From IMG/VR virus record IMGVR_UViG_3300006147_000007: a stretch of DNA of 64,000 nucleotides; one strand, given 5' to 3'. The DNA is from a virus. Lineage: Duplodnaviria; Heunggongvirae; Uroviricota; Caudoviricetes. Both the position numbers and the translations under genes were made by a program. Below the pieces are notes generated by a model, which made no database searches, was not told the origin of the DNA, and saw only the letters and a program-made list of their open reading frames with translations. Every line of letters starts with the position of its first letter. Positions within the stretch are counted from its first letter, which is position 1. This document shows, piece after piece, positions 1 to 64,000 of the stretch.

Positions 1-466
1 GTATACGCATTTGGGAGGATCGCCTACACGTTTGCAAGCAAGTACAAGATATATAGATTATGAGCACGGATTTGATTATGTTGTTCCTGAAAGTATTAAA
101 AATGATGAAAAAAGATATGAAATTTATACTGAAGCAATCCATCAAATCAATAAAGCTCTTGTTGAATTAGAAGATATAGGAACACCTAGAGAGGATTCAG
201 CATTATTACTTCCATTAGGAATGACTACAAAAATTGTAGATAAACGTAATTTGCGTAATCTTGTTGATATGTCACATCAACGCATGTGTAGTAGAGCATA
301 TCACGAATACAGAAAGTTATTTGGAGATATTTGCACTGAGCTATACAAAATTTCTGAGGAGTGGGCATGGATTGTAGATAATTTATTTGTCCCAAAATGT
401 GATTATCTTAATTATTGTCCAGAGAAAAAATCTTGTGGAAGAGTAAATAAAAGTAGAGAGGAATAA
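1..466 (+). CDS. thyX: FAD-dependent thymidylate synthase ThyX, C-terminal portion (5' end lies outside the window)
   Basis: The ORF runs off the left edge. The translation ...STRYIDY...LLPLGMTTKIVDKRNLRNLVDMSHQR...AYHEYRKL matches the conserved ThyX C-terminal block (S.RY ... R..LP..T..V..N.R.L.HF..LR....AQ.EIR). Confidence 0.7.
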   Translation, partial: YTHLGGSPTRLQASTRYIDYEHGFDYVVPESIKNDEKRYEIYTEAIHQINKALVELEDIGTPREDSALLLPLGMTTKIVDKRNLRNLVDMSHQRMCSRAYHEYRKLFGDICTELYKISEEWAWIVDNLFVPKCDYLNYCPEKKSCGRVNKSREE

Positions 467-474
467 ATACACAT

Positions 475-567
475 ATGATTATTGTTTTACTAGGGGCTTC
501 CGGCTCAGGGAAGTCCACAATTGAAAATGAACTGGCAACACATCACGGCTTTGAAAAGATTATTTGA
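475..567 (+). pseudogene. 30-codon remnant of a P-loop nucleoside-monophosphate kinase (truncated paralog of the gene at 1950-2504)
   Basis: ATG at 475; the translation MIIVLLGASGSGKSTIENELATHHGFEKII* has a Walker A motif and resembles the N-terminus of the intact kinase (MLILVGKSCSGKSTIQRYL...). It ends after 30 aa. Confidence 0.4.
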
Positions 568-619
568 TTGGTAAATATATTACAATTATTGAAAATTTGG
601 AGGTAAATAATTAAATATT

Positions 620-838
620 TTGTACACTGGAAAACAATTAAAAGAAATGATAAATAATCATATTGCAGATGATGATATTGTCTGCGTTGGAGGAGAGAAA
701 GATGAATTAGGAATGTATGACCGTCAAATTGTTGGTGTTGAGAAACGCAAAGTTGGATTTGACGTTGATGATACATATAAAGCAATTATAACTAAGCCAT
801 TTGAAGCAAGTGGTGCAATGAAATTTTGGAAGAAATGA
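620..838 (+). CDS. hypothetical small protein (TTG start)
   Basis: 72-aa ORF on the coding strand of the block; no recognisable motif. Confidence 0.3.
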   Translation: MYTGKQLKEMINNHIADDDIVCVGGEKDELGMYDRQIVGVEKRKVGFDVDDTYKAIITKPFEASGAMKFWKK

Positions 839-859
839 GGTGATTTTATTCAAAAGCGA

Positions 860-1558
860 GTGCTAAGTGGATCATTGATTATAGTTATTTTATTCTCAAT
901 ATTCACGAACCCAATGCTGTCAAGTGCAGAAGGTAATTACAGATATGCTAAAACAACAATAAATATTAGAGCAAAACCAAATGTAAAAAGCAAAATTGTT
1001 GGACATGTTTATTGGAATGATAAAGTAAAGATTCTGAAAAAAATAAACAAAAAGTGGTATATGGTGTCTTATAAGAAACAGAAGAGGTATATACGTAGAA
1101 AATATTTGAGAAAAAGCAGAAAGAAATATAAAACGTATTCATCGCCAAGTACAAAAACATTTAAGTCTTATGAAGATGCAAATAGGATAACTGACAATTC
1201 TTCGTTGGCACAAGGAAAGTTAAAAGAGAAATATCATTTAGATTACCAATCTGGTGTTTGGATGGTAGGAAATAGATATTGTATTGCTATTGGGAGTTAC
1301 TACACAAAAAATATCGGAGTAAAAATAGATTTAGTGTTATCGCATAATGGCAGAAAGCGCATTCTGAAATGTATAACTGCCGATAGCAAAGCAGATAAAG
1401 ATACAGTCAATAACCATAAGATTCATAAGGATGGGAGTGTTGTTGAGTTTGTAGTTAACACGGATTATATATCTAAAAGAGTTCATTTAATGGGTGATGT
1501 GTCATACGCAGGTGAAAAATTTAAAGGAAGAATAGTAAAAATATTTGTTTACAGATAG
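860..1558 (+). CDS. secreted SH3b-domain protein with an uncharacterised C-terminal domain (possible cell-wall binding or hydrolase)
   Basis: N-terminal hydrophobic signal-like segment (LIIVILFSIFTNPMLSSAEG), then an SH3b-like segment (YAKTTINIRAKPNVKSKIVGHVYWNDKVKILKKINKKWYMVSY). GTG start. Confidence 0.45.
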   Translation: MLSGSLIIVILFSIFTNPMLSSAEGNYRYAKTTINIRAKPNVKSKIVGHVYWNDKVKILKKINKKWYMVSYKKQKRYIRRKYLRKSRKKYKTYSSPSTKTFKSYEDANRITDNSSLAQGKLKEKYHLDYQSGVWMVGNRYCIAIGSYYTKNIGVKIDLVLSHNGRKRILKCITADSKADKDTVNNHKIHKDGSVVEFVVNTDYISKRVHLMGDVSYAGEKFKGRIVKIFVYR

Positions 1559-1576
1559 AAAGGATTTTTTTTACAT

Positions 1577-1813
1577 ATGGAATTTTTAGTAAAGCTAAGT
1601 GCAATAGAAAATGTTAAAAAATTTGTACGTTTTGCAAGTAATTACAATTGCGATATTTTTGTTAAAAGCCAAGATAAATCTTATATTGTTGACGGCAGTA
1701 GTATTATGGGTGTGCTAAGTTTAGACTTGAGATATCCTATTGCAGTTTGTATTAAAGATATAGAATCTGGCGAAGATTTTAAAAATGATGTATCAGATTT
1801 TGTGATTAATTAG
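1577..1813 (+). CDS. HPr-family (Crh-like) protein lacking the His15 phosphorylation site
   Basis: ASNYNCDIFVKSQDKSYIVDGSSIMGVLSLDL aligns with HPr [30 protein letters not shown]. The GIHARPA box is replaced by AIENVKKF, so there is no His; the Ser46-equivalent is retained. Confidence 0.55.
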   Translation: MEFLVKLSAIENVKKFVRFASNYNCDIFVKSQDKSYIVDGSSIMGVLSLDLRYPIAVCIKDIESGEDFKNDVSDFVIN

Positions 1814-1827
1814 GAAAGGAGTATTTT

Positions 1828-1944
1828 GTGAATAAAATTAATTTTGATGCAGTAACGATAGAAGACTGCTTGGATATGTATAAAAAGAAAAATAAGTGTG
1901 TGATTTTAAATGATGGAAAAGTTTTAGGTTTTTGGGAGGAATAG
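1828..1944 (+). CDS. hypothetical 38-aa protein
   Basis: GTG start six nt after a strong RBS AGGAAAGGAG; MNKINFDAVTIEDCLDMYKKKNKCVILNDGKVLGFWEE*. Its 3' end supplies the RBS (GGGAGGAA) for the next gene. Confidence 0.35.
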   Translation: MNKINFDAVTIEDCLDMYKKKNKCVILNDGKVLGFWEE

Positions 1945-1949
1945 AATAG

Positions 1950-2504
1950 TTGCTGATTTTAGTTGGTAAATCTTGTAGTGGGAAATCAACAATTCAGAGA
2001 TATTTGAAAAAATGTGGAATGTCACCTGTATTGGAGTATACAACACGCCCGCAGCGAGATAACGAAGTAGATAATAAATCATATCATTTTGTTTCAGAAA
2101 GAGATTTTATAGAACTTAAAAAGAAAAAATTCTTTGCAGTAACAGCATCATATAAAGTATCCAATGGAGAAATATGGAATTATGGTATAGCATTACATGA
2201 TTTATCCGTTGAAAAGATGATTGTGACAAACCCTGTAGGACTTAAAAAGTTAAAGGAATTTACAAATATTCATCCGGTTTCTTTCTATATCAATACAGAT
2301 GAAAACGTTATATGGGACAGACTTATGAAAAGAAAAGATAATATAGATGAAGCACAAAGAAGATTAATTGCTGATAGAGAAGATTTTGTTGGTATTTCTG
2401 AGTATGTTGACTTTGTATTTAAGAATAATGGCGAAATACAACCATCTGTATTAGCAGAGATAATTAAATCTACATATGACAAGTATATAAGAAATGTAGC
2501 GTAA
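1950..2504 (+). CDS. guanylate-kinase-like P-loop kinase (phage dNMP/GMP kinase)
   Basis: Walker A GKSCSGKST; the guanylate-kinase signature EYTTRPQRDNEVDNKSYHFVSERDF (TTRxxRxxExxGxxYxFVS). TTG start with RBS GGGAGGAA eight nt upstream. Confidence 0.65.
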   Translation: MLILVGKSCSGKSTIQRYLKKCGMSPVLEYTTRPQRDNEVDNKSYHFVSERDFIELKKKKFFAVTASYKVSNGEIWNYGIALHDLSVEKMIVTNPVGLKKLKEFTNIHPVSFYINTDENVIWDRLMKRKDNIDEAQRRLIADREDFVGISEYVDFVFKNNGEIQPSVLAEIIKSTYDKYIRNVA

Positions 2505-2529
2505 AATAATTGATTAAAGGAGTAAATAT

Positions 2530-3474
2530 ATGAATTTTTTTGTAGGATCTTTAGGAATATTAGTAGTTATTTTAGCAATTGTTTTTGGTGTTAAAAAGTA
2601 TCATGATAGTAATATGTCATCAGAAGAAGATTCAGGAAATAAATATAAAGGCTATAAAAGCAATATATTTTGTGCCATTATTGGTATTATATTATTTATT
2701 TTTGCTTTTAGTTTCGTGATAATCCCTACTGGATATACAGGGGTAAAAACAACATTTGGACAGGTATCACGAAAAACGATGTCTAACGGTTTTAACTTAA
2801 AGATACCATTTGTACAAGGGATTGAAAAAGTAAATAATAAACAGCAGGATATTATTTTCGATAAAAATAAAATATCTTCTGAAACAAGTGAAAGAAATGC
2901 AGTAATTTTTAAAGGTATTACAGTTACATATCAGATTAATTCAAAAAAGTCAGCGTGGATTTTTGCAAATGTAGCTGATTATAAAGACAATCTTGTTAGT
3001 GAATCACTTGTTGCTTCAGCGATAAAAACATCATCAAAAACACTGACACCAACAGATGTTACTAACAGAAGTATATTAGAACCGAAAGCGCAGGAAAATA
3101 TACAGAAGTCTCTTGATGAAAAATATGGAGAAGGGGTTATTCATATTAATAAAGTTATTATTGATGGAGCAGAATTTGACAAAGAATATGATGATAAAAT
3201 TGCAAAAAAGCAACAAGCTCAGATGGATTATGAAAAGCAACAGATTGAAAATAAAAAGAATATAGAGAAAGCTGAAGCCGATGCAACTGTTAAAAAGACA
3301 ACAGCACAGGCTGAAGCAGATGCTTTGAAGATTGCGGCAGAAGCAGAGGCAGAGGCAAATAAGAAAGTATCCAATAGTATTACAGATAAACTTGTTGAAA
3401 ATAAGTTAGCAGAAGCTAGATTAAAGCATGGCTGGGTAACTGTCAAAGGTGCTGATACTGTTATATCAAAATAG
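2530..3474 (+). CDS. SPFH/band-7 (prohibitin/HflK-like) membrane protein
   Basis: N-terminal TM helix, then IIPTGYTGVKTTFGQVSRKT...NLKIPFVQGIEKV (SPFH core), then an Ala/Glu/Lys-rich coiled-coil tail. RBS AAAGGAG. Confidence 0.65.
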   Translation: MNFFVGSLGILVVILAIVFGVKKYHDSNMSSEEDSGNKYKGYKSNIFCAIIGIILFIFAFSFVIIPTGYTGVKTTFGQVSRKTMSNGFNLKIPFVQGIEKVNNKQQDIIFDKNKISSETSERNAVIFKGITVTYQINSKKSAWIFANVADYKDNLVSESLVASAIKTSSKTLTPTDVTNRSILEPKAQENIQKSLDEKYGEGVIHINKVIIDGAEFDKEYDDKIAKKQQAQMDYEKQQIENKKNIEKAEADATVKKTTAQAEADALKIAAEAEAEANKKVSNSITDKLVENKLAEARLKHGWVTVKGADTVISK

Positions 3475-3564
3475 AATAACTTATATCTATATTAAAATAA
3501 CAATAGTTACTCCATTTAAATTTTATAGTGGAGTAACAAAAATTTATAAATGGAGAAAGTATAT

Positions 3565-3954
3565 ATGAAGAAAAAATTTATTGATATCCCAGAAAAGAAT
3601 AAAGTTATTGCAATGATGGAAGAAAAACATTCTATCATTGATGAAATATCAAATATGAGTAAAAAATGTGCATTTATTTTAAATAGAATTGATTTTATGT
3701 TTGGTAGAAAAGGTTCATCTAACCCATATTTTAAAAGTGAAGCTGTTGCATATTCGCCTGATACTTTTGATATTAAAACCGGACGTAAAATTGCAGGACA
3801 AAAAGTTGATTATAAATACCATCAATCAATGATTAAACAGTATAACAGATATATTGAATTGCTTAAAGATATTATTGATACTCTTGAACGATTACGTAAT
3901 GAACATATTTCAAAAAGAATAAAGATTGTAAATAATATGAAAAGATTTAAATAG
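3565..3954 (+). CDS. hypothetical protein
   Basis: ORF with RBS GGAGAAAG seven nt before the ATG at 3565 (MKKKFIDIP...). Confidence 0.4.
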   Translation: MKKKFIDIPEKNKVIAMMEEKHSIIDEISNMSKKCAFILNRIDFMFGRKGSSNPYFKSEAVAYSPDTFDIKTGRKIAGQKVDYKYHQSMIKQYNRYIELLKDIIDTLERLRNEHISKRIKIVNNMKRFK

Positions 3955-4099
3955 CAATTTTAGATAAATATAGAAAGGGGAATTTACTTATGGATACATA
4001 TGTTATTGAAGTTATCAATTATATCTGTATATAAAGATAATGATTTTCTTAATGACATTTTAGATGAATAAAAATTGTTGATGAAAAGGAGATTAAGAT

Positions 4100-4354
4100 A
4101 TGGCTATAACAAAAAATATTATTGAAACAAAACAGAGAAAGTTAGAAGAATTAAGAGTAAAATCAAGTAGGGCATTAGATATTGTTACATCTACTATAAA
4201 CCAGTTGTTGAATGTTAATGAAGAAATTGCTGCAAATATCAGTGAAATATGCGAAGTAAAAGAAAAGTTACAGTCTACAGAGGATGACTTAAATAAAACA
4301 AAGGTTCATAATGAAAGAATTATTGATAAATTCAAAACTTTGATTGAGGATTAA
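4100..4354 (+). CDS. hypothetical coiled-coil protein
   Basis: 84-aa ORF with RBS AAAGGAG; heptad-rich sequence. Confidence 0.4.
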   Translation: MAITKNIIETKQRKLEELRVKSSRALDIVTSTINQLLNVNEEIAANISEICEVKEKLQSTEDDLNKTKVHNERIIDKFKTLIED

Positions 4355-4479
4355 ATGCCTGCTTCATTGGCATGGAAAGGAATAGAAATATTGAAAACAA
4401 TTGTAATAAATTTAAGTGTAACAAATAATCCTAAAGAAGACTTTTCAATGGAATAAGAAGATATGGAGGAATAATCTTA

Positions 4480-6636
4480 TTGATAGTACAAAAAAGAGAC
4501 GGACGTAAAGTTAAATTTGATAAAGAGAAAATCAAAATAGCAGTCTTAAAAGCATTTATTGATGTTGATGGAGAAGAAACTCAATATGCAAAAGAAAAAG
4601 CTAGAGATATTGCTAACTATATAGAATTTTTAAATAAGAGTATGACCGTGGAAGAGATTCAGGATGAAGTAGTTAATAAATTGATGGCGAGTACAAGAAA
4701 AGATGTGGCTACTAAATATGTAGAATATAGATATAAGAGAAGACTGATTAGAGAAAGTAATACTACAGATAAAAGTATTATTGAGTTGATTGATGGTGTA
4801 AATGACTATTGGAATTCGGAAAATTCTAATAAAAGTGCATCTGTTGTGACTACTCAGAGAGATTATTTGGCAGGGATTACAAGTACAGATATTACAAGAA
4901 GATTTTTATTACCAGAAGATGTTGTACAAGCACATGACGAGGGAATTATCCACTTTCATGATGCAGATTATTTTGCTCAACATATGCATAATTGTTGTTT
5001 GATAAACCTTGATGATATGCTACAGAACGGAACAGTTATTAACGGAACACTAATTGAAAAACCTCATAGATTTTTAACAGCTATGACAATAGCAACGCAG
5101 ATTATTACAGCGGTTACTTCTTCTCAGTATGGTGGTGCAACAATTACACTGACACATTTAGCTCCATTTATTAGAGATAGTTATAAAAGGTATCTTAAAA
5201 AGTATCTGTCTTGGGGATGTTCAGAAGAAAAATCTATTGAATGGGCAAAGAAAGATTTACAGAAAGAGATTCAGGATGGTGTACAAACATTTCAGTACCA
5301 GTTAAATTCTATGACAAACACAAATGGGCAGTCTCCATTTTTGTCAGTTTTTATGTATCTTGGAGAAACTGAAGAGTACAAAGAAGAACTTTCTATGATT
5401 ATACAGGAAATGTTGTTACAAAGAATTGAAGGACTAAAGAATGAGGTTGGAATTTATATTACACCAGCATTTCCGAAGTTGTTATATGTATTGGAAGAAG
5501 ACAATATTCATGAAGATAGTAGATATTGGTATCTTACTGAACTTGCAGCAATGTGCACGGCTAAAAGATTAGTACCTGATTATATGTCAGAAAAGGTAAT
5601 GAAACAATTAAAAGATGGAAATATGTATCCTGTAATGGGCTGCAGATCTGCTTTGACAGTATGGCATGATAAAAATGATAAGCCAAAGTTCTATGGAAGA
5701 TTTAATCAAGGTGTTGTAACAATTAATTTAGTAGATTTGGCTCTTTCGTCCAATAAAGATTTTGATAAGTTTTGGGAACTTTTTGAAGAGCGAACAGAAT
5801 TATGTCATAGAGCTTTGAAATGTAGACATGAGAGATTAGAAGGAACATTATCCGATGCAGCACCTATTATGTGGCAATATGGAGCATTAGCGAGATTAGA
5901 TAAGCATAAACCAATAGATGAACTTCTACATGATGGCTACTCTACATTATCACTTGGATATGCAGGATTGTATGAATGTGTAAAGTATATGACTGGTAAA
6001 TCTCATACAGATAATGAAGAAGGAACAGAATTTGGGTTAAAGGTTATTCAAGCGTTGAATGAAAAGTGTAATCAGTGGAAGAAAGAAGAACATATTGATT
6101 ATAGCTTGTATGGGACTCCGATTGAATCCACTACATATAAATTTGCAAAATGCTTACAGAAGAGATTTGGAGTAACCGAGGGGATAACTGATAAAAACTA
6201 CATCACAAATTCTTATCATGTAAATGTCAGAGAGGAAATTAATCCGTTTGAAAAACTTGAAATAGAAGCCAAATTTCAAGAACTGAGTCCTGGAGGAGCC
6301 ATTTCTTATATCGAAAGTAGTAATATGAACGACAATATTCCTGCCTTATTGGAAGTTATCAAATTTATATATGAAAATATCATGTATGCAGAAATCAATA
6401 CAAAGTCAGATTATTGTCAGGTCTGTGGTTATAATGGAGAAATCCAGATTATAAAAGAGAATGATGAATTGCTTTGGGAATGTCCTAATTGCAAAAACCG
6501 TGATCAAGACAAAATGAATATTGCCAGACGTACATGCGGCTATATTGGAAGTCATTATTGGAACCAAGGCAGAACGCAGGAGATTGCTGAAAGATTCGTG
6601 CATTTGGATGACCATGAATACAAGGAGAGTGATTAA
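4480..6636 (+). CDS. nrdD: anaerobic ribonucleoside-triphosphate reductase (class III RNR)
   Basis: N-terminal ATP-cone (VQKRDGRKVKFDKEKIKIAV). C-terminal Zn ribbon CQVCGYNGE...CPNCKN and the glycine-radical motif RRTCGYIGS. TTG start after GGAGGAA. Confidence 0.9.
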   Translation: MIVQKRDGRKVKFDKEKIKIAVLKAFIDVDGEETQYAKEKARDIANYIEFLNKSMTVEEIQDEVVNKLMASTRKDVATKYVEYRYKRRLIRESNTTDKSIIELIDGVNDYWNSENSNKSASVVTTQRDYLAGITSTDITRRFLLPEDVVQAHDEGIIHFHDADYFAQHMHNCCLINLDDMLQNGTVINGTLIEKPHRFLTAMTIATQIITAVTSSQYGGATITLTHLAPFIRDSYKRYLKKYLSWGCSEEKSIEWAKKDLQKEIQDGVQTFQYQLNSMTNTNGQSPFLSVFMYLGETEEYKEELSMIIQEMLLQRIEGLKNEVGIYITPAFPKLLYVLEEDNIHEDSRYWYLTELAAMCTAKRLVPDYMSEKVMKQLKDGNMYPVMGCRSALTVWHDKNDKPKFYGRFNQGVVTINLVDLALSSNKDFDKFWELFEERTELCHRALKCRHERLEGTLSDAAPIMWQYGALARLDKHKPIDELLHDGYSTLSLGYAGLYECVKYMTGKSHTDNEEGTEFGLKVIQALNEKCNQWKKEEHIDYSLYGTPIESTTYKFAKCLQKRFGVTEGITDKNYITNSYHVNVREEINPFEKLEIEAKFQELSPGGAISYIESSNMNDNIPALLEVIKFIYENIMYAEINTKSDYCQVCGYNGEIQIIKENDELLWECPNCKNRDQDKMNIARRTCGYIGSHYWNQGRTQEIAERFVHLDDHEYKESD

Positions 6637-7198
6637 TATTAGATATGCACAAATTCGCAGTATGGATTTGTCAAATGGAGAGGGCATAGGGATTGCCCTT
6701 TTTGTTCAGGGGTGTCGATTTAGATGTTCCAATTGTTTTAATCCCGAAACATGGGATTTTAATGGTGGTAAAGAATGGACTGGAAAAACAAAAGATAAGT
6801 TTATAGAATTAGCAAGTAAACCATATATAAAAAGGATTAGTATCCTCGGAGGTGAACCTCTGGCAGAAGAAAACCTTGATGGTGTCTTAGATTTAGTCAA
6901 TGAAATTCGTCTTTCATGCCCACAAAAATCTATTTGGTTATATACAGGGTTTACATGGGAGGATATATGGGAGCCTGGCATTCATGGAACGGATTTATAT
7001 GGAAAACCGTGGAATTCATATAGTATATTTCAAATTAGAATACAAAACATTGTAAAACAGTGCAATATTTTAGTTGACGGTCAATACATAGATTCGCAGC
7101 GTGATATCACACTACCATATAGAGGGAGTAGAAATCAAAGACTCATAGATGTTATGAAATCTCTAAGGAAAGGAGAAATTGTGCTATGGAAATGTTGA
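6608..7198 (+). CDS. nrdG: anaerobic RNR activating protein (radical SAM)
   Basis: DLSNGEGIGIALFVQGCRFRCSNCFNPETWDF matches the NrdG N-terminal D..NG.G.R...F..GC...C..C motif. Overlaps the nrdD 3' end; the exact start (6608, 6614 or 6662) is uncertain. Confidence 0.75.
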   Translation: MTMNTRRVINIRYAQIRSMDLSNGEGIGIALFVQGCRFRCSNCFNPETWDFNGGKEWTGKTKDKFIELASKPYIKRISILGGEPLAEENLDGVLDLVNEIRLSCPQKSIWLYTGFTWEDIWEPGIHGTDLYGKPWNSYSIFQIRIQNIVKQCNILVDGQYIDSQRDITLPYRGSRNQRLIDVMKSLRKGEIVLWKC

Positions 7199-7542
7199 TT
7201 AGTAAAGAATACATTTTGCCAAATCCGAATAAGAAGGAACTAAAAAGTAATGGTTTTCGCCATAATAAACTTATAGGTGACTCGGAAGGTGATTTTTATT
7301 CTATAAGGTTCCCAGTGTTACAATATCATAAAACGACAACTGTTGACGGAGAAATTATTATTGATTTAAATTCAGGCAATGTCAAAATTAATGCGTATAG
7401 TTATGGAACGAATGGTTGTTATCCTCCATTTTATCAAAAAAATTGTAGCAAAGTATATGAACCAATTATTAAAAAAATTAATGCTTCATTTCATACAATG
7501 TTCAGAAAGATTGGCATTAAGAAAACAGAGGAGAGTAAATGA
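7186..7542 (+). CDS. hypothetical protein
   Basis: 118-aa ORF overlapping the nrdG stop; plausible protein composition. Confidence 0.35.
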   Translation: MEMLISKEYILPNPNKKELKSNGFRHNKLIGDSEGDFYSIRFPVLQYHKTTTVDGEIIIDLNSGNVKINAYSYGTNGCYPPFYQKNCSKVYEPIIKKINASFHTMFRKIGIKKTEESK

Positions 7543-7658
7543 TTATGGCAAGTTAATTAATAAAGCAGAAATTATATATAACCATAAATTTGCAAAACAG
7601 TATGTTTTATGATGTCAATTAGAAATGGAATAATATATCATTATAGGAAGGAAATGTA

Positions 7659-8969
7659 ATGAAAGATATACGCTTAACTTATTTCAATACAGAAATATGT
7701 TTTTCAACATATTTTTTGATTTTTTTCCGTATGATAGGAATTTATGTTCATGAGAGAGTTTTTCGAGTGGATGAAGAGGATAAATATGTATATGATAAAG
7801 AGAATGAAGATATAATAAATATTTTTATTATAAGGGATAAGTTAGAGCAAGAGAAATTATATCCGTATGTGAGAATCGAAGGAATATTTTTGATATCGGA
7901 AACGGTAGAAAATATTTATGGAGAAAAAGTAGTTATATATAATGAGGAATCATCAAAATTATGGATATTAAAGAAAATAATTGGTTGTCTGGCAGAAGAT
8001 TACGAGGAATTTAACAGAGGATTGAGTGATTTATTATTGTTAGCGCATATATATGATAATAATTTGCTTATGGAGACTTTCTTAGGAACTAGATTTTTTA
8101 TTCCCGACATAGTTAGTTATAAGAAGTTTTGTCCACGTTATATAAGAAGTATTAGAAGAATAGCAAATAACCAGGAAATAAAAGGAGATAGTTTATTTGC
8201 TGATTTTGCAATGGCTTATTTAGCGTATGAGTATAATTATTATTGTAAACGGTTGGAGAAAGTATTTCTATATGATGTGGATAGTATTTTGGATTTAATA
8301 CAGGAGTTACAGGCGCAGGCAGATGGCAGGTGGGATTCTTTAGTATTATTGATTGCTCAAATCAATGGAGATTTGTTAGAAAAATATGATGATGCTTTAC
8401 GGTATTATCTGCTTGTAACAGACCATTCGTATAATGCTTTTGCATGGTATAAAATAGGATATATCTATAAGAATCATATAGGGGATTATAAAAGAGCATT
8501 TAATTGTTTTAATAATGCAGTTAAAATTAATCCTTTATATTATCGGGCTATTTATCATATGGGAAGCTGCCAATATACCTTAAGGGAAGAACACAGGGCG
8601 AGAGTCACTTTTTTAAAGTTTATCTCTATTTTGTCAAATAAGGCTCAGGAAAATGTTTTACGTCCAATGGAGGTAGAATATCTTTACAAGACATATCTTT
8701 TTTTGGCGCGAATGGAATATAGAATTTATGGTGATATATACCGTTCCATTCACTGGTGTCGGAAAGCGGAGAAACTATGGCTGAGGGCGGATGCGGACAG
8801 AGGAAGGAATTTAATTGAACATGTAAAGTATAATAAAAAAATTATAAAAGAACAGTTTGCACAGTGGGTGGCTGTGAATGATGTTTCTCCTATCCGTGAG
8901 AGGATTTATTCATTATATAAAAGTGTTGAAGATGAAGAGGGAGTGCAGGAATACAAAAAATATCTATAA
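7659..8969 (+). CDS. TPR-repeat-containing hypothetical protein
   Basis: The C-terminal half has TPR-like repeats (AFAWYKIGYIYKNHIGDYKRAFNCFNNAVKINPLYYRAIYHMG). Confidence 0.45.
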   Translation: MKDIRLTYFNTEICFSTYFLIFFRMIGIYVHERVFRVDEEDKYVYDKENEDIINIFIIRDKLEQEKLYPYVRIEGIFLISETVENIYGEKVVIYNEESSKLWILKKIIGCLAEDYEEFNRGLSDLLLLAHIYDNNLLMETFLGTRFFIPDIVSYKKFCPRYIRSIRRIANNQEIKGDSLFADFAMAYLAYEYNYYCKRLEKVFLYDVDSILDLIQELQAQADGRWDSLVLLIAQINGDLLEKYDDALRYYLLVTDHSYNAFAWYKIGYIYKNHIGDYKRAFNCFNNAVKINPLYYRAIYHMGSCQYTLREEHRARVTFLKFISILSNKAQENVLRPMEVEYLYKTYLFLARMEYRIYGDIYRSIHWCRKAEKLWLRADADRGRNLIEHVKYNKKIIKEQFAQWVAVNDVSPIRERIYSLYKSVEDEEGVQEYKKYL

Positions 8970-9094
8970 AAGAAAGGAAGGATGCAAATGAAGAGAAAAG
9001 GTACAGTGGACTATTGTATTGTCAATCGTCTTAGAATTGAAACAGTGACTGATTTTGAAAATTCATTATTTACGAAAGGAGTTAAAGTATACGT

Positions 9095-9334
9095 ATGAAA
9101 CTTAAAATAGTTGATAATAGTTTTAATAAGAATATTGACCAAATAAAACCTGCTGAATTGTTTATTGTTTTGGAAAATGAAAAAGATGAATATAAACTTT
9201 TTAAAGGTATTTTTATGAAACTAGCTTGTGATAGGACAAATAATAAAAATGCGGTAAAACTTAATGATGGCAATTTATATCACATTAATGAAAATATTCT
9301 TCTGCAAGTTGTTAATGGTGAATTAACCATATAG
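9095..9334 (+). CDS. hypothetical protein
   Basis: 79-aa ORF; the ATG follows AAAGGAG. Confidence 0.35.
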   Translation: MKLKIVDNSFNKNIDQIKPAELFIVLENEKDEYKLFKGIFMKLACDRTNNKNAVKLNDGNLYHINENILLQVVNGELTI

Positions 9335-9345
9335 GAGAAGTTGCC

Positions 9346-9618
9346 ATGTCAAATATTATTTATGGAAATTTACAAAAAAGTGATACTGTAATATTTGCGA
9401 GAGTTTTGCCTAAAATCGGATATTATGAATTGTTGGATTTACACATTGTATCAGTATATGAAGATTATTGTACAGGTACGGATTTAAAAACAAAACAAAC
9501 TTTCCTGTTTCATAGAGCACTCGCTGAAACAGTATTATTTACAAACAGGAATAAAGCGATTGAATATTTAAATATGAAGAAACGTGAAAATAAGAATGTA
9601 AAAATTGCAAAAGAATAG
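9346..9618 (+). CDS. hypothetical protein
   Basis: 90-aa ORF with RBS AGGAGAAG upstream. Confidence 0.35.
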
Positions 9619-9628
9619 GAGTGACTGG

Positions 9629-10063
9629 ATGGTAAAAGTAAAAATTAAATATTTTAGTGATGACGCAGAAAAGATATGTTATATCGAAGGAAAGTCCGAC
9701 TGGATTGATTTACGTGCTTCAGAAGAGGTAACATTAAAGAAAGGGGAATTTAAGCTGATTCCGCTTGGGGTGGCGATGGAGCTTCCCAAAGGGTATGAGG
9801 CTCATATTGTGCCAAGGAGCAGTACATTTAAGAATTTTGGGATTATCCAGACAAACCATTGTGGCATTATTGACAATTCGTATTGTGGAGATAATGACCA
9901 ATGGTATTTTCCTGCGTTAGCAATGAGAGATACAGTAATACATAAAGGTGATAGGATTTGCCAGTTTAGGATTTTTAGAAATCAACCAGAGATTAATTTT
10001 TGTGAGGAGAAACATTTAAGCGGAAAGGACAGAGGCGGCTTTGGAAGTACAGGGAAAAAATAA
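9629..10063 (+). CDS. dut: dUTP diphosphatase (trimeric dUTPase)
   Basis: Motifs [18 protein letters not shown] (GxIDxDYRG-type) and C-terminal RGGFGSTG. Start taken at the ATG after AGGAGTGA rather than the upstream TTG. Confidence 0.8.
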
Positions 10064-10118
10064 TGTTGATAAAATAGAAAAAATAGTATATAATAGTAAT
10101 GATATTAGTAATAAGGAT

Positions 10119-10286
10119 ATGCTTATTATGAATAATCATAATGGGAAAAAGAAAAAAACTATAAAAGTTACATCAAGTTATTTGGTTGATAATCCAACAC
10201 AACAAGATGTTCAGACATTACAAAAAGAAGTACAAAACATTTTGCTTTCAAATATTCATCAAAATACTACAATTCAATCAAAGTAA
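10119..10286 (+). CDS. hypothetical small basic protein
   Basis: First ATG (after AAGGAT) of an ORF that overlaps the dut 3' end; MLIMNNHNGKKKKTIK... Confidence 0.25.
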   Translation: MLIMNNHNGKKKKTIKVTSSYLVDNPTQQDVQTLQKEVQNILLSNIHQNTTIQSK

Positions 10287-10297
10287 TACATATATGA

Positions 10298-10337
10298 TAT
10301 AGGAGGGTTATAACCCTCCTATATGTGGTTTTATGAG
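10298..10337 (+). terminator. rho-independent terminator closing the plus-strand nucleotide-metabolism block
   Basis: 10-bp stem TATAGGAGGG/CCCTCCTATA with loop TTATAA, followed by GTGGTTTTAT. Confidence 0.5.
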
Positions 10338-10375
10338 TCAATTAACATAATAAAAATTGAAAGGATGATATTTTT

Positions 10376-12019
10376 ATGAATAATGATTATAAGTTAGTAC
10401 GTATGTTACTACGAGTTAGTTCTAACCAACAATTAGAAGCGGATGGCGATTTATCTGTACAACGTCAATTAGTAAAAGAATATATTGAATCACATGAAAA
10501 TTGGAAATTAGATAACAAGGAATATTTCGAGGGCAGTAAAAGTGGGTATAAGAATACTGTTGTTGAGCGAGATGTGTTACAACAGGCATTACAAGACGCA
10601 ATAAATCAAGAATACGATATTCTTGTTGTTTATAAAGATGATAGAATAGGGCGTAGGATGTGGGAGATTGGTGCTTATGTAATGCAACTAAAAAGTTATA
10701 ATGTTGACATTTATACAGTTAAGGATGGATGTATTTCACCAGAAACAGATGATATTATGGGGCAAATGATGTTAGCCTTAAGATATGGTAATGCACAAAA
10801 GAGTAGTTCTGATACTGGAATGAGAGTAAAAGATACTGCACAAAAGTTAGTCCAAAAGGGTAAATTTATGGGTGGTAAAGCTCCATATGGATATGAATTG
10901 GTTTTTTCAGGCGAAATTAGCAAACATGGACGAGCATTGAAAAAATTGCAAATAGTTGATGAAAAGGCAGATGTAGTAAAATATATTTATAATTTATCGT
11001 TAACAAAAGAATATGGATCATATAAAATTGCAGAAGTATTAAATTCAAATGACGATTATATAAAACTGGCACCAAATGATTTTTGGAAATCAGGTACGAT
11101 TACTAGTATATTAACCAATCCTGTTTACGCTGGCTATGTTGCTTATAAACGCAGAGAGCGTATTAATGGCAAATATTTAAGGCTTAGTGATGATGAATGG
11201 ATTAAGTCTGAAAACCGTAATGAAAACATTGCTATTATTGATGAAGATATATGGAATGAAGTACAACGTAAACGGAAATTGCGCAGTAAAGAGTATCAAA
11301 AAAGTTTTGAAGAAAATGAATACAATTTGATTAAAAAAAATGATGGGTTTCTTCCATTTATAGATGTTGCTTATTGTGGATATTGTGGTACAAAATTAAC
11401 AAATAATTCACAGTACAATTATTGGACAATAAAAGGGACAGGTGAAAAACGCGCAAGTAGAATTGGAGTCTACAGATGTCAAATGGCTCAACAAGGTATC
11501 CCTCATGATAAAACATGCAGATTTAGGGCTGATAAAATAGAAAATATTATTTTTGAAGATATATGTAAATACTTAGACTCTTTATTAGATAATATTGATT
11601 TATCCCAAAACGTAAAGAATATTAAAGATAATGAATGTCAGAAATTAAAGAAGAATTTAGATAAGAATAAAAGAGAGTTGGTTAAAATAAAAAATGGAAT
11701 TGATATAATGGAAGAACATATGCCTGAAGCTATGATGGGTAATTATATATTATCTATAGAAGAATTAGCTCATGCCATTAAAAAACATAAAGCAAACTTA
11801 GAAGACACTGAGAAAAAGATAAAAAATATTCAAGAACAAATAGATGATATCAATAATTCCAACAAAGAAATGGATGATATAAAAAATAATATACCAAAGT
11901 GGAAAGAAATATTTATGGGAACTGATAAACATACACAACGTGTTATAGTTAACAAAATAATAGATAAAGTTATTATGAAAAAAGATGAAATTCATATTAT
12001 ATATAAAATTAAAATATGA
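10376..12019 (+). CDS. large serine recombinase (phage integrase type)
   Basis: N-terminal resolvase catalytic domain (LLRVSSNQQLE...), an internal recombinase domain, and a Zn ribbon (CGYCGTKL...CQMAQ...C) followed by a coiled-coil. 547 aa. Confidence 0.8.
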   Translation: MNNDYKLVRMLLRVSSNQQLEADGDLSVQRQLVKEYIESHENWKLDNKEYFEGSKSGYKNTVVERDVLQQALQDAINQEYDILVVYKDDRIGRRMWEIGAYVMQLKSYNVDIYTVKDGCISPETDDIMGQMMLALRYGNAQKSSSDTGMRVKDTAQKLVQKGKFMGGKAPYGYELVFSGEISKHGRALKKLQIVDEKADVVKYIYNLSLTKEYGSYKIAEVLNSNDDYIKLAPNDFWKSGTITSILTNPVYAGYVAYKRRERINGKYLRLSDDEWIKSENRNENIAIIDEDIWNEVQRKRKLRSKEYQKSFEENEYNLIKKNDGFLPFIDVAYCGYCGTKLTNNSQYNYWTIKGTGEKRASRIGVYRCQMAQQGIPHDKTCRFRADKIENIIFEDICKYLDSLLDNIDLSQNVKNIKDNECQKLKKNLDKNKRELVKIKNGIDIMEEHMPEAMMGNYILSIEELAHAIKKHKANLEDTEKKIKNIQEQIDDINNSNKEMDDIKNNIPKWKEIFMGTDKHTQRVIVNKIIDKVIMKKDEIHIIYKIKI

Positions 12020-12105
12020 TATCATATACGAACCAACCACGAATTTATGTACACTATATTACCATTCGGTGTACATAAATTCGTGGTTGGTTCATATATG
12101 ATACT
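12018..12105. repeat. near-perfect 36-bp inverted repeat with a 14-nt spacer, immediately 3' of the serine recombinase stop codon (candidate attP or recombination site, or an unusually long terminator)
   Basis: Left arm ATATCATATACGAACCAACCACGAATTTATGTACAC and right arm GTGTACATAAATTCGTGGTTGGTTCATATATGATAC are reverse complements with a single C/T mismatch. Confidence 0.6.
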
Positions 12106-12122
12106 AATCAAATAATTACATC

Positions 12123-12176
12123 GTAAAAAATAGGGCAGAAGAGAAGATACAAAAAGTATCCATCTCAACTGCCCTA
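12123..12176 (-). terminator. rho-independent terminator for the minus-strand tail-gene block
   Basis: 8-bp stem TAGGGCAG/CTGCCCTA with an inner GATAC/GTATC stem, followed on the minus strand by TTTTTTACG. Confidence 0.45.
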
Positions 12177-12179
12177 AAA

Positions 12180-12953
12180 TTATTCTACTTTAAAAAGATA
12201 GTTCCTGTCATTATAATATATTTCGTTTCCTATTTTATAATATTTCCCAGGTGATAACACCGCACTATTTCCACGTAGCATTGAATAGATTAAGTATGTA
12301 CCATTATATGCAAGTTGTGGTTCACAAACTAATTTACTTACAGTATTTAATCCACTTTCTGTATAATAGGTGGAAAAACTTATGTTTTTTAATACATTAT
12401 AATTATGATTTTTGTTTCTTATGTATTTTGCACCGCTGCTAGAACTATCAATTTCGTAACCAGAAAAATAATATGCTTCTTCATTAGTGATTAGATTTTT
12501 AGCTTTAGCTATTGTAATAATCTTTTTCTCAGAAGTTGTACTTTTATATGCACCACATGTAATATTTATAAAGTTGTTACTTCCTCGTACAACTATATTA
12601 TAATCATAATCTTTCTTACTCGTTTCTGCCATCCATACACTATTTGTGGATAATGAAATAGTTGAATTCATTGTTTCTGTATAAATATTTACTATATAAT
12701 AATAACCACTTTTGATAATTACTACATAAAATTTAAATCCCAATACAGTAATAGAATAGTCATCCTCATTCTTAGTAGCATCAGAATATCCGGCATCAAT
12801 TATTGTTTCATAAACGGAATTTAAAAATTCTTCACTTAATTCTTTGATTATCGTCACATTAGTAGTAGAAGTTTCAGATGTCAGTCCTACTATTGTTAAA
12901 GTTTCAGAAGTCAAACTATCATAACTACCTGAGTAAGCATTTCTTACAACCAT
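12180..12953 (-). CDS. hypothetical tail-associated protein (last gene of the tail-fibre cluster)
   Basis: 257-aa ORF, Ser/Thr/Tyr-rich; placed by position only. Confidence 0.4.
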   Translation of the reverse strand: MVVRNAYSGSYDSLTSETLTIVGLTSETSTTNVTIIKELSEEFLNSVYETIIDAGYSDATKNEDDYSITVLGFKFYVVIIKSGYYYIVNIYTETMNSTISLSTNSVWMAETSKKDYDYNIVVRGSNNFINITCGAYKSTTSEKKIITIAKAKNLITNEEAYYFSGYEIDSSSSGAKYIRNKNHNYNVLKNISFSTYYTESGLNTVSKLVCEPQLAYNGTYLIYSMLRGNSAVLSPGKYYKIGNEIYYNDRNYLFKVE

Positions 12954-12965
12954 TCAAAATCCTCC

Positions 12966-13220
12966 TTAAAATTGATATTGGGCACTAACATCTTCAACAG
13001 GTTTTGCGATTAAATCATTTCCGGTATACGCAATAAATTTTTCTACTGGATAAAAATCTTTAATACTGTTACCGTTACTGTTTTTTATCTGCCTGATTTT
13101 TTCGCCGTATAATCCCAACTCAACAGTATCATCACACTCTATATGATTTTCGGTAATGGCAAGCTGGATATCGTCTACGGCGTTGCTCATATACTGTAAT
13201 TTTTCTGCGATACTTCCCAT
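12966..13220 (-). CDS. hypothetical small protein (XkdW-like by size and position)
   Basis: Start set at the ATG (MGSIAEK...) preceded by GAAAGAAGGTG; this removes the 47-nt overlap of the longer ORF-track call. Confidence 0.35.
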   Translation of the reverse strand: MGSIAEKLQYMSNAVDDIQLAITENHIECDDTVELGLYGEKIRQIKNSNGNSIKDFYPVEKFIAYTGNDLIAKPVEDVSAQYQF

Positions 13221-13221
13221 A

Positions 13222-13785
13222 TCACACCTTCTTTCTGTTAATTGCATCCAATACTTCTGGTATGTCACCTATTACATCTGTAAAGTGGTCATAAACTGTC
13301 TTTACTACTTTCGCTGTGGCTCCTTCTGTAATAGAAGAGGATTTATAGGAATCCAACAGATATTGTTTTGTGAGTAATATAAAATCAGTGCCGTTGAATC
13401 CAAGTACAACGGCACCGCCACAGATGATATCATGATATGCTAAATGATTCCCATATTTATCAACGATAGAAAAAGTAGTGGAAGAGGAATTTATAACAAC
13501 TTGTCCGGTATAATTGTCCGTTAAAGAACTGGATGTATCGGATTTGAGAATTAGAAGAGTATGTGTATTTATTTTTTCAGCATCCAATCCGTCTACTGTA
13601 AAAGTGATTGTATTGTCATTTGTTAATGATATTGTTCCGTAATAGGTAGATGAGCTGCCTCCTCCAGAAGAAACCAAATCATCAACATACTTTTTATTTA
13701 CCGCATCCCATTCATCTGTGGGAGTGAAAAGTAATTTCAGTTTTGATAATATTTTCAATTTATCACCTCCAAATAAAAAAGCCAT
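13222..13785 (-). CDS. putative tail-fibre protein (XkdV-like N-terminal motif)
   Basis: LLFTPTDEWDAVNKKYVDD matches the TPT..DAVNK.YVD motif common to Gram-positive phage tail fibres. Confidence 0.4.
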   Translation of the reverse strand: MAFLFGGDKLKILSKLKLLFTPTDEWDAVNKKYVDDLVSSGGGSSSTYYGTISLTNDNTITFTVDGLDAEKINTHTLLILKSDTSSSLTDNYTGQVVINSSSTTFSIVDKYGNHLAYHDIICGGAVVLGFNGTDFILLTKQYLLDSYKSSSITEGATAKVVKTVYDHFTDVIGDIPEVLDAINRKKV

Positions 13786-13789
13786 TCGG

Positions 13790-15379
13790 TTATTTCAATA
13801 TCACTTTCGCAACGCTATCTGAAATAATCTGAATCACCCTGTATGAATTTTTTGTATCTTCATCACATGCTGTGGCAATACCTTCTGAATTACAGCAACA
13901 GTATCCATTAATTTTAAGGCTTCCATCCTGCCAGACAGAAAGTACTCCAAGCATTCCAACAGGCGACCATTCTGGACGTTCAAAACGAGATACATATGTT
14001 TGTGAAGAATCATAATCAGGATTTAACTTAGGACGCATTTCATATACTATATCACCATTCTCATCAACAACTTCTTGCTCAACAACTTCTCTATTTTCAT
14101 TCTCCTGCAATTCAGTTTTAGGAACTTCTTCGTATATTGTACGGTTGAAATCATCTTTAAGGTACATTCCGTTCCATGTATCACAGTCTCCATTTCCTAA
14201 TACAAATGGTTCACCAGACACAATGCCTAAAATATAATTTTCATTTGACGTTGCAATGGATATCTTATCCCCGTTTATTGTTACAAATTTACCAACCCTG
14301 TCTTCTTTGTCAGGGTTTCTGTCTTCCCATTCAAAAAATTCTGCATAGTCTGCTGTTGTAGATGATGTAATGGTTGATTGTGCTTTTACCACTCCATCGT
14401 AATCAACGGAAAATGCATTATGTCTTATAAGAATAGCATTACTAGAATTGTATGAGCCGTTTCCTATGGAGAACAAAACATCTTTCTCTACATTGCAAGT
14501 ACCACAAGCAAAATTATTCTCTCCTTTTGCTATTGCTCTATATCCAGAAGCATGAGAACCTGTACCTATGGCTTTTGTGTATCGACCTTCCGCATGAGAA
14601 CCTGTACCTCTGGCGTCTGTGTAAATACCTTCCGCATGAGAAAAATCTCCTAATGCTTCTGTGAAATCACCTTCCGCATGAGCTGCTTCTGCATTAGCTT
14701 TTGTGCATAGACCTTCCGCATGGGAATAATTACCACTAGCTTCAACATTACGACCAAAGGCAAAACTTTTTTCCCCAATAGCAGTACCCTCTTTTCTTCC
14801 AAAACTGACAGAATCATCACCATAAATGCTCTTTATGGCGTATGTATCACTAATCTTATTGCCATGACTATCTTTTGTAGCTTTTACAGCACTTGCTACA
14901 CTCTTTTCGCTATCCGCAGTATTATCAACATTGTCCAGTCCGATATCTTTTGGGGAAATTGTAACATTTCCGGTTCTAAATTCACTTTCAGCAGAGCCTT
15001 TTATTCCGCTTACACCACTGGCAACAGGGGAAGTGGAAGAGCTGTCATCATTATTGTCACTGTTATCACCGCCCGTTGTGCCATTATTTGTACCATTTAT
15101 GCCATATATTGTTACACTGTAATTGTCTGCTGCCGAAGGAGCAATGGAAAATATAATATTGACAGTATTATTATCTACAATATTGTAATCTGTAAAAATC
15201 AACCCATCTTCATCATTCATCTCAAACAGAATATCTTCTGTATCCAAATTATGTTTAATGGTAAAAACAGTTTTTACTCCGTCACCTGTTATAGTTGTGG
15301 CATATTTCTTTAAGGATTGCCCATTTGAACCGCCATCTACACGGACAATCTCACTTTGTTTTGTCTTATATAAAATCAT
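13790..15379 (-). CDS. tail fibre or adhesin with YadA-head-like (S)HAEG repeats
   Basis: Repeats NYSHAEGLCTKA / AHAEGDFTEA / FSHAEGIYTDA / GSHAEGRYTKA / GSHASGYRAIA. N-terminal conserved phage-fibre region. Confidence 0.5.
   Translation of the reverse strand: MILYKTKQSEIVRVDGGSNGQSLKKYATTITGDGVKTVFTIKHNLDTEDILFEMNDEDGLIFTDYNIVDNNTVNIIFSIAPSAADNYSVTIYGINGTNNGTTGGDNSDNNDDSSSTSPVASGVSGIKGSAESEFRTGNVTISPKDIGLDNVDNTADSEKSVASAVKATKDSHGNKISDTYAIKSIYGDDSVSFGRKEGTAIGEKSFAFGRNVEASGNYSHAEGLCTKANAEAAHAEGDFTEALGDFSHAEGIYTDARGTGSHAEGRYTKAIGTGSHASGYRAIAKGENNFACGTCNVEKDVLFSIGNGSYNSSNAILIRHNAFSVDYDGVVKAQSTITSSTTADYAEFFEWEDRNPDKEDRVGKFVTINGDKISIATSNENYILGIVSGEPFVLGNGDCDTWNGMYLKDDFNRTIYEEVPKTELQENENREVVEQEVVDENGDIVYEMRPKLNPDYDSSQTYVSRFERPEWSPVGMLGVLSVWQDGSLKINGYCCCNSEGIATACDEDTKNSYRVIQIISDSVAKVILK
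14540..14735. repeat. degenerate tandem repeats of about 39 nt inside the fibre gene (encode the xGxxSHAEGxxT units)
   Basis: CCTTCCGCATGAG/G recurs about five times at roughly 39-42-nt spacing on the plus strand. Confidence 0.5.
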
Positions 15380-15468
15380 ATATTTTCACCTGCCTTAAAT
15401 TATTAGCGTAAGATTTTGCTATTTATATTTATTTGGTAACAAATACAAAGTATACGGTATTCTTTTAT

Positions 15469-17133
15469 TTATGCTTCAATGCAGACGAGTGTATAACCAC
15501 TGATAGTTGACAATTGTTGATATATATCATATATATCTGTCCATGTTATACCATCATTAGATTTTAATATAAAGCGTCTACTTCTTGCTATTATTGTATT
15601 ATTATGTTTGACTGCTGTATTTATATAATGGTCAGAATCAAGAGGGGTTATATGGTAATCACTACCATCTTCTTTACAAGATAATACATAATCATAATTG
15701 ATAAAGACTAATCTATTATTTACAAATATTATTGAAAAAAATGAGGGGGCAACCATAAAATATGCACTAGTAGAAATGTCCAATATTTTAGTCCAAGATA
15801 TTGCATTACTTGATTTATAAAGTATGAATGTTTTAATATCCTCTTTCCTAAAATTAGTTGCATAGCCAGCTAAAAAGAAGTTTCCGTTTACATAAAATGC
15901 CCTATATTGATGATTTGTATCTAATCCTGAAATTGCTGTCCAGTTTTTCCCATTTGTTGAATAATAACTATGCCCATGATTGCCAGCAGCAAGATATAAA
16001 TTCTTTGTATTGTTGTATACGAAATTTATAATATTATATTCTGCGTCAATTACTGGTTCTGTAAAATCCCCTGGATATGCTTCTCTCTCCCTAGTTGATA
16101 CTGGAATATCTGTTACATTCCAGTTTATACCGCCATCAATGGAATAAAAAGAATTATTATATGTACCTCCAATTAATAATATGTTTGTATTACCATATAT
16201 GCATCCACAATTTTCTGGAATAGTACAATGAACATCCCATTGTTTTAGTGTATTACTCTTATAAATTTTTTTTTCATCTCTAACCAGCGCAAAATAGTTA
16301 TCTTCTATTTTCTGTAGGCTATTACATGCATTAAATGGAACAATTGGAAAAGGTTCGGCAAGCCTTTTCCAATTATATCCTCCGTCTATAGAGTAATGTG
16401 AATATCCACGTCCTCCAACAAGAACCAATGTGCCGATTTCAAATGCTGTATTACTATTATCAGGACTGTCGCTACCAGAACTATCCATATCCACTTCTTT
16501 AATACAAATTAGTGTTTCATCCTCGATCTTCCCCGCATCTAGTTCCTTCTTAAAATCTTCATATGTGTCAAAATAAAGAATCTTCCCATTCCCAATTTCC
16601 CCACTGTCAAGCAGTCCCTTTATCTGTTCATAGTAATACTTTGAGTTATCCTCTGCATCACCTTCACGCACTTCATTATCTGTGCCGACAGCATATGATT
16701 TTGAAAGCAAAGCCCATTTTTCAGCTTCTTCAACTAATCCGGATACGGTTTTAATGTCATCTGCCGTGTTATTTCCTGGGGAATTAATGACTTTAATTAC
16801 AAATGGGAAGGTAGTAAGTTGTGTACTATTTTCTGTAAATATAAGGACAAGTTTCAGAATCCCGTCATACATAAGCATATCTTCTGTAAGAGTAAAGGTA
16901 ACAGTATTTACCGTATGACTGTCCACGTTTTTTTGAATCGTTAAGCCAACCGGATTCTCACCTTTCAGCTTTATGTTATTTGTACTAATGGTATATAATT
17001 TGTTGACATCATACAATGTGGCAGTGATTTCAAATGATTTGTTATCCCCCTGCATAGCGCAGATTAACTCAAAATTATTTGGCTGTCCGACATTTAATGA
17101 TATTTCTTTCTTTACTATTTCCAAAATTTTCAC
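15469..17133 (-). CDS. BNR/Asp-box repeat protein (sialidase-like beta-propeller; putative receptor-binding or depolymerase tail protein)
   Basis: Asp-box motifs YSIDGGYNWKRL, YSIDGGINWNVT, YYSTNGKNWTAI, KSNDGITWTDI, KSSNAISWTKI. Confidence 0.55.
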   Translation of the reverse strand: MKILEIVKKEISLNVGQPNNFELICAMQGDNKSFEITATLYDVNKLYTISTNNIKLKGENPVGLTIQKNVDSHTVNTVTFTLTEDMLMYDGILKLVLIFTENSTQLTTFPFVIKVINSPGNNTADDIKTVSGLVEEAEKWALLSKSYAVGTDNEVREGDAEDNSKYYYEQIKGLLDSGEIGNGKILYFDTYEDFKKELDAGKIEDETLICIKEVDMDSSGSDSPDNSNTAFEIGTLVLVGGRGYSHYSIDGGYNWKRLAEPFPIVPFNACNSLQKIEDNYFALVRDEKKIYKSNTLKQWDVHCTIPENCGCIYGNTNILLIGGTYNNSFYSIDGGINWNVTDIPVSTREREAYPGDFTEPVIDAEYNIINFVYNNTKNLYLAAGNHGHSYYSTNGKNWTAISGLDTNHQYRAFYVNGNFFLAGYATNFRKEDIKTFILYKSSNAISWTKILDISTSAYFMVAPSFFSIIFVNNRLVFINYDYVLSCKEDGSDYHITPLDSDHYINTAVKHNNTIIARSRRFILKSNDGITWTDIYDIYQQLSTISGYTLVCIEA

Positions 17134-17155
17134 CTCACTAAAATAGGGCTGTTAG

Positions 17156-20100
17156 CTATGACAGCCCATGCTTCTGCAATATTTCTTCTAATTTCTCAAA
17201 TTTGCCTGAAAGTTCATTTACTTGCTTTTTTAGGTTCTTAATTTCTGTATCTTTTTCATGTATTGTATTTGTTTGTTCTGTAACCATTTCATACAATGCC
17301 TGAATTGATGCTACTATAGGAGCTTCAAATTCATCATATTTCAAGCCCCATGATAATTTAGAATCGTCAACAGAATCATTAAAATATTCCTCTGCTCCAT
17401 CATCAGTAATAACAGAAGCTCCATATAATGCTAAATCACCCATGTCAAGGTCTTTTGCTGCCTGCGCTACATGTTGTGCCCCAAACCCCATATGAATACG
17501 TTTGGAAGTGCTATTCTTAAAAGTATATTCAATTGGTTTAAGTGTATTGATAAAATTTAATGACTTCTGTTTGTTCATAATACTGATAACATCTTTTTGC
17601 TTAAGATCAGAAGTGGAGTTAATATTTGTTGCATGTATTTCATTCCATGGGAATGTTATTGTGCCTAATGCGCTTTTTTCACATGCCTGCTCAATTCCAT
17701 TCTCATCATGGGTATCTGCACGGAAAACCAGACGTTTATTAGGAACACCACCGCTGCTTGTGGAACCGTATTCACCAAAAACGGAAAAGTAATAGATTTC
17801 ATCATCACCGTTATATACTTTACAATGAAAAGCTTTGTTATCAGAGCCTGTTGAGCTACTTTCGCAATACAGGGCATCTCCTTGTCCGTAATTTGTAACC
17901 CGTAATGCTGGAGATGTATCGCTATGCCCAGTAATAACAACACTATCATCTATAGTATTAACACCCAATAAGTATTCTCTGTCACCTCGTTCTGAGTTCA
18001 TGCCTGCTTCGCTTCGGGCATAAATGCCGCACTGAGAAATATCAGTATATCCCAAGTTGTCAACAAACCCATTACTGTCGTATAAACCAAATGACCACTT
18101 GCCATCATGCATGAAAGAGCAAAAACTTTCATTGATATTAGAAGTTTTCTTATAAGAGGCAATCTGCATATTGTTTGGATCTGATTTTAAATAAATGCAG
18201 GAAGATCCGTTGTTGTTCATTGAATAGATTAAGTCATCTTTAATTTTCCAACCACCAATTTCTGCCTTCTTGATCCGAAGCAATTCATTCTCATCTAAAT
18301 TATAGCTGAGTATTTCATTGTTGCTTTCATCATATACTTCTATAAACTTTTCTTCTAAATTGATGCACATTCCACTCTCACGAGGAGAATAATCTTCTGA
18401 CTGTAATATACTTGTAATAATTCCTGCTGTAATCTTTAATTTTCCGTTTCCGTCAGAATTGAAATCGAATATATTCTTTTCACCATCATTAATAACCATA
18501 GATGGTTTTGCTGGATCAAGCATAATGTGTTTCCCTGTTTCGCTACCAACCAATACATAACCAGAAAATTTCCCCGTACCATCAATAACTAAGCCATCAG
18601 TAGGAGAGTAGTGCATATAAATATGCTTATTTCCATTTACTATCTTTGAAATAGAGAATGATGGAGTTCTTGCATCAATTTCAATAGTATTATCATTACA
18701 GACAATATGAAATCCGTTATCATCAATAGTATAAGTGCCAGATTTATTATAGATTTTCAACAACTCCGACATAATCAGTCTTGCAATTAATACCTCTGCA
18801 TTTAATCCATAAGCCCATTTATATTGTTTTTCGTCATCATCATAATAATAGATTTTCCCAAGTGCTAAACGGGTATGTTTCCAGCTATCAGAAGTGAAAC
18901 ATAGAAGATTATTAATCATGCGAATTTGTTCTCTATCGTATGCATTTTCGATATCATTCCATACACGCCCGGTTATCCCATATCGGTCAATCACAAACTC
19001 CTGATTATCAGCATTCGTAATCATGGTATTGGCAACATCCAGCCCGGCTTCTTTCATGATAGCAAATTCCTGGTTTGTCATGTATCCTTTCTCAGCCTGT
19101 CTTGATACGGAATTAAAGTTTGTTGCAATGGAAGCTGCCTGTTGGAACAGGCTTTTCAAATCTGTCATTGGATTATTGGACTTTGTAACATCAGAAAATT
19201 CCACACTGATATGTGATAAATCAGAATAATCGAATGTAATGGAAATCAGGCGCAGTTTGTAGATATCATTATCGACCTGTATGCGAATCCAGTTGCCAAG
19301 GGTAAAGTCGTCCCACAATGGTTTAAATTCCTGCATGGTTAGGAGGTTGCCGATTGTTGTATTGATGGAATAGCTGATTTCACATGCTCTTTCCAATTCT
19401 TCCGTGGCTCTCTTAATCAATCCTTCTACATTCTTAATTATTTCTTCGTATTTTACTCCATCCCCAATATAATTATCATTTCTATAAGTATCTTCCCTTT
19501 TGAAAGAGCATAACTCAATCCAGAGGTCATCTCTGTAAGAACTATTATTATAATTCTTTAGAAAATTTTCCATATTGCATATTGATTTAATTTCTTTTAT
19601 TCTATTTTCATATGAATCTCTTTCACTGCTAATAGAGTTTATCCTGCTTTCAAGATAAGCCATTCTCTCATCAAGTATTACAATACGGTCGTAATATTTT
19701 TTCAGCAAATCATTATAAATACCGGATTGATTTCCATTAGGATTGATATACTTTAACGTGCCAGCGTTATCAGAAGATATCTGTTCACTGTGCTTTGCAA
19801 TAATCTGACTGCATGATTCGTATGCATCACGGAAAGATTTCAGCCGGTTATAACAATATTTTGTATAATGGATAGGAGATAATTTTTGTGGGTCGTTTTC
19901 TCCATCATAACTTGCAGATACCCGTGGCTCAAAAGAAATAACATCATCTGTCATCTCACTTTTTTCAAGTGACATTTCAAGTTGCTGTTTTAAATACATA
20001 AAATAGTCTGTTGTAAAAACTGAATTATCAGCAGAATTATTATAATAAATACACCATCCATCTTTTACAGAAAGCGAGACAGAAGCAGTGTATTCATCAT

Positions 20101-21409
20101 TCTGTGTTGTATCATCCTTATATGCATCTTTTAGCCATATATGGGAAGAAAAAGAAATGTTTGAATTTGATGAGCCTGTTAAAGATAACTCAATATCATA
20201 TTCATTTGGCATAATCTGTTTTGCAAATGTTTTTATAGACCTGAGTACACTATCATAAGTTTGATTCTCAGAAGATTTACAAGCATATGATATTTTTCCT
20301 CCGGCACCAAATAATTCTTCGTGTATTGACCTTGCTGTTGTATTAGACGAAGCCAAACTTGGCATCATTTCTGACTGGTAATACAATATTTTATCAACGC
20401 ATTCGTTATATCTGTCCCATAAATTATTATATTCATTCTGATAAGAATTTACTAACGTATCATGTTCTATTAATGCCTTCTGGAGAGGTTCTGACATCTG
20501 TGATGTTTGGTCTGGTGAAAATATCCACATATAATTTCCATCCATCAGTCTGTCACCAATTAAATTAGTGATAATGTCATCAGCACCTTCAATCTTAAAG
20601 CAGTTCTTTACAGAATCTTTATCTCCTGTTAAAGTAACAGATTCAACAAGATTCTGATTATCAATAAATACTCCTGTGTCTTTCCCATAACCATATGTAA
20701 TATAATCAGAAGAGTGACAGTGCTGGCATACACCATCTTTTACCTTTCTATAGTTTCCGGCTGTAATACAAGATTGTCTGTTACAGTGGTCTTTTAGGTC
20801 ATAACAATTAATTTCCCGTTTGAAATTATCAAAAATAAAAATACATTCAAGTTCCTCAGCTACAGTCTGTAAGAAATCGTATACCGTTTGGTCATTACAA
20901 GAAAAAGTTTTTTGTATACAGGCAACAGAAGCGTCTATGTGTCCAATGGTATAGTGTGGCATAGATTTAAATATTCTATGCAGCAATGAGCCTTCTGTAT
21001 TATTTTGATCATATATTACAGTTTTGACATAATCTTCTCTGGCAATGTCATCTTCCGTATTGATTTCCAGTGTAACTTTTGTCTGTGAAGTTTCTGCTTC
21101 CCCAAGGGATATTCCTGTAACTTGCTTATAAGCACATTCTTCAACTGTAAGCGGAGTTGCAATTTCAAAATACCCTTTTCCTTCCACAAGAATAATCTGT
21201 ATATCATTAACCTTATACCAAAATGGATTTATTTCCCCATTGTTATTCTTATATATTTTAAAACTGACTTCATCATTCTGATTTAATCGCATTACAGCAT
21301 GCAAATCTTCAATTGGGTATAATTCTCCCTGTATATTTAATGTCCTGTCACAGATAAATACTTTATCCTGTTCAACAGAACCATCTAAATTTACAATAAA
21401 TTGACTCAT
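17156..21409 (-). CDS. tail-associated lysin / host-specificity protein (Tal) with a C-terminal peptidase-S74 intramolecular chaperone domain
   Basis: 1417 aa, directly after Dit. C-terminus SDLKQKDVIS...LKPIEYTFKN...RIHMGFGAQHVAQAAKDL matches the S74 autoproteolytic chaperone signature. Start moved to MSQFIVNLDG. Confidence 0.55.
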   Translation of the reverse strand: MSQFIVNLDGSVEQDKVFICDRTLNIQGELYPIEDLHAVMRLNQNDEVSFKIYKNNNGEINPFWYKVNDIQIILVEGKGYFEIATPLTVEECAYKQVTGISLGEAETSQTKVTLEINTEDDIAREDYVKTVIYDQNNTEGSLLHRIFKSMPHYTIGHIDASVACIQKTFSCNDQTVYDFLQTVAEELECIFIFDNFKREINCYDLKDHCNRQSCITAGNYRKVKDGVCQHCHSSDYITYGYGKDTGVFIDNQNLVESVTLTGDKDSVKNCFKIEGADDIITNLIGDRLMDGNYMWIFSPDQTSQMSEPLQKALIEHDTLVNSYQNEYNNLWDRYNECVDKILYYQSEMMPSLASSNTTARSIHEELFGAGGKISYACKSSENQTYDSVLRSIKTFAKQIMPNEYDIELSLTGSSNSNISFSSHIWLKDAYKDDTTQNDEYTASVSLSVKDGWCIYYNNSADNSVFTTDYFMYLKQQLEMSLEKSEMTDDVISFEPRVSASYDGENDPQKLSPIHYTKYCYNRLKSFRDAYESCSQIIAKHSEQISSDNAGTLKYINPNGNQSGIYNDLLKKYYDRIVILDERMAYLESRINSISSERDSYENRIKEIKSICNMENFLKNYNNSSYRDDLWIELCSFKREDTYRNDNYIGDGVKYEEIIKNVEGLIKRATEELERACEISYSINTTIGNLLTMQEFKPLWDDFTLGNWIRIQVDNDIYKLRLISITFDYSDLSHISVEFSDVTKSNNPMTDLKSLFQQAASIATNFNSVSRQAEKGYMTNQEFAIMKEAGLDVANTMITNADNQEFVIDRYGITGRVWNDIENAYDREQIRMINNLLCFTSDSWKHTRLALGKIYYYDDDEKQYKWAYGLNAEVLIARLIMSELLKIYNKSGTYTIDDNGFHIVCNDNTIEIDARTPSFSISKIVNGNKHIYMHYSPTDGLVIDGTGKFSGYVLVGSETGKHIMLDPAKPSMVINDGEKNIFDFNSDGNGKLKITAGIITSILQSEDYSPRESGMCINLEEKFIEVYDESNNEILSYNLDENELLRIKKAEIGGWKIKDDLIYSMNNNGSSCIYLKSDPNNMQIASYKKTSNINESFCSFMHDGKWSFGLYDSNGFVDNLGYTDISQCGIYARSEAGMNSERGDREYLLGVNTIDDSVVITGHSDTSPALRVTNYGQGDALYCESSSTGSDNKAFHCKVYNGDDEIYYFSVFGEYGSTSSGGVPNKRLVFRADTHDENGIEQACEKSALGTITFPWNEIHATNINSTSDLKQKDVISIMNKQKSLNFINTLKPIEYTFKNSTSKRIHMGFGAQHVAQAAKDLDMGDLALYGASVITDDGAEEYFNDSVDDSKLSWGLKYDEFEAPIVASIQALYEMVTEQTNTIHEKDTEIKNLKKQVNELSGKFEKLEEILQKHGLS

Positions 21410-21410
21410 C

Positions 21411-22277
21411 TTATGGCAGCACACTCCTTATTGTTCTATAATGAAAAGACAGGTTGCAACTACCACCTGTCACAGTAAATACATTTTTTCTTGTTTCGTT
21501 TAATTCTGAAAAATTTATCAATCTCGGATATTTGAAATTAAAGTCATTGTTAATATTTTCTCTTGTATGTACAGTATTTTTATTTGTTGCTATCATATGG
21601 TTAGCAATTGTAATATGTTCACCATTTTTACAGTTATTTATCTGTGTTGTGTATTGAATAGTGGGAGAGTAGAGTGTATCCAAATTATTTTTTATCTGTA
21701 ACTTTTTAGCATCAGAAGTCATTAAAATATCAATTTCATCGAAATATAAAGCACCTGTTTTATCACTATCGTTATAGATAGTAAATGAGCTTCCATTACT
21801 ACATGATGCTTCAAATGTTTGTATATCACTGTATCCAAATGGAGCATCGCAGGTAACATCTATCTGTGCCCCAACAATTTTTCCGGTCACACGTATCCAT
21901 TGTAATTTATTCTGAGTACGAAAGAATGTATTTTCGTATCCTTCGTAACCACCTTGAAAAAATCGTAGTAATTTATATCCATCTGTTCGTACCAGCCATC
22001 TAAGTAAAAAAGCACAGTTCTGTTGAGATAATTCATAATTCCTGTCTTTATTAATACTACAATCAAATTTTCCGATTTGGAAACTTGTTGTTAATGGTGT
22101 TTCATATTTGCTTCCATGAAAATTCCACGAATATGAATTCACTGGCTTAGAGGTAGTAAATGTAATTTCATTTCCTGCCATGCCGACACCATCATTGGAA
22201 AAGCCATCAAAGTTTGCTATATAATATCCGAGGTCAGATGACTTGATTCCATTAAATTCAAAAATGTCTGCATACAT
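21411..22277 (-). CDS. distal tail protein (Dit)-like
   Basis: 288 aa, immediately upstream of Tal; N-terminus MYADIFEFNGIKSSDLGYYI typical of siphovirus Dit proteins. Confidence 0.45.
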   Translation of the reverse strand: MYADIFEFNGIKSSDLGYYIANFDGFSNDGVGMAGNEITFTTSKPVNSYSWNFHGSKYETPLTTSFQIGKFDCSINKDRNYELSQQNCAFLLRWLVRTDGYKLLRFFQGGYEGYENTFFRTQNKLQWIRVTGKIVGAQIDVTCDAPFGYSDIQTFEASCSNGSSFTIYNDSDKTGALYFDEIDILMTSDAKKLQIKNNLDTLYSPTIQYTTQINNCKNGEHITIANHMIATNKNTVHTRENINNDFNFKYPRLINFSELNETRKNVFTVTGGSCNLSFHYRTIRSVLP

Positions 22278-22300
22278 CTATAATACCTCCAATTAATTTT

Positions 22301-22561
22301 TTATATTCCAAAGATTCTTCTCGTCTTTAGTCTTAAAAGCATCATTCTATATTTCCATCTGTTTTTAATACCAGTAATTTTTAGTTTGTCAAGTTCAACA
22401 TACTTCTCGTACAATTTATCTATTATACTGGAATAACGTTCAATTTCTGATAATATATTTTCACTGATTTCTTCGTTGTTTATTTCATGCAATCTATTAT
22501 TTTCATCCATTAATCTTTTATTATCGTTTACCAATAGTTCAATTTTTCTCTTTTTTGTCAT
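22301..22561 (-). CDS. hypothetical coiled-coil protein
   Basis: 86-aa ORF between the HslV-like gene and Dit. Confidence 0.3.
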   Translation of the reverse strand: MTKKRKIELLVNDNKRLMDENNRLHEINNEEISENILSEIERYSSIIDKLYEKYVELDKLKITGIKNRWKYRMMLLRLKTRRIFGI

Positions 22562-22579
22562 ATACTCACTCCGTTTTTT

Positions 22580-22837
22580 TCATTTAGATAATTTTTTGCA
22601 TAGAAAAAGAGCAGGAGAATATGTCTCTTGCTCTACATTAAATTTACAATTACTATTTTTTAAATAATTTGTCGTAGAAATATCTATTTCTTTAGTAATG
22701 CGCCAAATGTAATTATCAGAAATTACATTTAGCACTTGATATTTATTATTTTCCCAATTATCACTTGTGAAAGCAATACTTATATTAGAAAACGACAATC
22801 CTTTTGGAATGAAATTATTTTTATTTTTTGATGACAT
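22580..22837 (-). CDS. hypothetical protein
   Basis: 85-aa ORF overlapping the previous gene by 17 nt. Confidence 0.3.
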   Translation of the reverse strand: MSSKNKNNFIPKGLSFSNISIAFTSDNWENNKYQVLNVISDNYIWRITKEIDISTTNYLKNSNCKFNVEQETYSPALFLCKKLSK

Positions 22838-23480
22838 CCTTTAATCTAATCCTTTCAAATACAACATTATTATTAATTTCAGAATCTATTATTGAACATC
22901 TTTCGAATACTTCCATTAAAATATTTTTGTATTGTCGAATTGTTGTAAAATCGTATAGTCCTATATCATGATATTGATTAGTTAATTTTTCAAATTCTTC
23001 TTTGTGTTCAATTTTTCCAGCACTTATACATTTGTATGGAAAATCCCATTTTCTTTTTGCAACAAATATACCATTTGGTTGATTGTCATTTGGTGACAAA
23101 CTAAACGTTGTGCCTTCAAATTCGTTTCCATTATAACCACATACAATACTCATTATTTCATATGTTTTAGAATTTGATTTATCGTCATGAATCATTTTCA
23201 ATTCATTAAATTTCTTTGTTATTATATATACAAACTCTTTGTATGACATAATTATATCATCGTTTAGTTTTGTTAATCCTTTTTCATTAGAGTAATTACA
23301 AAATCCCTCAAATAACTCATAATTATCTTTCACTCCACCTGTACAACCAAAAATGATTTGACTATTTAATTTTACTAATTTATTACAACTATCAATCATT
23401 GTTCCATCTGGTTTTATTCCTCTTGTTTCAGCAGCAACAATAATAAAATTTTCTGTAACAACAGCCTGTACTAAACTCAT
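22821..23480 (-). CDS. HslV / 20S-proteasome-beta-like Ntn-hydrolase (N-terminal Ser after Met removal)
   Basis: [20 protein letters not shown]...[27 protein letters not shown] aligns with HslV TTIVSVRRNGHVVIAGDGQ...[30 protein letters not shown]. Start set at the ATG five nt after GGAGGAAG, not the upstream TTG. Confidence 0.5.
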   Translation of the reverse strand: [219 protein letters not shown]

Positions 23481-23628
23481 ATGTTCTTCCTCCAATCATC
23501 AGTATATTATAAATTTAATTATATACCAATAATTGACAAATATCTACAAGAACGTATATTCTGAATTTTTACTTTGGTTATTGTTCATTTATTGATAAGA
23601 GGGCAGCATTACACCGCCCTCCAAGTAA

Positions 23629-26600
23629 CTAAAACTTTTTCAGAACATTTTGGAACGGATTTTTAATATCACCCAATACGCATTCCGACATCCTCTGTTT
23701 ATTTCTTGGCTGGTTTAGCTGTTGGAACATAGATTCCATATCTACTATTCCGCTTCCATCTAAATGTACATTAATATCTCCCGTATTAACAGAAGTATTA
23801 TTCGTGTTATTGACAGGGACACTTTCATACTTTGGCATCATGTCAGTATACTCAAACGGCATACCAAGATGTGCCATTAATATCCGTTCCTGCTCTGGCG
23901 TAATCTTTGAACCAACAGGTATATACCTGTCTGCAATCTTCTTTACTGCTTTTGTCTCTTCTTTTGTGAGGACAGCTTCACCTTTCTGTATGGTAATTAT
24001 TCCGTCATCACCGTTATCCTTTGCAGCTTTATTTAATGTACTTGCAATACCACCGTCTGCAAATCCAGCGTTCTTAAAGGCATTACGAATTTTAACGGAT
24101 TCATCATAGGTAATGTTCTTTTTATCCTTAAGGCTGATACCAAGCATTTCGGCAAGTTCCGCTTCCTTTGCTTTGGTCAGATAACCTTTCTTATTGTATT
24201 TCTTATCAAGGTACTGCAATAGTTTGTCCGTTGCAATCCGCATGGATTCTTCCGTATTCTTTGGTTTGCGGAGGTTCTTTTTCAGAAAGGAATCAATTTC
24301 CGCATCCTTTCCAACCCTGTTATTATCAGATATGGTTTCCTTGCCTGCTGTTGCAGTATTGTTTGTGGTATCTGCAACATTATGTTCTGATGACGTTCCG
24401 TTTTGTACAGCCTGTACCAGATTATCCTTACTTTTTTCAACACTTTCACCGAATGCTTCTTTTTCATCCTGCAAAACCTTGTTTAAGTCGCTGGTTGTAT
24501 CCGTGACACGTTTTACTTCGTAGGTTAAATCGTCTGCTGCGGAAGTTGTATCATCAATGCTTGTGTCAAACTTATTGTTTACATTCGTGCCTGTCTTGTC
24601 ATATGTGGATTCATAGGAATTACCGCCATAATCAATACTGCTGTTGGTATGTGTCCCGTCCGGGTTATATGTGGTAATAATGGACAGGGCATCTCCGAGT
24701 CCGAGTTCATCCAGTGCCCTTGCAACAGCTTCCGGGTTATCCGTAACCATCTGTAACAGACTGTCCATGGAACCGTTTATGTCTTTTCTCAGGTCATTCA
24801 TGATTCTTTCCCAGAAATCCTCTACTTCGTCAGCAAGGGTATCAAGCATGTCGGTCTGGTCATCATACCACTTATCATACTCCGTGTCCCTTAGTTCTTC
24901 CTGTGCTTCCTCAAGGCTGACCTGTAACTTTTGTAGTTTTGCCCTTGCTTCCTCACTGTGGTCACCTGATAATGCTGCAATCTGTTTCTGTATTAAAGCA
25001 ATATTCTTTGTCTGCTTTGCAACCTTTTTTTGGTATTCGTATAAATCTTTCTCTGTTGCCAGTGCATTCTTTTTCTTTTCAATCAGCTCATTAATGGAAT
25101 CAACCTGTACTTGTAATGCATTCTCTACAAGGTCAAGGATGGCATCTTTCTCATCTGCAATGGCTTTTGTGCTGTCCCTTATGATATCAAGCTGCTCCTC
25201 ACGCTTTGCCATAAATTCCTCTTCGTTGTATCCGTCTGTACCATCTGCATGTTTTTCATACAGTTTATCCAATTCCTTCTGTGCATTCTCAATAACCTTC
25301 TTATGATTATCCATGTTTGAGAATCGGAGCGATATGGTGGCAAACCCTTCATCCGTCAGACCTCCTGATTCCTTGCTGGTCAGTTCCTCATGTGAGAGCA
25401 TGTCAACCAAAAAGTCAAGATGGCTCTTTGTGGCATCAAGCTGCGCTGCCATAAGTGAGAATTTCTTAAAGTCTAATTCATTGATGGCTTTTTGGAATTC
25501 AATGGTCTGCTGTGTGCAGGAGTAAAGGGACTGGTCAATGGATTCCATGTCATTTTTCCATGCATACCATTCCTTAGAACCGTATTCAAACTTCTTCCCG
25601 GCTTCCTCCAGTTCCGAACGTTCCTTTAACAGCTTCTCTTTTGTGCCTTCATTAATCTTCATCATCCCATCATACAATGACTTGGAAACAGACTGCCCAG
25701 CGGCTTCCAGTGTGGCAATTTCAGACTGTATGGTTGAAATCCTTGCGTCATTCAGACCTGTCTTATTGTCATATTCCGCTTTGATATTGTCATACATCTT
25801 TTGATAGGATTCATTGACTTTTTCCTGTTTCTCAGCCTGTAAGCGTTTCTGCTCTGTGGCATCGCCTTCCAGTTCAGCAATCTTAATCAGTTTATCGTAC
25901 TGCTTATTCAGGTATTTCAGGCTTTCGGCTTCATATTTGTTCTTATCTTTTGCGGAAACAGCATTGGTTTCATACTGCTGGTTCAGGTTGTATTTTGCCT
26001 CTGCTTCATCAGCATAGTTTTGCGCCCGTTCTATGCGTTTCTCACGCATGTTTGTTTCATTCTGCTCTTTGGCAAGTTTCTTATCACGTAAAACATCTGC
26101 TACAAAATCAACACTGTTATTGTAGTTAAGAAGCTTTTGATAGGTTGCCGTATTGTGCTTTCTGACTTTCTTCATAAGGGCAGAAGGGATTTCCTTACCC
26201 TGCTTAATCAGTTTTTTGATTTTATTCTTCTCTGATTTGCTAAGCCCTTTTGTATTATTTACGGCAGACTTTGCAGTTTTCCCGCTCTTATTCCTTTGTG
26301 TTTTAGATTCCTGATAGTACTTTTTATATGCCTCGTTGTCTGACTTGTAGGTATTGATTTCCTTATTCAGAATCTTATGTTTCTCTTTTGCGGTTGTGGC
26401 ATTGGCGTATCTTGCTTCCTGATAGGTGCGCTTTCTCTCGTTGTCCTCAAGCTTCAAGTCTAACTTCTGTTTTGAGAGGTCTTTGATTTCTGCTTTGAGT
26501 TCCTGTACCGCTTTTTTAGCATCTTTTACTTTATCAATGTAATCCTGATATTTGTTAATCTGCTTTGCAGTCTTTTCACCGTATTCCCTGATTAATTCTG

Positions 26601-29600
26601 ACAGGCTTCCTTTGATGTCACCGTTTCTGACTTTTTTCTTTAAAGGTTCTGAAAGTTTGATGCTGTCTGCTTTCTTATTGTATTTTGTAACGGCTTTCTG
26701 CTGTGCATTAAGAAGTTTTGTAGTCTTCTCTATCTGATTCGTCAGGTTATTCTTTTGTCGTTTTACGGAAAACAGGTTGTCAAACTTTGCCTTGGTTAAG
26801 TCTATCTTGTCCTGTAATACATCCAGTTTACGTTCAATCCAGTCAATAAGCTGTTTGGAATCTTTCTTTTTGTCTTTATCGGATGACTTTTTCGACTTAG
26901 ATGATTTTTTCTGTGATTTCCTTTCAGAGGAAGAGTAAGTCCATCCTGGAATACCAGAACCAATAGATGCCCCATTTGTTGAACCAGCGTTATAAGCCAT
27001 TTTCCCGCGGTTATTGGAAGACGTAATTTTGCCATTCTTTAAGAGCTGTCTTGTCTGCATATGGTTAAAGACAATATCGCCTTTTTTCAGTTCGGTAAAC
27101 TGTGCGCCGCCTTTTACGGTGAACCATCTTCCGTCACGGACGATCAGTTCCTCACCAAGTTCATTGACTAATGCTGTCTGGTCTTTTGGGATGCTGATAT
27201 TGCCGGAAGCATTTGCAAATCCCTGCTTTGCAAGGTTTCCTTTTAATAAATTAAAAGTCCCATTTGCATGTGATTTTTTATTATCACTTTTCTCTTCCTT
27301 TTCTTTATTTTTACTGTCCTTTTTTGATGGTTTAGAAGACACTTTGTCAAGTTCGCTGGAATCAACCTCGACTTTTGCCTTAATGGTTTTCTGAAGTGTC
27401 TTATCCATAAACTCATTTACTGCTTTGTCATCAAGCTCCGTAGTGACTTTTAAAGTTGTCTCTTTCTTTTCTTTTTTATAGGCATCCACTTCTTTGTGGT
27501 TTACAATGGCATTGACCATTACATCAATGTCGTCTTTGCCTAATTTTTTCAGTTCATCCTTTGCGGAAGATATATCGTCAAAATCAATATGGATATCTGA
27601 AAGCTCTTTCCCATAATTGGACTTGATTGCTTTGATATCACTTTTTATTTTTTTCTCCGTTTCCGATGTATCTGCGCCGATCTTCATCTGGATATCATAA
27701 GTATTGATTTCTTGCTGGATTCTTTGCAGCATGGATACGACACCGACAGCTTTGCCGCTTAACTGGCTTGCATCAACCTGTAGGATGGCAGGCTTCTCAA
27801 TCTCCTGTTTTTCTGTCAGTAGTTTGGCAAGGATGGTCTGTGCTTCCTTCGCGCCTTTTACATTGACATCCACGTTCCCGTCTTTATCCCTGAACGTATT
27901 TAATACATTTTTGGCATCTTCAATCTGCGTGTTTACTCTGCTGATATCGCCTGTATCGAACTTAAATTTCATCTTTTTACCGATTTTACCAAGTTCTTTT
28001 AATTTGCTGTAAGCTTTCTCAGCAGCAACCCCCATCATTTCAAGGGAACCAAAACTGTCCCCAAAATCAATGTAAAATCCGTAATCAACCAGTTTCCGTA
28101 AAATAGCCTGTAAAGCTTCCACGTCAATTCCCAGCCTCTTGGCAACGTCTTTGTCACTGGAACCGCCTGCACCGAAATCAATCTCCCATGAGCCGTCTTT
28201 ATTCATATGCGCCCATTCTGAATTGATTTTCTGCACGTCCTTTAAGAAATTCTCTGCGCCTTTGTGTCCATCAGTGAAGTATCGCTCTATCTTGCCAATG
28301 CTTTGCTGGTATGCTTTTACAACTTCTTCTGTTGTCGCACCTGCTAAGTCTTTTGGCGAGATAAGGTCAACATATGTGCGGAAATCATCTGTGCCAACAA
28401 GCCCTTTTTTATATAATTCCTTTACAGATTTGATATTCCCATAAATGGAATCATACATATCACCTTCATTTGCTGTGGACAATGCATTCTGCCACTTGTT
28501 ATAGGCGGAGGTAAGCCCTACATACTGGTCTGCAAGCTGTGCCGCCTGCTGGTACTGGTCGTATAGGCTGTCAACAACGGACTGCTCCTCACCGTTCCTT
28601 AAAGCATCCTGCCATGAATTATAGGCATCCTCAACATTCTGGTAAAACTCTTTTGCGGTATTGTCGTCGTATTCCTTTTTGAGTTTTTCCAGTTCCCTTG
28701 TGTTGAGGCGGAGTCCGTTTGCTGTCTTGTCAAGAAGTTTGTCTTCATCATATCCTTTCAGGTCACTGAACATGGAAGTAACAGCATCAACAGAATCAGA
28801 GGATAACCCTGTGCCTGATACGGATTCTGACAGGGCAGTAGTGAGTGAAGATACATTTTCGGATACAGACTCGTATGTTTCTTTGAGTGCTTCTAACTGC
28901 TGTGCGGTTTTGTCAACAGCATCCATGGTAAGATATTTCCGTTTTGCTTCTGCTGCATTGTCAGCTTCAGCGGCAATTTCTTTCCATGTGTCAATTTCTT
29001 CTTTTGTGTTAATGGAATTTTCCTCAAAGAATTTTTCGAGGTCTTCTTTCTGGCTGTCATCCAGTTTCCATTTTTCTGCTGCGGATTTGATTGCACCATT
29101 GTAATCATTTACAAGTTCATCGAGATTGTCAAAGCCAAGGCTGGAAAGTAGTTTATTCTGTTGGTCATCTGTTTTTAATCCAATAGCGTTGCCGATTGTG
29201 CTGATAAGGGAACGGACTTTTGTAACGTACTCATTGACAGGAAGTTTGTCTATTCCTTTTCCGAATAGCTGGCTCCATGCTTTGGAGAAATCTCCATCTT
29301 TAGAAACATTGTCAATTAACTTTTGGGCAAATATGGCAATGTCATCTTGTGATTTTAAGTTTAGGTCATCCCATAATTCACTATTAAAAGATGATACCAA
29401 AGTAGTTATGGAATCTCTCTGCTTATCATTTAATTTTGAGTCATCCCAAAAATCTTCTTTCATATGTAGGGCATTGATTAAATCTGAACGTCCTTTTGCT
29501 ACATCGGATTCTATATCAGCAGAAAATTGTTCTATTTTTGCCGCTATTTTATATTGCAGTTCTTGGAATTTTTCATCATTATATTCCAATATATCATCCA

Positions 29601-37024: not shown

Positions 37025-39001
37025 TTATGAAATCCGTACACTTATACGGCATTTACCGATGTTCTTGAAACTGGCGAATAATCCGGCTCCTGCACCGATA
37101 GTTCCCAAAGGAGTTAAAACAGATACAAGTTTTGTCGCACCCTGAACTATACTATTCAACAATTTTACAAATGACTTTAAATCATCTGATTTAATCATAC
37201 TGTTGACAAGTTCCGTCCAACTATTGGATAACTCATTAAGAGAACCTGTTAAATTTGTAGCTGATTTGTTTGCTTCTTCTAAAGCGCTCCCTGAACCTTC
37301 AGAATAATCAATAAGCATTTTATCAAACATATTTATGTTCTGAAGAAGCGCAGATAATTTGTTAGCCTGATATTTACCACCAACATTTGTTAAAATTTCT
37401 GCTCTTAACGGGTCATCTTCATCTAGCTGATTAAATGTTTTTGCCAAATCCCTTATTATATTAATGGGATTACGGAGTTTTTCTGTTCCATTGACAAATT
37501 CCGTCATAGAAGCATTAGCCTTAGTTAGTGTATTAGTGATTTTATCTGATGTTACATTTTGTAAATTGATAAGCAGAGATTTAATACTATTACCCACTTC
37601 TGAACCACCAGATTTAGTAACTGATTCCATAGTACCAATCATTGCTGATAAATCTTCAATAGCTACATTATAACTGGAGGCAACAGTTCCAGCTTCGCTC
37701 ATGGCGATTGCCATATCCTCTAATGCTACGCTGTTGCGATTTGAGATACTGTTCTGACCATCTAATACTTCATTTATCTTACTTGCTTCACCATTGAACT
37801 TATATGCAGCATTTGTTGCTATAACATATTTATCTGCAATATCTTGTGCCATATCACCAGCAGACTGTGCAAGTAATGACTGTTCTGCCATTGCTTTTCC
37901 TTTTTCTCCATAGAATCCTGATTGTGACATGCTTTGAACACCAGATAAATAATCACTGGCAACTCTACCATATTTACTTGCAGTATTATATGATTCTTCT
38001 CCTAATTGTTTTAATTCTTTGGTAGTTAAATCCGATGTTTTACTAACTTCGGTTAAAATATCATCAAGTTCTTTAATTTCTGAAATTGAATTTTTTATCT
38101 GCGAAACTACAAGCATAACACTAGAACTTACAGAAAGCCATTGTGAAAATCCTTGCGCAGCTTCTTTAAATTGATTGGTTAGTGAAGCACCTAATCTGTT
38201 AATTCCACGCATAGAATTTTCAGTTTCCTTAAAGCCTCTGGAAATCTGCTCAAATTCCATTTTAGTCATTTGTACATTCAAATTACGGAGGCTTGCTATA
38301 TATGCTTCGTTTTTGGATATAGCATCTTTAGTAGCATTACTATTTTTTTGATTCCATGCTTCAATCGCGTTTGCCTTTGTTAATCTTTGATGTATACTTA
38401 TATATCCCTTTGCAGAAGATTGTAATTTTGTGTATTCATTACTTGATTCAGCTAATTCTTTCTGCAATTTATCATTAAGCGAAATAATTTCCTGATAATT
38501 GCTTTTGTCAAAGGGCTGATTAACCCTTGTTTTTAATGCTTCAAGTGCTGATGAAACTTTTGAGGTTTTTTCGGTAATTTGATCTTCTGTTAATCCAAGA
38601 CTTCTATATTGTCCTTCTAATTTTGTAAGCTGAGTAGAGTAATCATTCTTAATTCCACCATTAGATAAAAGTTGAATTTTGTTGATTTGTTCAGTTACTT
38701 TTTTTATTTCATTATTAATTTTACTGCTTGATTTACCAATTCCGTCTGTGATATTTTTGGCAATAGTATTTCCAATTTGTTGCCCAGTTTTTGTATCAAA
38801 GTTTATATTAGAAATATTTATTTTCTGATTAAGTATTCCCTCTAACTGTTTCACAATATTGGATATACTTTTCGGATCAAGTTCAGCTTGAATTTTTAAT
38901 TTATCAAGTTGTCCTTGGATTTTTCCTATATCACTATTAATATTTCCTTTAGATTTAGCTTCGTCTAATTTAGCTTGGAGTTCTATTAAAAACTCATCCA
39001 T
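37025..39001 (-). CDS. tape measure protein, TP901-family core (658 aa; the second tape-measure-like gene in this window)
   Basis: ALEDMAIAMSEAGTVASSYNVAIEDLSAMIGTMESV matches the TP901 tape-measure core; coiled-coil N-terminus; C-terminal hydrophobic LTPLGTIGAGAGLFA. Confidence 0.6.
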   Translation of the reverse strand: MDEFLIELQAKLDEAKSKGNINSDIGKIQGQLDKLKIQAELDPKSISNIVKQLEGILNQKINISNINFDTKTGQQIGNTIAKNITDGIGKSSSKINNEIKKVTEQINKIQLLSNGGIKNDYSTQLTKLEGQYRSLGLTEDQITEKTSKVSSALEALKTRVNQPFDKSNYQEIISLNDKLQKELAESSNEYTKLQSSAKGYISIHQRLTKANAIEAWNQKNSNATKDAISKNEAYIASLRNLNVQMTKMEFEQISRGFKETENSMRGINRLGASLTNQFKEAAQGFSQWLSVSSSVMLVVSQIKNSISEIKELDDILTEVSKTSDLTTKELKQLGEESYNTASKYGRVASDYLSGVQSMSQSGFYGEKGKAMAEQSLLAQSAGDMAQDIADKYVIATNAAYKFNGEASKINEVLDGQNSISNRNSVALEDMAIAMSEAGTVASSYNVAIEDLSAMIGTMESVTKSGGSEVGNSIKSLLINLQNVTSDKITNTLTKANASMTEFVNGTEKLRNPINIIRDLAKTFNQLDEDDPLRAEILTNVGGKYQANKLSALLQNINMFDKMLIDYSEGSGSALEEANKSATNLTGSLNELSNSWTELVNSMIKSDDLKSFVKLLNSIVQGATKLVSVLTPLGTIGAGAGLFASFKNIGKCRISVRIS

Positions 39002-39076
39002 ATATAAAAATTACCTCCTTCTATTTTTTGATATAAAAAATAACCGCCAATAGAAGGCGGTAGTAGTTGATAATTG

Positions 39077-39502
39077 CTATTGTTTTACATTTAATCCATT
39101 TTTCTTTAAGTTCTTTACTAAAATATCCAGTAAATTGTCGTTACACCAATCTATAAAAGTTGTCCAAAAATCTTCTGTTTCTGTCTGATAATAATCTGCT
39201 CCATGTTTGCTTTCTGATGCCCATTTTACAACTTGCCATGCATTAAAATTATTCTTATAATGCATACCTTCAATATCAATATAGATTTTAGCGGAATTAG
39301 AAGACAGCATCAACATAGCAGCGTGAGATAAAAATGTTTCAGTTCTTTTGTATATATTTGGATAGAATCCTGTATCGTGATAATATTGTTCATCAATACA
39401 TTTGTACAGTTTTTCTTTCGCTTCATTTGCTGTGTCTTTAATTGCTTCATTTATATTTTTATTCAAAGCTTTAAATAATCCTTTATATGTTTTAATTGCC
39501 AT
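39077..39502 (-). CDS. hypothetical protein (position suggests a tail assembly chaperone)
   Basis: 141-aa ORF immediately upstream of the 658-aa tape measure. Confidence 0.35.
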   Translation of the reverse strand: MAIKTYKGLFKALNKNINEAIKDTANEAKEKLYKCIDEQYYHDTGFYPNIYKRTETFLSHAAMLMLSSNSAKIYIDIEGMHYKNNFNAWQVVKWASESKHGADYYQTETEDFWTTFIDWCNDNLLDILVKNLKKNGLNVKQ

Positions 39503-39781
39503 AAGTTATAAATCACATCCAATCTGTGTTTACTTTGTACTGTTATAGTGTTATTATAATGCTAAATATTTTTATGGAGGATTATTTATATGAGTACATC
39601 ACAAGCAAAAAATTTTAGCACATGAATTAACAATTAAGTACATTGAAATTAATAGGAACGTTTTAAACGATCCGTTACTGTCTAATGTTCGTAAAATGGT
39701 AGATGAATTTGGTAATATAAACAAACAATTTTATGATGCAATTATTCAAAATGAAACATTGTCAAACCTTTATTGATATTT

Positions 39782-39979
39782 TTATCTGTTTTTATGATTT
39801 GTTACTGGCATATATCTTTCAAATTGTTCCAAAATACTATTAAATAAGCATCTTGTCTGAGAAATTGAAAATTTATTTTCAGATAAGATGCTTATGAATT
39901 CTTTTTTAATTTCATCACCAATACTTCCATACATAGTGTCTTCTGGTGGTCTTTCTTTTACTATTGTATTTTCATACAT
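39782..39979 (-). CDS. hypothetical small protein
   Basis: 65-aa ORF. Confidence 0.25.
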   Translation of the reverse strand: MYENTIVKERPPEDTMYGSIGDEIKKEFISILSENKFSISQTRCLFNSILEQFERYMPVTNHKNR

Positions 39980-40062
39980 ATTTAAAATCCTTCCTAATCA
40001 CAATAAAATGGACATTTTATTAAATATAATATTTATTATATCCAGTATTTAAGAACTGTATA

Positions 40063-41802
40063 TTATGTCAAAGTATTACTTTCCATACTATCAATTCGTT
40101 GTTCCAATTTATTTAATCGTTCAATAAGTTTAGTATTCTGTTTCTCTAAATTTCTAATTCGTTCATTTTTATCCTGCGCATTTCTCCAAAGAATAGGAAT
40201 AAACTCCTCATAACGCAAACAATAATCATATTCTCCAGTTTCTTCTTGTCCAACAACAGTCATTACTGGTTCATTATTTTCATCAAATATAATATTTCCT
40301 TCTTCGTCAGTGGCTTGCTCGATAATATCTCTCATTTGAGGTGATTTAATAAACGGCGCAAAATCTTTAGAATCAATACCCAATTCGTTTAATATTTCTT
40401 CAATTTGTTGGGCAACCATTCCAAAATGTTTTCTGCCTGATTCGTTATCTTTCAAACGATAAGAAAACACGTCTATTTTATCAACTAATTTCTCTATTAA
40501 AACAGTATCTAAATGTTCAATATCTTTTTTCTTATTTCTATCTGAGATAACAGATACAGCAGTGGCAAGATATAAAGAGTTATAGTAATAACCACTACTG
40601 CCAAGTACTGTTTTATTTGCTGTAATCGGATAAACAACTGCATTCACACCTGTATAAGCAAACCACAATCCATATCTTCTGTTTGAACAATTAATGGTCA
40701 AATGATTACCTGCACCATCAGTGGTGTTTGCGGTTACTAGGTAATTTTCTATAGCCCAACCACCTAATATTCTTTTTAAATATGTCTTTGCAATATTTTT
40801 GTCATTTTCATCACAAATAGCCTTTGTGGCAGTTGCAGCATTTCCAGTACAACTACCACTTGAACCAGTTACAGAAGTTTGTAAAGGATGCACATGGTCT
40901 TCTCTTGCATATTTTACAGAAGTACCGACAGATGCAGTTCCATTTGCTTTTGGAGCTGTGGATGCGGGAGTATAAGTAGTGTTTGCATCGTCTCTCCACG
41001 CAGGATTACCATTAGCATCTGTTTTCCATACTTTGTTTACCTGTCCGCTTCCTGAAGACACATATCCTTCACTGGATGATGAATTTGCCTTCCATGTGTT
41101 ATTATCTGTTATTTTAAAGCCACTGTCATTAGTAAGTTCACTTGTCTTTGTTGGGATGGTTGGTTTATTACTCAAATCATTATAAGAACCACTAAATGCA
41201 ACTGTTTTTAAATCAGAGAAAAATTTCATTATTTTTCCTAATATAATAGAAAGTTTTTCTCCTGGTTGTATATTTGTTCGTTCTGTAGATTCTGTAAATG
41301 TCTGAATTGAATTTGATGAAAGTATAGATTCCCAATCATCACTCCATTTATTATAAAGGAGATTGTACATTCGTATATAAATTCCATCATATCTTTGTTG
41401 CAGAAAACTAACTTCACCACCACCATTATTATCACCCACACTAATTCTCAAATACCCTCCAGCTATTTTACACGCACCTATTAAATACAATTTAAACCAC
41501 GGAGAAGACATGCTTATATTTCCGCTGTTATAATAATATATTGTGTTAGATTCTAATCCTGCAATAAAATCTTCTATTGTCGTATGTTCTAATATATAAT
41601 CATCTGTAAGTATTTTTACAGTCCCACAATCAGCATATTCCAATTCATTCCAATGTAATACACCATCCCCTATTTTATACTTTCCATATTTATCGGAAGA
41701 GTATGCCAATTGTCCAGCTAATAGGACAGGATTATTAATTTCCCAATTTTCTTCTATATCATATGCTTGTTTATGTTTTGCTTTTACAATTGTTTCTTCC
41801 AT
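40063..41802 (-). CDS. tail fibre with a hyaluronidase-type N-terminal motif and a C-terminal peptidase-S74 chaperone domain
   Basis: N-terminus [38 protein letters not shown]-terminus [56 protein letters not shown] fits the S74 consensus. Confidence 0.6.
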
Positions 41803-41886
41803 TTTATATCACCTTTCAAATATAAGGATATAATAAATGCTGTGAGTTAAAACTAACACACAGCACCATTTGATTATATAGTTTCA

Positions 41887-42816
41887 TTAGATTGCGCTGT
41901 TTCCACCATCTAAAATCAGAACATTTTCTCCATTTTTTAAAATATCAGTGGAAATTTCTGTGATATCAACTGCATTGGTTGCATCTTTTGTCAATACTGC
42001 TCCGTTTATTTTTACATCACTGACTGCGTTTTTTGCCTTCTCTAATGTATCCTGTACATCTTGTTCCAATTTTTCTTTTGTTACATTGCCATCTTTAATC
42101 TTACTTGTAATAACAGCATCATCAGCCAATGCATCTGAACCCACAGAACCGTTTACAATTGTAGCGGAAATTTCTCTTGTAACTGGATCGATTGCAAGCT
42201 GAATCTGCGTGGCGTTAAGTTTTACTTTATAACTTGTAATTAAGTTTTCTACATTGATATATAATTTGTCAGATGTAGTGTTTGCAATAGTTAATACAAT
42301 ATATGTACCTATTTTTGTAACTCCATCAGGTAATGCTTCCTCATCGGTAAACGTCTGTACATCACCAGATGTCACCACCATATCTTTCGGAATATCAATA
42401 ATACCGATAACTTTATCATTTCCATCTTCATCGACACCCTGCTTAACAGTATAAGATTTTGCATATCCATCTGTTGTATTTGTTGTATCAATAGTTACTT
42501 TCCCAGCAGACTTAATTGTCTCAACTAATTCATTAATTGCTTTAACAATACTTGTCTTATCTGTTGTTTCTAAAGCTGTTAAATCTCCAATTAATTCAGT
42601 AATTGCAGTTAAATCAGATGGTCTTACATTTAATATTTTCAAGTTATCAAATGTATCAACACCATTACCAACTTTTAAAATTGGTTCTTTTACAGTATCA
42701 GTAGGAAATAGAATACCAATTTCTCCCTTCAATAAAACTTTTGAAGATGCCCCCCAGTTTATTTCCGTGTCATTACAAATTAAAATACGTGTATCTAATG
42801 TTGTTGTGTTTGCCAT
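41887..42816 (-). CDS. tail fibre paralog (N-terminal domain only; no S74 domain)
   Basis: N-terminus EINWGASSKVLLKGEIGILFPTDTVKEPILKVGNGVDTFDNL shares the W..N.VLL.GE.G...DT...K.GDG motif with the gene at 40063-41802. Confidence 0.4.
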   Translation of the reverse strand: MANTTTLDTRILICNDTEINWGASSKVLLKGEIGILFPTDTVKEPILKVGNGVDTFDNLKILNVRPSDLTAITELIGDLTALETTDKTSIVKAINELVETIKSAGKVTIDTTNTTDGYAKSYTVKQGVDEDGNDKVIGIIDIPKDMVVTSGDVQTFTDEEALPDGVTKIGTYIVLTIANTTSDKLYINVENLITSYKVKLNATQIQLAIDPVTREISATIVNGSVGSDALADDAVITSKIKDGNVTKEKLEQDVQDTLEKAKNAVSDVKINGAVLTKDATNAVDITEISTDILKNGENVLILDGGNSAI

Positions 42817-42896
42817 AATGCAAATCCTCCTTAAAATATATTGTAAATAAAAAAATCACTGTATAATAACAGTGACAGATTTCAGTAATAATATTT

Positions 42897-43160
42897 TTAA
42901 CTATCTTTGCTTGTCCCACCGGAAATAATATCTATATTTTCATAATTCTTTCCAATACAGAAATATTTCATTTTATTATTATCCCATCTGTATACAGAAT
43001 TATTTTCTGTGTCAATATAAAATAAATTTGAATTACCAATGGAAGGGAAGAGTAGATAGTTCTGTTTTTCTACTACATTTTCACTTTTGGAAGAAATTAA
43101 TTCTTTTATCTTTTTGTCATAATAAGTAAATTCTTCCATGTATAATACTTTATCTTCCAT
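42897..43160 (-). CDS. hypothetical protein
   Basis: Start moved to the ATG (MEDKVLYMEEF...) five nt after AGGGGTGA; this removes the overlap with the upstream gene. Confidence 0.3.
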   Translation of the reverse strand: MEDKVLYMEEFTYYDKKIKELISSKSENVVEKQNYLLFPSIGNSNLFYIDTENNSVYRWDNNKMKYFCIGKNYENIDIISGGTSKDS

Positions 43161-43170
43161 AATATCACCC

Positions 43171-43509
43171 CTAACTACTAAACAGTAAATCAATATCGTC
43201 TTTAGTAATTCTTTGTGGTTTTTCTGTTACAGTTCCGCCTCCGCCGCTACTAGTACTAGTTGAGTATTGCTTCCATGTATTTGTGTCTTTGCTTAAAATC
43301 CATGTAGTTGAATTTTCTAAGCAGACACATTCGCTGCCATGGGCACACGGGGAGGATGATACAGTATCATTTTCCTGTTTTTCTCCTTCAATACCTACTC
43401 TCGGAAGTTTTTTAATATCAGATAAATAATCACACATAAATTTTCTGTAATTACTATAATTATGATATGTTCCTGTTTCCTGAATCCAATATGATATGAT
43501 AGTCACCAC
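43171..43509 (-). CDS. hypothetical protein with a Gly/Ser/Thr-rich C-terminus
   Basis: 112-aa ORF downstream of the DUF262 gene. Confidence 0.3.
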   Translation of the reverse strand: MVTIISYWIQETGTYHNYSNYRKFMCDYLSDIKKLPRVGIEGEKQENDTVSSSPCAHGSECVCLENSTTWILSKDTNTWKQYSTSTSSGGGGTVTEKPQRITKDDIDLLFSS

Positions 43510-43574
43510 CTTTTAAATAAAATAAGCTGCATACTCATATGAGTAGCAGCCTTATAAAAAATAGTATTCATGTT

Positions 43575-44546
43575 TTAAAGTTTACGAATAATTTCTCTCC
43601 AGTAATCCAAACGACCAGCTACATTTACATTATTGCTGGTTCCTTGTAAACAGAATTGTTTATATGCTTCATTTGTATCGTAATTAGCAAGAAAATCGTT
43701 AATAACATCAACTAATTTCTGTACAGATTTATTATCCTTAATCACACGCATCATCGCATATATAATAAAACTTATGGATGTTTTAGGGATTTTAACATTT
43801 TCATCAAATGCGTTATCAAGTTCTGTTAGTGCTGCTTTAATATCCTCGATTTTTTCATCATCGATCTCATAATTTAAAATAAAATTTTCCATGTCCTTTG
43901 CTCTGAATGAAGTAACAGGATTGTCTTTTGAAGCTTCAGAAAGCATTAACACTTCACGGCAAATATCACGGTCTACATCTTTTTTTATTTGTGTAGGAGT
44001 TAAAACTTTTTTGACGAATGGATAAGATGAAAGTTCAAATAGGAGATGAGTCAATTCTTTGCTCTGTAAACTTGTCATTTTCTGCGATGGTTTTAATGCT
44101 GTACCTGCATTTTGTCTTCGGAACATTTCACGGACATCCTCATCAGTATACTCAGTTATTTCATATATCTGCAATTCAGAATTGCGGAGGGCTTCCTGTG
44201 TATCCTCATCCATCTTTTTGAAACGCAGTCCAGCTATATTTTTCTCTTCCCCATTTATTACCACTGGTTTTAAATTTTTAGACAAAGCAAATTTTGAATC
44301 AAGAAAGTCCCTGATTGTAGAAAGTCTTTGCACACCATCAATAATAGCAAGGACGCCGTTTTCTTTTACAGCATAAGTAGGATTGATAGGATAATTCCTT
44401 AACAGGCTGTCAATCAAGTCCGACTTTTGTCTTGCATTCCATGCTCCTTCTTTTCTTTGCAGATCATGGGAGAGAAGTATCTTTGAAGATTTTGTGATAC
44501 CTTTGTATAACGCTTGAAGTGTCCTTGTGCGACATGTGAATTCCAT
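43575..44546 (-). CDS. standalone DUF262 / ParB-like (GmrSD N-terminal type) nuclease-domain protein
   Basis: VLAIIDGVQRLSTIRDF carries the DGQQR-type motif of DUF262; 323 aa with no DUF1524/HNH partner domain. Confidence 0.55.
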   Translation of the reverse strand: MEFTCRTRTLQALYKGITKSSKILLSHDLQRKEGAWNARQKSDLIDSLLRNYPINPTYAVKENGVLAIIDGVQRLSTIRDFLDSKFALSKNLKPVVINGEEKNIAGLRFKKMDEDTQEALRNSELQIYEITEYTDEDVREMFRRQNAGTALKPSQKMTSLQSKELTHLLFELSSYPFVKKVLTPTQIKKDVDRDICREVLMLSEASKDNPVTSFRAKDMENFILNYEIDDEKIEDIKAALTELDNAFDENVKIPKTSISFIIYAMMRVIKDNKSVQKLVDVINDFLANYDTNEAYKQFCLQGTSNNVNVAGRLDYWREIIRKL

Positions 44547-44627
44547 ATTTTATACCTCCAGTTTGGTAAATTTTAGTTACTTTGATGGTAGTACAAGATA
44601 CGAAAAATGTCAATGATTTATGAAAAA

Positions 44628-44906
44628 TTATTTATTTTTTCTTTTCATTTCTTCCATCTTTTCGGCATGGGCAATATCAGCAATATGCGAGTAATAGGCA
44701 GTAGTAAGATCAGGATTATTTGCAATTTTCTTAATGTTTTCAATTCCTTCTGTCAGGAATTCAGGGTCTAAAATTCCACTTGCTGAGATACTATCCGATA
44801 TATCAGATATAATTGTAGCAAAATTATTTAACTTTTTTAATGTATCCAATAATAATTTACGGGCTTCTCTTTTTACTGCGAAATATTCTTTTATTTTTCT
44901 TAACAT
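44628..44906 (-). CDS. hypothetical protein
   Basis: 92-aa ORF. Confidence 0.3.
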   Translation of the reverse strand: MLRKIKEYFAVKREARKLLLDTLKKLNNFATIISDISDSISASGILDPEFLTEGIENIKKIANNPDLTTAYYSHIADIAHAEKMEEMKRKNK

Positions 44907-45009
44907 AATCTCCTCCGTTATTTTGAAATTGTAATTATCCAGTTATAATTATCATTTGTTTCAATGTAGAAATTGCTATCACATGGATTATCTATTTCCC
45001 ATGAATACA

Positions 45010-45444
45010 TTAATGAGTAATCACCTCTATCTCAGTCCTTGGATTATCTTTATCTACGTGACATTTAATTGTTAAACTATGTATATGTTCTCTGTCATCA
45101 TCTACTAAGAAGCCACATTCTACAAATCCGTCATGGATAAATTTTGGAGTAAAATTATCTGGGTCTGTTCTTCGTTTTGTTGGGTGATAAATATCATAAA
45201 TTATATCAATATTGTCTAATTGCATATTTTCATAACCAAGATCTTTAATCCACCAAATTATGAAATTTTTCCACGACTGTTTTAATGCATTCATCTGAAT
45301 TCTTGGCTTGATTGCCCAAACGTTTACAGATGGATGATACGGATGTTCGATTTGTTTCTTTTTAGCTCTTGGATGATTTGAAAAATAATATTGATTGTAT
45401 TTTTCAATTACATTAGTATCTATAGTTAATTTTATTGTTTTCAC
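45010..45444 (-). CDS. rusA: RusA-family Holliday junction resolvase
   Basis: HPTKRRTDPDNFTPKFIHDGFVECGFLVDDDREHIHSLTIKCHVDKDNPRTEIEVI parallels E. coli RusA [38 protein letters not shown]...RLELTI. Confidence 0.55.
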   Translation of the reverse strand: MKTIKLTIDTNVIEKYNQYYFSNHPRAKKKQIEHPYHPSVNVWAIKPRIQMNALKQSWKNFIIWWIKDLGYENMQLDNIDIIYDIYHPTKRRTDPDNFTPKFIHDGFVECGFLVDDDREHIHSLTIKCHVDKDNPRTEIEVITH

Positions 45445-45508
45445 TCCTATTTCTTTACATAATAAACTAAGAGCAATCTCGCAATGAAACTGCTCTTTTA
45501 TTTATTGT

Positions 45509-46225
45509 TTATATTTTCTTTGTGTATTTCAAACAAATCCAACCTTTATCTGTTTTTCCCCATGTTTTAGCTGTATTGTATTTGATAATTTCCACAATAG
45601 TATTATTTTTATACTTTCCTAAGCGTGTAGAAGAAGTATTTGCTTTTTCTCTTATAACCAACCCTGAAGAAGTATTAACTTTATATTTTGGATATTTAAC
45701 GGTATTTGTTACTTTATCTGTAACAGCACTTGTTGTATTGATTACTTTATATTTAGGTCTTGCAAATCCACGGATAACAGATTTGGAACGGATTCTGCGC
45801 ATGACAGAACCTCCGTTATCATTACTTGAAAGGCTCGTATTCCCCTCAATAACAGTATATGTACCATCTGAATTCTTCTTTTCTACAATACCAATATGTG
45901 AAGCCCGTCCTTTACCAAAGTCCATTAAACACAAATCACCTTTTTTACCTTTAGTGTTTGAATACCATCTATTGATTTTTTTATAGTATGATTCAACAGT
46001 GGGACAGTAGGCAACTTTTTCCCCGCCGCAAAATAAATTAGCTGCACCAGTAATATAGAATAACCATGCTATAAAAGCACAACACCACGGATATGCAGCT
46101 CCAGAAACTTCTCTACCATAGTACCACGTATTATATTTTACTTTATTGGAATTGGCGGGTTTTTCCTTAACCCCAATTTCTTTAATAGCCTTGTTTACTA
46201 TTTTCTTTGCTGTAATTGTAGCCAT
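45509..46225 (-). CDS. endolysin: CHAP-domain peptidoglycan hydrolase with a C-terminal SH3b binding domain
   Basis: Cys in AYPWCCAFIAW and His in GRASHIGIV form the CHAP dyad. The C-terminus has SH3b-like KYKVNTSSGLVIREKANTSS...GWICLKY. Start at the ATG (MATITAKK) four nt after AAAGGAG. Confidence 0.7.
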   Translation of the reverse strand: MATITAKKIVNKAIKEIGVKEKPANSNKVKYNTWYYGREVSGAAYPWCCAFIAWLFYITGAANLFCGGEKVAYCPTVESYYKKINRWYSNTKGKKGDLCLMDFGKGRASHIGIVEKKNSDGTYTVIEGNTSLSSNDNGGSVMRRIRSKSVIRGFARPKYKVINTTSAVTDKVTNTVKYPKYKVNTSSGLVIREKANTSSTRLGKYKNNTIVEIIKYNTAKTWGKTDKGWICLKYTKKI

Positions 46226-46261
46226 ATTACTCCTTTCCGCAAACACAAAAGACATCAATAT

Positions 46262-46813
46262 TTAATCAATGACTTTCCAGGTCTGCATTTCTGGTTCCAC
46301 TACGCTATGAACAAATGAATTTTTTCCGCCGTGTGCCTCATACTGGCTGATTAAACCTTCTAAAGATTCTTTTTCCATATGGTTCCAGTATGGGACAGGG
46401 GTTTCATCAGAATATTTTCTTTCATTATAATAGCGATAGCTGTCTCCAATTTTATCTTTATATTCTGCAAGTTTGTCTTCATCCTGTATTTTTCGCATTT
46501 CAAAAATAGACGTGGATAAGGAGTCTACTTTTTTATTTATATTTGATATATTATCTTGCAAAATTTTATCATGACTATTTGATTCATTTACATCATGTTC
46601 ATGCTTATGCTGCAATGTAGTCAAGTTTTGTATTGTCTGCATTAATAATTCGTGATCCTGATTTTTCTTTCGAATCCACAGCATTGGTTTTCCAATGATT
46701 TCAGAAAATTTACCTATAATAGAGAACATTGCAATTACTGCTGACATGATAATGAAAATGCCCAATATTAATGACGTAATATCCTGTTTAAGTAATAAAT
46801 TTATTGCATCCAT
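46262..46813 (-). CDS. membrane-anchored protein in the lysis cassette (holin accessory or spanin-like?)
   Basis: One N-terminal TM helix, then a charged cytoplasmic or periplasmic domain; sits between holin and endolysin. Confidence 0.35.
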   Translation of the reverse strand: MDAINLLLKQDITSLILGIFIIMSAVIAMFSIIGKFSEIIGKPMLWIRKKNQDHELLMQTIQNLTTLQHKHEHDVNESNSHDKILQDNISNINKKVDSLSTSIFEMRKIQDEDKLAEYKDKIGDSYRYYNERKYSDETPVPYWNHMEKESLEGLISQYEAHGGKNSFVHSVVEPEMQTWKVID

Positions 46814-46832
46814 TCATAATATACCATCCTTA

Positions 46833-47126
46833 TCATTTTCTATTAGTAATCTGCTTAACACATTGTACGATCTTATCATATCCAAGCATTGAACCTGTTG
46901 CGCTTGATAATCCCATTAGTAACATGCAAATAATATTGTTTGCTGTATAGGAAATATCATTAAATTGATATACAATTGCTGTAGTAGTAATACCAACGAT
47001 TAATCCAATTACTAAAGCAATAATATTATTTGGAAAATTATCAAGAAGTTTTTTCCCTACTTCTGTTAATAATCCGGTTACTAAACTGCATATAAATAGC
47101 AGTTCAAGAAATAATGTAACTGTCAT
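46833..47126 (-). CDS. holin (3-TM, 97 aa)
   Basis: Three hydrophobic helices and a charged C-terminus, adjacent to the endolysin. Confidence 0.5.
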   Translation of the reverse strand: MTVTLFLELLFICSLVTGLLTEVGKKLLDNFPNNIIALVIGLIVGITTTAIVYQFNDISYTANNIICMLLMGLSSATGSMLGYDKIVQCVKQITNRK

Positions 47127-47132
47127 AATTAA

Positions 47133-47480
47133 TCATTCCTCGCTTTCTTCAGAAATTTCATCACCATTTAACTGTTTCTTCAATTTAATATTTTCTTCAT
47201 TCTGTTTTGCCAGAAATGCCTTACCCATTTGTCCTAAAAATGTCACACTGTATCCTGTGATTAATACCATTGCAAATTTTGTGTAATTGGAAAATAACAT
47301 AGAACACATTTTATAGCTTAAGCCATAATGAAAATGGAAGAGTAATAGTTCCTGACTCAGAAATGGATAAAATATAAGCAGAATAAATACGATTACTGTG
47401 AATCTTGCCATCCATTTTTTTGTGTATTCATTTTCGTGTGAGAAAATAAATTGAAAGAATTTTTTTATTTTATTTTTCAT
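47133..47480 (-). CDS. small 2-TM membrane protein with an acidic C-terminus
   Basis: 115-aa ORF upstream of the holin. Confidence 0.35.
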   Translation of the reverse strand: MKNKIKKFFQFIFSHENEYTKKWMARFTVIVFILLIFYPFLSQELLLFHFHYGLSYKMCSMLFSNYTKFAMVLITGYSVTFLGQMGKAFLAKQNEENIKLKKQLNGDEISEESEE

Positions 47481-47504
47481 TCTGTTTCCTTTTTAATATA
47501 CCAA

Positions 47505-47738
47505 TTAAGTATCATGTCTTTTCCAACGTTCCCAGCATTCTTTCGTTCTGTCTTTACCATAATAGGCAATTAACTTTTTATCATATTCAGACTGTCCTAT
47601 CCAGTCTGGTTGGACTCCCATAACATTTCCATAAAAAATAATTTGTTTAATATTTACAATTTTTAATACTGCATCATTATAGTACTGGTATACTTCGTCT
47701 AAAGAATCAAATACTATTCCCTGCTTAATTCTAATCAC
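47505..47738 (-). CDS. hypothetical protein
   Basis: 77-aa ORF. Confidence 0.3.
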   Translation of the reverse strand: MIRIKQGIVFDSLDEVYQYYNDAVLKIVNIKQIIFYGNVMGVQPDWIGQSEYDKKLIAYYGKDRTKECWERWKRHDT

Positions 47739-47824
47739 CTCTAATCGTAAAAAATAGGGCTATAGATAAATACGATATTATGTATTATCCATAGCCCTAT
47801 AATAATTACAATACACAATATCCA

Positions 47825-48148
47825 TTAATCGTTTTCTTTTTTCTCTTCTACACTTTTATTAATAGTATCATCAGAAACTTTTTTATTTGTTTTTTTTCTT
47901 GTCGTTGTAGTTTTCTCAGTTAATGTAGTACCAGCAGAGAATTCATTTTTATCCAAAGAATTTGATTCTTTCTCTCTTACTGTTTTTAAAGATTCACGGT
48001 AAGCTGTAGCATCTTCAATATATTTTGCTGCGCATTCTCTTGAGCAGGCAAAATTACGCCATCGGAAAACGTCTTCATGTGCTTTACAGTATGCGCATGG
48101 TTCAAAAAGTTCTCCGCATACACGACAAGGAATTTTTTGTTTTGCCAT
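47825..48148 (-). CDS. zinc-ribbon protein with a Lys/Thr-rich tail
   Basis: CRVCGELFEPCAYCKAHEDVFRWRNFACSREC. Confidence 0.35.
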   Translation of the reverse strand: MAKQKIPCRVCGELFEPCAYCKAHEDVFRWRNFACSRECAAKYIEDATAYRESLKTVREKESNSLDKNEFSAGTTLTEKTTTTRKKTNKKVSDDTINKSVEEKKEND

Positions 48149-48200
48149 ATTTAACCTCCATAAAAAGGACTACTGCAAAGCAGCAGCCCAATATCAATTA

Positions 48201-48986
48201 TCAGTCAAATACAATGAAGTCCCAAAGTAAACTTTTCCCAGTACACAAATCAGGAAGTGATGTAAATTCAAACCCCTGAGTTGCTGGATCAGATCCACCT
48301 TGGATATCAAATGTACCAGTGAAATCAGCCCTGTCAATAATGAACTGGCCGTGGAACAGGTTATCACATCCGTCCTCACATGTTACATCAATAAATACCT
48401 GTAATGTCTTACTGTATTTATCAGCGTCATTTGAGATTTTCTTGCCAGTAACCTCCGCATCATAGAATGCAATTACTTCTGTACCATCTGCTACATCTCC
48501 TTCAAAGAAAGTGATTTCTTTTGTTGCGGGGTCATAAGAGAATTCTCCGGTTGCAGGGGTGGCACTTGTCTGTGTTAATTTCTTTCCACCGGAAATATAT
48601 GCATTATTTGCATCTCTGACGTAGATAGTTCCGATTTCATTACCAACTGTTCCAACAGCAGTTTCGGTGGTAGTTCCGGCATTTGCAGTAACGGTGATTG
48701 TATCAGTATATCGAATCTGATACTCACCATCTTCAATATCAGAGCCAGTCATAGTAGCGAGTGCACCGCCTGAAAGCATACCGTTTGTACCGCTTCCCGT
48801 AACCTTCTTGTTTTTCTTCAGTGAACCAATTGTTCTGCCGCCTTTACCTGTAATTTCTGTCTTTTCCTCTTCTTGAGCCAGTGAGAAATCACTTAACTCA
48901 TCAAGAATCATATCCAAATTTCCATTTGTCCTGTCAAAACCAATAATCTGGTCATAGGATGTAATTGTAAACTTATCAATATTCAT
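48201..48986 (-). CDS. putative major tail (tube) protein
   Basis: 261 aa, Thr/Gly-rich and beta-rich; lies downstream of the head-tail joining genes. Assigned by position and composition only. Confidence 0.35.
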   Translation of the reverse strand: MNIDKFTITSYDQIIGFDRTNGNLDMILDELSDFSLAQEEEKTEITGKGGRTIGSLKKNKKVTGSGTNGMLSGGALATMTGSDIEDGEYQIRYTDTITVTANAGTTTETAVGTVGNEIGTIYVRDANNAYISGGKKLTQTSATPATGEFSYDPATKEITFFEGDVADGTEVIAFYDAEVTGKKISNDADKYSKTLQVFIDVTCEDGCDNLFHGQFIIDRADFTGTFDIQGGSDPATQGFEFTSLPDLCTGKSLLWDFIVFD

Positions 48987-49047
48987 TAATTGTTCCTCCT
49001 TATTTTTGTGGGTAGTGCTATAAAATATAAAAAGATTTTTACAGTCT

Positions 49048-49773
49048 TTAATTTTTTTGTGGAATCCATGTTAAGCAATCCCTATTACTAATTTTTGATG
49101 TATCCACTGTTCCTGCGTATACACCAACCATTGTATTATCAAATGCGATTTTATGTTGGATTTGTTTAAGACTTTGATTAAAACGATATATAGATAAATT
49201 CATACATGAATCGTAGTCATATGAAAATTCACTTGTATTAACCAAAGCGATAACTAATTTTTCTAAAATAGGTTCAGATTTTTTTTTCGCATTACGTTTT
49301 TGTTTTTTTCGCTCTTTTTCTAAAAGATATTTTCTGGCAGATTCATTACCAGGCTTGTGTTTCACTTTCTCAAATAGATTTATTTTTCTTATAACTTCAG
49401 CCAAATCATTATATACAAATTCATCGATGCTAATATTATTTTTGGGACTATGAATTATTTCCTTATTATTCTTTTCATCTATACAAATAGTAAAATCTGA
49501 CATATCTATATCACCAAAAAGTATTGATAAATCAAACCTAATGAAAGAGAGAAATAAAATTTTAAATAAATCATAATCACTTATTGTTGTATAATCTATC
49601 CCCATATCATCCAATTGAACCATATATTGAAATGGGCTTGCAGTAAGTGCAGAAACTATACTATAATACAAATATTCATTATCTAATATTTCACCTACTG
49701 TTGGTATTCGTATAGAAAGATTTGGAATGATATCAATAGATGCTAAATTAAGCCAACTTTTTCTATTTTCCAT
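49048..49773 (-). CDS. hypothetical structural-module protein
   Basis: 241-aa ORF in the head-to-tail joining region. Confidence 0.3.
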   Translation of the reverse strand: MENRKSWLNLASIDIIPNLSIRIPTVGEILDNEYLYYSIVSALTASPFQYMVQLDDMGIDYTTISDYDLFKILFLSFIRFDLSILFGDIDMSDFTICIDEKNNKEIIHSPKNNISIDEFVYNDLAEVIRKINLFEKVKHKPGNESARKYLLEKERKKQKRNAKKKSEPILEKLVIALVNTSEFSYDYDSCMNLSIYRFNQSLKQIQHKIAFDNTMVGVYAGTVDTSKISNRDCLTWIPQKN

Positions 49774-50263
49774 ATTTTAATCCATTATTAAAATCCTTTA
49801 CGATGAATTTTAATAACCTTCCTTTATATTTCTGCTGCGGACAATATGGAGTATTACTTATAAGAGTTGTTTTCCCAACACCTAATATATTCTTTTCACA
49901 GAAAATATTATCTAGCTCACAAGCTACTAAATCATACCAAAGATAAGTTCTAGCGTTTTCTTCGTATAACATAATATCTTCATGACAAACAACAAAAAAG
50001 TAAATAGTTAAATCCTTGAATGTGTTATTCCTTGAATCAATATTTGCACTGATTTCATAATTGATAAATCTATCTGTAACTTTCTGAGTACCAGGTATGT
50101 ATTCATGTGGAAACGAATATTTTTTAGGAATAATTTCTTCAGGATATTCTTCATCTTCACAACCAAGTAATTGTATAATTCGATCGGATGTACATAACTG
50201 ACGTTCAATAATCTTACGATATTCTATAATTTCATAGCTTCTTGATTTTCCGATAAATATCAC
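49763..50263 (-). CDS. hypothetical structural-module protein (possible tail completion)
   Basis: 166-aa ORF, 11-nt overlap with the downstream gene. Confidence 0.3.
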   Translation of the reverse strand: MIFIGKSRSYEIIEYRKIIERQLCTSDRIIQLLGCEDEEYPEEIIPKKYSFPHEYIPGTQKVTDRFINYEISANIDSRNNTFKDLTIYFFVVCHEDIMLYEENARTYLWYDLVACELDNIFCEKNILGVGKTTLISNTPYCPQQKYKGRLLKFIVKDFNNGLKYGK

Positions 50264-50269
50264 CCCCCA

Positions 50270-51307
50270 TCATTCGACAATATTTACTTTTATCTCAGAC
50301 AGCGTAGATTCGCCAATACAAACAGATACAAAAAAAGAACCTCCGATAAGGTTCTCGTCATTAACAGAAACGGTTATTTTATTTTCATTTATAGTCTGCT
50401 TTACATCAAAATCTGATTTTATATTCCAATGATAATCAACTTCCTGACAATCAATAGAATTACCATCCTTATCGGTAAATGTTACAGTATATGTACGTCT
50501 ATATCCATTTTTAAGATTTGTATTACCAGTGATCAAACACCTTAAATCTGTCGTTTCATTGGGGCCTGTGGGAGAGGGTGGGAGAGGAGAGAATGGATCT
50601 ATATAGTCACAGATTCGTAGTTCCTGGTTATCTTTTTCAGGATTGAATTCAACTTTATCTCCAATAAAACTCAACAACGATCCCATATTACCAGCGTTAT
50701 ATAGAACATCATCACTACGAGTAATTTTGAATACTTTTATAGGATTAACAGGCGTCATATCTATGAATACCCGCTTTCCTTCAAGCTCAAATCCCTCTTC
50801 ACAATATCCGATTAGAATTGCATAGTTATTGGTACTTAATACAATTGTACTATTCCCATTTTCTCCATCATCATATTTGGATGCTGTGACTATATTTGCC
50901 CATCGTTTGATGATTTTTCCATTTGAAAGCTGCCACTTTAAAAGATAGTTACACTGAATCATTTTTCCTTCGTAATGTACATCATTTATATTGAACGAGT
51001 TATAGATAAGCCAATATGTATCATCTTTCGTATCATGTATATATTCACCAATTTTTACAGGGTTATCATGTGTAGTTAAAAACTGTTGATAATTTCCATT
51101 TAATGAACTATACTTTCTACTATGAATACGCAGTTTTGCAGGTCTGTCATCACATTCCAATATTGGATTCCAGAAATACATAGTAGGAGAGTAGGATGAG
51201 TCATGTTCAAGTTCTTCTTTCAAAAGATTCTGTCCATCAATAATCATTTCTTCTCTGGCTGAGGAACCACTATACTTAATTCGTTCTTTCATAAGTCGAA
51301 GGCTCAT
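50270..51307 (-). CDS. structural protein with an Ig-like C-terminal region
   Basis: 345 aa; the C-terminus is beta-rich with a Pro-rich linker (PFSPLPPSPTGPNE). Confidence 0.35.
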   Translation of the reverse strand: MSLRLMKERIKYSGSSAREEMIIDGQNLLKEELEHDSSYSPTMYFWNPILECDDRPAKLRIHSRKYSSLNGNYQQFLTTHDNPVKIGEYIHDTKDDTYWLIYNSFNINDVHYEGKMIQCNYLLKWQLSNGKIIKRWANIVTASKYDDGENGNSTIVLSTNNYAILIGYCEEGFELEGKRVFIDMTPVNPIKVFKITRSDDVLYNAGNMGSLLSFIGDKVEFNPEKDNQELRICDYIDPFSPLPPSPTGPNETTDLRCLITGNTNLKNGYRRTYTVTFTDKDGNSIDCQEVDYHWNIKSDFDVKQTINENKITVSVNDENLIGGSFFVSVCIGESTLSEIKVNIVE

Positions 51308-51308
51308 A

Positions 51309-51770
51309 TTACACCTTCTTCCTATTAGTCACTAAATCAAACAACTTAGAATCTTTATACGATTTGTTGATTGCTAATTGGTCATTTTCGGATTTGAGTA
51401 TAGTGCGTAGTTCCATTACCTTTCCCAACATATTTGAAAGCTGAAGTGAATGAAAGTCACTTGTCGAAAGACGAGATTTAAGAGCAGTAGATGTTAAAAT
51501 GAAATTTGCATTGAGCCATTCGATAACCATATAATTTACTAAAATAATAAATGTTTCATCTGTAAGAGTAAAGTTAAACTGCTCAAGCTCATTATCTCTA
51601 TCAGATAGATCCTGTTTTGCAGACTGGAAAGCAACAATAGCAGGACGCATATAGCCAATAACAATCTGATAGGCAATTTCTTCATCTATACTTGCAAAAT
51701 CTATATCCTTAATTTTATTAAATACTGCATCGGCAAGTTCTCTATATGTAGTATTAGCCATATGTGTCAC
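51309..51770 (-). CDS. putative head-tail connector / adaptor (gp6 or gp15-like)
   Basis: 153 aa, immediately after the capsid genes; assigned by position. Confidence 0.35.
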   Translation of the reverse strand: MTHMANTTYRELADAVFNKIKDIDFASIDEEIAYQIVIGYMRPAIVAFQSAKQDLSDRDNELEQFNFTLTDETFIILVNYMVIEWLNANFILTSTALKSRLSTSDFHSLQLSNMLGKVMELRTILKSENDQLAINKSYKDSKLFDLVTNRKKV

Positions 51771-51781
51771 CTGCCTTTATC

Positions 51782-52528
51782 TTACTCTGCATCGGATAAA
51801 TCAAAAGATAATTTTCTTTCCAATAGGCGAATAATGTTTATATCAACCAATTTCTTTGTCTTATACATCTGTCTAACCTTACTAATAAGAATATCCCTCA
51901 TATTTACACGTAAAGCGTCATCAATAACATGCTCAATTGTCTGCATATCAGAATTGAAAACTTCTTTCAAATTATTCAGTTTTGCAACATTCTCATATAC
52001 TGGTGTAAGCCTAAACTTCTTAACAGCACGTTCGTCCATCAGAATAACCAAAGGTTTATTAAGAAATGCACTCTTATAGTTGTTCATTTCATTTAATTCA
52101 GCAACAGTCATGTACTGAATAGCACCAATCTGATTCCATCTGAGAACAGCATTTGTTGACCTTGACTTATAAGTAAGACCACCAAAAGTAATAGACTTTA
52201 CAGGAATAGAAGTATCAAGTTCCAAAGTGTTGTTATAATCATCTTTATCATCAACGGCTTCATCTAATTCATCAATTGTCTCTGAAATGGCATCTAGTAA
52301 TGATCCGGATTTAGTTTCTGTATTTATTACTTCTTTATCCTTGTGTATTTCCTGAATAATGTTTTCTTTGTTTTCAGTTAAGTCTTCATCCTCAGAAGTT
52401 ACAACACTAAAAGTATCATTCTCTTTTAATTTTGTAATAAGCTTATCTTTGCCAATGTTACCGATTTTAATATTTCTTGACTTTGCTAATTCTTTTAATT
52501 CGTCAAGTTCCATACTTGTATAATCCAT
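51782..52528 (-). CDS. hypothetical protein with an N-terminal SAP/Rho-N-like helix-extension-helix motif
   Basis: LDELKELAKSRNIKIGNIGKDKLITKL. Confidence 0.3.
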   Translation of the reverse strand: MDYTSMELDELKELAKSRNIKIGNIGKDKLITKLKENDTFSVVTSEDEDLTENKENIIQEIHKDKEVINTETKSGSLLDAISETIDELDEAVDDKDDYNNTLELDTSIPVKSITFGGLTYKSRSTNAVLRWNQIGAIQYMTVAELNEMNNYKSAFLNKPLVILMDERAVKKFRLTPVYENVAKLNNLKEVFNSDMQTIEHVIDDALRVNMRDILISKVRQMYKTKKLVDINIIRLLERKLSFDLSDAE

Positions 52529-52532
52529 ATGT

Positions 52533-52742
52533 TTATAATTCCTCCATCTTTGATTTTTCTTTCAACTTATTCCATCTTTTAATAGCAGAGTTTAATTCAT
52601 CTGATTTTTTAAATGTGAAATATGTCAAATTGTTAGTTCTATTTTTTGATTTTTTAACATAATTAAGCCCTTGAGATTTTAAGAAATGATATAAGTTAAA
52701 AGAGTAACAATGGAAAAATGAATTTTTTTGTTCTTTTTCCAT
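52533..52742 (-). CDS. hypothetical small protein
   Basis: 69-aa ORF. Confidence 0.25.
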   Translation of the reverse strand: MEKEQKNSFFHCYSFNLYHFLKSQGLNYVKKSKNRTNNLTYFTFKKSDELNSAIKRWNKLKEKSKMEEL

Positions 52743-52831
52743 ATATTTACCTCATTGATTTATTTTCAGCACCAATTTAAGCATAAAAATAACACCTAAA
52801 TTGGTGCTGAATAAAAGTGCCTTATTCTAAA

Positions 52832-53848
52832 TTATGCTAATGCATATCTACCCATAAGATTAGAGAATACTGTTGCGCATCCAAGTTTGGTCTGTACCTG
52901 CATATCAATGGTCTGATCCTCATTGTCATCAGAACCCTTTTGCCTAGCTCTCGTATCTCCCTCAAAATAAAGTTTGATAGGTTTCTCTGCATCAGGAAGA
53001 ACATAAATTACGTTGTTATCAACCTTAAAATCATAAGTGCCACGAACAAGTGCCTGTGGAATCATGATTGCACTTACGCCAAGACCAGTAAGATTCAGAA
53101 TACAACCATTTGTAGCATATTCTTCTTTCTGAGAATTAGAAATAAGATTAGAATCCATACCTTCTGCAATCTGAGCAAGAGCAGTACGAGTACCAGCAAG
53201 AATTACATTCTTCTGCGAAGCAGTCTGTACTTTTTCAATCAGATTTGCCATAGTAGACCTGTCATAAGATCCAGTCTCCTGAAAAGCAGAAGGAAGATAT
53301 GTACCAGCACCATTGAATGCAGTAAAGATACGAGTATCAATTTCGTTCTGAAAACCTTTCTGTAACTTAGCAATCATCTCTGGAAGAGTAATAGCACCTT
53401 TTAAAAATCTTTCAAGCTCATTATAAATGTGCAAATAAACCCATTCAGTTGCAACACTAAATGTCTTTTTACCCTGTAACTTTGTTCTGTCAGTAGACCA
53501 GTAATTACCAGCAAATCTAGTTGCTACGAGAATAGAGTTATCTTCAACAACATATTCATTTTTATCTCCGAGTGCTCCATTCTTTGCATCTACAAACTGT
53601 TCGTAGAAAGGTGAACCCTCCCAGGCCAGTGGAAGATTAGTAGTTAACACATTTTCCATGACGGTAAAGATTTCATTTTTGTGATTTCGCCATCCCTGCC
53701 ATGTAAGCTTTTCTTCACCTAAAATTTCAAAAAAAGTTTCTCTTACTGCCTGGTCAGTAAACTTGCTTACACCTTCTACAAACATACCTACCTTATTAGC
53801 AAGAGAGTCATTCATTAAATTTGTTAATTCAGTAAGATAATTTCCCAT
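52832..53848 (-). CDS. putative major capsid protein
   Basis: 338 aa; follows the scaffold-like genes and precedes the connector genes. Assigned by position and size. Confidence 0.5.
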   Translation of the reverse strand: MGNYLTELTNLMNDSLANKVGMFVEGVSKFTDQAVRETFFEILGEEKLTWQGWRNHKNEIFTVMENVLTTNLPLAWEGSPFYEQFVDAKNGALGDKNEYVVEDNSILVATRFAGNYWSTDRTKLQGKKTFSVATEWVYLHIYNELERFLKGAITLPEMIAKLQKGFQNEIDTRIFTAFNGAGTYLPSAFQETGSYDRSTMANLIEKVQTASQKNVILAGTRTALAQIAEGMDSNLISNSQKEEYATNGCILNLTGLGVSAIMIPQALVRGTYDFKVDNNVIYVLPDAEKPIKLYFEGDTRARQKGSDDNEDQTIDMQVQTKLGCATVFSNLMGRYALA

Positions 53849-53866
53849 ATTTTAAATGCCTCCTAA

Positions 53867-54469
53867 TTACATATTTTTCATTACTTCAATAGTTACTTTA
53901 GTTACTCGTGTATCAACGGCATGACCCATAGAAACTGCATTATCTCCATAGCCAATAATCACATTCTGACCAATGGAACCAACACAATAAGGGAATCCAA
54001 TTTCCTCAACTGCGATTACCTTACCAACAAATCCACTTGTAGGTTTTTCGGTAACTGCCTTTGGCTTATTTGTAGTACCATCAACAGTGATATACTGACC
54101 AACAGCTACATCAACATCTTTCGTTACGCCATCTTTTGTTTCTGTAACAGGTGTGATAGCCATACTATAAATCTTGAATTTATTATCCTTCTTTAACTGA
54201 TAGCCCCTAAATGCGATACCAGCCTTATTAATAAAATTCTCTTCATTCTGATTTGTCACAGAACTATCATCATAAGACCATGCAGGATTTGCAACAAGAT
54301 AAACCTCATCAGAAGTTGTAGGTACAGTGGCATTATAAATGTCTGTCTCCCCTGTTACTAAATCACCTTTTGCGATTAACATTCCATTTTCAATATCAGT
54401 GGTTGCCTGAAAAGACAGACATTTACTTCCCCACATATTTGTGGTTTCCACTACGTTATAATTTTCCAT
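53867..54469 (-). CDS. head-module protein (decoration or scaffold?)
   Basis: 200-aa beta-rich ORF between the scaffold-like gene and the capsid gene. Confidence 0.3.
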   Translation of the reverse strand: MENYNVVETTNMWGSKCLSFQATTDIENGMLIAKGDLVTGETDIYNATVPTTSDEVYLVANPAWSYDDSSVTNQNEENFINKAGIAFRGYQLKKDNKFKIYSMAITPVTETKDGVTKDVDVAVGQYITVDGTTNKPKAVTEKPTSGFVGKVIAVEEIGFPYCVGSIGQNVIIGYGDNAVSMGHAVDTRVTKVTIEVMKNM

Positions 54470-54484
54470 ATTTAAAAATCCTCC

Positions 54485-55900
54485 TTAATTTCTATACTTG
54501 TCCAATAAGTGACCATATCTATTTGTCACTTCATCATTGTTTGTTTGTGCTACATTAGTTTCCTGTGGTTGATAAGAGAAATTAGCAGATTTGTTTATCA
54601 TTTCCTGACCTACCATAAGAGTTAAATCTTGCATAACCTGTTCGGTAGTTACTTCATCAGCATTGAGCTTTGCTTTATAAACCAAGAATTTTGGACTTCT
54701 GCCAATTTTCTTTGCAAAATCAGCAACAATTGTATCAATCTCATTTTTATGAGAAAGTCGTTTTGCTTCTGCTTCAGCACTTTCATATTCAGAAAGTTTA
54801 GTAGTAGCAGCAGTATACTTATCATTTAGTTCAGCATAAGCAGTATCTCTAGTCTTAATATCTTCATTAAATGTTGCAGTAAGTTCTTCTGTAATAGAAA
54901 ATGCTTTTTCTTCAGCACACTTATCTATAACTTCATTAAAGTTAATTAAATCACCCATGGATACTGCATTTTCAGTTTCAAAATCTACTACAGAAAATTT
55001 CTTTTCTACTTTTCCATCCCAGTCAGCAGCAATATTTCCATCGTCATCAAGTGCAAATTCAACGGTATAAACTCTAAGACCATCATGTTTATCCATGACT
55101 GTAAAAGAATTTTCTGTAGCGTTAATTAACGCATACTGTTCAGTTGCATTTTCACCTTCGCCAACTGTAAAAGTAGAAAGAAAAGATTTCAATGTTTCTA
55201 ATTCCATAAATTTCTTTTCCTCCTTATTAGCCTCGTTTATTGATTTCTTATATTCATCAAGCATAAGAGAAAACTCTTTCTTGAAAGAATCAAGTTCATA
55301 ATGTCTGCCAATACAAGCAGATTCAAAGCATGGTTCACAATCAGTCCCTAAAATACAAAGAGCAGAAAAGATAAACTCTTCCGCTTCATAGTAGTGATCA
55401 TCACGATAATGACCTTTCTTAAATTCGATTTCCATGCTTTGTCCATAGTTTTCGTCTAAAATAGATTTAGATTCTTCATATCTGTCAGTCCAAAGAATAC
55501 ATCCAGACAATTTCAAATATTCGTTCTTTGTATGACCATCTTTTTCGGTAATTGTTACCCATGAAGCATTATCAGCAGCTTCTTTTGAAACAAAACCGAA
55601 TGGTTTGGTAGTTTGTTCAAAGTTAATTCCTTTATCATCTATAATGATTCGTCCACCATGAGAACCCCACGATTTTTCATCCGTTCCATCTAATTTATAA
55701 ATCCATTCTCCAACAATAGGTATTCCATAAATGGAATATAAATTTTCTTCGATAACCTTTTTTGGAAGAGAAGTCCAATTACGATTATCGCCGTGATAAC
55801 ATACCAAAACATCACATAGACTAAACTGTGGGTTGAGTTTCTTTATACTAGACTGAACAATTTTTATTTCAGTACTATATCTAAATAACTTATTATCCAA
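54485..55900 (-). CDS. putative prohead protease / scaffolding protein
   Basis: 471 aa; globular N-terminal domain and a long C-terminal coiled-coil typical of scaffold proteins; lies downstream of the portal gene. Confidence 0.35.
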   Translation of the reverse strand: MDNKLFRYSTEIKIVQSSIKKLNPQFSLCDVLVCYHGDNRNWTSLPKKVIEENLYSIYGIPIVGEWIYKLDGTDEKSWGSHGGRIIIDDKGINFEQTTKPFGFVSKEAADNASWVTITEKDGHTKNEYLKLSGCILWTDRYEESKSILDENYGQSMEIEFKKGHYRDDHYYEAEEFIFSALCILGTDCEPCFESACIGRHYELDSFKKEFSLMLDEYKKSINEANKEEKKFMELETLKSFLSTFTVGEGENATEQYALINATENSFTVMDKHDGLRVYTVEFALDDDGNIAADWDGKVEKKFSVVDFETENAVSMGDLINFNEVIDKCAEEKAFSITEELTATFNEDIKTRDTAYAELNDKYTAATTKLSEYESAEAEAKRLSHKNEIDTIVADFAKKIGRSPKFLVYKAKLNADEVTTEQVMQDLTLMVGQEMINKSANFSYQPQETNVAQTNNDEVTNRYGHLLDKYRN

Positions 55901-55912
55901 TATTTCTCCCTT

Positions 55913-56101
55913 CTAAAAGTACATATTTTTTGACACTAAAAAATCACTCTGTTCAAAATTTGAAGTGAGTGATTTCATTAATTCTTCAGTTCCAAAAAAC
56001 TGATATGCCTTTTTATTGTCAATCTCTTTTTCATTATATATAAATCCAAGGCTATGTAGATAATCTGCTTTTGCCTTGTCGAATATATAAACAATATTCA
56101 T
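55913..56101 (-). CDS. hypothetical small protein
   Basis: 62-aa ORF. Confidence 0.25.
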   Translation of the reverse strand: MNIVYIFDKAKADYLHSLGFIYNEKEIDNKKAYQFFGTEELMKSLTSNFEQSDFLVSKNMYF

Positions 56102-56115
56102 GTTACACCTGCTTT

Positions 56116-57453
56116 CTAAATACGATTATCTGGATTGTTTGAATCATTACCTCTCTGTGTATCCGTACTAGGAGCCAAATTTGTATCATCGTTCATAGGT
56201 CTACCACTTTCAGAATTTTCACTAGCCTGAGTATAGGATGTTTTTAATACTTCCCACTTGTCAAAAATATCTTCTTTAAATATCTGTTCAGTAAATGAAT
56301 TACCTAACATCTTCGCAGTGTTGATTCCATTAGCAGCAAGTAACATTCCCTTATTTGGTATAGAATTTTGTGCTAATTTTAGCTGCCTATCAATATAATC
56401 ATCTATATCAAAAATGGTAATTGGCAAAATGTGATATACAAACTGGTATTCATCATAAATATATTCACGCAGCTTCATTTGCAAATCCATCCATGATTCG
56501 ATCTGACGGTATATGCGGTAGATATCAGAAGAATCAACTTTCATAGAGAGTTTTAATTCAGATCCGCTTGAAGCAGATGATATAAGTGCTTTAGATACAC
56601 CGGCTTCTCCGTAATAATTTTCCACTGCTTGCTCAACTTTATTTTTATCATCTGATATGGTAGATTTAGATTCAATAAGTTGTAAATCCATAGGAGAGGG
56701 GATTACACCGAAGCGATCAGGAAGAATAGATTTTGCCATTTCTACAAAGGGATAGATTAGCTCATCACCCATTGTTATTTGTCCGTCATCATTAACAGGT
56801 ATCTTAAAATAAACTAATTTATATGCATCTGCTTCTGATTTAGCTTTTGTTAAGTCCTTGATATCATCTATATCAAGTATTGCAGCTATTAAGTTGAAGA
56901 AAGCTGGATATAAATATGTAAAATCATTATTGTATTTTAAACATAATGAATTTTTATATGGAATCATAACCATATTATTTAGAGATATCTCTTTTGATTG
57001 TTCTAATAGATTTTGCAACTCAGATGGAAGACTGTTAAAATATGAATTACTTAGTAAACTTCGATTAATAGCATATTGGTAAACAGAACCATTGACAAGA
57101 CTTTTGATCTCACAATATTTAGGATCTATAAAAAATATAGAAGAATCAACATTATTTTCTGTAACAAATCCAAAGCAAGCGTCTTCTACAAAAAGTTTCC
57201 GCATAATGTCTGTAATTCTATTGTCAATCTTAAATTTATTTACTTGTGCGGTGAATTTTATATAATTCTTTTTAAAGGTCTTTGGATTTATAGTGAACAT
57301 TTCATCTTGCTTAATCTCTGTATCAATAGTCCAATTAATAACAGACATATTAACAAAATAGTCAATCAACCTTTTATAATATCCACTCTTTAACATCATA
57401 TATTGAGAAAGACGGATAATTGAAGAACCATATTTTTCAGGTGATTGAACCAT
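56116..57453 (-). CDS. putative portal protein
   Basis: 445 aa, directly downstream of the large terminase; acidic C-terminus. Confidence 0.45.
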   Translation of the reverse strand: MVQSPEKYGSSIIRLSQYMMLKSGYYKRLIDYFVNMSVINWTIDTEIKQDEMFTINPKTFKKNYIKFTAQVNKFKIDNRITDIMRKLFVEDACFGFVTENNVDSSIFFIDPKYCEIKSLVNGSVYQYAINRSLLSNSYFNSLPSELQNLLEQSKEISLNNMVMIPYKNSLCLKYNNDFTYLYPAFFNLIAAILDIDDIKDLTKAKSEADAYKLVYFKIPVNDDGQITMGDELIYPFVEMAKSILPDRFGVIPSPMDLQLIESKSTISDDKNKVEQAVENYYGEAGVSKALISSASSGSELKLSMKVDSSDIYRIYRQIESWMDLQMKLREYIYDEYQFVYHILPITIFDIDDYIDRQLKLAQNSIPNKGMLLAANGINTAKMLGNSFTEQIFKEDIFDKWEVLKTSYTQASENSESGRPMNDDTNLAPSTDTQRGNDSNNPDNRI

Positions 57454-57672
57454 ATTGATTATCTGTCTGCGTGTAAACCCACAAATTCGATTATATTTAA
57501 AAGCACCTTTATAGCTTAACTCGCTGAGGGTTAATCGCTTCAGAGCTGCAAAGTTGAAAGCCGGTGATTTACGATCTAAGAAATCATCAACATTCTTTTT
57601 ATCAGCTTGAAACTGTTCTTTTATTGTCTCATTAGTTTTTGTATTTTCCTCGATGTTTAACCACCGCCTTTC

Positions 57673-64000: not shown

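Follow-up and report, generated by a model that had tools for sequence, protein, structure and literature searches.

The DNA analyzed here, called the window throughout, is a 64,000-nucleotide stretch of a Caudoviricetes virus (IMG/VR record IMGVR_UViG_3300006147_000007). Between a tape measure protein (TMP)-like ORF and the gene for a distal tail protein (Dit), it carries the gene for a predicted proteasome-fold N-terminal-serine hydrolase, designated PSM; the first-pass annotation had given this placement, and we confirmed it. The features of the locus, from low to high coordinates, are as follows.

21411 to 22277, minus strand: Dit-like distal tail protein, with DUF6558 and DUF6558_C
22300 to 23600, no strand: low-GC block (GC 0.24-0.26, compared to 0.39-0.45 in the adjoining TMP and 0.29-0.35 in Dit/Tal)
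22301 to 22561, minus strand: coiled-coil ORF of 86 aa directly before Dit, outside the cassette
22580 to 22837, minus strand: translationally coupled partner ORF of 85 aa, its ATG overlapping the last 17 nt of PSM
22622 to 24575, no strand: region in which the closest relative, L030, shares no nucleotide homology with the window (the C-terminal approximately 315 codons of TMP, PSM, and the greater part of the partner ORF)
22821 to 23480, minus strand: PSM, 219 aa plus stop
23486 to 23493, minus strand: Shine-Dalgarno sequence GGAGGAAG, 5 nt upstream of the PSM ATG
23518 to 23552, minus strand: promoter-leader core TTCTTGTAGATATTTGTCAATTATTGGTATATAAT, a putative TAGATA-17-TATAAT promoter or an extended -10 TGGTATATA
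23598 to 23622, minus strand: GC-rich 10-bp hairpin beginning 6 nt past the TMP stop (dG -18.4 kcal/mol, z -3.2)
23629 to 30843, minus strand: TMP-like ORF of 2404 aa (C-terminal tape-measure piece)

TMP is encoded in pieces in this clade of phages. Neither Pfam (above threshold) nor PHROGs yielded a match for the 2404-aa ORF, but it clusters with the TMP-like ORFs of related phages. Three extra genes had been counted between TMP and Dit. Two are indeed extra, but the 86-aa ORF before Dit is not: L030 retains it (88 aa), and most related phages have a small ORF at the equivalent site. When the slot was surveyed in 90 loci, approximately half had a single small ORF between TMP and Dit. Alternative cargos of the slot in sister phages included a DUF3990 pair (PADLOC match PDC-M13B/M10A), a PemK/MazF-like toxin, a GIY-YIG endonuclease, and membrane proteins.

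The PSM ORF proved to be real, with its start codon at 23478-23480 and the ribosome-binding site where it had been described. Its product matched Pfam PF00227 (Proteasome; MEROPS T1) with an E-value of 3e-6 and 27.5 bits, exceeding the gathering score of 22.4, although the match was restricted to the N-terminal third of the protein (aa 6-69). A profile of the PSM family searched against PDB sequences retrieved exclusively proteasome subunits (mostly beta) and HslV, with E-values of approximately 1e-3; a single-sequence phmmer search of the protein against PDB gave only noise. In the profile alignment, PSM residue n corresponds to residue n-1 of mature HslV, and hhalign against E. coli HslV gave the identical register with 82% probability. 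The blocks that the first-pass annotation had quoted as resembling HslV coincided exactly with those aligned by the profile methods, one of them being IIVAAETRG in PSM and VVIAGDGQ in HslV. The protein had no match in PHROGs, and tblastn found none in 50,697 deposited GenBank phage genomes. Among 1.84 billion proteins, the family profile identified 148 clusters at 50% identity, mostly of approximately 185-225 aa and matching from residue 1. Canonical HslV comprises thousands of known sequences. The small number of clusters, with their length and N-terminal match, therefore suggests that the PSM family excludes canonical HslV, a reading made from numbers and not from names.

The AF2 model of PSM (pLDDT 92.2, pTM 0.89) had an alpha-beta-beta-alpha sandwich with the order S1-S4, H1-H2, S5-S8, H3-H4. 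An additional beta-hairpin (aa 61-71) separates the short H1 (aa 50-56) from H2 (aa 80-99), and strands 35-37 and 42-48 succeed each other with no element in between. The best 50 Foldseek matches of the model in PDB were all 20S subunits or HslV, and phage proteins with this type of fold are present in BFVD. Pfam, the PDB profile search, and the model with its Foldseek matches agree on the proteasome/HslV-fold Ntn hydrolase proposed earlier. Membership of the HslV family proper was not upheld, and PSM as an HslV orthologue was rejected: no NCBIfam family matched at E-values up to 10, curated HslV models included, and no HslU gene was found in any context. Likewise, no AAA+ gene adjoined PSM in the window, nor did one in any of 12 further contexts whose neighbors carried Pfam annotation. 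HslV is structurally more remote from the modelled fold than are 20S beta and Anbu.

Catalytic positions were counted in 105 full-length members of the PSM family with 30-86% identity. The candidate residues in PSM are Ser2 (Ser1 once Met is removed), Glu18, Lys34, Gly45/Gly48, and Asp199. Ser2, in register with Thr1 of HslV, was found in 102 members, as was Lys34 (equivalent to Lys33), and Asp or Glu was found at position 18 (equivalent to Asp/Glu17) in all 105. Of the glycines counted for the oxyanion position (Gly47; Gly45 in HslV), Gly48 was invariant and Gly45 was found in 93. Asp199 (93/105) and Asn203 (96/105) are both at the end of H4, the site of Asp166 and Ser169, and position 153, the Ser129 equivalent, was variable (S, N, T, or V). 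A start of MS was found in 93 of 107 full-length members and MT in none; most members without MS had an internal MS[LIVMF][VI] downstream of a mis-called start, and family members lack a propeptide. The Met-Ser start noted at first pass places Ser at the structural position of Thr1, and the equivalents of Thr1, Lys33, and Asp17 are conserved together with the oxyanion Gly. Along with the Pfam and PDB matches, these conserved positions make it very likely that PSM is an active Ser1 hydrolase of the proteasome family.

The partner ORF contains the motif I-x-[FV]-[TS]-x-[DNP]-x-[WF], with IAFTSDNW as the version in the window. A regular expression found the motif in 7 of 10 partners, or 8 of 10 after the ORF in L002 was extended upstream of its called start, compared to 0.03 in shuffles and 0.9% of background small ORFs. 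The motif was absent from the partners in L005 and L026. Translational coupling of PSM and partner was present in at least 8 lineages. Two remote members, L027 and L029, had no comparable coupled ORF downstream of PSM, and L009 and L028 had no ORF at all there. Partner ORFs are short and divergent between lineages; a k-mer search with the 85-aa partner retrieved only itself, and AF2 of the partner alone was uninformative, with a pLDDT of 45. We consider it probable that PSM and its partner form a functional pair.

The promoter-leader core is present as a single copy in the window, and a conserved promoter-leader element was found upstream of PSM in at least 10 lineages, unrelated contexts among them. 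An exact 16-mer of the leader occurred once per locus, upstream of PSM, DUF3990, PemK, k18, k30, or k53 cargo; membrane-protein genes are among the sister-phage cargos that the leader precedes. A promoter/terminator scan of the window, with 26 found against 20.1 expected, did not as a whole rise above shuffles; the candidate promoter fits the consensus, but in DNA rich in AT, and draws its support solely from conservation. The hairpin past the TMP stop is terminator-like with a weak U-tract, for which reason the scan missed it, and an equivalent hairpin was found in L010 (z -4.55). The scan found no terminator downstream of the partner in the window, so the unit may be co-transcribed with the tail operon as well. 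An Rfam scan of the window gave two tRNAs only.

A PSM homologue was found within 10 kb in 9 of 79 relatives seeded on Dit. The other 70 phages have a homologous Dit and no PSM, which bears out the earlier statement that the gene is not a standard siphovirus component. L030, with a Dit that is 84% identical and a TMP approximately 79% identical in nucleotides, has an unrelated gene for a 187-aa membrane protein in the PSM slot. Homology between loci breaks off at either the TMP stop or the leader, restarting 20-60 nt past the partner stop; the exchanged block is exactly PSM plus partner. The last 250 residues of TMP were 100% identical with and without PSM (L022/L024 compared to L040, and L025 compared to L051). 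TMP C-terminal identity was 82.6% for the same cargo and 79.8% for different cargo, and no co-variation of the TMP C-terminus with cargo was found.

The cassette is immediately past the TMP-like ORF in the window, L002/L003/L008, L005/L006, and the L010 group; in L004 and L007/L109 it is part of an island flanked by TMP pieces. Close homologues of PSM adjoin an integrase or share an island between TMP pieces with HTH and PemK genes. A Peptidase_M78 gene and a GmrSD_N gene adjoin one close homologue; the window has a GmrSD_N gene with 84% identity to that one, but at a different site from PSM. Another close homologue is near ArdA in a region that also has HNH genes. Remote members are located between tail-fibre and lysis genes, and one of these adjoins a PADLOC Aga_Nuclease match. 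Such placement directly past or between TMP-like ORFs, seen in five or six lineages, might indicate a target related to TMP instead of a permissive slot. Taken together, these data leave little doubt that the PSM cassette is dispensable, swappable cargo.

Optional, swappable two-gene cargo with its own putative promoter, and not involved in tail building, is more likely to be a phage-conflict gene. We give about an even chance to PSM being the enzyme half of a mobile moron (promoter-leader, hydrolase, and coupled partner) used in phage-host or phage-phage conflict, as judged from sequence comparison. Host methionine aminopeptidase would take off Met1, removal being efficient before Ser, and the free hydroxyl of Ser1 would then attack the peptide bond. 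The Ser1 alpha-amine, Lys33, and Asp/Glu17 would serve as the proton relay, with the oxyanion hole formed by the Gly45/Gly48 backbone, the arrangement found in 20S beta and HslV. The partner may bind the enzyme either as an inhibitor or pseudo-substrate or as an adaptor, so that proteolysis would be gated. Position, common promoter, and company suggest that the unit would act in such conflict and not in the phage's own tail assembly.

Several other explanations were weighed. The first-pass annotation had proposed a tail or TMP processing protease. Such an enzyme would trim the very large TMP, or some other protein of the tail tip, as the tail is assembled. PSM is directly past a TMP-like ORF or between TMP pieces in several lineages, and the scan found no minus-strand U-tract terminator between PSM and the tail genes. 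There is also precedent in lambda gpH and T5 pb2, TMPs that are processed at the C-terminus by unidentified proteases. However, 70 of 79 relatives are without PSM, including L030 with its swapped slot, identical TMP C-termini occur either way with no co-variation with cargo, close homologues are far from any tail gene, and the deposited phage genomes (50,697) gave no match. The presence/absence data largely refute a TMP-processing protease, and we regard this explanation as improbable. A virion-packaged effector, ejected with TMP into the next host, would suit a small, soluble protein whose gene adjoins TMP and tail-tip genes; however, no signal or fusion ties PSM to virion proteins, its distribution is accessory, the cassette also occurs outside structural modules, and ring-forming proteasome homologues would presumably not fit through the tail lumen, leaving this explanation very improbable. 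The same applies to a connectase-like transpeptidase or ligase that would act on the partner motif or join the separately encoded TMP pieces. The partner does have a short conserved motif, and TMP is split in this clade. Connectase, however, is without the H1/H2 helix pair and has a two-helix S3/S4 insertion over the active site (Fuchs et al., PMC8665760), whereas the PSM model has H1 (aa 50-56) and H2 (aa 80-99), nothing between strands 35-37 and 42-48, and a fold that is nearer to 20S beta. Most split-TMP phages are without PSM, and a ligase for the split TMP pieces was dropped for that reason.

It is hardly credible that PSM is a functionless remnant, in decay or without catalytic activity. 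A few family members are truncated or without the N-terminal Ser (MG... starts), but across 30-86% identity 93-105 of 105 members retain the catalytic residues, the family comprises 148 clusters at 50% identity, and PSM is 41-48% identical between lineages, compared to 23-30% for the adjoining TMP and 30-32% for Dit. A counter-defence or host-takeover protease would destroy host immune or regulatory proteins, either alone or on a host AAA+ unfoldase with the partner as adaptor. In common with other anti-defence genes, PSM is accessory cargo; the region with ArdA and HNH genes contains one close homologue, and a sigma-A-like promoter of its own would permit expression independent of the late operon. 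In addition, the new proteasome homologues had no dedicated AAA+ partner according to Fuchs et al., who suggested the use of housekeeping factors (PMC8665760). On the other hand, the other cargos of the slot are toxin- or defence-like (DUF3990 with PADLOC PDC-M13, and PemK) and not known anti-defence genes, and a site deep in the late operon is atypical of early anti-defence genes. We consider a counter-defence protease unlikely.

With regard to the conflict moron, then, the unit is most likely a prophage-borne defence or competition module, although a conflict or defence role as such is given slightly less than an even chance. No PADLOC model matched PSM, the partner, or the remote homologues; a defence role is therefore suggested only by the genes nearby, among which the anti-restriction gene ArdA figures as well, so that both defence and counter-defence are possible. 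More tentatively, and with considerable doubt, PSM and its partner may be an undescribed prophage-borne immunity or abortive-infection module, in which a pseudo-substrate partner (I-x-F-T-x-D-x-W) would restrain the Ser protease until its release against an invading phage. The ejected tape measure of that phage is a possible target because of the recurrent TMP neighborhood. If so, the promoter-leader would mark a site at which large Lachnospiraceae siphophages exchange defence cargos within their tail operon.

Catalogues of phage proteasome homologues exist, yet these proteins are uncharacterized and have no known function, partner, or context. PSM offers three handles on them: a predicted Ser1 enzyme needing only Met removal, a co-inherited partner bearing a motif, and a common promoter-leader. 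If the unit is a defence or counter-defence device, a proteasome-type protease would join the repertoire of phage-bacterium conflict, and the slot between TMP and Dit would be a new hotspot for such genes in phages of gut Lachnospiraceae. An annotation of PSM as a tail protease is tempting but wrong, and is corrected here.

The unit resembles two-gene toxin-antitoxin and abortive-infection systems in that an enzyme and a small coupled partner are exchanged together, and the slot is shared alternately with the DUF3990 pair and the PemK/MazF-like toxin. It differs in being without a PADLOC match, and the likeness is one of gene arrangement alone. A proteasome-fold effector is not, to our knowledge, a known toxin class, and we know of no proteasome-fold enzyme described as a late-operon moron. 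JBD26 Tab is a defence moron within a late operon that targets the TMP C-terminus of invading phages (PMC10884400), and HK97 gp15 is a further late-operon moron, as cited in that article. Like JBD26 Tab/anti-Tab and HK97 gp15, which the article describes as benefiting the lysogen against other phages (PMC10884400), the PSM unit consists of dispensable extra genes among structural genes. Tab/anti-Tab and gp15 are small non-enzymatic proteins, whereas PSM is a predicted enzyme.

HslV (ClpQ) shares with PSM the alpha-beta-beta-alpha fold of Ntn hydrolases and a nucleophile exposed by removal of the initiator Met alone, and the equivalents of Asp17, Lys33, and Gly45 align in one register. PSM differs in its length of 219 aa, short H1, and extra beta-hairpin (aa 61-71) ahead of H2. 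Compared to 20S beta and Anbu, PSM has only 9-19% identity, Ser instead of Thr, no propeptide, and no alpha-subunit partner, and is a single phage-borne gene. Oligomeric state decides activity in 20S and HslV. An HslV-like enzyme that depends on serine has a precedent in B. subtilis CodW (PMC7468587); however, the essential Ser of CodW is in an N-terminal extension, whereas that of PSM is at the Thr1 position itself.

Fuchs, Alva and Lupas (2021) described the proteasome-like families PPH, AAH, CPH, PMI-4, DAH, and FC1-FC5 (PMC8665760). As with PSM, these are uncharacterized homologues with no propeptide and no AAA+ neighbor, borne by Caudovirales and prophages, with an expansion in Firmicutes (PMC8665760). 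PPH is approximately 140 aa and without H2, unlike the 219-aa PSM, and is exclusive to Proteobacteria according to the text, although Table 1 marks further phyla (PMC8665760). PSM was compared with AAH, CPH, and the FC clusters by published description only. Genomic context was uninformative for those families (PMC8665760), whereas PSM has a coupled partner, a conserved promoter-leader, and exchange as a cassette.

The gene under study, PSM, encodes a predicted hydrolase of proteasome fold with an N-terminal serine. The features on which its analysis depends are as follows.

22821..23480, minus strand: PSM ORF, 219 codons plus stop, product starting Met-Ser-Leu-Val
23518..23552, minus strand: conserved putative promoter-leader, with equivalents in the related loci L032, L033, L039, L040, L047, L048, L051, L052 and L056
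23629..30843, minus strand: tape measure (TMP)-like ORF, 2404 aa

The sequence GGAGGAAG is located 5 nt upstream of the PSM ATG. The Pfam search suggested by the first-pass annotation, which had proposed an HslV/proteasome-beta-like product from aligned sequence blocks, was positive for PF00227 (Proteasome; E 3e-6, 27.5 bits versus a curated threshold of 22.4), with the match covering residues 6-69 only. There was no match in PHROGs, NCBIfam or single-sequence PDB searches. Among 5.8 billion proteins, a word-index search identified 17 relatives at 38-100% identity, in the alignment of which M1, S2, L3, V4, K34, G45, T47, G48, D52 and N53 were invariant and position 18 was Asp or Glu. In the PDB sequences, the profile of this alignment matched proteasome subunits, mostly beta, and HslV, and nothing else, and placed PSM residue n at mature HslV residue n-1; hhalign against E. 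coli HslV gave the identical register. Ser2 therefore corresponds to Thr1, Glu18 to Asp17, Lys34 to Lys33, and Gly45 to the oxyanion glycine. The AlphaFold2 model (pLDDT 92.2, pTM 0.89) had the canonical order of strands and helices, the sole deviation being that H1 is short and an extra beta-hairpin (residues 61-71) comes after it, and the best 50 PDB matches of this model in Foldseek were all 20S subunits or HslV. The first-pass observation, with its alignment blocks and its proposed Ser1, was borne out. PSM has the proteasome fold, and its catalytic set is intact; the HslV-like identity is supported as to structure and catalytic residues, but the HslV label itself is too narrow.

When 1.84 billion cluster representatives were searched exhaustively with an HMM, a PSM family of 148 clusters emerged at E <= 1e-3, most of about 185-225 aa and nearly all matching from residue 1. 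Because the matches were few, of these lengths and began at residue 1, canonical HslV seems to be absent from the 148 clusters, the library of which carries no names. An MS start was found in 93 of 107 full-length members and an MT start in none; most non-MS members had an internal MS[LIVMF][VI] behind a mis-called start. Among 105 aligned members, Ser2 was conserved in 102, Asp/Glu18 in 105, Lys34 in 102, Gly48 in 105, Gly45 in 93, Asp199 in 93 and Asn203 in 96. This conservation points to strong purifying selection on the catalytic apparatus, from which an active enzyme would be expected. Methionine aminopeptidase takes off a Met that precedes Ser; in PSM, the Met would be removed and Ser1 would then carry out catalysis. 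Cluster look-up gave family members no name in any source consulted, and tblastn found no match to PSM among 50,697 deposited phage genomes. Hosts of the family, where known, were Lachnospiraceae.

The order TMP-like ORF, PSM, distal tail protein (Dit) and large tail protein was kept in many IMG/VR contigs with TMP and Dit identities of only about 25-30%, and at first sight this synteny points to a tail role. The first-pass annotation had offered a tail- or TMP-processing protease, or a virion-delivered effector. When relatives were re-collected by seeding on Dit and not on PSM, a PSM homologue was within 10 kb of Dit in only 9 of 79 related loci. The closest relative, L030 (Dit 84% identical, TMP about 79% identical in nucleotides), had no homology to window positions 22622-24575; in place of the PSM region it had a predicted membrane protein of 187 aa and, behind it, a homologue of the 86-aa pre-Dit ORF. 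In a survey of 90 TMP-to-Dit intervals (slots), the default arrangement was a gap of 270-450 bp with one ORF, about 100-130 aa long, in front of Dit. Other cargo occupied a minority of slots: PSM with a small ORF, DUF3990 with a 71-aa ORF, a PemK/MazF-like toxin, membrane proteins or larger gene sets. The slot DUF3990 (PDC-M13B/M10A) and PemK were confirmed by Pfam and PADLOC, as were GIY-YIG/NUMOD homing endonucleases splitting the TMP. TMPs were >90% identical in one species complex, where PSM carriers and non-carriers did not differ at all in the last 250 TMP residues (100% identity; L022/L024 versus L040; L025 versus L051). TMP C-terminal identity did not co-vary with cargo (82.6% for the same cargo versus 79.8% for different cargo). 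Since PSM is optional with the same TMP, it is not a protease required for maturing that TMP, and the processing role was not supported. Nor was the virion-effector proposal.

The TMP of the window was encoded in pieces, with about 6 kb of unrelated genes between a 658-aa ORF and the 2404-aa ORF.

37025..39001, minus strand: PhageMin_Tail ORF, 658 aa, TMP N-terminal piece
30882..31427, plus strand: Zn-ribbon gene between the TMP pieces, opposite strand, same place in relatives

Other relatives had GIY-YIG/NUMOD and CapR/DUF4379-type endonuclease-like genes between TMP fragments; these observations on split TMPs cover the window, L004, L007/L109, L010-L025, L102 (4408..5772) and L066 (7164..8282). 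Directly downstream of the N-terminal ORF, 36053..37024 (about 970 nt) had no ORF of at least 45 aa and no Rfam match at the gathering threshold. In translation, the 2404-aa protein had two copies of a C-terminal-type motif, at about aa 1190-1230 and 2260-2290 (GEELIVRDGRWFTV...GDIVFN and GDDGIITIQKGEAVLTKEE), with a Lys/Ser-rich linker behind the first copy, an arrangement suggestive of two tape-measure modules fused in tandem.

In blastn comparisons of carriers and non-carriers, homology ended either with the TMP stop codon or 137 nt beyond it, within the leader, and returned 20-60 nt past the stop of the small ORF behind PSM. What is exchanged is thus PSM together with this ORF, the partner; PSM is dispensable and is exchanged as a two-gene unit. 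The partner started at -35 to +21 nt relative to the PSM stop and was at that position in the window (where it has 85 aa and overlaps PSM by 17 nt), L007/L109, L110, the L010 group, L023, L004, L002 and L112. Its motif, I-x-[FV]-[TS]-x-[DNP]-x-[WF], was present in 7 of 10 lineages by regex, or 8 of 10 when the L002 ORF was extended upstream of its called start, compared to 0.03 for shuffles and 0.9% of background small ORFs. The partner would gate or target PSM.

A GC-rich hairpin starting 6 nt past the TMP stop had a dG of -18.4 kcal/mol (z -3.2); the equivalent hairpin in L010 had a z of -4.55. It is followed by a conserved block of TTCTTGTAGATATTTGTCAATTATTGGTATATAAT, a spacer of about 20 nt and AATACTGATGATTGGAGG, and then by the PSM ATG; this block precedes PSM in >10 lineages regardless of neighbouring genes. 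The exact 16-mer ATTATTGGTATATAAT, single-copy in the window, occurred once per locus and always just upstream of slot cargo, whether PSM, DUF3990, PemK or the unidentified cargos k18, k30 or k53. The PSM leader is common to toxin-like or defence-like cargos. Accessory genes appear to share it as a handle for expression and exchange, and it may double as the 5' recombination handle when cargos are swapped. GC content was 24-26% in the cassette (leader, PSM and partner) versus 39-45% in TMP. Hairpin, putative promoter-leader, low GC and exchange suggest the architecture of a moron. As separate observations, the predicted promoter-leader preceded at least six unrelated slot cargos in sister phages (PSM, DUF3990, PemK-like and three unknowns), and TTGGTATATAAT, allowing at most 1 mismatch, had 8 sites in the window versus 1.74 expected, a number reached in 0 of 100 shuffles (examples at 11886, 16988, 22214, 29578, 42254, 49408 and 56355). 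This element is probably an extended -10 promoter type of phage or host.

The cassette is mobile between accessory sites. Close PSM homologues outside the slot (49-64% identity) adjoined an integrase, shared an accessory island flanked by two TMP pieces with an HTH gene and a PemK toxin, were near ArdA and HNH genes, followed a 2071-aa LRR protein, or, in L110, preceded Peptidase_M78 and a GmrSD_N gene. The last has a counterpart in the window; in this related phage the cassette is at another site.

43575..44546, minus strand: GmrSD_N / PADLOC NsnA-like gene of the window, inside the phage
L110 3007..3975: GmrSD_N homologue, 84% identical, 1.7 kb downstream of the PSM cassette

Remote members had tail-fibre genes on one side and holin or lysin genes on the other. 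One remote homologue (L029 6997..7842, minus strand) was beside an opposite-strand gene with a PADLOC Aga_Nuclease match (E 4e-76), the pair being between baseplate or fibre genes and a holin gene.

The window phage is probably temperate, since it encodes a large serine recombinase. Its other genes include the following.

2530..3474, plus strand: SPFH/Band 7 protein
4480..6636, plus strand: anaerobic ribonucleotide reductase NrdD
10376..12019, plus strand: large serine recombinase
13790..15379, minus strand: tail fibre/spike, 529 aa, Peptidase_G2 self-cleaving chaperone domain
17156..21424, minus strand: tail fibre/spike, 1422 aa, Peptidase_S74 self-cleaving chaperone domain
40063..41802, minus strand: tail fibre/spike, 579 aa, Peptidase_S74 self-cleaving chaperone domain
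61054..62454, minus strand: TnpB-like gene (OrfB_IS605 plus Cas12f1-like TNB domain), adjoining two tRNA genes
62558..62651 and 63909..63991, minus strand: tRNA genes beside the TnpB-like gene

We infer that the PSM cassette acts in phage-host or phage-phage conflict. Its most likely role would be a prophage-borne defence or competition function, by analogy with Tab and HK97 gp15, which are morons inside late operons (PMC10884400). The recurrent TMP neighbourhood may reflect a permissive slot, or may be a clue that the target in competing phages is TMP-related.

Fuchs, Alva and Lupas catalogued 22 new proteasome-like families, among them the phage-borne PPH, AAH, CPH, PMI-4 and DAH and five Firmicute clusters; these families are without propeptides or an AAA+ partner, and the authors reported neither a function nor an informative genomic context (PMC8665760). 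Phage proteins of proteasome fold are also present in BFVD at 8-15% identity. Proteasome homologues in phages are thus already known as a kind; the PSM cassette provides the first concrete, testable context for these uncharacterised proteins. B. subtilis CodW is a serine-dependent HslV-like enzyme (PMC7468587); however, its essential Ser is in an N-terminal extension, whereas in PSM the Ser is at the Thr1 position itself.
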